Origin: Candidatus Iainarchaeum sp.
Lineage (GTDB): Archaea > Iainarchaeota > Iainarchaeia > Iainarchaeales > GCA-2688035
Length of the DNA stretch: 51,027 nt
NCBI GenBank assembly: GCA_017610205.1
Contig: JAFCCL010000010.1
Coordinates: 1 to 51,027, forward strand
Direction of reading: 5' to 3'
How positions within the stretch are numbered: position 1 is the stretch's first letter; every line of letters begins with the position of its first letter. Shown here one piece after another: positions 1 through 51,027 of this stretch. Position numbers and translations under genes: made by a program. The notes beneath the pieces are model-generated. The model saw only the letters and a list, made by a program, of their open reading frames with translations. It did no database searches and had not been told where the DNA came from.

Positions 1-191
1 ATGAGCCTCGAAAACGACTCACTAAGAACCCCTCTACAAGCCTTCATGGAGAAAGCTTAAAATGACAAAGGACAACCCAGATTATAGAGGGAACATTAAT
101 TCAGGACAACACAGGACCTAAAAAAGACAGAAAGATATTTAAATCAGGGCAGTCTTATTTTGTTAAGGGAATTTTTTTAAGGCGAAATTAT

Positions 192-515
192 ATGAAGCAG
201 GCAAGTTTTTTGGTAAAAAACATTGTAAGCAAATGGCGACCGCCCTTTGGCAAGGATATTTCAGAAATGGAAATGACTGTTTCAGAGGGAAAAAGCTTTG
301 ACACAATGCCAAAAGAGGGCTCTATTTTCAAACTTGTTAAATGTGACGGAGACAAGGCATTGGTTGAATTCAGCGAAAAATTCACCCTGAAAGGCCATCT
401 GCACCCAAGAAACAGACAAATCTGGATTGAAAAAAACGAAGCAGTTGACTTTGCCTATTTATGGGGAGAAGACGGCATAACAAAAAGCATTAAATTAAAG
501 GAAATAATGGATTAA
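192..515 (+). CDS. hypothetical protein (107 aa)
   Basis: Open ORF with codon usage like its neighbours; no recognised motif. Confidence 0.6.
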   Translation: MKQASFLVKNIVSKWRPPFGKDISEMEMTVSEGKSFDTMPKEGSIFKLVKCDGDKALVEFSEKFTLKGHLHPRNRQIWIEKNEAVDFAYLWGEDGITKSIKLKEIMD

Positions 516-535
516 GCATAAGGCTTAAAAACATT

Positions 536-555
536 ATATGAATACTATTTCATAT
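536..555. promoter_or_regulatory. ArsR/SmtB-type operator palindrome ATATGAA-N6-TTCATAT overlapping the regulator start codon
   Basis: Perfect 7-bp inverted arms at 536-542 and 549-555; the TGAA...TTCA core is typical of SmtB/CzrA operators; lies directly on the ArsR ATG (554). Confidence 0.7.
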
Positions 556-871
556 GAAGTCTGGTTCAACTCCGTATCATTTGTGCCTTGAAATTTTAGG
601 AAACCCTTTGAGAGTAGGGCTTATCAAAGAACTTGGAAAAGAACCTAAAAGTGTTGGAGAGCTTGCAAAATCTCTTGGAGAAGAGCAAAGCAAGGTAAGC
701 CACTCTCTTGCCGCGCTGAAGAAATGCTCTTTTGTCGAATCTGAAAAACAGGGAAAGAAAACAATTTACAGGCTGAGTGAAAGTTTGCTAAAAAAAATTG
801 AGGGTGGAAACCTTTTTGAAGCCCTCGAAAACCACCATAAGGAACACAGCTGGGAATGTTGGAGATGCTGA
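554..871 (+). CDS. ArsR/SmtB family transcriptional regulator
   Basis: LGNPLR..I...L......VGELA..LG..QS.VSHSL..L...FV...K.GK..IY winged-HTH pattern; His/Cys-rich tail. Confidence 0.9.
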   Translation: MKSGSTPYHLCLEILGNPLRVGLIKELGKEPKSVGELAKSLGEEQSKVSHSLAALKKCSFVESEKQGKKTIYRLSESLLKKIEGGNLFEALENHHKEHSWECWRC

Positions 872-873
872 TT

Positions 874-2037
874 ATGAAACAGGTTTATTTAGACCACGCT
901 GCAACAACGCCCTTGGATAAAAGGGTTTTGGATGCTATGAAACCATACTTTTCTGAAAAGTTTGGAAATGCAAGCAGCCTGCATTCTTTTGGAACAGATG
1001 CAATGGAAGCCATTGAAAAAGCAAGGGAAAGCATTGCTAAAGTAATTAATGCAAAATCCGAGGAAATTGTTTTTACAAGCGGTGGAACAGAATCTGACAA
1101 TTTGGCATTGCAGGAAATTGGATACTCCAATAGGGGTAAAGGAAACCATATCATTACTACAAAAATAGAACACCACGCAGTTGAAAACACCTGCAAGTTT
1201 TTGGAAAAAGACGGCTTTGAAGTAACCTGGCTTGATGTTGACAAAGAAGGATTTGTTGATTTGAATGAGTTGGAAAAGTCAATAACTGGCAAAACTATTT
1301 TGGTCAGCGTAATGCACGCAAACAACGAGATTGGAACTATTGAACCTGTTGCCGAAATTGGAAAAATTTGCAAAAGCAAGGGGGTTTATTTTCATACAGA
1401 TACAGTTCAAAGCCTTGGAAAGGAAAAGATTGACGTTGAAGCAATGAACATTGATTTGCTTTCGGCTTCAGCCCACAAGTTTTATGGCCCGAAAGGAATC
1501 GGGTTTCTTTACGTAAGGAAGGGTACAAAAATCAACCCTTTAATGCAGGGAGGAATCCACGAAAAGGGATTAAGACCAGGAACAGAAAACGTGCCAGGAA
1601 TTGTCGGAATGGAAAAGGCACTGAATCTTGCTGAAAAAGAAATGGAAAAAGAAAATATTAAAGAAAGAAAGCTTGCAAAAAAAATTGTTGAAGGTGTGTT
1701 GAAAATTGAAAACAGCTGGATTAACGGTCCGCCAGTTGGGAAAAAAAGACTGAGTAACAACATAAACCTTGGCTTTGATTTTGTTGAAGGAGAAAGTATG
1801 GTTTTAATGCTTAGTGACAAGGGAATTGCTGCAAGCACTGGATCAGCGTGCAGTACCAAAAGCCTTAAACCAAGCCATGTTTTAAGAGCAATTGGCTTGC
1901 AACTAGTAAAATGCCATGGTTCGCTAAGGGTTAGTTTGGGAAAAGGAACAAGTGCAAAAGATATCAATTATTTTTTACAGGAATTAAAACCTATTGTGAA
2001 AAGGTTGAGGGAAATTAGCCCTTTGGGAGGCAAATAA
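874..2037 (+). CDS. iscS: cysteine desulfurase (IscS/NifS, group I)
   Basis: YLDHAATT, FGNASSLH, FTSGGTESDN, SAHKFYGPKG (PLP Lys) and STGSAC (catalytic Cys); start placed at ATG 874. Confidence 0.97.
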   Translation: MKQVYLDHAATTPLDKRVLDAMKPYFSEKFGNASSLHSFGTDAMEAIEKARESIAKVINAKSEEIVFTSGGTESDNLALQEIGYSNRGKGNHIITTKIEHHAVENTCKFLEKDGFEVTWLDVDKEGFVDLNELEKSITGKTILVSVMHANNEIGTIEPVAEIGKICKSKGVYFHTDTVQSLGKEKIDVEAMNIDLLSASAHKFYGPKGIGFLYVRKGTKINPLMQGGIHEKGLRPGTENVPGIVGMEKALNLAEKEMEKENIKERKLAKKIVEGVLKIENSWINGPPVGKKRLSNNINLGFDFVEGESMVLMLSDKGIAASTGSACSTKSLKPSHVLRAIGLQLVKCHGSLRVSLGKGTSAKDINYFLQELKPIVKRLREISPLGGK

Positions 2038-2038
2038 A

Positions 2039-2431
2039 ATGTATTCAAAAAAAGTTTTGGAAACCTTTCGATTCCCGAAAAACATCGGCGAGATAAAAAA
2101 TCCAGATGGGCTTGGAAAGGTAGGAAATCCAACCTGTGGAGACGTAATGTGGGTTTACATAAAAGTAAACAAGAACAAAAAGGGACAGGAGATAATTAAA
2201 GATATTAAAGTAAAGACATTTGGATGTGTTGCCGCTATCAGTACAAGCAGTGTGTTAACAACAATGGCGAAAGGAATGACTTTGGAGGATGCACTCAAAA
2301 TTGACAAGCAAAAGATTGCAAAGGAACTGGGTGGCCTGCCGCCCTCAAAAATGCATTGCAGTGTTCTTTCAATGGAAGGTTTGAGAAAAGCGATTGAAGA
2401 CTATAAGAATAAAAAGGCAAGCGCTGATTAA
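2039..2431 (+). CDS. iscU: Fe-S cluster scaffold IscU/NifU-N
   Basis: GNPTCGD, TFGC and KMHCS give the three conserved Cys; directly follows iscS. Confidence 0.96.
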   Translation: MYSKKVLETFRFPKNIGEIKNPDGLGKVGNPTCGDVMWVYIKVNKNKKGQEIIKDIKVKTFGCVAAISTSSVLTTMAKGMTLEDALKIDKQKIAKELGGLPPSKMHCSVLSMEGLRKAIEDYKNKKASAD

Positions 2432-2454
2432 TAAGTAATTCAGGCGATAATGTA

Positions 2455-2796
2455 ATGACCTTAAAACAGGCTATAATAATAAGAACTGACCTTGGAATGG
2501 GAAGAGGCAAAATAGCTGCACAGAGCGCTCACGCAAGCGTTGCAGCACTTGAAAAAGTTACAACAGTAGCATACAATGCATGGGTTGCCCAGGGAATGAA
2601 AAAAATCGTTCTCAGAATAGGAAGCAAAAAAGAACTTCTTGACCTTTTCATGCAGGCAAAAAAGAAGTTTCCAACAGCACTGATTAAGGACGCCGGTCAC
2701 ACACAGGTAAAACCAGGAACTCCAACATGTATTTCCATTGGGCCTACAGAAGAAATTGATCTCAATCTTTTAACAAACGACCTCAAACTTCTTTAA
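2455..2796 (+). CDS. pth2: peptidyl-tRNA hydrolase Pth2
   Basis: R.DL.M..GKIAAQ..HA, DAGHTQV.PG..T..IGP, ends LKLL. Confidence 0.96.
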   Translation: MTLKQAIIIRTDLGMGRGKIAAQSAHASVAALEKVTTVAYNAWVAQGMKKIVLRIGSKKELLDLFMQAKKKFPTALIKDAGHTQVKPGTPTCISIGPTEEIDLNLLTNDLKLL

Positions 2797-2815
2797 TTGC
2801 ACAAGTGCAAAAAAA

Positions 2816-3460
2816 TCAGGCGTAGTCAAATTCACCGGCAACCATTGAAAGACAATGTTGCTTAAAATCAGTTGGCTGTGTTGGAAGCGTGTTACAAATT
2901 TCCTCATCTTCAAGCTCAACAGCAACTGTTGCATGGCACATATACCGTTGTGTTTCATCATCTTCCAAAAAAGTGTCACAGATTGCAATCTTTTCAGCCC
3001 TAATCTGTGGATGTAATGGCTCAAAACACTCGTAAAATTTTGTTACTTTAAAGGGGTCAAGCTCGTTCTCGCTCTCAATATCTAAAAGTATTTCATTGCA
3101 GAGTTCAATCTTTGCAAAGGTTTCCTCTGTTTGAAAAACTGAGGCAACAGCCCTAATGCAATTAATTCTCATTAGCCTTTCCTCTATATTCATGCAATTT
3201 GATGCATCAAGTTCATCTCCTGCTTCATACAGCCAGCAAAGGTCACGTACATACTGTGTATCCTGTGTTCCGCATTCGTCTAAAATGCTTCCTTCTTCAA
3301 CAGTAATAAGCTCTTCGCCAGTAAATCCAAATTCGTTAATGCTTGGAACATATTCTATTTCAGCAGGAGCTGCTTCCTGAGCCTGGTAAAGAACAAAGAC
3401 AATTGCAGCAAGTGCAATAAAAACAAGCACTGCAATAATAATTATTTTTTGAGATTCCAT
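2816..3460 (-). CDS. membrane-anchored acidic protein with Cys-repeat (C..I.....R..C) units
   Basis: N-terminal TM segment followed by repeated paired cysteines. Confidence 0.7.
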   Translation of the reverse strand: MESQKIIIIAVLVFIALAAIVFVLYQAQEAAPAEIEYVPSINEFGFTGEELITVEEGSILDECGTQDTQYVRDLCWLYEAGDELDASNCMNIEERLMRINCIRAVASVFQTEETFAKIELCNEILLDIESENELDPFKVTKFYECFEPLHPQIRAEKIAICDTFLEDDETQRYMCHATVAVELEDEEICNTLPTQPTDFKQHCLSMVAGEFDYA

Positions 3461-3568
3461 CAGCCAATATTATGTCTTAAGGAATATTTAAGCTTTTTCA
3501 GTAAAGAAATTTGACAAACTGACTTAAAGAACTAAGATACTTTTATAAGCGGAAAAGTAGTAATAGTT

Positions 3569-4249
3569 GTGGTGAACCAAGCAGTGGAAAAAAGCAGTCC
3601 AAGACAGGCAAGTATTGTTTCAATCATAAGAGAAATGGTTAAAAGCGGTGAAAGCGAGGAAACAATTCTTGCATCTTTGAAAGAATTGGGCATAAATCAA
3701 AAGGATGCAAAAAAACTCTTACTTTTGGGAGAAGCAGACACATTTGCTTTGCTTCAAAACGAAATAAACAAAATGGTAAAAGAATATTTTGACAAGGAAA
3801 AACCCATGTTGGAAAAACATATAAAGGAAGAAATCAAAGTCGAAGAAAAAGCAATGACTGACAGGGTTGAAAAAAGGTCCTTGGCTGCATTTAAAGAAGA
3901 CCAAAAATTTATTGAAAACCAGGCAACAATGTTTCAGGCACGCGTTAATCAAAGCGTAAAAAACATCCTGCAATTAAACCAGGAAACAAGGCAACAGATT
4001 GCAAACCTCGGAGGCCGTGTTTCAAACAACGAAAGGGAAACATGGTCTTTGAAGGACAGAATTTACGGAAGCAGACTGGTAAGCGTTGTAAGCATGATTT
4101 TGGTAACACTTGAAATAGGACTTGTTGTAACAACAATTGTACTTTTATTTACAGGATTTGGCGGCGTCCCATTCGAAATACTTGTAACCGCTGGTGCAAT
4201 TGGCACAATTCTTGCAACAATGGTTTTTCTAATAAGACTAAAAATATAA
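3569..4249 (+). CDS. coiled-coil protein with two C-terminal TM helices
   Basis: Long ORF, helical charged body, hydrophobic C-terminus. Confidence 0.7.
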   Translation: MVNQAVEKSSPRQASIVSIIREMVKSGESEETILASLKELGINQKDAKKLLLLGEADTFALLQNEINKMVKEYFDKEKPMLEKHIKEEIKVEEKAMTDRVEKRSLAAFKEDQKFIENQATMFQARVNQSVKNILQLNQETRQQIANLGGRVSNNERETWSLKDRIYGSRLVSVVSMILVTLEIGLVVTTIVLLFTGFGGVPFEILVTAGAIGTILATMVFLIRLKI

Positions 4250-4267
4250 AAAAAACATTTTCCAAAA

Positions 4268-4408
4268 TTAGAATTGTTTCTCATTTGCTGCCTTAAATTC
4301 CTTCAACGCATTCAAAGCATCCTTTAACAAAACCTTGTTCCGAATTCCCTTTGTTTCAGTAAGCTTTAGCTTAAGCTCTGAAATCATGTCATCAACAAGA
4401 AGTCTCAT
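4268..4408 (-). CDS. small hypothetical protein, 46 aa (MRLLVDDMISELKLKLTETKGIRNKVLLKDALNALKEFKAANEKQF)
   Basis: Translated by hand; ATG 25 bp downstream of the hjc stop on the same strand; amphipathic helix pattern; below the ORF-track cutoff. Confidence 0.55.
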   Translation of the reverse strand: MRLLVDDMISELKLKLTETKGIRNKVLLKDALNALKEFKAANEKQF

Positions 4409-4432
4409 AAAAAATACTTCCTTAAAAAAGCT

Positions 4433-4828
4433 TTAAAAGCCGTCACCGGCAACAACTTCAAACAAAACCCCTGTTTTCATTGCATGCTTTTGATTAATTG
4501 TAAAAAACTTGCCTGTGTTCTTCAACTGTTCCGGCTTTAAAAAAAACCAGCCCTTTCGCGGAATCTTCCAGGCAACCCATGGCTCACTTCCGGCTTTTTT
4601 TGCCCAATCCCTCAATTCACCAATTTGCCCCACAGAAATTGCAAGATTCTTTGCCTTCCTTGCCTTGCATTCAACAGAAACAATTCGCTTATTTTTAATT
4701 GCAATAATGTCAGGAGCAGGCAAAGGGCTTGTTCCAGAACCAGCAATTCTAACAACAGAAAAGCCCCTGTCAAAAAACAAGTGCATTAATTCCCTTTCAG
4801 CATTTGCACCCTTGGAATGGTAAACCAT
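4433..4828 (-). CDS. hjc: Holliday junction resolvase Hjc
   Basis: KG...EREL, GFSVVR.AGSG, PDIIA and VECK PD-(D/E)XK motifs; start at ATG 4828. Confidence 0.93.
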   Translation of the reverse strand: MVYHSKGANAERELMHLFFDRGFSVVRIAGSGTSPLPAPDIIAIKNKRIVSVECKARKAKNLAISVGQIGELRDWAKKAGSEPWVAWKIPRKGWFFLKPEQLKNTGKFFTINQKHAMKTGVLFEVVAGDGF

Positions 4829-4876
4829 AAATATTAAAAAGCAGGAAGGACATAAAAATAAATAGGAAAACAAAAA

Positions 4877-5128
4877 ATGAAACGAAAACCAGACCCGAGA
4901 AAAGATTTGCGAGACGTGAGCCGCAAGTTAAACGATTCAGAATATGCAAAAAAAGTAGGGCAGAACGTGCAGCTTAAAAGGCAGGAAACGAAAATAAAAA
5001 TGCAAATAGCCCGAGTTGAAGCAGAATTAGAAAAGGCAAAGGCCCCCAAACGCGCAAAAATTCTAAAAATTCTTAAAGGTCTTAGAAAAGCGGCAGAACT
5101 TCACAAAACCACATTCTTCAAAAAATAG
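4877..5128 (+). CDS. small very basic hypothetical protein
   Basis: 83-aa K/R-rich helical ORF. Confidence 0.55.
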   Translation: MKRKPDPRKDLRDVSRKLNDSEYAKKVGQNVQLKRQETKIKMQIARVEAELEKAKAPKRAKILKILKGLRKAAELHKTTFFKK

Positions 5129-5317
5129 AAATTTGCACTTTAACAGGGACAAAAACTAGGCTTTTTAATTCTTTACTATACATAATTATTTTGTAGAATT
5201 GGGTCTTTTTGGGCAAAAGCCCTTTAAAGGCTTTTTAAAAAATTAAGAAATTAAGAATTTATCAAAATTAAGAAAGCCAGTATTAATTAAAAAGCATTTT
5301 ATTGTTAATTGCTTTAA

Positions 5318-5614
5318 ATGGTTGAAAAAGTTTTGAAAATCAAGGAAACCAAGCAAGGCATTTTGTTGCCTGTAATGGTTATCCCAAAGGGCAAAGAATT
5401 TGCCGTAATTGGTTTTGATGAATGGAACAGCAGCCTGAAAATAAGGCTGCAGGAAAAACCGGAAAAAGGAAAGGCAAACCAGGAATTGCTTAAAGAACTG
5501 CGCAATTTTTTTGGCGCAGAAGTTGAAATTGTTAAAGGAAAAAAACAGCGGGAAAAAATTCTGCTGGTTCACGCAGGGAAAAAAAGCGTGGAAGAAAGCC
5601 TTTCCAGCCTTTGA
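5318..5614 (+). CDS. UPF0235/DUF167 (YggU-like) protein
   Basis: LKIRL...PEKGKANQEL...L..FFG..VEIVKG...REK. Confidence 0.9.
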   Translation: MVEKVLKIKETKQGILLPVMVIPKGKEFAVIGFDEWNSSLKIRLQEKPEKGKANQELLKELRNFFGAEVEIVKGKKQREKILLVHAGKKSVEESLSSL

Positions 5615-5660
5615 AGGCAAGAACTTGATTCTACACCAAAAAGAAAAGGTGATTTAAAAA

Positions 5661-7100
5661 ATGGCAAAAACTTATCTGAGTACTGTAAAGTATGTTATAA
5701 AAACAAACTTTACAATTGAAGGAATAGTAGACAAGCATGACATAATCGGAGCCATATTTGGCCAAAGCGAGGGATTAATAGGCGAAGAAATGGACTTAAA
5801 AGAATTGCAAAAAAACGGAAAGCTTGGCCGAATTGAAGTTGAAACAGAAGTAAAAAGCGGAAAAACTGTTGGAATTTTAACAATTCCAAGCAGCCTTGAC
5901 AGGGTGCAAACAAGCATTCTTGCAGCGGCAATTGAATCAGTTGACAAAGTAGGACCCTGCAACAGCGAATTTGTAACAACCTCTATTGAAGACGCAAGAA
6001 AAGAAAAAAGGAAAACAGTTACTGAAAGAGCAAAAGAACTCTTGCTAAAAATGGGAACAGACATGCCTGAAACACAGGAGCTTGCGGAAGAAATAAGGGG
6101 ACTTGCAAGAACCTCTGATTTGAAAGAAATAGGCAGGGATAAAATCCCAATAGGACCAGAAGTTGACTCAAGCAGGGAATTAATTCTTGTGGAAGGAAGA
6201 GCAGACGTCATAAACCTTGTAAAGCACGGAATTAAAAACGTTGCAGGAATAGGCGGAGCAAAAATTTCAAGAACAATTATAAACCTTGTAAAAGGAAAAA
6301 ACGTAACTATCTTTGTTGACGGAGACAGAGGCGGGGATATTATTGCAAGACAAATGTGCCAAGCAATGAAAATAGAATTTATTGCAAAAGCCCCTGACGG
6401 AAAAGAAGTTGAAGAATTAACATTAAAGGAAATTCTTTCAGCACTCAGAAAAAAAGAAGAATCTGAAAAAGTTCAAAATGAAAAAAGAATTCCTTACAGG
6501 ACAACAAGAGCACCTGTGGGAAGAAGTACTGAAAGAGAACCTGGCACCAGAAGCCCTGGCAGAAGAAGCTATGGAATCAGGGAAAGCGCTCCAAGAGAAA
6601 GAAGCTATGAAAGCAGAAGCAGGGCATCTGGAAGCAGAAGCTATGGAACAGACAGCCCAAGAAGCAGAAGCTATGGAACAGACAGCCCAAGAAGCAGAAG
6701 CTATGGAGAAAGAACTGGAAGAAGCCCTAGGCCAAGAAGCGGAAGCTATGAAAGACCAAAGCCCAGAAGTAATTTTGACAGACCTAATGCAAGACCAGTT
6801 GAACTGCCAGTAATACAACCAAAAGACATTGGGATATACACAAAACCAATGCAGGAACTTGAAGGAAGCCTAAAAGCACGCTTTTTTGACACAAAAATGA
6901 AAAAGCTCAAAGAAGTCAACGTAAGAGAACTATTGAAAGAAATTGGAAAGACAAAATCCACAGAAGCAATAGTCTTTGACGGAATAGTGACAAAAAGGCT
7001 GCTTGAAGCTGCTGAAAAAAGCAAAATAAAGCAACTTGTCGGCGTAAAAAAAGGCAGAATTGAAGACTCGGAAACAGTAAAGGTTTCAACCCTTTACTAA
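5661..7100 (+). CDS. dnaG: archaeal DnaG-like protein (exosome-associated, Toprim domain)
   Basis: DIIGAIFGQSEGL, ELQK.GKLGRI, LVEGRADV.NL, DGDRGG, FDGIVT.RL. Confidence 0.96.
   Translation: MAKTYLSTVKYVIKTNFTIEGIVDKHDIIGAIFGQSEGLIGEEMDLKELQKNGKLGRIEVETEVKSGKTVGILTIPSSLDRVQTSILAAAIESVDKVGPCNSEFVTTSIEDARKEKRKTVTERAKELLLKMGTDMPETQELAEEIRGLARTSDLKEIGRDKIPIGPEVDSSRELILVEGRADVINLVKHGIKNVAGIGGAKISRTIINLVKGKNVTIFVDGDRGGDIIARQMCQAMKIEFIAKAPDGKEVEELTLKEILSALRKKEESEKVQNEKRIPYRTTRAPVGRSTEREPGTRSPGRRSYGIRESAPRERSYESRSRASGSRSYGTDSPRSRSYGTDSPRSRSYGERTGRSPRPRSGSYERPKPRSNFDRPNARPVELPVIQPKDIGIYTKPMQELEGSLKARFFDTKMKKLKEVNVRELLKEIGKTKSTEAIVFDGIVTKRLLEAAEKSKIKQLVGVKKGRIEDSETVKVSTLY
6631..6707 (+). repeat. 30-bp tandem repeat (about 2.5 copies) inside dnaG, encoding SRSYGTDSPR
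   Basis: gaagcagaagctatggaacagacagcccaa at 6631 and 6661, partial copy at 6691. Confidence 0.95.
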
Positions 7101-7105
7101 TTCCT

Positions 7106-7543
7106 TTATTTTTTTCCCTTTTTTTTAAAATGCCTTGCCGCAGGCTTCTTCAAATCAGACTCTGCAAAATCAGGTTTTACAACCCTTGTTTTGTAAAGGA
7201 AAAGACCCAAAACAAAAATTGCTGCCCAAAACAAAAGCTCAGCAATAGGCAAAAGCAAGGTAATTGTAAACTGCCTTTCGGTAATTCTGGGCTGGTCAGG
7301 CCTCAGCTGCAATCCAGTAATGTTATACAACGAATCCTTGCAGTCAAGATATTGCAGCATTGCAACCTGATTAGTCTGTGTTCCAATCTGCGAAACACAA
7401 GCAGGGTATTTGCTCATTGCATCCCAGGAATCAAACATGTGACCTGAGGAAACAACAAACATTACAACTGCAAGAAGCAAAATAAACGAGCCTAAAAGTC
7501 TTGGCAGAAAAATCCTGCTTTTTCCAAAATAAAAGAAAGCCAT
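7106..7543 (-). CDS. two-TM membrane protein with a disulfide-capable extracellular loop
   Basis: Two hydrophobic segments flanking a loop with two Cys; basic tail. Confidence 0.7.
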   Translation of the reverse strand: MAFFYFGKSRIFLPRLLGSFILLLAVVMFVVSSGHMFDSWDAMSKYPACVSQIGTQTNQVAMLQYLDCKDSLYNITGLQLRPDQPRITERQFTITLLLPIAELLFWAAIFVLGLFLYKTRVVKPDFAESDLKKPAARHFKKKGKK

Positions 7544-7599
7544 TCGAAATAGTAATGCATTATTAATATTTAAATGTTGGCTTCAAAGTAATTTTATAA

Positions 7600-7671
7600 G
7601 GACCCGTGGTCTAGTGGTATGACATCACCTTTACAAGGTGAGGGTCGCCGGTTCGATCCCGGCCGGGTCCA
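7600..7671 (+). tRNA. tRNA-Val (TAC)
   Basis: Acceptor GGACCCG/CGGGTCC, anticodon arm TCACC-TTTACAA-GGTGA, T loop GTTCGATCC. Confidence 0.96.
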
Positions 7672-7770
7672 ATAGCCGCCACAGCCGACTGGTCTGAGCA
7701 AGAAGCCTATTTCGCTTGGATTCAATAGGCTGGCTTCGCTTTGTTTAACAAAAATTTGTTCAACTTGATT

Positions 7771-8145
7771 TTAAAAATAGCTTTTTCCAGGAGCTGTATC
7801 GTTCTTTGTTAACTGTATTTGGTATTCCGGATCATAGATTTTAGTTATCTTATATTTTCCAGAAGTTTTGTGTTCTTTCCCATTCCAAGTGATTGTTTGT
7901 TCCAGAACAATTATTGTTCCCCAGTATAGCCACTTGCCACCTATATTGTGTACAAGAAATACTCTTGTTGGAGCAAGGTGGTATATTCTAGCGTTTGATT
8001 TATCGTGAAATTCAAAAACTTTGTCTCTAACTTCGTTCAAGGTAACAGGTTTTTCTTGATGTTTTTTTAAATCAAGAATATCGCCAGGAAAACCCTGCTC
8101 GGCAGTAATCTGTAAGGTGTCATTCAATTCAACAAAACTTCCCAT
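7771..8145 (-). CDS. hypothetical protein next to tRNA-Val
   Basis: Clean 124-aa ORF with globular composition; convergent with the tRNA. Confidence 0.75.
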   Translation of the reverse strand: MGSFVELNDTLQITAEQGFPGDILDLKKHQEKPVTLNEVRDKVFEFHDKSNARIYHLAPTRVFLVHNIGGKWLYWGTIIVLEQTITWNGKEHKTSGKYKITKIYDPEYQIQLTKNDTAPGKSYF

Positions 8146-8265
8146 TAAAATAATAAAAGAACAAGATGTTTTTAAACAAAATGCAAAGCAATGAACTTTG
8201 AAGAAGCAGGCAAAAAAAAAGCGTTTTGAAAAGGATTAAATAAAAGGTTTATCTTAGTTTATTCA

Positions 8266-8448
8266 ATGGCTGAAAAAGGCAGAAAAATTTCAATTGATGT
8301 TCTAATGGAAGGCCCCGGAGGCGAACTTGTATTTAAAGAAGTTAAGGCAAGCAAAAATGATTTGAAGGAATTAATTGAGGCAAGCAGGAATCCTGTAATA
8401 AAACGCAATGTTTTCAAAGCAGGAAGTGAAAAAAAGATTAAGGTGTAA
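8266..8448 (+). CDS. small hypothetical protein
   Basis: 60-aa ORF ending 2 bp before the next gene. Confidence 0.55.
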   Translation: MAEKGRKISIDVLMEGPGGELVFKEVKASKNDLKELIEASRNPVIKRNVFKAGSEKKIKV

Positions 8449-8450
8449 CA

Positions 8451-10148
8451 ATGGCGTTAAGAACAGGAATTGCAATCTTTATTTTTCTTATTTTTTGTTT
8501 AAATGCATTTGGACTTGAAATTGAAAACAGTACAAGAGTGCAGTCTGCAACCGTAATGATTACAATTGAGGGAAATGGAACGATTTCCGGAAATTTGCAG
8601 GGAAGAGAAGCAGATATAGAAGTTTTAAGTTTTAGAGACGGATATGGACAAAGGGTTTTGTCTTTGAGCGAAATTCTTGAAATAAACGGGAAAAAAATTA
8701 ATGCTGTTGAAAAAGAAGACGAATGGGAAAATCATTATGCATTATTTAAAGTTGGAGAAACAGGTGACTTTTCCTACAAAATCGAGGCATTGATTGAAAC
8801 AAATTCCACACCACCAATGCTTGAAGACTTTGACATTTCGCAGAAAATAAACGAATTTGAAGAATTTTCACAACCAAGCGAAAACATTGAATCCAACCAC
8901 GAAAGCATTAGAACATTTGCATTCAACACTTTTGACAGCAACAGCTGGCTTGAAACAATTGTTGGCGTAACACAGTGGACTTACGACAACGTAGAATATG
9001 ACCTGGGATATTTTCCAGAAACATATTCGGCGATTTCAACACTAAGAGAACGAAAAGGTGTTTGTGATGAGTTCGCCGTTCTTTCAGCCGCAATGCTAAG
9101 GGCAAAAGGAATACCGACAAGGGTAGTAATAGGGCTTAGTTTTAATCCAAAAGAAGGCCAGCAATGGAACAACCATGCATGGCTTCAGGCATTCAATCCA
9201 AACACAGGGTGGGTTTCACTTGACCCAACATTTGGAGAAGCCGGAACTGTTGACGGAACCCATATTACAAGAGGGATTTTTCCAGACCCTGAAGAATCAA
9301 GCATTTCAAAAGCAACCAGTATAAAAACTGCTTTAATAAATATGAGTGAAAAAAATGAGAAAGATGTAGAAGTTACTGCATTTAGACCATTTAGTGGAAT
9401 TTTTTCAATTGAAGCTGAAAAAGAAACCATGCCTGCAAACCAATGGCACAATATTAAAATAAACGCAAAAAATATGGTTAACGGAAATGTTATAGGATGG
9501 TTTTCAATTGCATTGCCTGCAGAGTTTACTGCATTGAAAAAAAAGAAAATGCTGTTTTTTGAAAAAGAAGAAGAAAAAGAAATTGTGTGGAGTATAAGAG
9601 TTGACACCGAACTCAAAGAAAACGAATACCTTTCAGGAACATACAAAATTCTTTCACTTGGAGGTGAAATACAAAAAGAGCTAAAGGTATTGCCAGGAAC
9701 AGACTTTCAGGAAGAAGCAGAAATTGTAATTGAAAACATTATTCCAACTGTTGAAAACAACAGTCTTGTTGTGGAACTAGAACTTGAAAACAGGGGAGCA
9801 GAACAAGGGCTTGTTGAAATAATGCTTGAAAAAACTTCAAAAAACCTTGAAATAGATGGCTTTGAAACAGCTTTTGTTGAAATAAAAATTCCTGAAGCAG
9901 AAAATAGGGCATATTCACTCGCAGTAAATGGACCAGGGCTTGAATTTGAAACGGAAATTGAAGTATATGAAGGAGTGCCATTGCCACTAGAACCACAGGA
10001 AACAGTGCCAGGCAACCTTGCAGAACAACTAATCCAAAGCAATGCTGATTTTTCATGGCTTTTTACAATTGAAACAGGCATTGCCGCAACAATAATAATA
10101 GGACTTGTAGTAATTGTGTTTCTTTTAAAAGAATTGTTATCAAAGTAA
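8451..10148 (+). CDS. secreted, membrane-anchored transglutaminase-like domain protein
   Basis: GVCDEFA (Cys), NHAW (His), WVSLDPT (Asp) triad; signal peptide and C-terminal TM. Confidence 0.9.
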   Translation: MALRTGIAIFIFLIFCLNAFGLEIENSTRVQSATVMITIEGNGTISGNLQGREADIEVLSFRDGYGQRVLSLSEILEINGKKINAVEKEDEWENHYALFKVGETGDFSYKIEALIETNSTPPMLEDFDISQKINEFEEFSQPSENIESNHESIRTFAFNTFDSNSWLETIVGVTQWTYDNVEYDLGYFPETYSAISTLRERKGVCDEFAVLSAAMLRAKGIPTRVVIGLSFNPKEGQQWNNHAWLQAFNPNTGWVSLDPTFGEAGTVDGTHITRGIFPDPEESSISKATSIKTALINMSEKNEKDVEVTAFRPFSGIFSIEAEKETMPANQWHNIKINAKNMVNGNVIGWFSIALPAEFTALKKKKMLFFEKEEEKEIVWSIRVDTELKENEYLSGTYKILSLGGEIQKELKVLPGTDFQEEAEIVIENIIPTVENNSLVVELELENRGAEQGLVEIMLEKTSKNLEIDGFETAFVEIKIPEAENRAYSLAVNGPGLEFETEIEVYEGVPLPLEPQETVPGNLAEQLIQSNADFSWLFTIETGIAATIIIGLVVIVFLLKELLSK

Positions 10149-10258
10149 TTTTTTAGGCAAATGGGGTTTAATTAGAAAACGCAGATAAACTGAGAAGCCG
10201 TGCCATCGAATGAAGAAAAGATGGCATTCTTGCTCGCGCCAGCCCCACGTGAGAGCTA

Positions 10259-10330
10259 GCGACCGTGGTCTAGTGGTTAAGATTCGACCTTGCCAAGGTC
10301 GGGGCCCGGGTTCGATTCCCGGCGGTCGCA
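10259..10330 (+). tRNA. tRNA-Gly (GCC)
   Basis: Acceptor GCGACCG/CGGTCGC, anticodon arm CGACC-TTGCCAA-GGTCG, T loop GTTCGATTC. Confidence 0.96.
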
Positions 10331-10494
10331 TAACCCATTGAGCGCAGCGAAATGGGTTCCGCCGTAATCGTGATTTTGGTAAAGGTTTTGCTTGCGAAGC
10401 ATTTTCGCAAACCTTTGCTAAAGGTTTTGCAAAAGGTTTTTTGATTCCTGCGGGCGCAAATTATTAAATAAGTTAATAAAAATCAGATGGTAAA

Positions 10495-11082
10495 ATGAAC
10501 AGTTTGCCTATAACAAGAGAGGAAGCAATTGAATTGCTAAAAAGCATGCCACAATTGGAATCAGACATGAACCACTATCTGGAAACAGAAGCTATTATGA
10601 AAAGTCTGGCCAAAAAATTTGGAGAAGACGCAGATTACTGGGGAATGTTAGGTTTACTGCATGACGTTGACTGGGCTTTGACAAAAAGTGATTGGAGTGA
10701 ACACTGCATTAAAGCCGCAGAAATCCTGAAATCAAAGGGTTTTGATGACGAGTTTGTAACAAACGTACAATCCCACGGATATGGCTATGACGAAATCCCC
10801 ATACTAAAAGACAAAAAAAGAAACTCAAAAATACAACATTCACTTGCTGCGGCAGAAACCCTGACAGGAATCATTTATGCATACGCTTTAATGAGGGGGA
10901 AAAAAATCTCAGACATGAAAGTAAAGGGACTGAATAAAAAATTCAAGGACAAACGTTTTGCTGCAAACTGCAACAGAGAACTGGTAAATGAAATAGAGCA
11001 GGCAGGACTTCCAAGAAACGAGTTTTTTGAACTGTCAATTGAGGCAATTAAAAAAATAAAAACTCAAATTGGCTTGGAATAA
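10495..11082 (+). CDS. HD/HDIG domain hydrolase
   Basis: H...TEAIM..LA, WG..GLLHDVD, H...SH; C-terminal KKFKDKRFAA..NR. Confidence 0.88.
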   Translation: MNSLPITREEAIELLKSMPQLESDMNHYLETEAIMKSLAKKFGEDADYWGMLGLLHDVDWALTKSDWSEHCIKAAEILKSKGFDDEFVTNVQSHGYGYDEIPILKDKKRNSKIQHSLAAAETLTGIIYAYALMRGKKISDMKVKGLNKKFKDKRFAANCNRELVNEIEQAGLPRNEFFELSIEAIKKIKTQIGLE

Positions 11083-11100
11083 AAGCTAACCAAAAAAAAA

Positions 11101-11739
11101 TCAGAGAATCTTTTTTACTTTTCCCCAAATCTCTTCGCTAATTTCCTGCCTTGGCCTGATTCCTGTTTCAAATTTGCAGTCAATTGTTATCCAACCAGGC
11201 TGCTTTGAAAGCTTTAAATAAACCTGCCTCGTGGCTTCAAGATAGGATTTGTCTAATTCATGAATGTCTTTTTCCCTTGCCCTCGACTTCATTAAATTTG
11301 CTGAAACATTTACAGGCAAGTCTAAGAAAATTGTCAAATCAGGCTTGGGAAGTCTTCCCTCAACTCCTTCAAGCCATTCAATAAATTGCTGCCTTTGCAC
11401 GCCCTCAAATTTTGCTGCCTGGTGGGCAATGTTGCTTGCAATATACCTATCACACACCACAATTTTTTCCTGTTCAATAAATTTTTCAATTTCAGGCATT
11501 GCATCAAGCCTGTCAAGGGAATAAAGCAGTGAAGCAAGCTCTGGCTTTACTTCCTCCAAAGAGCCAAATTCTCCGCGAAGATATTTTGACACAAGCTTTC
11601 CAAAAAAAGTTTCGTAGCGGGGAAAGGAAATTAAAATTGCCTGCTTTCCCTCTTTTTTTAGTCGCTCAAGCAAAATCTTTGCCTGAGTATGTTTTCCAGA
11701 GCTGTCACACCCCTCAATTGCCAAAAGTTTGCCGTTCAT
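11101..11739 (-). CDS. tmk: thymidylate kinase
   Basis: IEGCDSSGKHTQ P-loop, FPRY, DRYIAS, PDLTIFLD. Confidence 0.95.
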   Translation of the reverse strand: MNGKLLAIEGCDSSGKHTQAKILLERLKKEGKQAILISFPRYETFFGKLVSKYLRGEFGSLEEVKPELASLLYSLDRLDAMPEIEKFIEQEKIVVCDRYIASNIAHQAAKFEGVQRQQFIEWLEGVEGRLPKPDLTIFLDLPVNVSANLMKSRAREKDIHELDKSYLEATRQVYLKLSKQPGWITIDCKFETGIRPRQEISEEIWGKVKKIL

Positions 11740-11795
11740 GCAAAAACAAGAGCGGGGAAGTTATTTAAATAATAAGCAGGGTAAAATTTCCTAAA

Positions 11796-11866
11796 GCGTC
11801 CGTAGTGTAATGGTAGCATCATAGCCTTCCAAGCTATTAGTTCGGGTTCGAATCCCGGCGGGCGCA
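11796..11866 (+). tRNA. tRNA-Gly (TCC)
   Basis: Acceptor GCGTCCG/CGGGCGC, anticodon arm ATAGC-CTTCCAA-GCTAT, T loop GTTCGAATC. Confidence 0.95.
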
Positions 11867-11947
11867 TTTTTCTTCCTTTTTTCTGCAGAAAAATTTTCTG
11901 CCGAAATAAAAGAATTAAATACTTGAAACCGGTATATAATAATAGAA

Positions 11948-13003
11948 ATGAATCAAAAAGCACAAGCAGGTTTGGAATACCTAATAACCTATGGATGGGC
12001 ACTGGTGTTAGTTACCGCTGTTGTAGGCGTACTTGTTTTTATAATAGGCACACCAAGCTCTAAAGTAACTTTTTCTTCTTTAGACCCAACAGCACTCAGC
12101 CTAAGAGGCGGGACTAGGGCAGGAGGAACAGTAACAATGGCTCTGCAAAATATCACAGGCGGAAAAATAACAATAACAGACTTCAGCGGATTTGGAGATG
12201 CATGCGAAATAAACGGCATTAAAACAGGCACCACAAACATTGAGTTAGAAGCAGGCGAAAAATTTATGATAGAATGCAATGATGTTGACGACACAGACCT
12301 CTTAACACCACTTTCAATCCACTACAAAGATTTTTCAGGACTTAGACAGGAAGCCACAATTATTGCAAACATTCCAGGAGGCACAACAGCAAGCCTGTGC
12401 GGAAACGGAGTTTTGGATAACGGAGAAGCCTGTGATTTAAGTGCCACACCAGATGGAACAGGGGCAAACATGACATGCCTTAGCAACTGCAGTGCAAACA
12501 TAACAGATTGTGATGCAAGCCTTGCAAGGGCAGGAAACTATGTTGTGCAGCAGAATATCGATTCAGACAACTTTGGATTGGAGAATTGTATTGTAGTAAC
12601 TGCAAATGACGTTTCAATTAACTGTGGAGGTCATACAATAAGCAGCGGCACTATTGATTTGGGTTCTATAAGATATGGTATAAGTAGTACTGGGCAAAAC
12701 GCTGCAATATCAAACTGCAACTTAAGCGGCTTTGACTATGCAGGCATAAATGTATCTGGATGCAACAGCAGTTTAAGAAACATAAACATAAGCAACGGAT
12801 TTTACAATGGATTAGAGGTTTACGCTACAGATTGCGGGGTTGAATTAGAAAATGTGGTTTCCTGCGATAGTGCAATAGGATATTGGGATATGACAATATC
12901 TATGAACAACTGTGACCTTCTTTTAGCCAATAATGTTGTAGCAACCGAAATCAACGCCAGTGATCCATGTAAAATAAAATTGAATGCCGCGCTCTGTCCA
13001 TAG
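11948..13003 (+). CDS. class III signal peptide (type IV pilin-like) protein with a Cys-rich repeat and a beta-helix-like C-terminus
   Basis: KAQAGLEYLITYGWAL plus hydrophobic stretch; CGNGVLD.GEACD repeat; CI.V.ANDV.INC.GH.I beta-helix start. Confidence 0.85.
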   Translation: MNQKAQAGLEYLITYGWALVLVTAVVGVLVFIIGTPSSKVTFSSLDPTALSLRGGTRAGGTVTMALQNITGGKITITDFSGFGDACEINGIKTGTTNIELEAGEKFMIECNDVDDTDLLTPLSIHYKDFSGLRQEATIIANIPGGTTASLCGNGVLDNGEACDLSATPDGTGANMTCLSNCSANITDCDASLARAGNYVVQQNIDSDNFGLENCIVVTANDVSINCGGHTISSGTIDLGSIRYGISSTGQNAAISNCNLSGFDYAGINVSGCNSSLRNINISNGFYNGLEVYATDCGVELENVVSCDSAIGYWDMTISMNNCDLLLANNVVATEINASDPCKIKLNAALCP

Positions 13004-13088
13004 CAGTATAATCAGTGAACAAAAGCCGTTCAATCCTGTTTAAAAACAATTTTGGGCAAAGTTTTTTGACTGAACTAGGTTTTTTGAA

Positions 13089-13406
13089 ATGGCTGGAAAG
13101 AACAAGCGAAAGGAAATTGCTTTGGAAAGAATTTACAGGCTTTTTGAATTGGCTGAAGCAGAATTTGAAAAGCACCCTGAACGAAGCAAACGCTATGTTG
13201 AACTTGCAAGAAAGCTTGGCACAAGAAACAGGGCTACAATTCCAACAGAGTTAAAGAAAAGGTTTTGCAAAAAATGCGGAGCGTTTTTGGTAAAAGGCAA
13301 AAATTCCGAATGGAAGGAAGCAGGGGAACTTGTTGAAATAAAGTGCAGGAAATGCGGTTATTGCTTCAAAAAAAGTTTAAAGCAGGAAAAAAAGAAGAAA
13401 AAGTAG
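13089..13406 (+). CDS. rnp4: RNase P protein Rpp21 (component 4)
   Basis: IALERI..LF, RYVELA, KRFCKKC and C..CG zinc ribbon. Confidence 0.94.
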   Translation: MAGKNKRKEIALERIYRLFELAEAEFEKHPERSKRYVELARKLGTRNRATIPTELKKRFCKKCGAFLVKGKNSEWKEAGELVEIKCRKCGYCFKKSLKQEKKKKK

Positions 13407-13574
13407 CCTTTTTAAAGGTTTCAGAGAAGATTTACTTTATTGAGAGGCTTTTTTTCACTCCCTTTTTTGGGTTGAGCGAAAAATTGCTCCGAAAGGAGTA
13501 TGGCATCGAGCATCAAAAGATGCGAAGATGGCATAATTTGCAGCTGGAATTTGCCGGCTATTGGAGGAATTTAA

Positions 13575-14189
13575 TTGGGTGTATTTGACGTTCCTGCCTC
13601 TGCCTTGATTAAGGTTGTTGCAGCAGATTTGAAAAAACAAGGGCTAAAGCAGCCTAAATGGGTTATGTTTGTTAAAACAGGAAGCCACAGAGAAAGGGCA
13701 CCTGACAGCCCTGAATGGTTTTATGAAAGAGCTGCAAGCGTACTTTACAGAATTTACAAAGAAGGCCCTCTGGGAACAGGGTCTTTGAGAAGTTATTACG
13801 GCGGAAAAAAGAGAAGAGGCGTAAAAAAAGCGCATTTTAGAAAAGCTGGAGGAAAAATCATCAGAGTTTGCCTGCAGGAACTTGAAAAACAAGGGTTTAT
13901 TAAAAAAGACAAAAAGGGACGGATTATAACAGGCAAGGGACAAAGCTATTTGAACAAGCTTGCAAAAGAAACAAATGCATTTACAAAACAAGCTGACGCA
14001 AAAAAAATATCTGCAAAGGCTGAAAAAGAAAAGCATTCAGAAAAAACCGAGGAAGAAAAAAAGGTTGAAGCAGAATTGAAAAAACAGGAACAGGCAGGAA
14101 AAGACAAAGAAAAGGCAAAAGAAGAAGCCAAGAAAAAAGAGAAGAAAAAGGAAGAAAAGAAAAAGGAAGAAAAAACAGAAAAGAAATAA
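13575..14189 (+). CDS. rps19e: 30S ribosomal protein S19e with a charged C-terminal extension
   Basis: FVKTG.HRE.AP, WFY.RAAS, YGG.K.RG, R..LQ.LE; TTG start after GGAGG. Confidence 0.96.
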   Translation: MGVFDVPASALIKVVAADLKKQGLKQPKWVMFVKTGSHRERAPDSPEWFYERAASVLYRIYKEGPLGTGSLRSYYGGKKRRGVKKAHFRKAGGKIIRVCLQELEKQGFIKKDKKGRIITGKGQSYLNKLAKETNAFTKQADAKKISAKAEKEKHSEKTEEEKKVEAELKKQEQAGKDKEKAKEEAKKKEKKKEEKKKEEKTEKK

Positions 14190-14259
14190 GATAGTGAAAA
14201 GAAAAAGGAAGAAAAAAGGCGAATAAGACAGAATTAGCTTGGGCGGAAGAGGAAATTTA

Positions 14260-14565
14260 ATGGATTATGAAGAAATTAAAAGGCAGAAAATGGAGGAATT
14301 GAAGAAAAGACAGCTTGAAGAAGAAATGCAGGACAGAACCGAGGCAAAAATTGCCCTGGCAATAAGAAACCTGCTGTCCGAAGAAGCAAGAAACAGGCTG
14401 AACAATGTAAAGATTGTAAACAGGCAATTGTATCTCAAAGCAGTGCAAAGTGTTTTGTACCTTCAAAGTACAGGGCATTTGCAGGGAAAAATTGAGGAAC
14501 AGGAGCTGAAAATGTTGTTGGAAAAATTAAGAAACAAAAAGGAAATTAAAATTACAAGGAAATGA
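14260..14565 (+). CDS. PDCD5/TFAR19-like DNA-binding protein
   Basis: L..EAR.RL.N.K...., ends KITRK; conserved position between S19e and L39e. Confidence 0.88.
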   Translation: MDYEEIKRQKMEELKKRQLEEEMQDRTEAKIALAIRNLLSEEARNRLNNVKIVNRQLYLKAVQSVLYLQSTGHLQGKIEEQELKMLLEKLRNKKEIKITRK

Positions 14566-14570
14566 TTTTT

Positions 14571-14792
14571 ATGGCAAAAAATAAGGATTCTGAATTTAAA
14601 GAATTTTTGATAAGCAGCAGAAAAAAAATCAGACCAGGGCTTACAAACGCACCTGTATGGGTTCTGCAAAAGGCAGGAAAAAGAATTTGGAACCCAAAAA
14701 GCAAAAGAACATGGAAAGACGCAGACCTAGGAAAGCTTTTTAGGAAAAGAAAGCACAGGGAAAAGGCAGCATTGAGAAGACAAAGGGAGTAA
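14571..14792 (+). CDS. rpl39e: 50S ribosomal protein L39e
   Basis: MAKNK, APVWV..K, P..KR.W; syntenic with L31e. Confidence 0.8.
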   Translation: MAKNKDSEFKEFLISSRKKIRPGLTNAPVWVLQKAGKRIWNPKSKRTWKDADLGKLFRKRKHREKAALRRQRE

Positions 14793-14798
14793 TAAAAA

Positions 14799-15242
14799 AT
14801 GGCAAAGGAAAAAAAGACAAAGGAAATTAAAAAGGTTGAACGTGAATTTGTTGTCGGGCTTCAAAAAGCCTACAATTGCCCAAGACCAAGAAGAGCCGAA
14901 AAGACAATTTTTCTCCTAAAAAAGTTTATGTTCAAACATTTTAGAGCATCAAAAGAAAACGTGCTAATAAGCAACGCAGTCAACGAATTCCTATGGAAGA
15001 ACGGCAGAGAACACGTGCCAAGAAAAATTGAAGTAAAAGTTATTTTTATTGAAGGCAAAGTAAACGTTTTCCTCAAAGGTGAAAAAGCAACGCTTCCAAA
15101 AGAGGAAAAGAAAAAGGAAGAAAAGAAAGAAGAAAAAATGACAAAAGAAGAAAAAGAAGCAGAAAAAGAAAAAGAAAAGAAAAAAGACGAAAAAAAGCTT
15201 GCGGAAAAGGCAGCAGAAAAATCAGCCATCAAAAGAGGCTAG
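14799..15242 (+). CDS. rpl31e: 50S ribosomal protein L31e with a KE-rich tail
   Basis: PR.RRA..., KH, V.I...VN..LW..G....PRKI.V. Confidence 0.92.
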   Translation: MAKEKKTKEIKKVEREFVVGLQKAYNCPRPRRAEKTIFLLKKFMFKHFRASKENVLISNAVNEFLWKNGREHVPRKIEVKVIFIEGKVNVFLKGEKATLPKEEKKKEEKKEEKMTKEEKEAEKEKEKKKDEKKLAEKAAEKSAIKRG

Positions 15243-15247
15243 AGGAA

Positions 15248-15907
15248 ATGAAAATTGAACTTGGAACAGTAAGGGAAACGCCGTTTGTAGGCATTTTTGC
15301 CCTTGCAACAGAAAAATTTGTTCTGGTACCAAAAGCAATTTCCACAAAAGAAGAAGAAAAAATTACAAACCTTTTTGGAACAGAAATTATAAAAGCAAGC
15401 ATTGCAAACTCAGGGCTTTTAGGAGTTCTTTCAGCAGGAAACAGCAAGGGAATTATTGCAAGCAGTATAATTGACGAAAAAGAGGAAAAGGAAACGAAAC
15501 AAATAGGAATTAAAATTAAAAAAATTGAAAACATTAGTGCAGTTGGAAACCTTATTGCATTAAACGACAGCAAAGGCGTTTGTTCAGGTGCATTTTCAAA
15601 AAAACAGCAAAAAGAAATAGAAAAATTTTTAGGAATAAAATTAAAAGAATCAACAGTTGCAGGCTCCGACCTTATTGGCGCAAGCATTGTGGCAACAAAC
15701 AAAGGATTTATTTTAAACAAAATGGCATCTGACAAAGAAGGCGAAGAAATAGAAAAACATTTTGGAATACAAGGAGCAAAAGGCACAGTAAACGCAGGAG
15801 ACTGTTTTGTAGGAAACAGCCTTATAGCAAACAGCCAGGCAGGATTTGCAGGAAGAAACACGACAGGATTTGAACTTGCAAGAATTGATGAAGGGTTAAG
15901 GGGGTAA
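15248..15907 (+). CDS. eif6: translation initiation factor aIF6
   Basis: GNS.G, GNLIALND, ATNKG, GTVN.G, TTGFEL.RI. Confidence 0.95.
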   Translation: MKIELGTVRETPFVGIFALATEKFVLVPKAISTKEEEKITNLFGTEIIKASIANSGLLGVLSAGNSKGIIASSIIDEKEEKETKQIGIKIKKIENISAVGNLIALNDSKGVCSGAFSKKQQKEIEKFLGIKLKESTVAGSDLIGASIVATNKGFILNKMASDKEGEEIEKHFGIQGAKGTVNAGDCFVGNSLIANSQAGFAGRNTTGFELARIDEGLRG

Positions 15908-15912
15908 TTTTT

Positions 15913-16119
15913 ATGACAGAAAAAATTTTTGAAATAAAAGGTGAATTCGATGAAAAAGGCGGCAAAAAACCATTTTCAAAAAAAGTAAAAGCAAAAACCG
16001 CATCCTTTGCAACCGAAAAAGCAATATGCCTATTCGGAAGCAAAAATAAAATAAAAAGAAACAAAATTTTTGTACAGGAAACAAAAGAGGTGAAAGCAGA
16101 TGGCAAAAAAGAAAAATGA
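15913..16119 (+). CDS. rpl18a: 50S ribosomal protein L18a/LX
   Basis: F.K.V.A, A.EK....FGSK.KIKR..I; syntenic after aIF6. Confidence 0.88.
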   Translation: MTEKIFEIKGEFDEKGGKKPFSKKVKAKTASFATEKAICLFGSKNKIKRNKIFVQETKEVKADGKKEK

Positions 16120-16612
16120 AATTAATAACACAGAAAATCAAACAACAGGCCAACCAAAAGAAATGAAGGTAACAGGCCAACAGCTAATGGACACCTACAG
16201 AAACGACCAGACAAAATTAGAAGGATTAGAAAAAAAGGCAAGGTCACTGCAAAAAGTAATCAACGAAATGATTACCGCAGTAGATTCTGTAAAAGGGATA
16301 GAAAAAACAACAAGCGGTGAAAACACACTTATTCCATTAGGAGCAGGAATTTATGCAGAAGGAAAAATTACAAACACCAAAATTCTAAAAAGCAGCCTTG
16401 CAGGAAACGTACTTGTAGACACAGACATAAAAAAAGTTGTTGAAAACCTTGACCAGGACATAAAAAAAGCAGGAAAAGAAATTGCAAATACACAAAGCGA
16501 ACTGCAAAAAACACAGCGAAACCTGCAAATGGTTTCACAAATGCTGCAAAAAGGACAGCAAATGATGCAACAAAACCAAAACAAAAAAGAGCAGGCAAGC
16601 GACGTGAGCTAA
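16100..16612 (+). CDS. pfdA: prefoldin alpha subunit
   Basis: Coiled coils flanking the LIPLGAG.Y..G.I hairpin; synteny. Confidence 0.9.
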   Translation: MAKKKNEINNTENQTTGQPKEMKVTGQQLMDTYRNDQTKLEGLEKKARSLQKVINEMITAVDSVKGIEKTTSGENTLIPLGAGIYAEGKITNTKILKSSLAGNVLVDTDIKKVVENLDQDIKKAGKEIANTQSELQKTQRNLQMVSQMLQKGQQMMQQNQNKKEQASDVS

Positions 16613-16613
16613 A

Positions 16614-17981
16614 TTGTTCGACCTTCTCAAAAAAAAACTTGGAAAATTTGTCAAAAAAGTAAAAGGAAAAACCGAAACTGGTTCTGAAGAACAGGAAACA
16701 AAAGTTACATTGGAAGAACCTTTTAAAGAACAAGAAGAAATCAAAACGCCGGAACCAACGGCAGAAGAAACACCTGCTGCGGAGGAAGAGCCGGCTGAGG
16801 AACCTGCTGAAGAAGAATCTGCAGCTGAAGAAGAGCCTGAAGAAATTGTTGAAAAAACAATCAAAGAACCAGAACAGGTTGAAGAACCAAAAGCTGCAGA
16901 AGAAATTGAAGAACCGGAAAAAGTTGTTGAAGAAATCAAAGAACCCGAACTAGAAGTAATTGAAGAGCCTGAGCCAAAAGCAGAAGAGGAAATAGAAGCT
17001 GTTAAAGAACAAGCCGAAGAACCTGTTAAAGAAGCAGAACCAATCGAAGAACCTGCACTCAGACCTTTGGAAGAAAAAAGGACATTAAAACCAAAAATTT
17101 CAATTAGAGGAAAATTCAAAGCAGCAATTACAGGTTCTGTTGAATTAAAGGAATCAGACCTCAAAGAACTATTATGGGAACTGGAACTTTCATTGCTTGA
17201 AGCAGACGTGGAACAAACAACCGCTGAAGAAATATGCAGAAAAATAAAGGAAAGGCTTTCAGGCAAAAAAATTGCAAGAGGAAAAAGTGTTGAAAAAATT
17301 GTAAAAAAAGAAATTGGAGAAATTCTTGCCTCAATGATGCAAACAGAAGAATACGATTTATTAAAAGAGGTCAGGGCAAAAAAGCCAAAGCCATTCAAAA
17401 TACTTTTTTTGGGACCAAACGGCGCAGGAAAAACAACAAGCATTGCAAAATTGACACACTTGCTTCAAAGCAAGGGACTAAAGGTTTTGTGGGCTGCAGG
17501 AGACACTTTCAGGGCAGCAAGCATTGAACAAATGGAAGTACACGCCAGAAAACTTGGAGTTAGAGTAATAAAGCACCAGTATGGAGCAGACCCTGCAGCA
17601 GTTGCATTTGACGCAGTAAAAGCAGCTCAAAGCAAGGGCATTGACGTTGTTCTCATAGACTCTGCCGGAAGGCAGGAAACAAACAAAAATTTAATGGGCG
17701 AGCTTGAAAAAATCACAAGAGTAATACAGCCTGATTTGAAAATTTACGTAGGCGAAGCATTTACAGGGCAGGCTTTGCTGCAGCAGGCAAAAGAATATGA
17801 CAAAATCGCAGGCATTGACGCTTTCATTCTTTCAAAAATAGACTGCGATTCAAAAGGCGGAACCACAATTTCACTGCTTTACAAAATGAAAAAGCCAATT
17901 CTCTTTGTCGGAACAGGGCAAGAGTACGAAGATTTGCAGACATTCAAGCCGGAATTCATCCTCAAAAAGATAATTGAATAA
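16614..17981 (+). CDS. ftsY: SRP receptor FtsY with an acidic N-terminal domain
   Basis: GPNGAGKTT, DTFRAA, DSAGR, SKID...KGG, GTGQ.YEDL. Confidence 0.97.
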   Translation: MFDLLKKKLGKFVKKVKGKTETGSEEQETKVTLEEPFKEQEEIKTPEPTAEETPAAEEEPAEEPAEEESAAEEEPEEIVEKTIKEPEQVEEPKAAEEIEEPEKVVEEIKEPELEVIEEPEPKAEEEIEAVKEQAEEPVKEAEPIEEPALRPLEEKRTLKPKISIRGKFKAAITGSVELKESDLKELLWELELSLLEADVEQTTAEEICRKIKERLSGKKIARGKSVEKIVKKEIGEILASMMQTEEYDLLKEVRAKKPKPFKILFLGPNGAGKTTSIAKLTHLLQSKGLKVLWAAGDTFRAASIEQMEVHARKLGVRVIKHQYGADPAAVAFDAVKAAQSKGIDVVLIDSAGRQETNKNLMGELEKITRVIQPDLKIYVGEAFTGQALLQQAKEYDKIAGIDAFILSKIDCDSKGGTTISLLYKMKKPILFVGTGQEYEDLQTFKPEFILKKIIE

Positions 17982-18018
17982 AAACCTGTGGAAAAAAGTC
18001 TACTTTCTATTTTGCATT

Positions 18019-18366
18019 GCATTATAAGAAGTGGAACCTTTTGGAAAAAAAATCCTTCAGGATTTCAGCAACTTGAAGGAAATGCTGCCTGACGCAATTG
18101 TCTTGTGGGAGCAATACCTTGTTTACAGCATTCCTTTGGGTGTTGCAAAGCAGGTTCAAAAGGCGATGGACCACGCTTTTGAAGGAATGAAGGGAGAGTA
18201 CAAGGGTCATATCTTTGCCGGAAGTTATGCTGGCTTTAGCGCTGCAGGAATTGGAACCGCAGCAGGAAGTTTTTCCACTGCTTTTTCCTCTGCATCCGGA
18301 ACCTCAGAAGGAGGCGGTTTCAGTAGCGGAGGCAGTGGTGGTGGCGAAGGTGGAGGCGCAGGGTAA
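18019..18366 (+). pseudogene. C-terminal remnant of a DUF2207-type membrane protein
   Basis: L.DFS.LKE..P..I.LWE.YLVY...LGVA motif and a GGGFSSGGSGGGEGGGAG tail; the large N-terminal part is absent; an apparent frameshift follows HYKKW. Confidence 0.65.
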
Positions 18367-18410
18367 AGTAAGATTTAAAAACTACAAAGGCTTTACTTGT
18401 AATAGATTTT

Positions 18411-18830
18411 ATGTCTAGCAAAAAGGGTGCAAGAAATTTATTCAGCATAGACCAGTTTGTTATACTAATTGCCTGGTTTTGTGCAATTTTTGCAATTCTT
18501 TATCTTAAAGCGTACCAACTAATTGTTCCGAGCATTATAGCATTTATTATACTAAACCTTGCACTTGGACTCTGGATTAATAAAATAATTGGACCTGCAA
18601 AACTCAATAGATTCAGAAAATATCTTGCAAGCCAAACCATTTTCCTGATTATATGGTGCCCTGTACTTTGGTTTATCCTTTGGAGTGACAGACTAGAACT
18701 TGTCCCTGTATGGATTATCATCCTGGTGGTATTCTATATAGGAATAGGACTTGTAAGCTTCAAAAGTGTTTTCTTAGACCAAAAAGAAAAGAAAGTAAAA
18801 AGGAAGAAACATAAAAAGAAAAAAAAGTAA
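18411..18830 (+). CDS. four-TM hypothetical membrane protein
   Basis: Four hydrophobic segments, basic tail. Confidence 0.7.
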   Translation: MSSKKGARNLFSIDQFVILIAWFCAIFAILYLKAYQLIVPSIIAFIILNLALGLWINKIIGPAKLNRFRKYLASQTIFLIIWCPVLWFILWSDRLELVPVWIIILVVFYIGIGLVSFKSVFLDQKEKKVKRKKHKKKKK

Positions 18831-18835
18831 ACACT

Positions 18836-19732
18836 TTACATCTTTTCAAGCCTTGCAATTCTGTCAGTTATTGGAGGATGGGTTGAAAAAAGACCCTTCA
18901 TTAAAATCTTTTGCCCCTTAAGAGGGTTTGCAATGTAAAGATGGGAAGTTGCCTTGTTGGCTGCCTCCAAAGGCTCTTTGTCAGCCCCGATTTTTTTCAA
19001 GGCAGAAGCAAGCCCTTGCGGGTAACGTGTTAGCTGTACAGCGCTTGCGTCAGCAAGATATTCACGCTTCCTGCTTATTGCAAGCTTTATCAGCTGTGCA
19101 ATTACAGGAGTGAGAATTGCAAGAATTAATCCAACAGCAATTGCTGCAATCATTACCATACCGCCTTCCTTTCCCCCGCGGCTTCTTCCAACCCCGCCAA
19201 ACAAAAACATTCTAAGCAAAAAGTCACTTAACAAAACCGCAACCCCTACAAGAATTGCTGCCATAGTCATTAGCCTTATGTCATAGTTTTTAACATGCGA
19301 CATTTCGTGGGCAACAACACCTGTAAGCTCTGCCCTGTTAAGCCTTGTAAGGCAGCCTGTTGTAACACATACAACAGAATGCTTTGGGTCACGGCCTGTT
19401 GCAAAAGCATTTATTGCACTGTCATCAATAATGTAAACATTTGGCTTTGGAATCCCTGCAGAAAGAGACATTTCTTCAACAACATTATGTAATTGCTTAT
19501 ACTTTTGTTTAGAAGCAGGCTTTGCCCTTGAAATTGCAGTAACAATTTTGCCACTGTTGTAATATGATACAATGATATAAATTATTGCAATTACTCCAAA
19601 AAGCAAAATAAACCAAAGGCTTCCAAAAATTATTGAAATAACCGTGCCCAAGGCCAGTATTATGAAAAAGAAAACAACAAACAGGAAAAAAGTTGTTCTC
19701 CTGTTTGCACTAATCTGGTCGTAGAAAGACAA
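18836..19732 (-). CDS. htpX: M48 zinc metalloprotease HtpX
   Basis: NAFATG, HEMSH, SRKREYLAD, STHPP...RI. Confidence 0.95.
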   Translation of the reverse strand: MSFYDQISANRRTTFFLFVVFFFIILALGTVISIIFGSLWFILLFGVIAIIYIIVSYYNSGKIVTAISRAKPASKQKYKQLHNVVEEMSLSAGIPKPNVYIIDDSAINAFATGRDPKHSVVCVTTGCLTRLNRAELTGVVAHEMSHVKNYDIRLMTMAAILVGVAVLLSDFLLRMFLFGGVGRSRGGKEGGMVMIAAIAVGLILAILTPVIAQLIKLAISRKREYLADASAVQLTRYPQGLASALKKIGADKEPLEAANKATSHLYIANPLKGQKILMKGLFSTHPPITDRIARLEKM

Positions 19733-19744
19733 GAAACCCCCTCC

Positions 19745-20323
19745 TTATCCAAGGTCGCTAAAGTCTGCCTTCACAACCTTTTTGTCAGCTACTGCAATTT
19801 CAAAATATTCCCTTGGCTTGCCAAAACCAAACATTCCTGCAACAATATTATTTGGAAAAACTGCAATTGCAGTATTGAACAGCATTACTGAATCATTGTA
19901 AAACTGCCTTGAGTAAGCAATCTTGTTTTCGGTTGTTGCAAACTCTTCCTGCAGGCTTTTAAAATTCTCGCTTGCCTGAAGCTTTGGATAAGCCTCTGCA
20001 ACAGCAAAAATTGTTTTCAAAGCACCTGCAAGCATGTTTTCTCCTTTTGCACTTTGCGCAGGAGTTTTTGCACTCATTATTGCAGTTCTTGCCTGAGTAA
20101 CCTGTGTCAAAACCTTTTTCTCAAACTTTGCATAACCCTTAACTGTTTCAATAAGGTTTGGAATCAGGTCAGCACGTCTTTTAAGCTGGACATCAATCTG
20201 AGCCCAGGCATTGTTAACGCGTTTTTGCTTGGTCACAAGACCGTTGTAAATTGCAATAAGAACTATTGCAAGAATTATTACAATAATCGCGATTACTATT
20301 CCGGAAATTAAAATCAAATCCAT
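19745..20323 (-). CDS. lemA: LemA family protein
   Basis: AW.QIDVQLKRR.DLIPNL, EAYP.L.A, ENKIAYSRQFYN. Confidence 0.96.
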   Translation of the reverse strand: MDLILISGIVIAIIVIILAIVLIAIYNGLVTKQKRVNNAWAQIDVQLKRRADLIPNLIETVKGYAKFEKKVLTQVTQARTAIMSAKTPAQSAKGENMLAGALKTIFAVAEAYPKLQASENFKSLQEEFATTENKIAYSRQFYNDSVMLFNTAIAVFPNNIVAGMFGFGKPREYFEIAVADKKVVKADFSDLG

Positions 20324-20385
20324 TTTTCAAAACCTCCATTAAATTAAATAATAAACTTTAATACTTGGAATTACATTGTTTAAAA

Positions 20386-21381
20386 CTATTTGCTTTTCTT
20401 TCTTGCCTTTTTCTTTCTGCGCTTTGGCTTTGCCCTGTGCTTTGGCACATTGCTTGAAAGAATGCTTTTGTCCAAAAAGTAAAGGTTTCTGAAGCAAACT
20501 GTGTCAAAAACAGTGCTCCAGACAATGTAAACAACCATTCCAAGGAAAGCAATTATTCCGACAAGTATCAGCAAGCCAACAATTGCCCCGCCCACAGACT
20601 CCATAAAACCGGCCATTATTGTAAACGGAAGTAATAAAACCTGCAAAAGCATTCTAATGGCAACAACTATTATAACATAAAAAATTACGTAGGCAAGATT
20701 TCCAAAATAATTTGCCTTCATTAACTCAAAGGATTTTTTGATTGTGGCAAAAGCCCCCTGGTTTCCAAAAAAGGCAGCCGGAGCAATAAGGCTAAGCATT
20801 GGAGAAATTAATAAAATCACTAGCACAACCAAAAAGACCAAAAGCACTGCAAAAAACAAGGGAGCAATAAGAACGGTATTTGCTATGGCTGCCCCGCCAA
20901 TTAAAGCAGGTAGTACAAAAATAGCCGGGGCAAAAGCAAGCGCAAACACTGCAAGAATAATAAGGCTTACAATAAGACTTATTAGAAAATAGGTGAAAAT
21001 CCTTGGTTTTGTCTTTTGAAATGCTTTTCCAAGGTCAAATTTTCCTGTTTTTAAAAAGTCGTTGAAAAGATTGTACCTTAGCCCAATAAAGATTGCCTCA
21101 ATAAAAGTTGCAATTATTATAAATACAATGAACAAAAGTCCAATTACTCCAATTGCACTACTGATAAAAGACATGTTTGAAAAAAGGACAGCAATATTTT
21201 CAATGCCTCCAACAGCAGTTATTGGGCCAAGAAATGCAACAAATCCAAGCAAAATAAAAACCAGAGCAATAAGTCCTGTTACAAGAACCTCAATAATAAG
21301 GATGAGAAAAAAATACAGCCACAGTGGCCAATTAAGAGTTTGCTTAAAAGATTCAGATATTGTATCAACAAAACCGACCAT
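20386..21381 (-). CDS. multi-pass membrane protein
   Basis: About six or more TM segments; start at ATG 21381 after an AGGGG SD-like motif. Confidence 0.8.
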   Translation of the reverse strand: MVGFVDTISESFKQTLNWPLWLYFFLILIIEVLVTGLIALVFILLGFVAFLGPITAVGGIENIAVLFSNMSFISSAIGVIGLLFIVFIIIATFIEAIFIGLRYNLFNDFLKTGKFDLGKAFQKTKPRIFTYFLISLIVSLIILAVFALAFAPAIFVLPALIGGAAIANTVLIAPLFFAVLLVFLVVLVILLISPMLSLIAPAAFFGNQGAFATIKKSFELMKANYFGNLAYVIFYVIIVVAIRMLLQVLLLPFTIMAGFMESVGGAIVGLLILVGIIAFLGMVVYIVWSTVFDTVCFRNLYFLDKSILSSNVPKHRAKPKRRKKKARKKSK

Positions 21382-21504
21382 TTGAACGTCCCCTCTTAAT
21401 TGTAAATTATGTTCAAAGAGGTATAAAAATCTATTCAATTCAAAAAAAACACAGTATTTAATTCTTTTCAAACACAAAATTGATTGGAAAAGGGGGATGC
21501 AAAA

Positions 21505-22866
21505 ATGGCTCTTGGAGAAAGACTAAGAAATGCAGTGGAAAGCCTGCGCAAGGCAACAGTTTTTGACAAAGGCACAATAAAAGAAGCATCAAAAGAGCTT
21601 CAAAGGGCATTAATTGCATCAGATGTGGAAGTAAAACTTGTTCTTGATTTAACAAACCACATAGAAGAAGAGGCAGTAAAGGAAAAGCTTCCAAAAGGGC
21701 TTTCAAGACGTGAGCACGTGCTAAAGGTTACCTATGACAACCTTGTTGAACTGCTTGGCGGCACAGCAAAGAAAGCGCCGGAGAAGCCAAAAAAAATCCT
21801 GCTGGTCGGGCTCTTTGGTTCAGGAAAAACAACAAGTGCCGCAAAAATAGCAAAACATTATATGAAACGAGGAATGAAAGTTGGAGTAATTGCGGCAGAC
21901 ACATACAGGCCTGCAGCAGTTGAACAGCTTGAACAGCTTTGCAGCAAAGCAAAAATTCCATTATTTGGAGACAAAAAGGAAAAGAATGCAGCAAAGGTTG
22001 TTGAAAAGTCCCTGAAGAAAATGAAGGGGTTTGACTTGCTTATTACAGATTCCGCTGGAAGAAGCGGCTTTGACCCGGAACTGGTAAAAGAAATAAAAGA
22101 AATTAATAAAGAATTCAAACCAGATGAAAAATGGCTTGTACTGGGAGCAGATGTTGGACAGCTTGCAAAAAAGCAGGCAGAAGCATTTCACAACGCTGTT
22201 GGAGTTAACGGAGTAATAATTACAAGAATTGACGGAAGTGCAAAAGGCGGAGGTGCGCTTGCAGCATGTGCAGTAAGCAAGGCGCCGGTTTATTTTTTGG
22301 GAACAGGAGAAAAGCTTGATGATTTACAGCGATTTGATGCCCAAAGATATCTTAGCAGAATAATGGGATACGGAGACCTGCAGGCATTGCTTGAAAAGGC
22401 AAAAGAAATTCACGAAGATGGAGAGTTAAGCCCAGAAGAACTAATGAAAGGAAAATTCAACCTTGATGTTTTTTACAAACAGCTTAAGGCAACAAAAAAA
22501 ATGGGGTCCTTAAGCAAAGTTTCAGAAATGCTTGGCTTGAAAATGCAGGTCCCCAAAGAAATGCTTGACATGACCGAAGAAAAACTAGACGGCTTTAAAG
22601 TAATCATGGATTCAATGACAGTTCAGGAAAAACAAAATCCAGAAGTGTTAAACAGAAGCAGGATTATAAGAATTGGAAAAGGCTGCGGAAAAACAGAGTC
22701 TGACGTCAGAGAGCTAATCAAAAGCTATAAGCAAATGGCAGGGATGTTTAAAAGATTCAAAAACATTGACGAAAAATCACTGCAAAAAAAAGGCGGTGGC
22801 CTTGACATGCAAAAGCTTGTAGGAATGTTTGGCAAAAAGAAAAAGAAAAAATTCAAAATAAGGTAA
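21505..22866 (+). CDS. srp54: signal recognition particle protein SRP54
   Basis: GLFGSGKTT, DTYRPAA, DSAGR, GSAKGGGAL, Met-rich M domain. Confidence 0.97.
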   Translation: MALGERLRNAVESLRKATVFDKGTIKEASKELQRALIASDVEVKLVLDLTNHIEEEAVKEKLPKGLSRREHVLKVTYDNLVELLGGTAKKAPEKPKKILLVGLFGSGKTTSAAKIAKHYMKRGMKVGVIAADTYRPAAVEQLEQLCSKAKIPLFGDKKEKNAAKVVEKSLKKMKGFDLLITDSAGRSGFDPELVKEIKEINKEFKPDEKWLVLGADVGQLAKKQAEAFHNAVGVNGVIITRIDGSAKGGGALAACAVSKAPVYFLGTGEKLDDLQRFDAQRYLSRIMGYGDLQALLEKAKEIHEDGELSPEELMKGKFNLDVFYKQLKATKKMGSLSKVSEMLGLKMQVPKEMLDMTEEKLDGFKVIMDSMTVQEKQNPEVLNRSRIIRIGKGCGKTESDVRELIKSYKQMAGMFKRFKNIDEKSLQKKGGGLDMQKLVGMFGKKKKKKFKIR

Positions 22867-22904
22867 CAAGTGACAATTCAGAATAAGGCAACAAGTGGTA
22901 TCAA

Positions 22905-23534
22905 ATGACAATACGCAAACACAGAAAAGCACTGGCAAGGGTTTGGAGGGAAAAATTTGCAAGGCAAAAAAAAGCCAAAGTTCCAAGGAAATCAAGAGAA
23001 CTTATAAAAGAATTGCGTGTTAATGTTCCAGACCACGGGCTAAGAATGAGGTATTATAATAGAACTATTAGAAAAAAATTAATGGGGTCAAAACACGATA
23101 GAAAAATGGGATACAGTAAACTTTTCCTGACACTTAAAAGAAAGTACCGGAAAGAAATGAAAGAAAATGGAAACGCAGATGTTGTTCTTACAAAAGAACT
23201 TCAAACACCCCCGCTTAATTTTGCACTTGAAAGGGCTTTTGATATGATATCAATACACAATAAAACAAATGGGGCAAAAAAGCTGTTAAGAAAAACAAGG
23301 GTGAGAAGAATTATTTACAAAATTTACAAGCAGGAAAGAATTTCCTTCAAAGGAAAGGCCAAAATTGAATTTACTGAAAAGGAAATAAATGATTTAATGA
23401 AAGTTCTTGGTGGTTCAGGCGGAAAGGAATTTATTGAACTTTTCAAGAAAAACTTGGCGGAAGAAGCTGGTTGGGCAAGGTATTATATCAGAGCCAGAAT
23501 TGATCCTGCTTCAGTCCTTGCAAAATGGCAATAG
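22905..23534 (+). CDS. very basic hypothetical protein
   Basis: 209-aa K/R-rich ORF, co-oriented between srp54 and the prepilin peptidase. Confidence 0.6.
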   Translation: MTIRKHRKALARVWREKFARQKKAKVPRKSRELIKELRVNVPDHGLRMRYYNRTIRKKLMGSKHDRKMGYSKLFLTLKRKYRKEMKENGNADVVLTKELQTPPLNFALERAFDMISIHNKTNGAKKLLRKTRVRRIIYKIYKQERISFKGKAKIEFTEKEINDLMKVLGGSGGKEFIELFKKNLAEEAGWARYYIRARIDPASVLAKWQ

Positions 23535-23550
23535 TTGGGGAAAGAATTGA

Positions 23551-24369
23551 ATGTTGTTTGAATTACTTTTAATAAGGCAGGCAATTGTTCTTGCAGGAAG
23601 CGGAGCAGCGGCTTATACTGATGCAAGAGCAGGGCTTATTCTTGACAAAATAACCTACACAATGATTGCTGCAGGAATTTTGCTGAACGTTTTTCAGCAA
23701 GAGTGGGTTTGGATTGCTGTTGGAGCAGTAGTTTTTGCAATAGGGTATGCAGTTTATTACATGGGAAAAATTGGCGGCGGAGACGTAAAGCTCTTTACAG
23801 GAATTGCTTTCCTTTTGCCATTTTACCAAGGGCAATTTTTTCTTCTAAATGCATTGTTTGCAGCATGCATTCTTGCAGTAGTGTTTTATTCAGTATACTA
23901 TCTTTTGAAATATGCAGGAAAAGGCATTGATTTGAAAGAAAACAAACAAGGAATTTGCAAAGCAATTCTCTTCGGGGTAGTTATTGGAGCTTGGCTTGGA
24001 ATTGTTTTCATTACACAGGTTGTTTCAATAACTGCACTGGGAATACTGGGAACTACATTAGTCCTTGCACTCTTGTTTCTTGCATTTGAAAAAGGAATAA
24101 GGCGGCAGTTTTTTCTCAAAAAAATCCACATAAGCAAACTTGAAGAAGATGAAGTAATTGCAACAGAATTTTTGAAAAAAGAAGTCAGGGAAAAGCTCGG
24201 ATTGAAATTCAAGGGAGTGTTTGGAGAAGAGGAAAAGGCAAAACTGAAAAAGCTTGGGGTTACAAAGGTTCCTGTTTACAGAAACATGCCGCCATTCGGT
24301 CCATTTATTTTGCTGGGGTGCATTGCGGCAATGATATGGCCCGATATAATTGGGCTGATTTTTGCCTAG
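23551..24369 (+). CDS. A24 prepilin/preflagellin peptidase
   Basis: YTD first catalytic Asp, GGGDVK second Asp, C-terminal PF.PFI. Confidence 0.9.
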   Translation: MLFELLLIRQAIVLAGSGAAAYTDARAGLILDKITYTMIAAGILLNVFQQEWVWIAVGAVVFAIGYAVYYMGKIGGGDVKLFTGIAFLLPFYQGQFFLLNALFAACILAVVFYSVYYLLKYAGKGIDLKENKQGICKAILFGVVIGAWLGIVFITQVVSITALGILGTTLVLALLFLAFEKGIRRQFFLKKIHISKLEEDEVIATEFLKKEVREKLGLKFKGVFGEEEKAKLKKLGVTKVPVYRNMPPFGPFILLGCIAAMIWPDIIGLIFA

Positions 24370-24800
24370 AGCTCTCCAATGTCTTCTTTCCAAAGCAGGG
24401 GATTTTTTTCAATAAATGATTCCATCATTTGCCTGCATTCTGAAAGATTTAAGTTAATTACCTTAACATTGTTCCTTTGCAGAAATTTCTTCGCACCCTT
24501 AAAGGTTTTGCTTTCTCCGGCAATAACTGTTGGAATTTTGAATTCAACCACTGCACCAGCACACATAAAGCAGGGCATTAAAGTAGAGTAAAGAATTGTA
24601 TCCTTATAATTTTTCATTAAACCAGCATTTCTAATGCAAGTCATTTCAGCATGAAGCAGGGGATTGTTTTCCTGCACCCGCATATTGTGCCCCTTGGAAA
24701 GCAGTTTTCCGTCCCTTGCAAGAACAGCACCAATAGGAATTCCGCCCTCCTCCAGCCCCTTTTTTGCCTCCTCAATTGCAACCTGCATAAATTTATCCAA
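24366..24800 (-). CDS. cytosine/nucleoside deaminase
   Basis: HAE...PC..C zinc motif; ends W.EDIG. Confidence 0.92.
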   Translation of the reverse strand: MDKFMQVAIEEAKKGLEEGGIPIGAVLARDGKLLSKGHNMRVQENNPLLHAEMTCIRNAGLMKNYKDTILYSTLMPCFMCAGAVVEFKIPTVIAGESKTFKGAKKFLQRNNVKVINLNLSECRQMMESFIEKNPLLWKEDIGEL

Positions 24801-24834
24801 CTTTAATCACGCCCTAAATTTTCACAACACGCCA

Positions 24835-26100
24835 TTAAATCATCACAACAACTTTTGACTTTATTGAAAAAGTAATTCCCGCCATTGCAAGAATCAGAAA
24901 CGCAAAAATCAGGAAAGGCAAATGGAGACCAAAGGATTCGGAAAGAAAGCCCAGTAAAAGCACGCTTACAAAACCGCTTATTTTCAAAGTTGCCTTGAAA
25001 AGCCCGGTCATTTCCCCGTCATTAACTCTTGGAGTTATATCTGTTATCAAACCATTTACAGCAGGCTGGATTAGTGCAACAATTATTCCAAGGACAAAGG
25101 CAGCGGCAAAGAAGACAACTGAAAGGGAATTGTCAAGGGCTATTGCAGCCAATGCAATGGATGCAATCACAAAACCAACTGCAATGACATTTGTTTTGTC
25201 CAAAGAATCTGCAAGTTCGGAAAAGAAAAAAGAAAAAAGAAACGGCAGGTTTATCAAAGCAAAAAGCAGGGAAATTTCAACAAGACCCAAATTTAACGAA
25301 ACCGCATGCAATGGAATAAGAAACGCAACAATTACCTGAATTGACATCATAAAAAATCCAATCAAAAGCGTGAAATATCCTACAAAACCCAATTCCTTTA
25401 AATCTTTAAATTCTTTTTTAATAACCTTGTCCTGAACAACAACCTCTTTAATCGCTTTTACAAAAGGACCTCCTTTGCATTTTATTCTTGAAATTATCAA
25501 ACCTCCCAAAATTGGAAACGGAATCAAGGCAAGCAAAAGCCACTGAATATTTCCCAAATTCAAACCAAAAAACAAAACTATTGGAATTACAATAAGCGGA
25601 GCAATAACAAAACAGGACTTGTAGACAGTAATGTAAAGACCAAAGGTTGCAGAGGTTTCTCCTTTTGGAGATTTTTCCCTTATAAAAGATTCTTCAACAA
25701 CCCAGAAAATTCCTACAATTCCATGAAACACCCTTGCAAAGAAAAGCACTATAAGACCTGCGGCTGAAGAAAGGAACGGAATTGAAAAGTAAAGAAGACC
25801 AAGAACAGGGTATAAAAACATTGAGCTGACAGTGAATTTTATCTTGTTTATTTTGCCAGCAAGGGCACCGGCAGGAAGGTCAAAAAATGCTCCAACAATA
25901 AAAAATATTCCGTAAAAAAGCGATGTAATAAAATAATTTTGAACAATGCTGTGGACAAATATTGAAAAAAACGGGTCAATAATGCCCCAGGCAAGAACAT
26001 AAATAAACATTCCAAAAATTAGTATTTTAACATCCTTTGGAATCTTTTTTAAATCACGGTGAACTCTCGTGTAAAGAAATGAATGAGTGTGGTGATGCAT
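24835..26100 (-). CDS. MFS transporter
   Basis: About 12 TM segments in two halves; MFS loop motifs (G.LAGKINK, LADSLDK). Confidence 0.85.
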   Translation of the reverse strand: MHHHTHSFLYTRVHRDLKKIPKDVKILIFGMFIYVLAWGIIDPFFSIFVHSIVQNYFITSLFYGIFFIVGAFFDLPAGALAGKINKIKFTVSSMFLYPVLGLLYFSIPFLSSAAGLIVLFFARVFHGIVGIFWVVEESFIREKSPKGETSATFGLYITVYKSCFVIAPLIVIPIVLFFGLNLGNIQWLLLALIPFPILGGLIISRIKCKGGPFVKAIKEVVVQDKVIKKEFKDLKELGFVGYFTLLIGFFMMSIQVIVAFLIPLHAVSLNLGLVEISLLFALINLPFLFSFFFSELADSLDKTNVIAVGFVIASIALAAIALDNSLSVVFFAAAFVLGIIVALIQPAVNGLITDITPRVNDGEMTGLFKATLKISGFVSVLLLGFLSESFGLHLPFLIFAFLILAMAGITFSIKSKVVVMI

Positions 26101-26389
26101 TTGAAAAGCCTTTTTTTAATAAAAGAAAGAGCATTTCTTTTAATATAATTGACTGTTTCGACTCACTCAAAAACACGAAAAATAATTATCTTAAACAGGA
26201 AGAAACGGCATAAAGTTTAATCTCTGATTCTGCAAATGTAGGGTCTTGAAATTGTTTTGCGACCTAAAAAAAAATAATTTAAAGCGGTTAAACGGAAGCA
26301 GACATTGTTTTCGGCGGAAATCTGTGCGAAGCGATTTTCATCGGAAACCCACTCTCTTTCAAAGTGTTTAAAAAAGGAAAAGAGGTAAT

Positions 26390-27673
26390 TATTACAGTCC
26401 TCCAATTCCTGTGATAGTGGAGGATAAAAGCCAAAATCAGAGGTTTTTTGCGAAAAGAGAGCTGAACGTATATTAAGAGGATGGAAAGAATGAAAGCTTA
26501 CAAATACAGGATATACCCAACAAAAGAGCAGGCAAAAGCTGTTGACGAGACGATGGAAAAATGCAGGTTACTCTACAATGAATTGCTTGCTTTGAAGAAA
26601 GAAACCTACAAAAAAGATGGTGTAGACCTGTCCAGAAAAGATTTATATAAGCAAGTAAAAGGAAATAGAGAAATATATTCGCAGGCCAGCCAAAACGTGG
26701 CTGACAGGATAAACAAAGCCTACCAAAACTTTTTCACAAGAATAAAGCGGGGTGAAAAAAAGAAAGGTTTTCCACGCTTTAAAAATTATGAAACATACAA
26801 TAGCATAACACTGCCACAAATAACCAATACTAAAAACATAGGCAAGAAAACTTATTTTCCAAAAATCGGCTGGCTGAACACCAAATACCACCGGCAAATA
26901 ACAGGAGTAGCAAAAACACTAACTGTAAAAAAAACCAAAAGCGAAAAATACTTTGTTACAATCTGCTGTAAAAAAACTACAGACAAGCCAATCAAAACAA
27001 CCAACAAAGAAGTTGGAATAGATTTGGGATTAAACAACTTTGTTGCCACAAGTGAAGGGGAGTTTTTTGAACATCCAAAACCGATGAAACAATTGACGGA
27101 AACAAGAAAAAAACTAGCAAGACGATTCAGCAAAACAAAAAAGAAAAGCAACAACAGAAACAAAACAAGAGTAAAATTAGCAAGAGTTGATGAAAAAATA
27201 GCTAACACAAGAAACGATTTTGGCTGGAAACTATGCCAAACACTTATCAAAAAATATGGAACAATATATGTGGAAGATTTGAACATAAAAGGAATGCAAA
27301 AGAACCACTATCTTGCTAAAGCAATAGCTGATGTTTCTTTGGGGGACTTTCTGCAAAAACTTTCCTACAAGGCTGAAAGTGCCAGAGGACAAGTCGTGAA
27401 AGTAAACCCAAAAAACACATCACAAAAGTGTAGTGAGTGTGGCAGGATAGTGAAAAAAGAGCTGTGCATAAGAACACACAAATGCCCAAATTGCAGTCTA
27501 GAAATAGATAGGGACTTGAACGCTGCACGAAACATACTTATAATAGGTAGGATAGGGCAGGAACTGCCCAAATTGAAGCCTGATGGAGACGAAGCCACTA
27601 CTGTTGGTACAAGTCAATGGCAAGCATTGTCAACGAAACAGGAAGCCTCCTGCGAAAGCTGGAGGTAGTTCAC
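26390..27673 (+). mobile_element. IS200/IS605-family, tnpB-only (IS1341-like) element; left boundary approximate
   Basis: Left hairpin TCCTCCA...TGGAGGA (~26398-26424); right hairpin GAAG-CCTCC...GGAGG-TAGT-TCAC ending at 27673; no tnpA. Confidence 0.85.
26481..27668 (+). CDS. tnpB: RNA-guided endonuclease TnpB
   Basis: KAYKYRIYP HTH, GIDLG (RuvC-I D), VEDL (RuvC-II E), CxxC...CxxC zinc finger, DRDLNAARNI (RuvC-III D). Confidence 0.97.
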   Translation: MERMKAYKYRIYPTKEQAKAVDETMEKCRLLYNELLALKKETYKKDGVDLSRKDLYKQVKGNREIYSQASQNVADRINKAYQNFFTRIKRGEKKKGFPRFKNYETYNSITLPQITNTKNIGKKTYFPKIGWLNTKYHRQITGVAKTLTVKKTKSEKYFVTICCKKTTDKPIKTTNKEVGIDLGLNNFVATSEGEFFEHPKPMKQLTETRKKLARRFSKTKKKSNNRNKTRVKLARVDEKIANTRNDFGWKLCQTLIKKYGTIYVEDLNIKGMQKNHYLAKAIADVSLGDFLQKLSYKAESARGQVVKVNPKNTSQKCSECGRIVKKELCIRTHKCPNCSLEIDRDLNAARNILIIGRIGQELPKLKPDGDEATTVGTSQWQALSTKQEASCESWR

Positions 27674-27700
27674 TATAACTAATCCCCAAAAGGTAGTAGC

Positions 27701-28576
27701 ATGAAAATACTGGTAACAGGAAGCAATGGCTTTGTTGGAAAAAGACTTGTTTTGGCTTTGGAAAAAAAAGGGCATTCTGTAAAAGGGTTTGACACAGCCC
27801 AAGGCAATGACTTGCTTGACAAAAGGCAATGCAGGCAGGAATGCAAAGGCATTGAAGCAGTTTTTCACCTAGCAGCAGTACTGGACGAAAAAAGCCAAAT
27901 GCTTGAAAAAGTAAATGTTGAAGGAACAGAAAACATTTTGGAAGCAGCTTCAAAGCAAAGGTGCGCACGCTTTATTTTCCTAAGCACAGTAGGAGTAAAC
28001 GCCGGAGTGAAAGGAATTGTAAACGAAGAAAGCCAGCTTAAGCCAATTACGCCCTATGAAAAAAGCAAAGCAAGAGCAGAAAAGCTTGTTCTGGATTTTC
28101 AGGAAATGATTTCAATAACAATTATAAGAAGTGCACTTGTGCTTGGGCCAAACAAATACTGGCAAAGTATAATCAAACTTGCAGGCAAAGACTTTCCAAT
28201 TATCGGAGGAGGAAAACAGGTTTGGCAAACAATCTTTGTTGACGACCTGATTAATGCTCTTGTGTTTGTACTTGGCAAAAAGGAATGCATTGGAGAAACA
28301 TTTGTTGTGGCAGAACAAGGCAAGCCAACATTAAGGCAGTTGTATTCCGAAATCAGAAAACAGCTTGAAACAGGCGGAAAAATAAAAACAATGCCAAAAC
28401 TGGTTGCAAAAATTGTTGCAGTACTCAAAGGCAACAAAGGAATTCTTACAACACAACACATTGACAGGCTTGCAAGGGAAAGAAACTACAACACAGAAAA
28501 AATTAATGCGCTTGGATGGAAGGCAAAGGTTGGAATGGAAGAGGCTGTTAATAGAACTGTTGAAGGATTGAAATGA
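27701..28576 (+). CDS. NAD-dependent epimerase/dehydratase (extended SDR)
   Basis: TGSNGFVG, HLAA, YEKSK. Confidence 0.92.
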   Translation: MKILVTGSNGFVGKRLVLALEKKGHSVKGFDTAQGNDLLDKRQCRQECKGIEAVFHLAAVLDEKSQMLEKVNVEGTENILEAASKQRCARFIFLSTVGVNAGVKGIVNEESQLKPITPYEKSKARAEKLVLDFQEMISITIIRSALVLGPNKYWQSIIKLAGKDFPIIGGGKQVWQTIFVDDLINALVFVLGKKECIGETFVVAEQGKPTLRQLYSEIRKQLETGGKIKTMPKLVAKIVAVLKGNKGILTTQHIDRLARERNYNTEKINALGWKAKVGMEEAVNRTVEGLK

Positions 28577-29204
28577 GAACTAATTTTGTTTTTTTCCAGA
28601 GATTTGATTTAAAGCTTGCAATTAACATGAAAAGTTGCGGTCCTTCAAAAAGGGCATAATATGGCTGCAGTTCTTCTATGTGAAAACCCCTCTCTGACAG
28701 TAATTTGCAAATTTTAAAGGAATCTTTTCCAGGATTTAAACCAAATGTGAAAATAAGTTTTGAGGTAGGGCTCTTTTTTAGCAGTCTTAAAGATTCGTTT
28801 AAAACAGGAATTAGGTGCATTGGTTCTTGGTGCCCTATCAGACCTATAATTACTTTGTTTTGAGAGTCTGTTGGAAGACCTGTTGTTGCTGCAGATTTAG
28901 TGAGAATTTTCATGTTTTCAACGCCTGCAGTTGTTTGTATTTTTTTAGCAAACTTGTTCATCTCTGGCGAAATATCAACACAGGTAACAAATCCATTTGG
29001 CACAAAGTTTTTTGCCAAAAAAACTTCAGATAGTGCAATCCCTGAACCAAGAGAAACAATTCTGTCACTTGTATTTATGTCGGCAAACAAAGAAATTCTA
29101 CTAATTTCTTGCTCTAATCTATTTGAATGTATCATTTTTGGGTAAAGAGGTGCAAGCCTGTTCCAAATTTGTTTAATTCTCTCCAAAGAAGTATTAGAGT
29201 CCAC
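28548..29204 (-). CDS. class I SAM-dependent methyltransferase (start uncertain)
   Basis: SLGSG motif I, VTCVDIS motif II. Confidence 0.75.
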   Translation of the reverse strand: MDSNTSLERIKQIWNRLAPLYPKMIHSNRLEQEISRISLFADINTSDRIVSLGSGIALSEVFLAKNFVPNGFVTCVDISPEMNKFAKKIQTTAGVENMKILTKSAATTGLPTDSQNKVIIGLIGHQEPMHLIPVLNESLRLLKKSPTSKLIFTFGLNPGKDSFKICKLLSERGFHIEELQPYYALFEGPQLFMLIASFKSNLWKKTKLVLISILQQFY

Positions 29205-29435
29205 TAACTCGGCACTAAATCTAGATAAAACTTTTTTTGCTTGCGTACGTTCCTTTGAGGTTACTCTGCCAACAGCTCTTTCAAAAAAAGTTTGGAAGTT
29301 GGATTTTGATTTAGCTGATTGGTTAAGAGTTGTTGTTCACCGTCTAATCAGCTTACGCTTTTTTACCTTTTTTTTCTTTACAATATAAAAGAAATGGTAT
29401 GAAGCAATTTAATCCTTTACTTTTTTGGCTTGACC

Positions 29436-30215
29436 TTACTTTTTTTCCTTTCCTGCTTTTTTTACTGTGTCTGTAATTGCTTTGAACTTTTTGCCCATTT
29501 CCTTTAAGTCGCCTTTGCACGATTCAAAAGCCGAACCAACCTGAATAATGTCAGCGCCTGCCTTGATTGTTTCATACGCGGCTTTTGGGGTTCTTACTCC
29601 GCCTGCAACAACCAGTGGGATGTCAATAATCTTTTTTGTTGCGGCAACCATTTCAACAGGAGCAGGCTCTGGCGCTCCACCGCCTGATTCAAGTATTACA
29701 AGTTTGCTTCCCATGTACTGGCCTGCAAGGGCGGTTACTGCTGCAAGGTATGCTTTGTTTCTTGGAATTAGCTGGGCTCTGCCCATCCAGCCAACTGCTT
29801 CCCCAGGCTCTATAATAATGTAAGATGTTGGAATTACCTCCAAACCCATTTGCTTTACAGGCAAGGCTGCTCCTGTTTGTGCACCAGAAATCCAGTATGG
29901 GTCGTTGCTGTTAAGCATTGACATAAAGTAAAGTGCGTCAGCATGCTTTGACAAGGTGTTAATGTTTCCGGGAAAAATTATTGTTGGCAAAGAGCTGTTT
30001 TTCTTTATTGCTTTCAATGACTCGTTTAATGACTTGCCCTGGGCTCCAACACTTCCGCCAACGGCAAAGGCATCAAGTCCGTTTTCTTCTGCCATGCGTG
30101 CAATTTCACCGCATGTTCCAGGTTCGTAGTTTGGAGGGTCCAATTGCATAAATGTAAGACCCTTGTCCTGCTCTATTTTTTCAAGAATTTTTTTGTAAAC
30201 TTTCCCCTCAATCAC
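29436..30215 (-). CDS. geranylgeranylglyceryl phosphate synthase
   Basis: LDP, VGGS, FPG, SMLNS..PYWI.GAQ, LE.G.GA..P, GGVR, GAD.I.VG. Confidence 0.93.
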   Translation of the reverse strand: MIEGKVYKKILEKIEQDKGLTFMQLDPPNYEPGTCGEIARMAEENGLDAFAVGGSVGAQGKSLNESLKAIKKNSSLPTIIFPGNINTLSKHADALYFMSMLNSNDPYWISGAQTGAALPVKQMGLEVIPTSYIIIEPGEAVGWMGRAQLIPRNKAYLAAVTALAGQYMGSKLVILESGGGAPEPAPVEMVAATKKIIDIPLVVAGGVRTPKAAYETIKAGADIIQVGSAFESCKGDLKEMGKKFKAITDTVKKAGKEKK

Positions 30216-30248
30216 TTAAAACATCCCAATATTCCTTGAGTTAATAAG

Positions 30249-30917
30249 TTATAAAAAGGTGTTTGTTGCCATTTCAAGAGTTTTTTCTAGACCCAGCCTG
30301 TTTTTATCCTTTCCTAGCAAAACAGCGCCATGGCCGGGAAAAAGGGCTTTAAAGCCTATTTTTTGCAGTTTTTTAAGGCTTTCAACAAGCTTTTGGGCGT
30401 TTCCAGAAGCCAAATCAGTTCTTCCAAAGCCCTTTACAAACAGGCAATCACCTGAAAAAAGAATTTCGCCTGGTTCAAGCAAAAGGCAAATGCTTCCGCC
30501 GGTGTGGCCAGGTGAATGAATTACTTTAAGCTTCATTTTGCCAAGATCAAGCTCTTGTTTGTCCTTTAAAAAAAATGAAACCTTTGGCAATTCTGTTTCT
30601 GGAAAAAATTGAAGGCATGCAAAATCAGTAAGCCCTGCATTTATTTTTCTTGCATCAGATTCATGCATTGCAATTTTTGCATTTGGAAAAAGGGCATCGC
30701 AGCCAAAGTGGTCTGCGTGACCGTGTGTGTGAATTATTAATGTTACTTCAACAGGTTCAATGCCAATGCGTTCAAACCCTGAAATCAATGCACCTACATT
30801 GTCACGTGTACTTGAATCTATCAGAACAATTTCCTTTTTGCCCCTGAGCAAAAAGCAGTTGCTTCCGCCATTGCTTGGAATGAAAGCAAAAATGTTTGGA
30901 AAAATTTCTGAAAACAT
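30249..30917 (-). CDS. MBL-fold metallo-hydrolase (glyoxalase II-like)
   Basis: THGHADH, SPGHT.GS, FSGD, PGHG. Confidence 0.93.
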   Translation of the reverse strand: MFSEIFPNIFAFIPSNGGSNCFLLRGKKEIVLIDSSTRDNVGALISGFERIGIEPVEVTLIIHTHGHADHFGCDALFPNAKIAMHESDARKINAGLTDFACLQFFPETELPKVSFFLKDKQELDLGKMKLKVIHSPGHTGGSICLLLEPGEILFSGDCLFVKGFGRTDLASGNAQKLVESLKKLQKIGFKALFPGHGAVLLGKDKNRLGLEKTLEMATNTFL

Positions 30918-30958
30918 TAAAAGAATTAAATAGTAAGAAACTAAAAAGGAAAATGGTA

Positions 30959-30986
30959 AGGCAATGATGAGGTTAACACCTGCTGA
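30959..30986 (+). repeat. array repeat A (28 bp) AGGCAATGATGAGGTTAACACCTGCTGA
   Basis: 27/28 identical to repeat F. Confidence 0.95.
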
Positions 30987-31081
30987 CCTAACGGAATGCT
31001 GAAGAACTCAATTTTGGGCCTATTGTTCTATTTGTGGAAAAAGGAAAACTTATTAAGTAACTAAATTTATAACTAGCCATA

Positions 31082-32293
31082 ATGAAAAATAAAAAATATG
31101 TTCCGGGAATTTTAGTGCTACTAATTATTGGGCTTGTTTTCATAAGTGGCTGCGTTCAGGAGGGAACAGAAACCGCGCCTCCTGTTCTTCCTGGAGCAGA
31201 GCCTCAGGAGGATAAACCAGAGGATTATATTGAACAAATGTCTGAATCTGAATTACAGGAATTGTGCGAAAGAGAGTCCTGGCCTCTGGAGTGTAGTATG
31301 GTTCCTGACACAAAAGGCAGAGAATTGTGCGAAAAATGCAAAGAACTAACGGGAGAAGGAACAAGAGAAGGAATAATAAAAGAAGAAGACATAACTCAGC
31401 TTACTTTTTTAGAAAATCTTGCTGCTGATCCATCTTGGAGCCCTGATGGAAGCCAAATAGTTTTTTTGGGTTTGGAGAAAAACTTGACGGAAGGCGGACT
31501 GTATACAATGAATGATGATGGAACCGGGATTACTAAAATTGCTGGCCAATGGGGACGCGACCATCTCTTCAATCCTTCCTGGAATCCGGTCAGCAATAAA
31601 ATCGCCTGCCATGGGCCCTCAAGTGGTCAGGGGCCAGGAGGCGAGGGATTGTTTTTAGTTGACTTGAGTGGAGATCAAACAAAAAGAGTCCAGCTAACTT
31701 CACAGAGAGTGGAGTATGTAGGTTGGAACCATGATGGAAAAAAGATCGCTTATAACGTCTATAGAGATTATGATTCTTCTTCAAATGAATACGAATCTTC
31801 TTCGATATGGGTGATGAATACTGACGGAAGCGGACAAACCCAGTTAACTACCACAGCGGATGGCTTTTGCGCTGGCCCGTCTTTCAGTTATGACGGCTCG
31901 AAGATTGTTTATCTAAAAGGATTTACTACTACAATGGGTGGGTTAAAGCCTGAGAAAGCAGTAAATGAGATTTGGGTCATGAATAGCGACGGCTCGAACA
32001 AACACATGATTTATGCGCCAGGGGAGGGCATGCAATTGGTAAGGGAGCGAGCTTGGAATAAGGATGATAAAATTGTATTTGCAAGACATCAACAGCGCAG
32101 AGCCCCTCAAATCTGGGTTATAAACTCTGACGGCACTAATCCTCAATGTATACTCGATCCTGAAGCAAGCGGTATTCCAACAGCTATTTATGATGACTTG
32201 GTTTGGGATAATAACGGAACAAAAGTAGCAGCCACCAAGGTAATAGTAAGCGATGAAAGCTGGCAAATATCTACCTTTTCTTGGGGAGGCTGA
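31082..32293 (+). CDS. lipoprotein with a TolB/PD40-like beta-propeller
   Basis: ISGC lipobox; PSWSPDG and IWVMN.DGS repeats. Confidence 0.88.
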   Translation: MKNKKYVPGILVLLIIGLVFISGCVQEGTETAPPVLPGAEPQEDKPEDYIEQMSESELQELCERESWPLECSMVPDTKGRELCEKCKELTGEGTREGIIKEEDITQLTFLENLAADPSWSPDGSQIVFLGLEKNLTEGGLYTMNDDGTGITKIAGQWGRDHLFNPSWNPVSNKIACHGPSSGQGPGGEGLFLVDLSGDQTKRVQLTSQRVEYVGWNHDGKKIAYNVYRDYDSSSNEYESSSIWVMNTDGSGQTQLTTTADGFCAGPSFSYDGSKIVYLKGFTTTMGGLKPEKAVNEIWVMNSDGSNKHMIYAPGEGMQLVRERAWNKDDKIVFARHQQRRAPQIWVINSDGTNPQCILDPEASGIPTAIYDDLVWDNNGTKVAATKVIVSDESWQISTFSWGG

Positions 32294-32351
32294 GCACTAC
32301 CTCATAAGAAAAGAATTAATAGTTGAATTATACTAATATTTCTACGATATT

Positions 32352-35300
32352 ATGAAAACAGCAAATATCGCCCTTGCAATTTTTGCTCTGGTTATCCTTT
32401 TATTTAGCGGCTGCGTTCAGGACTGGACAAAAACCTCGTCACCTACTTTGTCTGGAATAGAACCTCAAGAGGAAAAACCAGAGAACGGTATTGAACAAAT
32501 ACCTGAATCCGAGCTGTGGGAAATATGTAAAAGGGAGAACTGGCCTGCAGACTGCAGTGTTGTATCTGGCCTGCAAGACAGAAAATTGTGTGAAAAATGC
32601 AAAAAATTAACTGAAACAGAAATTCAAAAAGAAGCAGGAAATGGAACAGCAGCAAGAGGCGAAAATGATCTGCCAAAGTATTCTAAATCACAAGACTGGG
32701 AAATTCCAAGCGAAATGTTCGCAGAGATAAAGATGGATATGCCTGAAGGAGCAGATGTTAAAGGATATTGTGTTGAAGGAACTAGTGTTCAGGAAATGAT
32801 GAATTGGTACAAAAACCAAATAACAGGCTGGACATTAAAAAAAGAAAAGCCTGCTACAAAAATTCCTGAAACTGGAATAACAATAGGCATGCTAATCTAC
32901 CATAAAGACACTGAAGGTATTGGCATAACTGTACTAAGCGGAACAAAATTAAAAGGCACGTGTTACACTCTGGCTGCCGGGTCTTGGTCATTGTTTGAAA
33001 AAAATGGCAAAGGCGGGAAAGAACCAGAAAAAGAAAAGCCCGCTGAAAGCACCACTACAAAGCAAGTTGGAGAATGGAGCAAGACATTCGGAGGGACAGA
33101 AGCAGATTATGCATGGCTAGTTAAGCAAACATCTGACAAGGGGTATATCCTAGTAGGAGGAACGATTTCTTTTGGAGCAGGTGACCATGATGTATGGCTA
33201 ATTAAAACAGACAGCTCTGGAAATGAAGAATGGAACAAGACTTTTGGGGGAACAGATTATGATGATGCGCATTCTGTCCAGCAGACATCAGACGGAGGGT
33301 ATATTATTGCAGGAAGTACTGTTTGTTTTGGCGCTGGAAAGTATGATGCATGGGTAATCAAAACAGACGGCTCAGGCAATGAAGAATGGAGCAAAACATT
33401 TGGGGGAACAGAAGATGATTATGCATATTATGTTCAGCAGACATCTGATAGAGGTTATGTAATTGCAGGAGAAACATGGTCTTTTGGGGCTGGAGGAAAG
33501 GATGCATGGCTTATAAAAATAGACAGCTCGGGAAATGAGGAATGGAGCAAGACATTTGGAGGGAAAGATGGCGAATGGGTACAGTCAGTCCAGCAGACAT
33601 CTGATAAAGGTTATATTATTGCAGGAAATATAGCTTTTGATGAAACTGGTAATCATGATGTATTACTCATAAAAACTGATTCACATGGAAACGAAGAATG
33701 GACTAAGACATTTGGCGGAACAGGGGACGAAGAAGGAGAAAAAGTTCAGCAGACATCTGATGGGGGATATATTCTTGTAGGGGGGACAACTTCTTTTGGA
33801 AATGGAAGCTGGGATTTCTGGCTGGTAAAAACTGATTCAAAAGGGAACAAAGAGTGGAGCAAAACATTTGGAGGAACAGAAGCTGAAGGAGCGAAAGAAG
33901 TTCAGCAGACTTCGGATAAAGGGTATATTCTCACAGGAAAGACACGTTCTTTTGGAGCTAAAAGAGAGGATGGCTCCAGGGTTTGGAATGGATTGCTTGT
34001 AAAAACTGATTCAAGTGGAAATGAGGAATGGAGCAAAAATTTGGGGGGATTAGATGATGAGGAAATGTTTTCAGTTATCCAGATATCTGATGGAGGTTAT
34101 ATTGTTGCAGGAAAGACAAAATCTTTTAGTGATAATGAAAATTGGGATGTATGGCTTGTAAAATATGGGCCTGAAGAAAAGCACACTGTCGCGAGCCCAA
34201 CAAATAGAGCCCTTGCATCGTTGTCCATGACTTCATCCACTGACGGCTGGGCAGTAGGGGATGACGGAACAATAGTCAGATGGGATGGCTCTGCTTGGTC
34301 AACTGTTGCAAGCCCCACAGGAGAATTTCTCCATTCAGTTCATATGCTTTCACCCACTGACGGCTGGGCAGTAGGGTTAATATCACGCACTGGCGGATGG
34401 GCAATGGGAACTGGCGGAAGGATAATCAAATGGGATGGCTCTTCGTGGTCAATCGCTGCCGAGCCCATGACAAGTTCTCTTTACTCAATTTACATGCTTT
34501 CATCCACTGACGGCTGGGCAGTAGGAGAACATGGAACAATAGTCAAATGGAATGGTTCTTCGTGGTCAACTGTCAAAAGCCCTCCAGCGAATTCTTTTTA
34601 TTCGGTTTACATGCTTTCATCCACTGACGGCTGGGCAATGGGGTGGAATGGAGCGATAATCAGATGGAACGGCTCTACATGGTCAAGTGTCGCAAGCCCT
34701 ACAAAAAGTTCTCTCTTATCAGTCTACATGATCTCCTCTGATGAGGGTTGGGCAGTGGGAGTCAATGGAGCGATAATCAGATGGAACGGCTCTACATGGT
34801 CACTTGTTTCGAGCCCCACAAAAGGTTCCCTTGCATCTGTTTACATGCTCTCACCTACAGACGGATGGGCAGTAGGGTATGAAGGAACAATAATCAGGTG
34901 GGATGGTTCTTCATGGTCAAGCGTTGCGAGCCACACGACAAACTCTCTTTATTCTGTTCAGATGCTCTCACCTGCAAATGGCTGGGTAGTAGGGTTTGGC
35001 GGGAAGATAATTCCCATTCCTCCGGAAACCAATAGTCCGCCAGTTATTGAAAACCAAAAAACAGAAGAGCAGAGTAATCCAACGCATCTGGCAACTTTAA
35101 CACCAGCGCTTAGCTGGGACTATTATGATGCAGATAATGATGCTATGGAACAGTGCCAGATTCAAGTCGGCACCTCAAAAAGTGACAGCAGTTTATGGGA
35201 TTATGCCTTAACCAGACAACAAGAGTTAGAGGGAGCTGTGCACAATGAAGCCTTTGATGACTTGGATAACATTAATTTTTCAAACCCGGGCAAGGCGTCT

Positions 35301-35966
35301 GTAGAAATTGACCCGCCTGGCCAATTGCATTACAATGCTTTGGCAGGGGGCGAGAGTTGGGGCAATATTAAATGGCAGGGATGGGAAATACCTGAAGATT
35401 ATACTTTTGAGATTAAGACATATTTTGACCAGATTGGTGAAGGACAAATGTTTTACCATATTATCAATTCTGCTACGTTACAGTTTATACCAGGCTTTAA
35501 GAGAACTGGTTTAGTTGTGACCCAAGAGCATATAGAAGTGCCAAATCTTGATACTTTAAATTTAATTGTTCCCGGAGTTGTTAAATACGGGGCAAATGCC
35601 GAGTGGCAGACATGGAAATTTGTGGTTACTAGTGATACCTGGATGACTGCAAGTACTGATATTTATTTAACTGATTCAACGCACACTAACCAGTTAATGG
35701 CTGAAGATGTTCCATGCCCGGTTTCCCCAATTCCTGGTGGAGCCAAAGGACCTTTCATATCTTTTGAAACAAGCGGGAATACTGAAGTGCACATAGACTA
35801 CCTTAAATTATATTATGATTCGGGAGTAAAAACCGTGGAGTTAATTCCTAGCGTAACTTATAGCGGTTCTGAGCTATTGCAGGACACCACATACCACTGG
35901 CGGGTTAAGTGTTATGATGGATATGACTGGTCGGATTGGGCTTACGGAACATTCAAGGCTGAATAA
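32352..35966 (+). CDS. large multidomain surface lipoprotein (two repeat/propeller regions and an FN3-like C-terminus)
   Basis: FSGC lipobox; about 7 WSKTFGG...QQTSDGGYI repeats; about 7 SPT..L.SV.MLS.TDGWAVG repeats; ends YHWRVK.YDG..WSDW. Confidence 0.88.
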   Translation: MKTANIALAIFALVILLFSGCVQDWTKTSSPTLSGIEPQEEKPENGIEQIPESELWEICKRENWPADCSVVSGLQDRKLCEKCKKLTETEIQKEAGNGTAARGENDLPKYSKSQDWEIPSEMFAEIKMDMPEGADVKGYCVEGTSVQEMMNWYKNQITGWTLKKEKPATKIPETGITIGMLIYHKDTEGIGITVLSGTKLKGTCYTLAAGSWSLFEKNGKGGKEPEKEKPAESTTTKQVGEWSKTFGGTEADYAWLVKQTSDKGYILVGGTISFGAGDHDVWLIKTDSSGNEEWNKTFGGTDYDDAHSVQQTSDGGYIIAGSTVCFGAGKYDAWVIKTDGSGNEEWSKTFGGTEDDYAYYVQQTSDRGYVIAGETWSFGAGGKDAWLIKIDSSGNEEWSKTFGGKDGEWVQSVQQTSDKGYIIAGNIAFDETGNHDVLLIKTDSHGNEEWTKTFGGTGDEEGEKVQQTSDGGYILVGGTTSFGNGSWDFWLVKTDSKGNKEWSKTFGGTEAEGAKEVQQTSDKGYILTGKTRSFGAKREDGSRVWNGLLVKTDSSGNEEWSKNLGGLDDEEMFSVIQISDGGYIVAGKTKSFSDNENWDVWLVKYGPEEKHTVASPTNRALASLSMTSSTDGWAVGDDGTIVRWDGSAWSTVASPTGEFLHSVHMLSPTDGWAVGLISRTGGWAMGTGGRIIKWDGSSWSIAAEPMTSSLYSIYMLSSTDGWAVGEHGTIVKWNGSSWSTVKSPPANSFYSVYMLSSTDGWAMGWNGAIIRWNGSTWSSVASPTKSSLLSVYMISSDEGWAVGVNGAIIRWNGSTWSLVSSPTKGSLASVYMLSPTDGWAVGYEGTIIRWDGSSWSSVASHTTNSLYSVQMLSPANGWVVGFGGKIIPIPPETNSPPVIENQKTEEQSNPTHLATLTPALSWDYYDADNDAMEQCQIQVGTSKSDSSLWDYALTRQQELEGAVHNEAFDDLDNINFSNPGKASVEIDPPGQLHYNALAGGESWGNIKWQGWEIPEDYTFEIKTYFDQIGEGQMFYHIINSATLQFIPGFKRTGLVVTQEHIEVPNLDTLNLIVPGVVKYGANAEWQTWKFVVTSDTWMTASTDIYLTDSTHTNQLMAEDVPCPVSPIPGGAKGPFISFETSGNTEVHIDYLKLYYDSGVKTVELIPSVTYSGSELLQDTTYHWRVKCYDGYDWSDWAYGTFKAE

Positions 35967-36144
35967 AAGTATGCAATCAAAAAGGGTTTATAAAATTAAG
36001 TCCTGTTATTATATGATGAAAATAAAATCTGCTTCCCAAACCTTTAATAATTATAGTTTGTCTGACATAGAGCAATCACAGAGTCACATTTGGACTTAAC
36101 AGCAAACCAATAACATTTAAGCAATCATTGCCATTGGGTGCTAT

Positions 36145-36162
36145 AGGCAATGATGAGGTAAA
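36145..36162 (+). repeat. array repeat B AGGCAATGATGAGGTAAA
   Basis: 17/18 match to the core; intergenic. Confidence 0.93.
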
Positions 36163-36231
36163 TCACTATAGTGATGTATAGGGATTATAGTAATCTTTTT
36201 AAGGCACCCTCTACTTGCTTAGGTGTTAGCT

Positions 36232-37668
36232 TTATATTGATTGTTTGAAATCCTCAAGATCAAATGCTAAGAATCCTCTTTTCCTAAGTTTTTCTTTTCC
36301 CCTAATTTTTTTTGCAACCAAACCAAGCTTTAAGTTTGGAAGTTTTTTGTACAAATGACTTGTTTTCTTTTCAAGTTCGCTTAATGTGTTTATTGCTTCT
36401 TTATCTGTTAATTCACTCCACTTGAATTCAAAAGCAAAACTTTCTTTTCCCTTCTTTGCAATCAAATCAATTTCGTAAACATTTTCTCCTTTTTTCTTGC
36501 CTTGAATTTTTCCCCATTGCCGTTTAGCTTCCTTTAAATCTAATTCTTTTATTAAAAATTCTTTTGCAACTTCTTCAAAGGCTTTACCATAAACTGTATT
36601 CAAATTGCCCTTCAGTTTTTCCACAAACTCGTATTTCCTCGAAACATAATCAGAATAGTTTTTGTAAATCTCTGAAAACCAGTAGTGCATTAATGGGTGT
36701 TTAACTTTGTATATGCCTCTTTTTCCTTCAAAAGGCATTTCAAATTCAATTAACTCAAAGTAATCCTTTAACTCTTTAATCTGTCTAGTGATTGAAGTGG
36801 GTCTTGTATTTAAAGTGCTTGCAATTAGTGACGAGGTGTTGTTTCCATTAGCAATTGCTTCAAGGATAGAGTAGTATACCCCGCTTCTTCCGCCAAATTC
36901 TTGGGAAAGAATACTATTAACCTCGTCCTCTAACGGCGCGTTTCTTACAAACAAAAGAGAATTAAGGATTTCTTCTGCTTTTTTCGTTTGCAAACCAAAG
37001 TCTTCAATTGCAACAAAATACTTGGGGTAGCCGCCAAAAATACAATAAATTTTTATCAGGTCTTCTTTGCTTAACTTTAGTTCCTTGCCTAACTCCAAAC
37101 AGGAGCTAAAACTTAAGGGCTCAAGCTTGGAACCTCTTTTGATTCTTCCGTACAACGGTTCTTTGGAACTCCTAAACAAATTCTTTATCAGACCAATCAA
37201 TGAACCAGAAAGAATAATCAAACCAGGCCTGTTCTCATTCAAATCAATATATTTTTGCATTATGCCAAAAATAGCTGGATCTACAAAACTAAAATTCTGG
37301 AACTCGTCAAAAACAACAGGAGGTGCTTTTCTTGTCATCAGTATTTCAAAAAATTCATCCCAAGAATTAAGTTTCTCTAATTTTCCGACTATCCCATTTA
37401 TTCTCATTATTTCTTGAAATTCATTGAGTAAATCAGCAGAAGTTTTGTTTTTATTGACAAAAAAATATAGCCCATCTTTTCCATAGCCCTGCCCTGAACC
37501 ATCACTAAATCCCTGCCCAGAACCAACTATGCGAAGAAACTCAAGCAAGAGCCTAGTTTTTCCGACTCTCCTTAAACCAAACAAAGCAATGACAAAAAGC
37601 TTTTTCCTAGAGAGATTTCCAAGCTCTTGTAATTCTTTTAATTCAGCAGACCTATCAACAAACCTCAA
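36232..37668 (-). CDS. archaeal ATPase with a wHTH and a C-terminal DUF234-like PD-(D/E)XK domain
   Basis: FVDR..EL, GLRRVGKT (Walker A), FDEFQ (Walker B), PLYGR, GGYP.Y, EIDLIA...FEFKW. Confidence 0.9.
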   Translation of the reverse strand: MRFVDRSAELKELQELGNLSRKKLFVIALFGLRRVGKTRLLLEFLRIVGSGQGFSDGSGQGYGKDGLYFFVNKNKTSADLLNEFQEIMRINGIVGKLEKLNSWDEFFEILMTRKAPPVVFDEFQNFSFVDPAIFGIMQKYIDLNENRPGLIILSGSLIGLIKNLFRSSKEPLYGRIKRGSKLEPLSFSSCLELGKELKLSKEDLIKIYCIFGGYPKYFVAIEDFGLQTKKAEEILNSLLFVRNAPLEDEVNSILSQEFGGRSGVYYSILEAIANGNNTSSLIASTLNTRPTSITRQIKELKDYFELIEFEMPFEGKRGIYKVKHPLMHYWFSEIYKNYSDYVSRKYEFVEKLKGNLNTVYGKAFEEVAKEFLIKELDLKEAKRQWGKIQGKKKGENVYEIDLIAKKGKESFAFEFKWSELTDKEAINTLSELEKKTSHLYKKLPNLKLGLVAKKIRGKEKLRKRGFLAFDLEDFKQSI

Positions 37669-37906
37669 ATATATTCACCTACTGAATAATTCAATAACTG
37701 AATATCTATTTAAAAGCATTGTTTGGCCGAAAATCGGCCACATTATCTTTTAATGCCATTAACACCCATTTGCAACAGCAATGACGAATCTTATGTCTGG
37801 TTTTTGAAAAAAGAACGAAGTCAGGGCTTATTTTGTTTGGAAACACAAGGAATATAAAAAATAGTACGAGCAATACTTTTAACATATAATCTCTGAACAT
37901 CTCTGT

Positions 37907-37924
37907 AGGCAATGATGAGGTTAA
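37907..37924 (+). repeat. array repeat C AGGCAATGATGAGGTTAA
   Basis: Exact core; also shares about 30 bp of upstream sequence with repeat F. Confidence 0.95.
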
Positions 37925-38012
37925 GACAATTAAATGATATAGGTAATTGATATTTTTTCTTCAACCACTTTTGTACCAAAATTTATTTATTATTTAAAGG
38001 ATAAATATGTTT

Positions 38013-38269
38013 ATGGTAATTAAAAAATTGCTTTGGTTTCATTTGTTGTTTTGTTGGTTCTTTTTAGCGGCTGTTTGCAGAATGTTAGAGCCCCTAATCC
38101 AGAGCTTTGTGATAAGGTATCCCAACAAAGCAGTAAAGATGTTTGTTACCACAGAACTGCCTTGGCCACGGGCGACGATATTTTATGCAGCAAAATCGTT
38201 GAATTGAATGAAAGAGACGACTGTTATATTGATTTGGCGGTTGGAAGAACCAGCTATTTCATTGATTAG
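38013..38269 (+). CDS. small Cys-repeat lipoprotein, apparently frameshifted in an A6 run near the start
   Basis: FSGC lipobox and C..I.....D.CY repeats; ATG 38013 is one base out of frame. Confidence 0.6.
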
Positions 38270-38277
38270 GTGGAAAA

Positions 38278-38817
38278 ATGCCTTTAACGCCGTTTCATCT
38301 CGGGCCTGCTTTGTTTTTTGGATTATTGTTTTTTAGGCTAATTAACTTGCCTGCTTTTTTGATTGCCAACGTTGTTGTTGATATTGAACCTTTCTTGATT
38401 TTATTCTTAGGTTTAGATTTACCTTTGCATGGTTTTTTTCATTCCTTTTTAGGTGGCTCTATAATCGTAATCATTCTTTCCCTTGCAATGATTAAAATGG
38501 ATAAACCAGTTCAGAAAATAATGTCCGCTTTTAAACTTGGGCAAAAATATTCCAAAAGAAGCATTTGGCTTGCATCGTTTTCAGGAATTTACTTGCATAT
38601 CCTGCTTGATTCCATACTCTATACTGATATTAAACCATTCTTTCCATTGAATGTCAACCCATTTTATAACAGCTCAATGTTTGCCGGGTTTGAAATATAC
38701 AGCCTCTGTGTAATCTTGTTTATTTTAGGGCTTGCATTATATGCCTACAAAGCACTGAAACAGCGAATACAAAATCCAATCAATAACATTAAATCATTTA
38801 TCTTCTATATTGTCTAA
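38278..38817 (+). CDS. membrane-bound metal-dependent hydrolase (DUF4184/YdjM-like)
   Basis: MPLTPFH, D.EP, LHGFFHS, HILLDS....DIKPF.P. Confidence 0.85.
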   Translation: MPLTPFHLGPALFFGLLFFRLINLPAFLIANVVVDIEPFLILFLGLDLPLHGFFHSFLGGSIIVIILSLAMIKMDKPVQKIMSAFKLGQKYSKRSIWLASFSGIYLHILLDSILYTDIKPFFPLNVNPFYNSSMFAGFEIYSLCVILFILGLALYAYKALKQRIQNPINNIKSFIFYIV

Positions 38818-38818
38818 C

Positions 38819-38836
38819 AGGCAATGATGAGGTTAA
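38819..38836 (+). repeat. array repeat D AGGCAATGATGAGGTTAA
   Basis: Exact core, 1 bp after the upstream stop codon. Confidence 0.95.
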
Positions 38837-38885
38837 CGACAAAAGCACAATATAGAAGATGTAGCTATTTTAAGAAAAAGTTCTT

Positions 38886-40100
38886 TTATTTACCTAAGTG
38901 TTTTTCGAAGAGATCGAGCCAGTTAAGCACCAGTCTTGTTATCAAGAAATTGTTTTTTACATGCTCTTTTCCATTTTTTCCAAGCTCATTTCTCAGTTTT
39001 TCGTCTTTCAGAATTTTTATTACGCTCTTGCTAAAGCACTTGGTTTCATTTGGCTTGTGCAAAAACCCATTTATGCCATCAATTACTTGAAGTGGAATCC
39101 CCCCAACGTTGGAAGCAACGACAGGTGTTCCTTTGTATAATGCTTCGCTTACAGTTAACCCAAAGCCCTCCCTTTTGGATTTCTGGACGACAACTGAGGA
39201 TGCCCGCTGAACACAATTAACAAGGAAATCGTTTGCAACTGAAATCAGCCTAATGTCCTTGCTGTATCTGCTTTCTTTTGTTCTTTTTTCAAGTTTTTCA
39301 AAGAGTTTTTGGCCCTCGGGATCATCTAAGGCAAACTCGCCAAGCAGAACCAGCTGGCAGTCCAGCTTGCTCCTAACCTGTTCAAAGACCTTTACAACAC
39401 CAATTGGGTCCTTCCACTTGTCAAACCTTGATATTTGTGAAATAATTGGCTTGTTCAGGTCTATTCCGTATTTGCTTGTATACTTTCTAATTACTTCTCC
39501 ACTTGTAGTCTTGTTTTTTGCGCTCAATGGGTCTATGGCTGGCCAGATAACACTTTGAGGAATTTTTAAACGCTTCTTGTATTCGTTTTTTGATACAACA
39601 AAGTGGTCATATTTTTTAAGGAAAGTTTTTAAGTAATCCCAGACTTGGGTATTTGGGTTGGTTAGGTCAATATGACACCTGAAAATCCAGGGCTGCTTCT
39701 TTTTATAAAAGGAAATCAATGGCAAAGGCTGGGGGTCATGCACTATAACCAAGTCATGGTCTAGGTGATTAAAGCTTGAAAAGCGCTTGTTTGTTTCAAA
39801 ATAAATCTCCTTTTTTCTTTTTGAGAGGTTTATGTTCGCTCCCTGCAAGGCATTGTGAAACTTCTTTGTAATTGTAAAGAAGTCCGGCGTCCCATGCAAA
39901 ATCCGCCAGCCCAAATCTATTCCAATTTCGTTGAACAAAATCACAGTGCTGTTGAGCAGCTCTGCAACCCCACCACCCTGATACGTGGAATTTATGAAAA
40001 CAATGTGCTTGTTTGCCAATCTTTCCGCTTTGTTGTGAATACTTTCAATGGCTTCTTTTCCGGCAATCTTTTCATATTTTTTCAGGTTCGGCATGTTCAT
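38886..40100 (-). CDS. treT: trehalose glycosyltransferring synthase (TreT-like GT4)
   Basis: INST..GGGVAELL, HDPQP, W..RCHID, SRFD.WKDP, EGFGLTVSEA. Confidence 0.85.
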   Translation of the reverse strand: MNMPNLKKYEKIAGKEAIESIHNKAERLANKHIVFINSTYQGGGVAELLNSTVILFNEIGIDLGWRILHGTPDFFTITKKFHNALQGANINLSKRKKEIYFETNKRFSSFNHLDHDLVIVHDPQPLPLISFYKKKQPWIFRCHIDLTNPNTQVWDYLKTFLKKYDHFVVSKNEYKKRLKIPQSVIWPAIDPLSAKNKTTSGEVIRKYTSKYGIDLNKPIISQISRFDKWKDPIGVVKVFEQVRSKLDCQLVLLGEFALDDPEGQKLFEKLEKRTKESRYSKDIRLISVANDFLVNCVQRASSVVVQKSKREGFGLTVSEALYKGTPVVASNVGGIPLQVIDGINGFLHKPNETKCFSKSVIKILKDEKLRNELGKNGKEHVKNNFLITRLVLNWLDLFEKHLGK

Positions 40101-40146
40101 ATTATTTGGTGATGGTTGTTTATAAACATTTAGACTCTGGAAGCAT

Positions 40147-42147
40147 CTATTCTTTCAATTTTTCCAAAACTTCTCGTACGCCTTCTGTCGCTGGCTTGGC
40201 TGTTACCTGGTTTGCCAACCTTTTAAGTTTTTTGGTGGCATTTGCTAGGGCAATCTTGAAGCCTGGGTTCAAGAACATGTCTTCGTCGTTTTCTCCGTCT
40301 CCAATCAAAACAGTCTTTTCAAGGTCTATATCCAAATACCTCATCACAAGCCTTAGCCCAAGACCCTTGTCAACACCTGTGGGAAGCACCATGGTCTCGT
40401 CCACGTTCTTGATAAAATTCAGGTCTTTGGCAAGCTTTCCAAGCGTCCTCTTTACCAAGCTCTCGTCATTTGCACGCACACTCGCTATAACCTCGCCTAA
40501 AGTGGTTCCCTGAAGCTTAAGTGCCCTTATCATTTCCCTTGCTTTTCTCATATGCTCTGTATTGATTACTATTGTTTTTTTTGTTAGAGGAAAATAGAGC
40601 ACTGCTCCGTTCTCTGCAACCACGCCTGCCCAGCACTTGAATTTCTTGCACATGTCTCTAACAAAGCCAATGCTTCTGCCTGTTGCAAGAAACAAGGGCA
40701 CATTCAAGCTTTTCAATTCATTCAGTAGCTTGGAATCAAAGTCTGTTGGGTCAAATCTTCGTTTGCATGGCTTGTCAGTTATAGTTCTGTCTAGGTCAAC
40801 AACAATTGCCCTGATATCTGACAGGTCAAGGTATTCAATCCTATGAAATTCGTCTTTGATTCTCTTAATCGAGTTGTAAAGCATCAGGTGCCTTTCAACA
40901 CCGTTCTCAATCTTAAAGTTTTTGTCAACCAGTTCAAGGGACTTTTTTGACATCTTTTCGCTCAGTGATTCCCCTCGCAAGAACTTAAATATGCTTGCAT
41001 CGCCTTTTATAATCTTAACAATACTTCTGGCAGTGGCCTTTATGTCACCAACATCAACTAAAAAACCATTCTCGCCATCCTTTATCTGGATAGGGATGCC
41101 GCCTACCTTTGTTCCCACTACTGGCTTGCCGCAGGCCATGCCCTCAGTTATTGCCAAGCCAAAACCCTCATTCTTTGAACACAATGCTACGACATCAGCG
41201 CTGTTGTACAACTCTGGCAAAATGTGGTAGTCAATGGTGCCTGTCCAAAACACACTATTCTCCATACCAAGGTCTTTTATTAAATTTAACACTTTTTGCT
41301 TCAAAGCCTGCCTGCTTTTTGAAAGCTTGTTGCTCATCGAGTTGCCGCCAACAAAAACAAGCTTTGCATTAGGCACTTCTTTGATTATTTTAGGCATTGC
41401 TTTAATTAGCTGTTCATGGCCTGATTTTGGGTCAACTCTTTGAACGCTAAGAATAATCCTTGAATTTGCAGGGATTTTGTATTTCCGCTTCACAACAGCC
41501 TTGTTTATGTCCATTTTCTTAAAGAGGTTAGTGTTAGCAATAGGGTATATCAGCTCAGTTTTTTCTCTTGGAAGGCCAAGCTTTACAGCTACCTCTATGT
41601 AATCTTGGGACGAAAAAACGACCTTGTCATATTCCTTAAGGTGTTTTATTAAAAACTTGGCCAGGTGTTTTGACATGTTTTCTATAAATGGAATGTGCCA
41701 AGTTAGGATGCAGGGCATGCCCCTTGGCACATACTTGTAAGTAAACAGAAGTTGGAAATCATGGATATGCACTACATCAGCAGGTTGTTGCTCAAGCAAT
41801 TCTCGCAACTCTTCGCCAAAGTACTCGTTAACCTTGTTGTACTCTTCAAAGCCTTCAATCTTATCAGGGGGCTTGTCAAATTCCTTCACATTGTAGTGGC
41901 ATTCCTTATAAACGGTTTCCTTGAATAGGCTGTATCCCTTCATTATTTCAAAATCAATGGGTTCCCTTGGAACCCGGTGTATTTCGATGCCTCTAATCTC
42001 GTCCTCGTAATCTTCCTCGGCAAGCCTTAAATGCACCTCAACAACTTCATTGCCGTTCTTTTTCATCTCTTTCGCAAGGTTCAAAAGGTATGTGGAAACT
42101 CCGCCGATATGCGGATAAAAAGACTGACTTGCGTAATAGATTTTCAT
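40147..42147 (-). CDS. GT4 glycosyltransferase fused to a C-terminal HAD-IIB phosphatase
   Basis: GGVSTY, HIHDFQ and EGFGLAITE in the GT part; DLDRT, ATGR, ENG, K and IGDGEND in the HAD part; start at ATG 42147. Confidence 0.88.
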   Translation of the reverse strand: MKIYYASQSFYPHIGGVSTYLLNLAKEMKKNGNEVVEVHLRLAEEDYEDEIRGIEIHRVPREPIDFEIMKGYSLFKETVYKECHYNVKEFDKPPDKIEGFEEYNKVNEYFGEELRELLEQQPADVVHIHDFQLLFTYKYVPRGMPCILTWHIPFIENMSKHLAKFLIKHLKEYDKVVFSSQDYIEVAVKLGLPREKTELIYPIANTNLFKKMDINKAVVKRKYKIPANSRIILSVQRVDPKSGHEQLIKAMPKIIKEVPNAKLVFVGGNSMSNKLSKSRQALKQKVLNLIKDLGMENSVFWTGTIDYHILPELYNSADVVALCSKNEGFGLAITEGMACGKPVVGTKVGGIPIQIKDGENGFLVDVGDIKATARSIVKIIKGDASIFKFLRGESLSEKMSKKSLELVDKNFKIENGVERHLMLYNSIKRIKDEFHRIEYLDLSDIRAIVVDLDRTITDKPCKRRFDPTDFDSKLLNELKSLNVPLFLATGRSIGFVRDMCKKFKCWAGVVAENGAVLYFPLTKKTIVINTEHMRKAREMIRALKLQGTTLGEVIASVRANDESLVKRTLGKLAKDLNFIKNVDETMVLPTGVDKGLGLRLVMRYLDIDLEKTVLIGDGENDEDMFLNPGFKIALANATKKLKRLANQVTAKPATEGVREVLEKLKE

Positions 42148-42290
42148 CCAGTCGCCTCTACGACTGCAAAAACAGTATGCGCAACTACACAAATAGAATC
42201 TGAGTCAGGATCATCACCTTCATCTGAATCTGAAATTTCCAACCAAAAACCCCGCTTAATTCTACTCTATTAACGAATTCTTTATAAGTA

Positions 42291-42776
42291 TTACGCCATT
42301 GCACATTTAATTTGCTCGGACAATGCAGGTTTAAGAATTTGGCTTTCACAAGTTTGCGTTCTTTCATTTGCCTTTAATCTATTATAAACTATCCCTGCGT
42401 ACTTTTCTGCTTTATCTGCTGAAGGCATTTCTATTTCGGAAACAAGTATTATGGCTGCAAAAATGTTTCTTGCAACAAAAGACAGTTTTAGGTAATAGCG
42501 GTCTTCTTCTTTGTATTTAAGAATGAAGTCTTTTTCTCCAAATTTATTTAATTTTGATATTTCTGCATCTTCATAATATTTTTATTCAACTAACCTTTTT
42601 TCAGCTCTAAAAGACCTGTTAAACCTTTCGCTTGGAACGAGACTTAACCCTAAGTCTTGTTGCCCAGTGGTAATAGGTAGTGGCTTCTCCAAAGCGCACA
42701 AAACAGAGTCATACGAAACTACCATTTGTTCGCCAAGAACTTTTTTGCTAAAGCTTATTTGGTAGCTTTTTACATT
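42291..42776 (-). pseudogene. decayed gene, about 160 codons with an internal TAA and no start
   Basis: Hand translation NVKSYQISF...KRLVE*KYYEDAEISKLNKFGEKDF...AEKYAGIVYNRLK...; one in-frame TAA at 42582-42584. Confidence 0.55.
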
Positions 42777-42827
42777 TTAGGGGGCATCGGAAGGTTTAAA
42801 TGGGGGGGGTTATCGCCTACGTTTTTT

Positions 42828-42845
42828 AGGCAATGGCGAGGTTAT
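42828..42845 (+). repeat. array repeat E (degenerate) AGGCAATGGCGAGGTTAT
   Basis: 15/18 match; intergenic, at the junction between divergent modules. Confidence 0.75.
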
Positions 42846-42953
42846 TGTCGGAAAAAGCATAAGGAATGACACTAATTTAAGTTCCCTAAATGCCTCCTAA
42901 GGTGAATAGGGCATGAATAGACGAGCTTTTAAACGGTACATTCTCAGCGATTG

Positions 42954-42986
42954 CTGAACCTCGCCGCACTAAAGTGCGGGGCTTCC
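42954..42986 (-). mobile_element. orphan IS200/IS605-type right-end hairpin
   Basis: Minus strand GGAAGCCCCGCAC-TTTA-GTGCGGCGAGGTTCAG; same GAAG-hairpin-TCA layout as the tnpB right end. Confidence 0.6.
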
Positions 42987-43317
42987 CAACCCAAAAATGC
43001 AACAGAAAAGCAGAAGCAGTAGTCAAAAAAATCAAATACTTTCTAAACAAGTTTGGAACCCAAAACATTGAACACGCAAACCAGCTACTTGAATTGTTCC
43101 AAAAACAGTACAACAACAGGCTATAGTTAAGATTAAACCATTTTTCGTTCAACTAACTATATAGTGACAAGCAAAAAAACGGGGTTATATGCGTTATCAC
43201 ATAACAACTAAGGAAGATGAGAAGGAAAGAGGACTAAACATACTTTAAGGGTAAAGCATTTAGCCCGCCTTTTTTTTAACATTATAAAGAGTTTCATAAG
43301 GATGGATGTGAAGAAGA

Positions 43318-44523
43318 ATGAAAAGGATGTCAACTAAAATGGGAAAAGATAAAGGTATGAAACAAGATAAAATGATAAACGTTTTGCTGGTGGCAACCCT
43401 TAATCGACCGGTCAGGTCAGATCTTGGTTATGCCCCTATAGAAACGGTCATTTATAATATTGATAAAGGACTTCATAATTTAGGTCACCATTCGATTGTT
43501 GCCTGTTCAGGTGATTCCAAAGTTACCGGCGAACAATTAGTGACTGTCAAGCGAAGCTTTGGTGGGTACTGGAGTGAGGATACTCCAGAAAAGCGTAAAA
43601 GCATACGTTTGCACCTTTTTAAGGCATTGGAAAGGGCAGGTAAGGGTGACATCGACATAATCCACTTGCATGATGCAGCAATGGTAGAGTGTATTTATAA
43701 GGGGGTATTCAAAAGCCCGGTTCCAATCGTGATGACCCTACATGTCCCCGCTCAAGACAGGGGATCTTTCAAGCAGTGGTCTAAATCATTGACATCTTCT
43801 TCCAGGGTGTATTTTGTCCCGATAAGCAAATATCAAAAAAGGCAGCATTATGGCTTAGCAAATACCATGAACGTTATCCATCATGGAATTGATGTGGAAA
43901 ACTACCCGTTTAAAAGTGAGATGGACAAAGAAAGCTATCTGTTTACTATCGGCAGAATAACTAAAGTCAAAGGACAGGATATAGCCATAAAAGTTGCAAG
44001 AAAAACAGGTTCTAAACTTATTATAGCTGGTAATGTTCAGAACAAAGCGAAAGATAGAAAGTTTTTTGAAAAATTAAAAAAGTCTATTGACCTATGTGTT
44101 GAGGCAGGCAAATACCCTGCTGATAATGATTATTATGAGAAGGTAATGAAACCATTATTGGACTGTGACAAACAGATTATCTACATCGGAGAAATCAGTA
44201 GAGAGCAAAATAAATTATGGTATCTGCATGCCCGGGCTACTTTATTCCCCATTCAATGGGGTGAACCATTTGGACTTGTAATGATCGAGTCAATGGCGTG
44301 CGGTACACCAATTTTGGCATTTAGAAAAGGTTCTGTCACAGAGATTGTGGTAGAAGGGAAAACAGGATTTGTCGTAGACTCCATTGGTGGTATGATTGAA
44401 GCAGTAAAACATATTGATAGTATCGATCCTTGTGTATGTCGGAAATACGTTCAGGATAATTTCTCTGTAATAAGTATGGCTCAAAAGTATTCAAAATTGT
44501 ATCAAAAGATTCTAGGATCCTAA
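43318..44523 (+). CDS. GT4 glycosyltransferase (start uncertain)
   Basis: GY.PIE, TLH, HHGID, GRI..VKG, W.EPFGLVMIESMACGTP. Confidence 0.92.
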   Translation: MKRMSTKMGKDKGMKQDKMINVLLVATLNRPVRSDLGYAPIETVIYNIDKGLHNLGHHSIVACSGDSKVTGEQLVTVKRSFGGYWSEDTPEKRKSIRLHLFKALERAGKGDIDIIHLHDAAMVECIYKGVFKSPVPIVMTLHVPAQDRGSFKQWSKSLTSSSRVYFVPISKYQKRQHYGLANTMNVIHHGIDVENYPFKSEMDKESYLFTIGRITKVKGQDIAIKVARKTGSKLIIAGNVQNKAKDRKFFEKLKKSIDLCVEAGKYPADNDYYEKVMKPLLDCDKQIIYIGEISREQNKLWYLHARATLFPIQWGEPFGLVMIESMACGTPILAFRKGSVTEIVVEGKTGFVVDSIGGMIEAVKHIDSIDPCVCRKYVQDNFSVISMAQKYSKLYQKILGS

Positions 44524-44639
44524 TAATAGGATGTTCCGGTGGAGGAGTATATGAAGTCATACAGAATGATATTAATGGCTACCTAACTGCCCAAGATGAT
44601 TCTGTGGAATTAACAAAAAAGATGGGTGCATTAAAATAG
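44520..44639 (+). pseudogene. orphan C-terminal fragment of another GT4 glycosyltransferase
   Basis: LIIGCSGGGVYEVIQNDINGYLTAQDDSVELTKKM matches the GT4 pattern P.I....GG..E.I....NG.L....D...L. Confidence 0.6.
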
Positions 44640-44674
44640 CAACTTTTATTAAGGTATTCACTCTGTTAGAACAT

Positions 44675-45751
44675 ATGGTTTCAAAAGAAAGAATAAAATC
44701 ACTTTGGGAAACGAGTAAAAAAGTTATTTTGGACTGCTCACTTGAAAATGGTGCAATTGTTGCTGCTAACTCTGATAAGTCTTATTACCCAAAAGATGCT
44801 TATAATTATAGATATATTTGGCCTAGAGATGCGGGCTATATCTGTGTAGCTGCACAAGAAGCAGGCATTGACACCATACAAAAGCCATTTTTCGATTGGG
44901 TACTAGAAAGATCTGAAGGTTTCAAGGAGACCAATCTTCTTTACCAAAACTATTCAACAAATGGAACAAAATTTTGGTTGAGTTTTCAACCAGACCAAAA
45001 TGGCACAATGCTTTGGGCAATTTATAAGTTCTTTGAGAAAAAAAAGATACCAAAAAAATATGTCACGCTTATAAAAAAACTCGCAAATGGATTATGCAAT
45101 ATATGGGACAAAACTCATTTTACAAAAAAGACCCAGGGTTTGTGGGAATACTATTACTGTTACCCTGATTTAGATGAGAACCATACTTATTCCTTGGCAG
45201 CTTGCGCTCAAGGCCTTAATCTAGCAAATAAGCTTATAACTAACAAGAGATGGGAAATTGTTTCAAAGCAAATGGTAAAGCAAATCCAACAAAGATATGC
45301 TCAAAAACTCAATTATTTTACAAGGACAACAGGAAAGATCAAGCTTCTAAAAATTGATGCATCGCTAATAGGTTTAGTATATCCTTTTGATATTGTAAAA
45401 CCTAACGATGAAAGAATGATTAAGACAATTGAGATTATGGAAGCTAAAATTATGGTCAAGACTGGCCTATTGAGGTATGAATATGACACTTATGATGCTT
45501 GGGCAATTGAAGGTGGTTACAGAGGAAAGGGAGCAGGAAGTTGGCCTTTGCTCAATTTCTGGTTGGCAATTTATTATTATCAATCTGGAAACAAAAAGAG
45601 CGCTTTGTCATTGTATAATAAAACATTAAAACAATTTGAAGATTACATACCTGAACAAGTTTTTGATAACGATATACAACAAACAGTAAAACCTTTAGCT
45701 TGGGCACATGCAATGTTTATTCTTGCCACAAAAGAGTTGGGTTTAATATAA
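44675..45751 (+). CDS. GH15-like glucoamylase/trehalase
   Basis: GAIVAA, Y.YIWPRDA, Q.DQ, LWE, DAS, RYE.D.Y, PEQ, PLAWAHA. Confidence 0.88.
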   Translation: MVSKERIKSLWETSKKVILDCSLENGAIVAANSDKSYYPKDAYNYRYIWPRDAGYICVAAQEAGIDTIQKPFFDWVLERSEGFKETNLLYQNYSTNGTKFWLSFQPDQNGTMLWAIYKFFEKKKIPKKYVTLIKKLANGLCNIWDKTHFTKKTQGLWEYYYCYPDLDENHTYSLAACAQGLNLANKLITNKRWEIVSKQMVKQIQQRYAQKLNYFTRTTGKIKLLKIDASLIGLVYPFDIVKPNDERMIKTIEIMEAKIMVKTGLLRYEYDTYDAWAIEGGYRGKGAGSWPLLNFWLAIYYYQSGNKKSALSLYNKTLKQFEDYIPEQVFDNDIQQTVKPLAWAHAMFILATKELGLI

Positions 45752-45964
45752 GTTCGAGTACGTCTTTGCTCCTTATTACATTCCTGAAACTAAGCTCGTC
45801 ACTCTCAATCTTATGTCTTGTATTTTGGTCAGTATTATTGTAAGCAAGCATCATTTATTGGACTGTACCCCTAAACGGGACAACTGGTTAAAGCAATATG
45901 TATTTCTGGCCATTTTTCCCTCAAAAAACATTAATTTTAACATATAATCTCTATACATGTCTGT

Positions 45965-45992
45965 AGGCAATGATGAGGTTAACGCCTGCTGA
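45965..45992 (+). repeat. array repeat F (28 bp) AGGCAATGATGAGGTTAACGCCTGCTGA
   Basis: 27/28 identical to repeat A. Confidence 0.95.
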
Positions 45993-46021
45993 AGCAAATG
46001 TAGATAGTCAAACTACGTTCT
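45965..46021 (+). ncRNA. candidate C/D-box-like small RNA (terminal box D not evident)
   Basis: Box C ATGATGA, 12 nt, CTGA, C'-like ATGTAGA, then AGTCAAACTAC; TATAAT about 20 bp upstream. Confidence 0.3.
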
Positions 46022-46087
46022 TTTAATGCGCATTAAACGGATGCTATTTATATACTTTAATGTGGATTTATTGTGTATGGTGATTGT

Positions 46088-46324
46088 ATGAATGCTGACC
46101 TTGGTGTGCCCTATGAGGCAATTTTAAAGAAGGCAATTGAAAGAGGTTATGCCGGAAACCAGACAGAAGTTGTCAGGCAGGCTTTGCTCAATTACGAGAG
46201 AATGATTGACGAAGAAGAAAAAGAACTTGTTGCCAAAGCTATTAAAATAGAAATGGGCGAAGTAAAAGCAGGAAAAATCAAAACAAAATCCTTTAGTGAA
46301 GTCAAGAAAAAATTCAAGTGGTAA
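46088..46324 (+). CDS. putative antitoxin (RHH-like)
   Basis: G.Y..N..EVVR.AL pattern; C-terminal GKIKTKSFSEVKK; translationally adjacent to the toxin. Confidence 0.7.
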   Translation: MNADLGVPYEAILKKAIERGYAGNQTEVVRQALLNYERMIDEEEKELVAKAIKIEMGEVKAGKIKTKSFSEVKKKFKW

Positions 46325-46325
46325 A

Positions 46326-46586
46326 ATGAAAATACAGATTCTTGAAACCGCTGAAAAAGAACTTGAAAAAATAGCCAACCCCTTAAACAAACAATTCGGG
46401 AAACATATTGAAAAAATCGCCTCAAAAGAAACCAATAGACACCTGAAAAGTGGTTTGCCTTACTTCACTGAAAATGTTACAAAACAGGCAAGACTTATCT
46501 GCTATATTAAGGAAGAAACTATTTATGCGCTGCATTGCTTTGCAGGCCACAAAGAATACAAAAGATGGTACAGGTCATTTAAGTAA
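46326..46586 (+). CDS. putative RelE/ParE-like toxin
   Basis: A.KELEK, H...G, RLI......IY......H..Y; about 86 aa, basic, downstream of the antitoxin. Confidence 0.65.
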   Translation: MKIQILETAEKELEKIANPLNKQFGKHIEKIASKETNRHLKSGLPYFTENVTKQARLICYIKEETIYALHCFAGHKEYKRWYRSFK

Positions 46587-46666
46587 GAAACCAATAACTT
46601 CTACATAACGAATTGTTGTTTTCCTTAAAATCTTTTCTTATTAGAAATGTTTTGAGGAGAATTATT

Positions 46667-47965
46667 TTGGCTGAGAAAAGTGTTTTGGAGCAGATTGCCA
46701 AGAAGTCAGGCAAGCAGGCTGGTGAGATTGAAGACCTTGTTGAAGAAAAGAAGAAAAAGTTCTCTGGTCTTCTTACTGATTCAGGCGCTTCGTTTATGGT
46801 TGCAAAAGACCTTGGAATTGAATTAGGTCTTGAAAGCGTGAAAAGGATTAACATTGCTGCACTAAAAGACGGAATGCAAAATGTTGACTTGCTTGTGAGA
46901 GTAATGAAGATTTTTTCACCAAAAGAATTTGAAAAAAATGGAAAGCGGGGAACACTGTGCAATCTTATTATTGCAGATTCAACAGGGGAGGCAAGATTTA
47001 CTGTCTGGCATGATGATGTGGAAAAAATTGCCAAAAAAGGAGTTAAGAGGGGAAGCATTCTTTTGCTGCACAACTGTTATGCAAAAGAATTCAATGGAAA
47101 GGTTCAAACAAGCCTTGCATACAAAGGAAGGTTTGAAGTAAACCCTGATGCAATATTTGCCGACCTGCCTGAAGCAAAAAGTAAAATTGTAAAAGCAGGT
47201 GAGTTGGCAGAGGGAATGAATGATGTAAGTATTGTTGCCAGAGTTCTTAGAATTTTTCCGGCAACAGAGTTTGATAGAAATGGAAAAAAAGGAAAGGTAA
47301 TGAATTTTTTGATAGGGGACGAAACAGGTACAGTAAGGGCAACAGCCTGGAATGATTTGGTTGAAGAAGCACAAAAACTTGCGGAAGGTGAAGCTGTCAG
47401 TATAGACGAAGGTTATACAAAGCCTGGACTTAAAGAAGTTGAACTTCATTTAGGGTGGCAGGCAAGGATTTCAAAGGTTGATGAAACAGGATTGCCAAGC
47501 TCTGAAGAAATAAGAAAAGGTTCTGCGACAAGAAAAAAAATAATTGAATTAAAGCAAGGGGACAGCAATGTACTTGTTGAAGGAAAGATTATTACAGTAA
47601 ACAAGGGAGCGTTGTTTTACAATGTGTGCCCAAAATGCGGAGGAAAAGTGCATAGGTTGGATGAAGGAATTGTCTGCGACAAATGTGGGGAAGTCAAAGA
47701 ACCTGATATAAGGGAAGTAATTTCAGTAAGAATTGATGATGGAAGTGCACAGGTTGATGCAGTTGCATATGGAAAAGAAGCTGAAAAAATAATCGGGCTT
47801 AGTAACAAGGAATTGAAAAAGCAAAGAAGCGAAAGGGGTTCTGAATCAATGATTGAAGAACTGCAGGAATTGAACGGAACAAAAATAAGGATTGTTGGCA
47901 AAGTAAAGCAAAGCAACTACAGCAACCAACCAGAACTTGTCGCAGGAGTTGTTGAACTCGACTGA
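46667..47965 (+). CDS. rpa: replication protein A (multi-OB-fold ssDNA-binding protein with a zinc finger)
   Basis: Repeated D.TG..R.T.W OB motifs, CPKC...CDKC, DDGS; TTG start after GAGGAG. Confidence 0.92.
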   Translation: MAEKSVLEQIAKKSGKQAGEIEDLVEEKKKKFSGLLTDSGASFMVAKDLGIELGLESVKRINIAALKDGMQNVDLLVRVMKIFSPKEFEKNGKRGTLCNLIIADSTGEARFTVWHDDVEKIAKKGVKRGSILLLHNCYAKEFNGKVQTSLAYKGRFEVNPDAIFADLPEAKSKIVKAGELAEGMNDVSIVARVLRIFPATEFDRNGKKGKVMNFLIGDETGTVRATAWNDLVEEAQKLAEGEAVSIDEGYTKPGLKEVELHLGWQARISKVDETGLPSSEEIRKGSATRKKIIELKQGDSNVLVEGKIITVNKGALFYNVCPKCGGKVHRLDEGIVCDKCGEVKEPDIREVISVRIDDGSAQVDAVAYGKEAEKIIGLSNKELKKQRSERGSESMIEELQELNGTKIRIVGKVKQSNYSNQPELVAGVVELD

Positions 47966-48106
47966 TAACATATTTCAGCGGAAATCTACTCTAAAAAGTA
48001 TTTAAAAAGCTTGAATTGTAATTATTCTAGAACCGCAAGTTGGCATGACAGAATTGCACCCCAAAAACAATGCTGCCAAAACCAATGTTTGCAGGAGGTT
48101 ATTAAC

Positions 48107-49063
48107 ATGGGAAAAGAGAAAGAAATAAAGACTATTGAAGATTTGCCAGGAGTAGGGCCACAGGCAGCAGAAAAGCTGATAAAGGCAGGATACAAAAGCC
48201 TTGAAGCAATGGCTGTTGCATCCCCAATGGAATTAATTGAAGCAGCAAGCCTTGGTCAGGGGACAGCAGACAAAGCAATTAAAGCTGCACGTGACGCTTT
48301 AGAAATGGGTTTTGAAACAGCTGACAAGCTTGCTGAGAAAAGAAAGCTTGTCGGAAGGATTACAACAGGGAGCAAGGAGGTTGATTCTCTTCTTGGCGGA
48401 GGAATTGAAACCCAGAGCATTACGGAAATTTACGGCAAATTTGCTTCAGGAAAAAGCCAGTGGTGTTTTGAAACAGCGGTAACAGTTCAACTGCCTGTGG
48501 AAAAAGGAGGTCTTGGAGGAAACTGCCTTTACATTGACTCAGAAAACAGCTTCAGACCTGAAAGAGTAATACAGGTTGCAAACCATTTGGGAATGGACCA
48601 GGAAAAGGTTTTGAAAAACATTTTTGTTGCACGCGCATATAACACAGACCACCAAATGCTTTTGGCAGACAAAGCAGACGAAATGGTTAAAAGCAAAAAA
48701 ATAAAACTAATAATTGTTGACAGCCTAATGGCACAATTCAGATCAGAGTTTGTTGGCAGAGGAACACTTGCAAACAGGCAGCAAAAGCTAAACAAGCACT
48801 TGAGAACACTAATGAAGCTTGCTGAAATGAACAACATTGCCGTTCTTGTAACAAACCAGGTAATGCAAAGGCCGGACATTCTTTTCGGAGACCCTACAGC
48901 ACCTGTTGGAGGCGAGATCTTGGCACACGCAAGCAAAACAAGGCTTTACTTAAGAAAAAGCAAGGCAGACACAAGAGTTGCAAAACTTGTTGACAGCCCC
49001 TCATTACCAGACGGGGAAGCAATTTTTAGAGTAACAGAGAACGGGCTGGAGGACTTGGAATAA
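48107..49063 (+). CDS. radA: DNA repair and recombination protein RadA
   Basis: DLPGVGP HhH, GKFASGKSQ, YIDSENSFRPER, GRGTLA.RQQKL; start ATG 48107 after GGAGG. Confidence 0.97.
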   Translation: MGKEKEIKTIEDLPGVGPQAAEKLIKAGYKSLEAMAVASPMELIEAASLGQGTADKAIKAARDALEMGFETADKLAEKRKLVGRITTGSKEVDSLLGGGIETQSITEIYGKFASGKSQWCFETAVTVQLPVEKGGLGGNCLYIDSENSFRPERVIQVANHLGMDQEKVLKNIFVARAYNTDHQMLLADKADEMVKSKKIKLIIVDSLMAQFRSEFVGRGTLANRQQKLNKHLRTLMKLAEMNNIAVLVTNQVMQRPDILFGDPTAPVGGEILAHASKTRLYLRKSKADTRVAKLVDSPSLPDGEAIFRVTENGLEDLE

Positions 49064-49080
49064 AAGCACGTTTCCTTTCT

Positions 49081-50547
49081 TTATTTTTTCAGTTTTTTTA
49101 CTGTTCCTTTGTTTGCATCAACTTCAACCCTGTCGCCGTCCTTTAGAAGTTTTGTGGCGTTACCTGTTCCAACAATGCAGGGAACATCCAATTCTCTTGA
49201 GACAATTGCGGCATGGCAGGTTATGCCTCCTTCGTCTGTTACAAGGGCTGCTGCTTTCTCCATTGCCGGAATGTATTGCGGGACAGTCATTGAAGCGACA
49301 AGAATGTCTCCCTTTTCAACCTTTGAAATTTCAGACAATTCTTTGATTATCTTAACTATTCCAATTGCCTTCCCCTTGTTTGCAGTACTTCCCTTAATTT
49401 CATCACCAGACACCTTTTGTTCCTCAGGATGAAAGTGACCAAGCTTTTCTGCTTCCTTACCGAAAAAGACTTGAAATTCTTCATCAAGTTTTATGTAGGC
49501 ATATGCTTTCAACCGTGTTTCAATTTCTTTCTTAGAAGGAATTTTTCCTTTTTCCAAAAAATTACTTATTTCTTTATAGTTTAAAGCATACAATTCGTTA
49601 AGAGAAAGACCTGCTTTTGAAGCAACAAATTCAAGGAAGCCTCTTATTAAAAACATGGCCTGAGTCCATGATTCTATTCGATAATTCCTTAAAAAAACAA
49701 ATTCTCTCGCCATTCTGACAAGATCTAAGGTTCTGTTATCCAATTCAAGTTCTTGAACAAAATGATTGAATAATTGTTCTCTTTCTTTTGCCCCGTCAAG
49801 CATCTTTTTGAGTTTTTCTTCAGGGCCCATTTCCAATAAGACGTTAATTCTTTCCGCCAAATCAGCTTCTGCCCAAGGTTTGCCTGTTGGATCATCTGTT
49901 GGAATCCAGGAAAAGTTCTTCAGGTGCTTTGTAAGCATTTGCTTTATTTCCTTTCCGTGTTTTTTTGCAATTACTATCTCAAGCAGATTTTTTTCCTCTT
50001 GAGCAACAACCAGCTCTTGTTTTGGCATTGAAAAAATTAAAAAGAAGTCATTCAGCTTTTCTCCCTTACCTTTGGCTTTTGCAATCTTGGTAATTTCTTC
50101 TTTTAGAAGTTGTTCCAAAAACTTTTCCACTGGAAAAACGAAGAATATTACTGCCTGGTACTCCAAGAACTCCAAGGCAATTTCGTTAAAGAGAATTTTC
50201 AGTTCAGTGTTTGACAAATCCTTGAAGTTGGTGGCTGAAACCTTTTTTGCAACTGAAAGCATTTTTTCGCTTTTATCATAGCTTTTTTTGGCAAGGATTT
50301 GTAAAAAATCAAAATCTTCTGCAGTCTTTTCCTTCAGCAAAGAAATTGAAGCAGCTTCCTCTTTCTGGTCAGTAAACTCGTTGTAGTCAGCATCCTTCTT
50401 CATATTTGAGTAGGCAAAGTCAATTCCCAAAACTCGCTGAAAAATATCCTTGTTTGTGCCAGTTATTTGAAAATATTCAACAAACTAGGAAAACCTTCGC
50501 CTTACATTAAAATGCCATTTTACTTGATCTTGCTTGTCAAACTCCAT
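49081..50547 (-). CDS. PEP-utilising enzyme mobile (His) domain protein, with an in-frame TAG at codon 21
   Basis: TDEGGITCHAAIVSRE...PCIVG; ATG 50547 is in frame with the long ORF except for TAG at 50485-50487. Confidence 0.8.
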
Positions 50548-50609
50548 AGTTCCCAAAAATAATGGCAATGCAAAGTTTTTAAAAAATGCTTCAACATTAT
50601 TATTTATGT

Positions 50610-50898
<289 letters not shown>

Positions 50899-51027
50899 TG
50901 GTTATTTTTCCCCCTGTCTTGTCCCGATATAAGGTTCCCTCTAGAAATAAAGTAAGTTTGAGAGCTTCCTCAATAGAGGTGGAACCCTATATGAGGAAGC
51001 TCAATAAGAAGAAGATTAGGTGGATTA

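Follow-up and report, generated by a model that had tools for sequence, protein, structure and literature searches.

An 18-base sequence divides a variable island

How gene modules come to stand in a row, each parted from the next by the same short sequence, is the question raised by a variable island (30951..46594) in the window, that is, the whole 51,027-nt stretch of Candidatus Iainarchaeum sp. DNA analysed here. The island lies between an MBL-fold hydrolase gene (30249-30917, minus strand) and an RPA-like gene (46613-47965, plus strand), and a preliminary description had read it as an integron-like array built by repeated site-specific insertion at one att core, with no recombinase in view. 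The anatomy that it reported stands. A motif scan placed six copies of the 18-mer on the plus strand, at 30959, 36145, 37907, 38819, 42828 and 45965 (0, 1, 0, 0, 3 and 0 mismatches, respectively), and found no further match at up to three mismatches in the window; 0.08 copies are expected by chance and none of 100 shuffles reached six. All six copies fall between long ORFs, the outer two (30959 and 45965) have 27 of 28 bases in common, and the orientation of the modules along the ORF map is +,-,+,-,+.

The further statement that no comparable copy exists outside the island holds for the window but not for the genome (G000), which carries 14 copies of this family on five contigs. Eight of them lie outside the window, on C2 (4530 and 6811), C10 (110121, 111589 and 112858), C13 (116818 and 121461) and C19 (367); the copy at C10 110121 has four mismatches and was assigned to the family by its leader. 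The motif is also present in 31 of 61 related genomes. Copies in the relatives were collected by scanning 0.3-1.5 kb, sometimes more, around matches with at most one mismatch, so that degenerate and more distant copies fall outside the counts, and these counts refer to related genomes, not to independent samples.

Nearly every copy is preceded by a TATA-like promoter, belonging to one of a few recurrent classes, with the box 25-30 nt upstream. The leaders that follow the copies fall into types conserved between families, but among the six window copies conservation ends at the 18-mer, and no common sequence was found beyond it. Inspected by eye, the core lacks the usual dyad symmetry. Two readings were rejected, a tiny leaderless ORF that would begin at ATGATG and a Shine-Dalgarno role for GAGGT, since reading frames and spacing differ among the copies (by eye). 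The anatomy excludes a CRISPR repeat and a tRNA, as the preliminary description had also concluded.

A C/D box guide RNA gene begins with the 18-mer

C/D box sRNAs are marked by a box C (RUGAUGA) near the 5' end, a box D (CUGA) near the 3' end and a short terminal stem. Their guides, 10-12 nt long and complementary to rRNA or tRNA, lie upstream of boxes D' and D; counting from box D or D', the fifth pair marks the methylated target (the N+5 rule). The 18-mer consists of the 5' stem (AGGC), box C (AAUGAUGA) and the first guide bases (GGUUAA) of such an RNA. In 21 relatives it heads an RNA of 58-71 nt with boxes C, D', C' and D and a GGC/GCC stem, and in the alignment both inner boxes, D' and C', are recognisable, a guide preceding each of D' and D. 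Between D' and C' lies a spacer stem that covaries, with two of two pairs changing on both sides and 100% of cells paired, and for the structure as a whole none of 500 shuffles reached the observed score. The 18-mer is no orphan site but the 5' end of an sRNA gene, whose conservation extends throughout this order of small archaea. In a covariance model built from the 21 relatives, full-length copies score 70-87 bits, and the canonical gene of the genome is the copy at C10 112858 (87.4 bits).

The genome's own rRNA genes were not found in the assembly, and the rRNAs of relatives were therefore used to locate guide targets. A target of the D' guide was found in the 23S rRNA of all five relatives, and a target of the D guide at the homologous place in three of the five, with at most two mismatches. 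Both guides map to neighbouring 23S rRNA sites, and the predicted 2'-O-methylation targets would be U2552, in the A loop, and G2581 (numbering checked on E. coli rrlH). Methylation of the A loop at Um2552 is near-universal. The genome encodes the corresponding machinery, with adjacent genes for fibrillarin (267 bits) and Nop5 (228 bits) on C16. In a search of sequencing runs, no RNA run matched the window, and the best DNA runs share about one-tenth of the sampled words.

Anatomy of the island

The leftmost copy heads a full-length sRNA paralogue (30959..31021, plus strand) with stem, box C, D' guide, D', C' and D guide, in which box D is UUGG rather than CUGA. It scores 69.6 bits over its full length and is the place of the sole Rfam match in the window, a sub-threshold sR1 match (17 bits, E 4.7). 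The five other window copies keep only box C and the 5' half of the stem (13-31 bits). Module 1 (31082..35966, plus strand) holds two lipoprotein genes, encoding a PD40 propeller of 403 aa and a protein of 1204 aa. It is followed by a TATA-like promoter, a core (36145-36162) and an integrase-type leader that lacks an integrase gene (36105..36205, plus strand). This copy aligns colinearly with seven integrase-linked leaders over about 58 nt from the core start and parts from them about 25 nt short of the start codon; the region upstream of the core contains an inverted copy of GGCAATGAT.

Module 2 (36232..37668, minus strand) encodes an ATPase with ATPase_2 and DUF234 domains. Behind it stand a promoter, a core (37907-37924) and a leader ending in a T run (37865..37960, plus strand; 16.6 bits), which resembles the leader of a second integrase subclade, a likeness weaker than that of the copy at 36145. 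Module 3 (38033..38817, plus strand) comprises genes for a small lipoprotein and a YdjM-like membrane protein, and the promoter and core (38819-38836) that come after it are joined to a CnACAAAnGCACAATATAGAAGAT-type leader (38778..38885, plus strand), a type also present at C2 6811 of the same genome, at G038 84566 and at G006:C12 16778. Module 4 (38886..42192, minus strand), with TreT and a GT1+HAD fusion, occurs with other neighbours in G004:C37 and C22, and on a 5.1-kb contig of run X10 that has a promoter and core at both ends.

The next unit (42790..42900, plus strand; 13.2 bits) combines a promoter, a degenerate core (42828-42845) and a leader with a C'-like AAUGACA and a D-like CUAA. 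This core forms the left junction of module 5 (42827..45751, plus strand), a mobile module made up of the core copy and the GT4 and GH15 genes. At the last copy (45925..45992, plus strand; 31 bits), promoter and core (45965-45982) are followed by CGCCTGCTGA, which comprises the D' guide and the D' box, and then by unrelated sequence. Two small ORFs that overlap each other (83 and 96 aa; 46073..46586, plus strand) and have no Pfam match lie between this copy and the island's right edge, where no core copy is found; the preliminary description had read them as a toxin-antitoxin pair. The gene names that it had given to the modules hold in Pfam, and Pfam profiles likewise detected no recombinase or integrase in the window.

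An integrase adjoins the core in relatives

In relatives, the 18-mer is linked to one clade of tyrosine integrases. These Xer-like proteins are about 430 aa long and carry a zinc ribbon at the C terminus; their genes lie 81-108 nt downstream of a copy at all 10 loci in genomes and at 12 of the 15 in metagenomes. In the species collection, a co-oriented core stands 81-90 nt upstream of all 10 integrase relatives with at least 38% identity, which come from several families, and upstream of none of the 16 more distant integrases. On metagenome contigs the core precedes 12 of the 15 testable relatives, the three that lack it being 39-42% identical, and none of four distant ones. The candidate recombinase is an ordinary element-borne tyrosine integrase, which adjoins the core in relatives. 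Traces of integrase loss accompany some copies: the window copy at 36145 and the copy at C10 110121 align with integrase leaders and the gene is absent at both, and behind its core copy G001:C18 retains no more of the integrase than the C-terminal 64-65 aa.

Three integrase-bearing elements are flanked by direct copies of the core. Those in G047:C27 (7141..13250) and G020:C72 (12660..82) have an intact sRNA gene at the far end, and the third lies between two copies in G044:C7 (38409..48897). The cargo of these elements includes type III restriction-modification genes, MazF and AAA_14/DUF4143 ATPases.

The search for recombinases that co-occur with the motif, which the preliminary description had proposed, was fruitful for tyrosine integrases of relatives but not for the genome itself. 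Its five PF00589 matches all lie on contigs other than that of the window and are 25-29% identical to the linked integrase, with no credible core in the 7-11 kb scanned around each; a serine recombinase (PF00239) was not found in the genome, nor was an integrase of the linked clade (the assembly is 92% complete). For the genes next to the integrase on G004:C18, the genome offers no counterpart at the DNA level. Viral contigs contain no close relative of the integrase, the one match being 25% identical. None of the integrase-bearing metagenome contigs has a terminal overlap, and no free or circular element, and hence no attP, was seen; the four sequencing runs were examined as assembled contigs of relatives, which cannot show circles or ends.

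Polarity, junctions and occupancy of the locus

Neighbouring copies are co-oriented in 34 of 34 cases on 25 contigs, and the intact sRNA is the 3'-most copy in nine of the ten clusters that hold exactly one. Among 5050 pairs of copies, 119 share the upstream 40 nt and have unrelated downstream 60 nt, ten share the downstream 60 nt and have unrelated upstream 40 nt, and only three share both. These data support the view that the copies act as one asymmetric recombination core joining unrelated DNA on its two sides.

Module 5 has spread horizontally, and its junction lies within the motif. Contig G040:C28, from another family, carries window positions 42827-45405 at 95.7% identity at a different core copy; the junction falls inside the 18-mer, and the sequence upstream of it is the 3' end of a gene 77.7% identical to its counterpart on C13 of G000. 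The module is also found in G003 and G004, at 92-98% identity to the window.

The locus between the MBL-fold hydrolase and RPA-like genes is empty in two congeners, G003 and G006, where the flanks are joined directly and the motif is absent, so the first insertion there did not go into a resident core. In a third (G004:C65) it is occupied by a solo, promoter-less copy with about 27 nt behind it, and in a fourth (G005:C47) by a different array of 4.9 kb. The proposal of repeated site-specific insertion at one core is thus sustained by the asymmetric core, by the module 5 junction and by this varying occupancy, but not by every breakpoint. G003:C68 departs from the window 24 nt upstream of the copy at 45965, outside the core, and G004:C37 has the promoter, core and TreT as in the window, with a difference of about 45 nt directly behind the core. 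Many contigs of this group begin about 100-113 nt upstream of a copy.

Proposed mechanism and alternative explanations

From these observations, we consider it likely that mobile modules repeatedly join the chromosome at the start of a guide-RNA gene and that the island is an integrase-less stack of such modules. The identity core of the attachment site would be the first 14-15 bases (GGCAATGATGAGGT) of the sRNA gene, used by integrative elements that encode the Xer-like integrase and are presumably ordered as promoter, core, leader of about 65 nt and integrase gene. A crossover within the core, which this integrase would catalyse between a circular intermediate and the chromosome, would place the integrase and cargo behind the resident promoter, and the element's own promoter and core would come to lie before the sRNA body, whereby the sRNA gene would be restored. 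Repeated integration at any resident copy, together with subsequent loss of integrase genes, could then generate arrays of co-oriented copies, each combining the promoter of one element with the leader of another, with cargo modules in between. The window may represent such an array at a secondary site, with five cargo modules, a two-ORF tail and no integrase, in which the copies at 36145 and 37907 would have kept integrase-type leaders; integrase-less modules may still move in trans. The leftmost window copy carries the full sRNA body, whereas the simple model would put the body at the right end. Also speaking against the mechanism are the lack of the linked integrase in this genome and of any circular form, the breakpoints outside the core, the copy-free locus of G003 and G006, the missing copy at the island's right edge, the three metagenome integrase relatives that have no core and the core's lack of dyad symmetry.

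More tentatively, the modules may be exchanged as cassettes, in a system that works like an integron from different parts. An Xer-like integrase supplied in trans would recombine the 14-base sRNA-derived core, segments between co-oriented copies would leave as circles and re-enter any copy in the same or another species, and promoters would be swapped at each exchange, so that guide RNA, integrase and cargo stay expressed. We regard this extension as possible rather than probable.

The 18-mers could alternatively be dispersed sRNA paralogues or fragments with their promoters, duplicated and then shuffled by homologous recombination or gene conversion over promoter and core, the integrases having merely gained such a promoter-leader unit and no site-specific reaction having built the island. 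The recurrent promoter classes at nearly every copy would fit such a history, as would the breakpoints at a promoter edge or behind a leader, the absence of the linked integrase from this genome and the copy-free locus of G003 and G006, and duplicated, transposed, MITE-like C/D sRNA genes are among those described in Pyrobaculum (PMC6009581). Dispersal of this kind does not, however, lead one to expect strict co-orientation or an intact gene at the 3' end of nearly all clusters, nor an integrase-core spacing fixed at 81-90 nt across several families, and direct copies bound integrase-bearing segments. Identity also ends sharply on both sides of the core, and 18 bases make a short substrate if homologous exchange is to be efficient. 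We judge this explanation unlikely.

A regulatory role is less probable still as the reason for the repeats, although it is compatible with the insertion of modules at the guide-RNA gene. The 18-mer would be kept as the transcription start and box C leader of a regulon, for example as a kink-turn half bound by L7Ae that controls the stability or translation of downstream genes, the integrase included. The spacing of the copies behind the TATA-like boxes and the conservation of leader types between families agree with this, and by our count 8 of 12 genome copies are followed, at a distance of about 80-135 nt, by the start of an ORF in the same orientation; in archaea, L7Ae is reported to bind mRNA leaders (PMC5539422). 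Yet the other four (36145, 38819, 42828 and C2 4530) face the 3' end of a convergent gene, most non-canonical copies lack the box D partner, and a regulon leaves the co-orientation, the polarity and the chimeric junction unexplained. A true integron-like platform, in which a dedicated IntI-type integrase and an attI capture promoter-less ORF-attC cassettes, is highly improbable, even though a single repeated site, always in the same orientation, separates cassette-like modules. With NCBIfam integron integrase models, the linked integrase stays far from the cut-offs (43.2 against 265 and 18.9 against 435), the modules bring promoters and run in both directions, and the site belongs to an RNA gene. 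An attC site is an imperfect inverted repeat that forms a hairpin; single-strand DNA folds of the six sites with their flanks gave z = -0.5, -3.1, 0.2, -1.4, -0.1 and -0.1, so that only one of six folds better than shuffled sequence (z < -2) and no hairpin is common to the flanks. The integron-like label of the preliminary description is accordingly abandoned.

Comparison with known systems

The window system is not an integron but probably a variant of RNA-gene-targeting integrative elements. An integrase adjoining one attachment site is found in relatives and not in the window; flanking direct repeats with a restored gene at one end are present in G047:C27 and G020:C72, and module 5 is cargo joined at the core in different contexts, some other breaks lying outside the core. 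According to a review, the pTN3-like integrases of Thermococcales use the 5' part of a small RNA (tRNA) gene as attB; the gene is made whole again on integration, its expression then being driven by a promoter that the element supplies. Archaeal elements are also known to integrate in tandem and to lose the integrase gene afterwards (PMC8371274). The likeness, judged from site use and class of recombinase, lies in the tyrosine recombinase, the 5' RNA-gene site and the restoration of the gene. In contrast to pTN3-like elements, the target here is a C/D box sRNA gene and not a tRNA gene, the identity segment spans only about 14-18 bases, the core lies within the integrase gene's own leader, 81-90 nt upstream, and the arrays reach six copies with short, integrase-less cargo modules.

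The canonical RNA resembles archaeal C/D box sRNAs in its boxes C, D', C' and D, terminal stem, two guides, own promoter and the presence of the machinery, whereas most window copies keep only the stem, box C and six guide bases. An expanded sRNA family with many degenerate copies also recalls the MITE-like C/D sRNAs of Pyrobaculum calidifontis, which number about 15 copies in unstable regions, have box C as well as box D preserved and lie between conserved inverted repeats (PMC6009581). In our case only the 5' end is kept, co-orientation within clusters is strict and there is a tie to an integrase. A MITE-like sRNA element was rejected for the window, where the six copies have no common terminal inverted repeats and their arms assort freely.

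With integrons the array has in common exchangeable modules, a single recombination site and a recombinase acting from elsewhere, but it differs in having no IntI, attC fold or common Pc promoter, in its mixed orientation and in promoters brought by the modules. Bacterial islands and prophages are reported to target tRNA, tmRNA and ffs genes (PMC12540744). They offer a parallel in the conserved small RNA gene used as target and in an attP core near the integrase gene; the present system differs in its archaeal host, in the class of RNA and in exploiting the 5' end, where promoters are swapped.

Significance

As archaeal integration targets, passages of a 2021 review name tRNA genes, a few protein genes and intergenic sites, and the word sRNA does not occur in that review (PMC8371274). 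Our literature search returned no paper joining box sRNAs with attB, or with an integrase and an integration site. If the proposed mechanism is true, guide RNA genes of the C/D box type would join the known attachment sites as a new class of target, and a short, defined site together with a compact integrase would be on offer for genetic tools. The analysis also identifies, from guide complementarity, a likely guide for A-loop Um2552 methylation in this lineage, and it accounts for the breaks at the copies in assemblies of this group. Above all, the mechanism would explain how modules for sugar metabolism, the cell surface and defence are traded across families in genome-reduced, uncultured archaea, as suggested by a module far more similar between families than the flanking gene.

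Distribution of the repeated site

The 18-mer, a repeated 18-base site, occurs six times on the forward strand of the window (30959, 36145, 37907, 38819, 42828 and 45965) against a chance expectation of 0.08, and none of 100 shuffled sequences reached six. The positions and mismatch counts of the preliminary description held, as did, in an ORF map, its placement of the copies between long ORFs with alternating module direction and, in Pfam searches, its gene names for the island and the lack of a recombinase there. When the copies were aligned with 80–110 nt on each side, conservation ended at the edges of the 18-mer. Neither the archaeal SRP RNA gene of the window (50606-50883, 137.6 bits) nor its tRNA genes Val-TAC, Gly-GCC and Gly-TCC (7600-7671, 10259-10330 and 11796-11866) adjoin the island.

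A scan of the window's own genome (G000) revealed further copies on contigs C2 (4530 and 6811), C10 (111589 and 112858, and 110121 with 4 mismatches), C13 (116818 and 121461) and C19 (367). Two matches with 3 mismatches, on C3 and C16, were taken as chance, having neither a promoter-like sequence upstream nor a leader of the family, the leader being the stretch directly 3' of the core, the first 14–15 bases of the site. Among the genomes of the order, 31 of 61, from 24 of 49 genera, contain the 18-mer with at most one mismatch, and the reversed control has no match in any. The motif therefore extends beyond one island, and the genome-wide scatter that the preliminary description had held to be incompatible with its reading was found in part.

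The site is the start of a C/D box guide RNA gene

The 18-mer is the start of a C/D box guide RNA gene, which explains the site and the strict conservation of its 18 bases. At C10 112858, the gene comprises stem AGGC, box C AAUGAUGA, a 12 nt guide, box D' CUGA, a short hairpin spacer, box C' AAUGACGA, a second guide, box D CUGA and stem GCCU. The same RNA, 58–71 nt long, begins with the 18-mer in 21 relatives; in their alignment, both pairs of the D'/C' spacer stem are changed on both sides with 100% of cells paired, and the covariation score of the whole structure was matched by 0 of 500 shuffles. A covariance model built from relatives alone scored 87.4 bits at C10 112858, 78.3 at C13 116818, 69.6 at window 30959-31021 and 13–32 at every other copy; by these scores, 30959-31021 is the sole full-length sRNA gene among the window copies, and its box D reads UUGG.

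The genome encodes fibrillarin and Nop5. In C/D guide RNAs, the methylation target is the fifth pair of the guide from box D or D' (the N+5 rule). Guide targets were read from the 23S rRNA of relatives, the rRNA of the window's genome being missing from its assembly. The D' target is present in all five relatives and the D target lies 29 nt past it in three of the five, with at most 2 mismatches, one of them a G-U pair. The fifth pairs fall on U2552 (A loop) and G2581, respectively, in E. coli numbering, by ungapped alignment to E. coli rrlH with letters checked at 2552, 2553, 2580, 2581 and 2583-2585.

A linked integrase and its elements

On contig G047:C27 of a related genome, a PF00589 gene lies between two copies, its start codon about 80 nt behind the copy at 7141. 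The same copy-then-integrase arrangement is found on G004:C18, G018:C187, C136 and C167, G020:C72, G044:C7 and G027:C43, and as a remnant on G001:C18, where the last 64–65 integrase residues alone remain. In a collection of one genome per species, the 14-base core stands co-oriented 81–90 nt upstream of all 10 integrase relatives that are at least 38% identical and have sequence on that side (one more, at a contig end, was left out), and upstream of 0 of 16 relatives at 37% or less. In metagenome contigs, the core accompanies 12 of 15 testable relatives, the others being L152, L154 and L155 (39–42% identity), and 0 of 4 distant ones. No integrase of the linked clade was found in G000, and no circular form or attP among assembled run contigs, viral contigs or metagenome contigs with the integrase.

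The linked protein is a Xer-like tyrosine recombinase with a C-terminal zinc ribbon, scoring below the curated cut-offs for XerA (85 vs 220) and for integron integrases (43 vs 265). The integron-like array of the preliminary description is rejected, none of the integron features tested having been found: besides the integrase score, module direction alternates, TATA-like promoters precede the copies and only one of the six sites stands out in its DNA fold.

Three integrase elements are bounded by copies. Those on G047:C27 (7141..13250, 6.1 kb) and G020:C72 (12660..82, 12.6 kb) end in an intact sRNA gene, and that on G044:C7 (38409..48897, 10.5 kb) has a copy on each flank. The flanking copies of each element have GGCRATGATGAGGT in common, and the bases either side differ. 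Cargo includes a type III restriction-modification pair, MazF, a winged-helix protein, an Hjc/Mrr-like nuclease, AAA_14/DUF4143 ATPases and a 2'-5' RNA ligase-like protein. AAA ATPase genes adjoin copies or integrases at C2 5400-6710, at window 36232-37668 (ATPase_2/DUF234 in Pfam) and on G047:C27 at 3052-4320 and 8714-9973 (AAA_14/DUF4143 in Pfam). The last contig also has a 300 nt direct repeat (6727-7026 and 12840-13139, 88% identical, with a DUF2703/thioredoxin-like ORF) directly ahead of two consecutive promoter-core units, an arrangement that resembles two related elements in tandem.

A second flanked island in the window's genome spans C13 116818-121478: a copy where the gene upstream has its stop codon, five ORFs (210, 310, 206, 547 and 188 aa) and, 270 nt short of the contig end, a second copy. 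C13 and C19 may adjoin, since C19 starts with a copy and the gene downstream matches the gene behind the copy of G005:C145.

Module mobility and locus occupancy

Contig G040:C28, from another family of the order, tracks the synthetase/kinase-like genes of C13 at 77.7% identity up to a copy at the 3' end of the C13-like gene; from the same 18 bases on, it tracks window 42827-45405 (leader, GT4 and GH15) at 95.7%. A three-way alignment places the switch point inside the 18-mer. Modules are far more alike between congeners than is the chromosome, with 92–98% identity for GT4/GH15 (G003 and G004) and 88–89% for TreT/GT-HAD (G004) against 68–83% for the hydrolase and RPA flanks. Among the assembled contigs of sequencing run X10, one of 5.1 kb carries TreT/GT-HAD with promoter and core at both sides.

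The interval between the hydrolase and RPA-like genes has neither insert nor copy in G003 and G006. In G004:C65 it holds a solo copy that lacks a promoter, with about 27 nt more, and in G005:C47 a different 4.9 kb array, bordered on the left by a degenerate copy and on the right by promoter, core and mini-sRNA. The latter is a 32 nt C/D unit (6397-6428; stem, box C, one guide, CUGA, GCC), of which the solo copy in G004:C65 is a decayed form.

Window copy 36145 bears a relic: over about 58 nt it is colinear with the leaders of seven linked integrases, from which it parts some 25 nt ahead of their start codon. A likeness to leaders of a second integrase subclade is seen at C10 110121 and, less clearly, at window 37907. 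A small ORF pair at window 46073-46586 has no Pfam match; the C-terminal end of its 96 aa ORF resembles, by eye, that of the ORF before the promoter-core-TreT unit in G004:C37 (L033, reverse strand 2674-2800).

Polarity and arms of the copies

Of 103 copies collected, those on the 25 contigs with at least two are co-oriented in 34 of 34 neighbouring pairs. Ten clusters hold exactly one intact sRNA gene, not all of them independent because G000 C10 and G003:C65 are orthologous; in 9 of the 10 that gene lies farthest 3' among the copies, the exception being C13, where box D is already altered. Upstream of nearly every copy stands a TATA-like promoter belonging to one of a few recurrent classes, and downstream comes one of several leader types that likewise recur. 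By a crude identity measure, 119 of 5050 copy pairs are alike over the upstream 40 nt and not the downstream 60 nt, 10 show the reverse and 3 are alike in both.

The commonest promoter class of intact sRNA genes resembles an sRNA start minus box C (AGGCA-TTAACACC; L009, L016/L081, L048 and G047:C27 7108-7140), and TTAACACC therefore occurs twice, once some 20 nt before the core and again directly behind it. Another class, at window 36125-36153 and in L056, L023, L030 and L069, holds an inverted copy of the core's left half, ATCATTGCC, then about 13 nt and GGCAATGAT; its DNA fold (z -3.1) makes it the sole outlier of the six window copies, and it could be a protein-binding dyad of an attachment site, or an operator. 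Contigs of many relatives and metagenomes often begin or end about 80–115 nt from a copy (G020:C14, at base 1, G004:C18 and G001:C133; L146, L153, L156 and L161 all begin with the same promoter); either assemblies break at the copies or the populations sampled contain several alleles side by side.

Proposed mechanism and comparison with known systems

We propose that an element would carry promoter, core, leader and integrase, in that order. Exchange within the core would put integrase and cargo behind the resident promoter. The sRNA body would then be preceded by the promoter and core of the element, and the guide RNA gene would thereby survive integration. Later elements could enter at any copy, and decay of integrase genes would leave modules between co-oriented copies, each with arms of different origin. 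The window island (30951-46594) would be such a decayed array at a secondary site.

Besides the lack of a clade integrase in G000 and of a circular form or attP, several features of the island fit poorly. Its leftmost copy (30959) bears the whole sRNA body, contrary to the model, its right edge has no copy, and the first insertion at the locus had no resident copy to enter, as the copy-less G003 and G006 indicate. G003:C68 and the window part company 24 nt before copy 45965, on its upstream side, and G004:C37 has the window's promoter, core and TreT but a different segment of about 45 nt directly behind the core. The many copies are probably also subject to gene conversion or homologous exchange, the main rival for the island's own history; against it, the core-bounded switch in G040:C28 and the co-orientation of copies are counted as recombination-site behaviour. 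Of the preliminary description, the idea that site-specific insertion recurred at a single asymmetric core, the recombinase being elsewhere, is supported by relatives and unproven for the window island.

In the part of the literature consulted, the nearest described case is that of the pTN3-like integrases. These use the 5' half of a tRNA gene as attB, and the element supplies the promoter from which the restored gene is expressed; the review in question also mentions that archaeal elements can integrate in tandem and lose their integrase genes, and the term 'sRNA' is absent from it (PMC8371274). In Pyrobaculum calidifontis, C/D sRNA families are expanded and in part degenerate, and their ends are MITE-like; their copies, unlike those here, keep both boxes and terminal inverted repeats (PMC6009581). 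A limited literature search yielded no paper in which 'box sRNA' occurs together with attB, or with integrase, integration site and archaea. The system is a new variant of RNA-gene-targeting integrative elements.

Follow-up and report, generated by a model that had tools for sequence, protein, structure and literature searches.

The 5' end of a C/D box guide RNA gene as the probable source of a repeated cassette-border site in a Candidatus Iainarchaeum genome

The window, i.e., the whole 51,027-nt stretch of DNA that was analysed (contig JAFCCL010000010.1 of Candidatus Iainarchaeum sp.), contains a variable island of 15.6 kb between an MBL-fold gene (30249-30917, - strand) and an RPA gene (46613-47965). 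In this window the 18-mer AGGCAATGATGAGGTTAA, searched with up to three mismatches, occurs six times (starts at 30959, 36145, 37907, 38819, 42828 and 45965), always on the + strand, for 0.08 occurrences expected. A 27-mer extending through CTGA was found twice, versus 0.00 expected, and direct repeats matching at 27 of 28 nt bound the island at copies A and F. The features are listed below, the contents of the cassettes being assigned by Pfam.

30959..46589, no strand: variable island, made of five core-bounded cassettes and a two-ORF cassette behind copy F
30959..31020, + strand: copy A, read as a decayed full-length sRNA paralog; GGCA, box C (30964-30970), guide GGTTAACACCTG (30971-30982), CTGA (30983-30986), then a loop, a C'-like ATGCTGA, the D-guide remnant AGAACTCAATT, TTGG replacing box D, and GCC
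36145..36200, + strand: copy B, 18-nt core with one mismatch; TATA-like promoter upstream, unrelated body, T-run
37871..37961, + strand: copy C, U1-type promoter (37871-37906), exact core (37907-37924), unrelated body, T-run
38800..38860, + strand: copy D module, exact core (38819-38836) within a perfect 14-bp inverted repeat with arms ATCTTCTATATTGT (38800-38813) and ACAATATAGAAGAT (38847-38860)
42828..42895, + strand: copy E, degenerate core AGGCAATGGCGAGGTTAT with three mismatches
45929..45964, + strand: promoter-like stretch of copy F, U1-type, TATA-like TTTTAACATATAA some 30 nt ahead of the core
45965..46024, + strand: copy F, GGCA, box C, D' guide, D' CTGA and an eroded 3' half
46022..46586, + strand: two-ORF cassette, overlapping small ORFs at 46073-46324 and 46296-46586

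Copies B to E keep the core alone, behind a TATA-like promoter. Copy B sits between two convergent genes, copy C upstream of a YdjM-like gene cassette and copy E upstream of a GT4/GH15 cassette; in copy E, an altered box C position makes the 5' end fold as a hairpin. The promoter stretch of copy F is 91% identical to that before copy C, the same identity being found over 54 nt of copy C aligned with 45929-45982, i.e., the promoter and core of copy F. The sequence CAATCATTGCC, upstream of copy B, is the inverse of the core start. The two-ORF cassette, which is toxin-antitoxin-like by layout only, gave weak ParD/RHH-type Pfam matches and nothing else (E 0.026); it recurs after a full sRNA in G006 and after a degenerate core in G004.

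The repeated core had been interpreted in the earlier note as the 5' half of a C/D box small RNA. This interpretation is borne out by a canonical dual-guide sRNA that is intact in relatives and in the same genome, on a contig other than that of the window:

G000:C10:112859: parent sRNA, in order GGCA, ATGATGA, GGTTAACACCTG, CTGA, CCGAAAGGA, ATGACGA, TTAACTCAACT, CTGA, GCC

The 14-18 nt core, GGCAATGATGAGGT(TAAC), matches the first part of this sRNA, from the terminal stem through box C into the D' guide; the sRNA carries a box C of the form RUGAUGA near its 5' end and a box D CUGA near its 3' end. A 23-mer of the sRNA, searched with up to three mismatches, was found in 32 of the 41 genomes of the order, the reversed control giving 0 matches, and 22 distinct full-length copies were gathered. 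Conservation of the boxes among relatives was observed across these 22 copies, box D being CTGA in 20, CAGA in one and CCGA in one, and box C reading ATGAAGA in two. In full sRNAs, the D' box (CTGA, CCGA or CAGA) lies 12 nt past box C, the C' box is ATGA(C/G/T)GA-like, and the D guide is 11-12 nt long. The terminal stem was tested directly, RNAalifold being uninformative on the sRNA alignment (3 pairs, -1.3 kcal/mol). It is paired in 89.8% of cells, with both sides varying in three of the four pairs, and its covariation score of 0.231 exceeds that of 500/500 shuffles and of every slid control. The parent resembles archaeal dual-guide C/D sRNAs (sR1, RF01152) in its C, D', C' and D boxes, its 11-12 nt guides and its covarying terminal stem of 3-4 bp; unlike known C/D sRNAs, it lies below every Rfam cut-off and has its 5' end multiplied as a stand-alone module. 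Indeed, its top Rfam matches are C/D families, none of which reaches the cut-off (22.6 bits for sR1, versus a cut-off of 45), and a gathering scan of the window with Rfam returned the SRP RNA and three tRNAs, and nothing else. The C/D partner proteins are encoded (fibrillarin, 267 bits; Nop5, 228 bits; L7Ae family, 88.7 bits), and two or three canonical C/D sRNAs in all, the parent among them, are detectable in this 1.37-Mb genome.

Because neither 23S nor 16S rRNA is assembled in the bin of the window, guide targets were sought in the rRNA of relatives (four 23S and four 16S), together with the 37 tRNAs of the genome itself. The D' guide, part of which is retained in the core, has a complementary target there: it pairs with CAGGTGTTAACT or GAGGTGTTAACT in three of the four 23S, and its fifth position falls on the A-loop U, which we take to be the equivalent of E. 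coli U2552. For the D guide, three of the four 23S offer AGTTGGGTTAA, 29 nt beyond the D' target, the targeted nucleotide being the first G of GGG in the peptidyl-transferase ring. In the fourth 23S (G028), the D target is unchanged and the D' target has a G at the methylated position; a compensating C stands at the matching guide position of G028's own sRNA, so that guide and target covary. In 200 trials with shuffled guides, the D' score was reached once and the D score 12 times. The intact sRNA is predicted, from these pairings, to guide 2'-O-methylation at two neighbouring sites of 23S domain V. In bacteria, A-loop methylation is made by a protein enzyme. The surroundings of the peptidyl-transferase centre are presented as a hot spot of guided methylation in a previous study (PMC7994747).

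Direct reading of copies A and F recovered in both the perfect box C, 12-nt spacer and CTGA that had been claimed for them; in copy F these are ATGATGA (45970-45976), GGTTAACGCCTG (45977-45988) and CTGA (45989-45992). The ATGTAGA (45998-46004) and the 11-mer AGTCAAACTAC (46006-46016) reported beyond are also in place. The former occupies the C' position, and the latter is best taken as what is left of the D guide CAAACTCAAC. As had been noticed, no terminal CTGA follows in copy F, which reads GTTC at the box D position and then TTTT; the GGC has no 3' partner, and a small hairpin and T-run come after. With box D and the terminal stem lost and the 3' half eroded, the suspicion that this RNA is decayed proved right. 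On alignment, copies A and F prove to be full-length paralogs in decay, both without box D. Copy A can be aligned end to end with 21 full sRNAs, and its D-guide remnant has no target beating shuffled guides (80/200 equal).

The complementarity of the 11-mer to the 23S stretch just before the P-loop, which the earlier note had put forward, fails in relatives and is no better than that of shuffled guides. In the 23S of G003, from the same genus, this site reads GCGGTTGGACT, so that 8 positions of the 11-mer form Watson-Crick pairs, 1 forms a G.U and 2 are mismatched; the 23S of G030 differs from the stretch given in the earlier note at three positions and that of G028 at one, and the site was not located in that of G009. 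Across 23S, 16S and tRNA, the best match of a 12-mer of copy F (10 Watson-Crick pairs and 1 G.U of 12) comes from one distant relative, and 28 of 200 shuffled guides scored as well. It is very improbable that copy F still works as a non-canonical guide RNA whose second guide is directed against the P-loop region of 23S, even though box C, the 12-nt spacer and CTGA have been preserved in it, with a promoter-like stretch before them and a T-run after, and the 11-mer is one position off the P-loop-proximal sequence of G028. Besides the absence of box D and terminal stem and the imperfect pairing in the same genus, the 11-mer aligns to a decayed parent D guide, the cassette that comes next is shared with G006, and the D' guide has undergone an A>G change at the methylation-specifying position, where G now faces the target U. 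Hence, copy F is probably not a working guide; it is the right-hand junction of the island, formerly a full-length sRNA copy.

In G005 and G040, too, cores are preceded by the U1-type promoter stretch. When 52 core units were compared, positions -31 to -26 showed a TTTAAG-like signal of 0.8-1.1 bits, and the information drops sharply at -1 and declines gradually past +18; the tRNA genes of the same genome have TTTAAA-type boxes. Such constantly spaced TATA-like signals are what would be expected if the core units were working small RNAs or 5' leaders that start with box C and might serve in L7Ae binding, in 5'-end protection or as a decoy. Selection on the RNA would then preserve the 14-18 nt, the breakpoints at cores being incidental products of short-homology recombination. 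T-runs 45-60 nt downstream in copies B, C, D and F point the same way, as does a same-strand gene after 8 of the 12 cores of this genome with readable downstream sequence. Another conserved type of unit, which ends in AGGTGTTA(C/G)CAC and a T-run, is present in at least nine genomes, and compensating changes maintain the terminal stem of the units that precede rpS15 in G000 and G005 (GGCAA/TTGCC versus GGCGAT/ATCGCC). The promoter is moreover kept at every copy, which would be needless for a mere scar. A C/D kink-turn needs box D or a partner GA, so that the truncated units, which have neither, cannot form one. Their folds are no better than those of shuffles (z -1.0 to +1.5; copy B -0.5, copy C +1.5), and their bodies are unrelated from copy to copy. 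An RNA function alone also leaves unexplained the one-strand arrays, a cassette of 98.7% identity and the empty site of sister species described below, and we consider it rather unlikely as the full account.

The spacing between the MBL and RPA flanks is 139 nt in G003 and 195 nt in G006, and widens to 4.7 kb in G005 and, in the window, to 15.6 kb; in G004 the BLAST block ends leave 44 nt between the flanks, direct reading giving a solo-core remnant of about 52 nt. The earlier note had imagined that a guide-RNA gene was the integration target and that each insertion duplicated its 5' end. This holds in that the copies border inserted DNA that is absent from sister species. The resident gene as target does not fit, since the empty MBL|RPA site of G003 and G006 is entirely devoid of sRNA sequence; the sRNA pieces therefore came with the inserted DNA. 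The cassettes themselves are exchanged. G004 has the TreT/SPS-like and GT4/GH15 cassettes in reverse order (block ends at 38789/38837, 42987 and 45892), and contig C10 of the window's own genome shows the cassette order X-H-T-S where G003 has T-H-X-S, the starts of the blocks coinciding exactly with cores. Between G003 and the genome of the window, this T cassette is 98.7% identical, versus 65-89% for its neighbours. Among the DNA contigs of four metagenome runs, some join 42316 to 45942 and others 45993 to 38884, and many lose similarity at core edges, which at copy D means 38837 and 38860. The block ends 42316/45942 and 42987 lie beside cores, not inside, and the H|X junction of G003 is without a core.

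Cores are present in all 23 genomes of the family (23/23) and in other families of the order, and contigs with at least two core matches have them on a single strand in 22 of 24 cases, counted from the family table. The cassettes measure 0.9-5 kb and hold several genes in both orientations, the cargo across the family comprising surface proteins, glycosyltransferases, toxin-antitoxin-like pairs and defence-type genes. The sole metagenome match to a 31-mer of copy D, contig L193, has three same-strand cores with methyltransferase or toxin-like cargo; no recombinase gene was found on it. The locus of a cassette on contig G000:C2, compared with relatives in search of an attB, turned out to be a larger insertion that interrupts a lonB-like gene, and a simple empty site was not recovered. 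All these genomes are metagenome bins, in which repeats break contigs.

From these data, we estimate at about 70% the probability that the repeated site is a genuine guide-RNA gene front, copied with its promoter at the borders of exchangeable cassettes. We infer a recombination step, an enzyme for it and transcription of the copies. In such a scheme, segments carrying the promoter and sRNA 5' end at their right end would recombine with a resident copy within the shared core, so that each insertion adds one core. Recombination between cores would then lose or reorder cassettes, or gain them from relatives, and leftover promoters may read into the next cassette or yield short box-C RNAs. As regards position in the arrays, the full sRNA stands at the right end on C10 and at the left on C13, and the left-hand copy A of the window also has a 3' half, against the prediction of this simple model that the intact sRNA is at the right end.

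The involvement of an integrase-type element, as envisaged in the earlier note, was not borne out, no recombinase gene being found in or beside any array examined. Pfam detected none in the 44 ORFs around all cores of the genome, whose five tyrosine-recombinase matches are all away from the arrays, two of them adjoining tRNA genes. When four of these (a pseudogene being omitted) were compared by tblastn with 362 kb around the cores of relatives, one weak match was obtained (E 6e-4), and neither a serine recombinase nor an IS110 transposase matched in the genome. IS200/IS605 elements (Y1, insertion 3' of TTAAC) were also considered and rejected, the seven Y1 matches having ends and flanks unlike the cores. 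According to one alternative, integrase-bearing elements entered a resident guide-RNA gene and duplicated the attP-carried part each time. The 27/28-nt direct repeats around the island would fit this, as would upstream and downstream halves re-assorted in the manner of attL/attR hybrids, and in G006 the two-ORF cassette has a full sRNA on one side and a second copy of the last 16 nt of that sRNA on the other; moreover, the genome hosts integrase elements at tRNA-Arg and tRNA-Ser. Yet no integrase adjoins the arrays, the empty site of G003 and G006 offers no sRNA gene as attB, the cassettes consist of ordinary cargo of limited size in both orientations, and the core is absent from viral contigs (0 matches to the 18-mer). 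This alternative appears quite unlikely.

Partial tRNA gene arrays are known as att scars left by integrating elements, and tycheposon-type islands occur in marine cyanobacteria. In such scar arrays too, a small-RNA gene supplies the junction, partial copies in one orientation accompany cargo, and the site is empty in relatives. Here, by contrast, the copied part is a 5' end with its promoter rather than a tRNA 3' end, no integrase was found, and no RNA gene was previously resident at the locus of the window.

The inverted repeat is perfect (14 bp) at copy D and measures 12 bp at one unit of G003. A general inverted repeat around cores is unsupported, 2 of 52 units having at least 10 matches versus 1.7 for permuted partners. 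Between the ends of one cassette, the signal is marginal overall, at least 10 matches being found in 4 of 25 versus 1.9 permuted, with 10% of permutations doing as well. The two repeat arms of copy D occur at opposite ends of single cassettes in G000:C2 and on contig L193. When four window modules were folded as DNA on both strands, copy D alone beat shuffles (z -2.5 and -2.1 for the two strands), the others lying between z -1.5 and +1.5. The attC core site has the motif GTTRRRY, which the core does not match. That the arrays are integron cassette arrays whose attC sites lie away from any integrase (CALIN) is barely credible. Same-strand repeated sites do part cassettes, toxin-antitoxin-like genes included, and the archaeal integrons reported so far are for the most part arrays without intI (PMC9668308). 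Nevertheless, the sites here consist of a promoter and an sRNA 5' end rather than imperfect palindromes, with one of four modules folding beyond shuffles; the cassettes are multi-gene and in both orientations; and no tyrosine recombinase stands at the arrays. The likeness to integrons and CALINs, including archaeal ones (Ghaly et al., 2022), lies in same-strand sites and in cassettes that are reordered, gained and lost. The difference lies in sites that bear promoters and derive from a guide-RNA gene, with neither attC structure nor an IntI-type recombinase found.

The MITE-like C/D elements of Pyrobaculum calidifontis, as described by Lui et al. (2018; PMC6009581), are likewise multi-copy sRNA-like units in unstable, non-syntenic regions. 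They share inverted repeats flanking an sRNA-like core, as here at copy D, and many copies too degenerate to act as guides. In that account, both C and D boxes are kept and the elements are gene-less and were observed in one species, whereas here the 5' 14-28 nt and the promoter alone are kept, the units bound cassettes, and they are found throughout the family.

Beyond the copying of a guide-gene front at cassette borders, we put forward tentatively, as an improbable extension, that these DPANN archaea possess a dedicated cassette-exchange system whose site is the promoter and 5' end of the A-loop guide gene. At the same low level of confidence, its outcome would be integron-like without IntI or attC, its enzyme would act in trans, and transfer would occur between species. 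The subterminal inverted repeats of some cassettes could be binding sites of the enzyme. The box-C RNAs themselves might, by analogy, take part in recombination, which is suggested because Nop5 is reported (10.1101/2024.06.21.599552) to be akin to IS110 recombinases.

A full-text literature search returned no paper in which a C/D sRNA gene is reported to serve as an attachment site or as a cassette junction. It is unusual for the front end of a guide-RNA gene to be the recurrent cassette border throughout a family of tiny-genome archaea. The conserved A-loop guide with its co-varying target makes methylation predictable in the ribosomes of uncultured DPANN. If the specific mechanism is true, it would be a new route by which reduced genomes trade accessory genes, and a testable, concrete case of the suspected mobility of archaeal C/D sRNA genes. 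If mere short-homology recombination is at work, conserved guide RNAs would still anchor genomic islands as tRNA genes do.

An 18-mer core, made of the GGC half of a terminal stem, box C and the start of the D' guide of a C/D box sRNA, was found six times in the window, always on the + strand, for 0.08 matches expected. The copies located by this search are listed below.

Copies of the 18-mer core in the window
30959, + strand, copy A (30959-30986)
36145, + strand, copy B
37907, + strand, copy C
38819, + strand, copy D
42828, + strand, copy E, a degenerate core
45965, + strand, copy F (45965-46024), the site flagged by the earlier note

Copies B, C and D have only 14-18 nt in common with the sRNA. 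Direct reading of copy F confirmed the elements described earlier, i.e., box C at 45970-45976, 12 nt and then CTGA at 45989-45992, a C'-like ATGTAGA at 45998-46004, the 11-mer AGTCAAACTAC at 46006-46016 and no box D downstream of it; box C, 12 nt and CTGA are the same in copy A, as had also been stated. In the genome of origin (G000; 24 contigs, 1.37 Mb, 92% complete), GGCAATGATGAGGT occurs in ten exact copies and one single-mismatch copy. When A or G was permitted at position 4, two more one-mismatch matches appeared; since both lie within coding sequence with no promoter, they were taken as chance and excluded from later counts.

The earlier note had read the repeated site as the 5' half of a C/D-box small RNA, and this is borne out by an intact sRNA on contig C10 and its conserved relatives. 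The copy at C10:112859 consists of GGCA, box C, a 12-nt guide, CTGA, a short hairpin loop, ATGACGA, an 11-nt guide, CTGA and GCC, a layout which is that of a textbook archaeal dual-guide C/D box sRNA. With up to three mismatches allowed, the 23-mer from box C to D' was present in 32 genomes, across 19 families, out of 41 searched in this order, and its reversed control gave no match in the same search. Twenty-two distinct full-length copies were gathered, 21 of which were aligned with copies A and F. The sRNA terminal stem is 89.8% paired, with a covariation above that of 500/500 shuffles and of all slid controls. The nearest Rfam models are C/D families, every score being below the cut-off, and the genome encodes fibrillarin, Nop5 and L7Ae. 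A 17-mer scan with one genome per species yielded 107 stretches; about half of the 80 listed have archaeal titles, mostly Candidatus Iainarchaeum (DPANN) among the matches listed, and the remaining ones listed are bacterial records without the GGCR prefix, consistent with chance. We are confident of the identity of the repeated site: it derives from a genuine guide-RNA gene, of which it is the 5' end.

Because no rRNA genes were found in the bin itself, targets were searched in the 23S rRNA of four relatives, one of them of the same genus. There, the D' guide finds its complement in CAGGTGTTAACT or GAGGTGTTAACT, and the D guide in AGTTGGGTTAA, 29 nt beyond the D' target; the real score was equalled by 1/200 shuffled guides for D' and 12/200 for D. 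The nucleotide methylated by a C/D guide is set by the fifth-nucleotide rule. By this rule, the D' guide is predicted to specify the U of GAGG-U-GUUAAC, which we take to be the A-loop U2552 (E. coli numbering), and the D guide is predicted to specify the first G of GGG in the peptidyl-transferase ring, presumably about G2581. In G028, one of the four relatives, the A-loop position of the 23S rRNA is a G and the sRNA has the matching C, which at the sequence level is a compensatory change between guide and target. According to the review PMC7994747, the A-loop is always modified at the equivalents of U2552 and/or G2553, and helices 90-93 form a hot spot of guided methylation.

Copy A aligns to the sRNA along its whole length, with TTGG at the position of box D, and copy F matches it through D' and only loosely beyond. 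The two-ORF cassette that comes after copy F in the window, a pair of small overlapping ORFs, stands behind a full sRNA in the relative G006. Side by side with that sRNA, copy F has ATGTAGA at the place of C' (ATGAGGA) and AGTCAAACTAC at the place of the D guide CAAACTCAACC, so that its apparent second guide is read as an eroded D guide. ATGTAGA and AGTCAAACTAC pair together in a small hairpin ahead of a T-run, and in the D' guide of copy F the specifying position is a G, which faces the target U. The 11-mer had been thought complementary to the stretch next to the 23S P-loop; in the same-genus 23S rRNA, this amounts to 8 Watson-Crick pairs, 1 G.U and 2 mismatches. When the corresponding 12-mer of copy F was compared with four 23S, four 16S and 37 tRNAs of the genome itself, its best match was equalled by 28/200 shuffled guides. 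With such mismatches and scores, a P-loop guide in copy F fails in this lineage, and we are confident that this copy is a decayed paralog with no new guide. The RNA had been suggested to be decayed or non-canonical: the first term holds, as the 3' half aligns with an eroded D guide, and the second, a non-canonical P-loop guide, is very unlikely. In G000:C13:116819-121462, a full-length sRNA copy whose box D position reads TTGA shares its sequence in part with the end of a RIO-type kinase ORF. Behind this copy, as far as the next core, with which the contig ends, come genes of defence type (AbiEii-like, SWIM zinc finger protein, HNH nuclease).

The island of cassettes is flanked by GGGP synthase and MBL-fold genes on the left, where copy A retains its 3' half, and by RPA and RadA on the right, 15.7 kb apart in the window. 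The same flanks are 44 nt apart in G004 (between BLAST block ends), 139 nt in the same-genus G003, 195 nt in G006 and 4.7 kb in G005. The empty MBL|RPA sites of G003 and G006, where AAAAAGGA is joined to TTAACTT/TTACTT, hold no sRNA sequence, which goes against the earlier proposal of a guide-RNA gene as integration target at this locus. At this site, G004 has a solo core, with a remnant of ~52 nt by sequence reading, and in G005 other genes separate three cores. According to Pfam, the window cassettes contain PD40-type and repeat-rich surface proteins, an archaeal ATPase, a YdjM-like membrane protein, TreT-like and sucrose-phosphate-synthase-like (SPS) glycosyltransferases, GT4, a GH15 enzyme and the two-ORF pair, and no recombinase was found among their genes. 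The gene at 32352-35966 encodes a 1,204-aa secreted or surface protein and contains two series of tandem repeats, one of 156 nt and one of 117 nt. An archaeal SRP RNA (137.6 bits) lies at 50606-50883, so the opposite-strand ORF at 50600-50881 is spurious.

In G004, the YdjM cassette is followed directly by GT4/GH15, with TreT/SPS behind GH15, the opposite of the window order, and block ends in the comparison fall at 38789/38837, 42987 and 45892. On contig C10, the order of three cassettes and the sRNA is X, H, T, sRNA in G000 versus T, H, X, sRNA in G003, the blocks starting exactly at cores; one junction in G003 has no core. The T cassette (G000:C10:111590-112880) encodes two small proteins of DNA-binding type (SinI/NikA-like and DUF7343 winged helix). 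Between both genomes, its identity is 98.7% over 1,291 nt, against 65-89% for its neighbours, which points to a probable recent transfer. Among contigs of other metagenomes aligned to the window at 85% likeness, whose joints may stem from other organisms or repeats, one of 5.1 kb has 42316 followed by 45942, a second has 45993 followed, after 25 nt of other sequence, by 38884, and in many the similarity ends at 38819/38837/38860 and 45960/45983/45992. Cores are present in 23/23 genomes of the family, with 1-14 matches each, of which at most about one per genome is estimated to be chance (the reversed control gave 3 matches in total). By our count, contigs with at least two matches carry them on one strand throughout in 22/24 cases; all genomes compared are metagenome bins, whose contigs are broken by repeats. 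These four comparisons speak for exchange at or beside cores, and the cores are likely where cassettes are joined and exchanged.

At G000:C2:2189-8967 (locus L048), a lonB-like gene looks split, with its N-terminal AAA part at ~C2:2215-2811 and its C-terminal part at ~7669-8927. These halves are ~4.9 kb apart in G000; in G003 they are contiguous, with 8 nt between them, and most of the 22 other family genomes have them next to each other on a single contig. Within the insert lies a core-bounded cassette that encodes an AAA ATPase and an aspartate decarboxylase. A ~180-nt multi-copy stretch at C2:3202-3392 has many matches at 71-85% identity among the genomes listed, from G000 and others of the family.

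Fifty-two core units from G000 and the arrays of relatives were then compared (55 matches minus the 2 coding ones and 1 cut by a contig end). High information is confined to the core, positions 0-13 of which had been selected by the search; it drops immediately upstream of -1 and declines gradually after +18. A separate peak of 0.8-1.1 bits lies at -31 to -26 (TTTAAG). As the tRNA genes of this genome have TTTAAA-type boxes, each copy looks like a transcription unit, whose start would be at or just before GGC. The 35-45 nt upstream fall into few types, recurring across genera and even families. The downstream bodies of the copies are mutually unrelated, and their folds do not surpass those of shuffles. 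The main rival to cores as cassette junctions takes the truncated units for working box-C RNAs, their common sequence merely attracting recombination; the promoter is retained in every stub. A second conserved unit type, with core, GAAAA-rich sequence, motif AGGTGTTA(C/G)CAC and then a T-run, occurs in at least nine genomes (G000:C13:121462; loci L061, L062, L063, L065, L072, L073, L074), and its motif, the D' guide in inverse form, is similar to the A-loop target in 23S rRNA. A core unit also stands upstream of the ribosomal protein S15 gene in both G000 (C19:368) and G005 (L070:974), with a common downstream flank and unlike upstream flank and inner sequence; the G005 unit may be a half-mer with a single guide (box C, guide, CTGA) and a closing stem of 6 bp.

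No recombinase was found by Pfam among the 44 ORFs around all cores of G000. Its five tyrosine-recombinase matches are all on other contigs, two of them adjoining tRNA-Arg and tRNA-Ser, and tblastn of four tyrosine recombinases (pseudogene omitted) against 362 kb around relatives' cores gave one weak match (E 6e-4). Neither serine recombinase nor IS110 transposase was found in the genome, and the core was absent from viral contigs. Y1 transposases (seven matches) were rejected as movers, the ends of their elements being unrelated to cores. Copy D has a perfect 14-bp inverted repeat on both sides, whose two arms recur, one at each end, in single cassettes of G000:C2 (13/14) and of a metagenome contig (14); in the latter, the next cassette has a different 17-nt pair. 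Inverted repeats of at least 10 matches were found at the ends of 4/25 cassettes, versus 1.9 when permuted, ~10% of permutations equalling that, and the adjacent upstream and downstream parts of the 52 units are no more complementary than permuted pairs. Subterminal inverted repeats just inside the cores are therefore a feature of some cassettes; as a general feature they are marginal by the permutation results. If the cores are cassette junctions, the joining step could be the work of a site-specific enzyme that acts in trans, or cassettes could recombine through the short stretch of identical core sequence.

The nearest precedent for the spread of an sRNA is the MITE-like element of Pyrobaculum calidifontis, which, according to PMC6009581, is gene-less, retains both boxes and was observed in one species. 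The closest analogue in outcome is the arrays of partial tRNA genes at integrase-made islands; unlike these, the window site has neither an integrase nor a pre-existing target gene. The arrays lack the two integron features tested: of four window modules folded as DNA, only that of copy D does better than shuffles, and no tyrosine recombinase was found near the arrays. In G006, a duplicated sRNA tail lies behind a cassette. A full-text literature search gave no account of a C/D sRNA gene as cassette junction. The reading of the cores as cassette junctions and that of the units as box-C RNAs are compatible with each other, and the parent RNA is itself a new archaeal C/D sRNA of an ordinary type.
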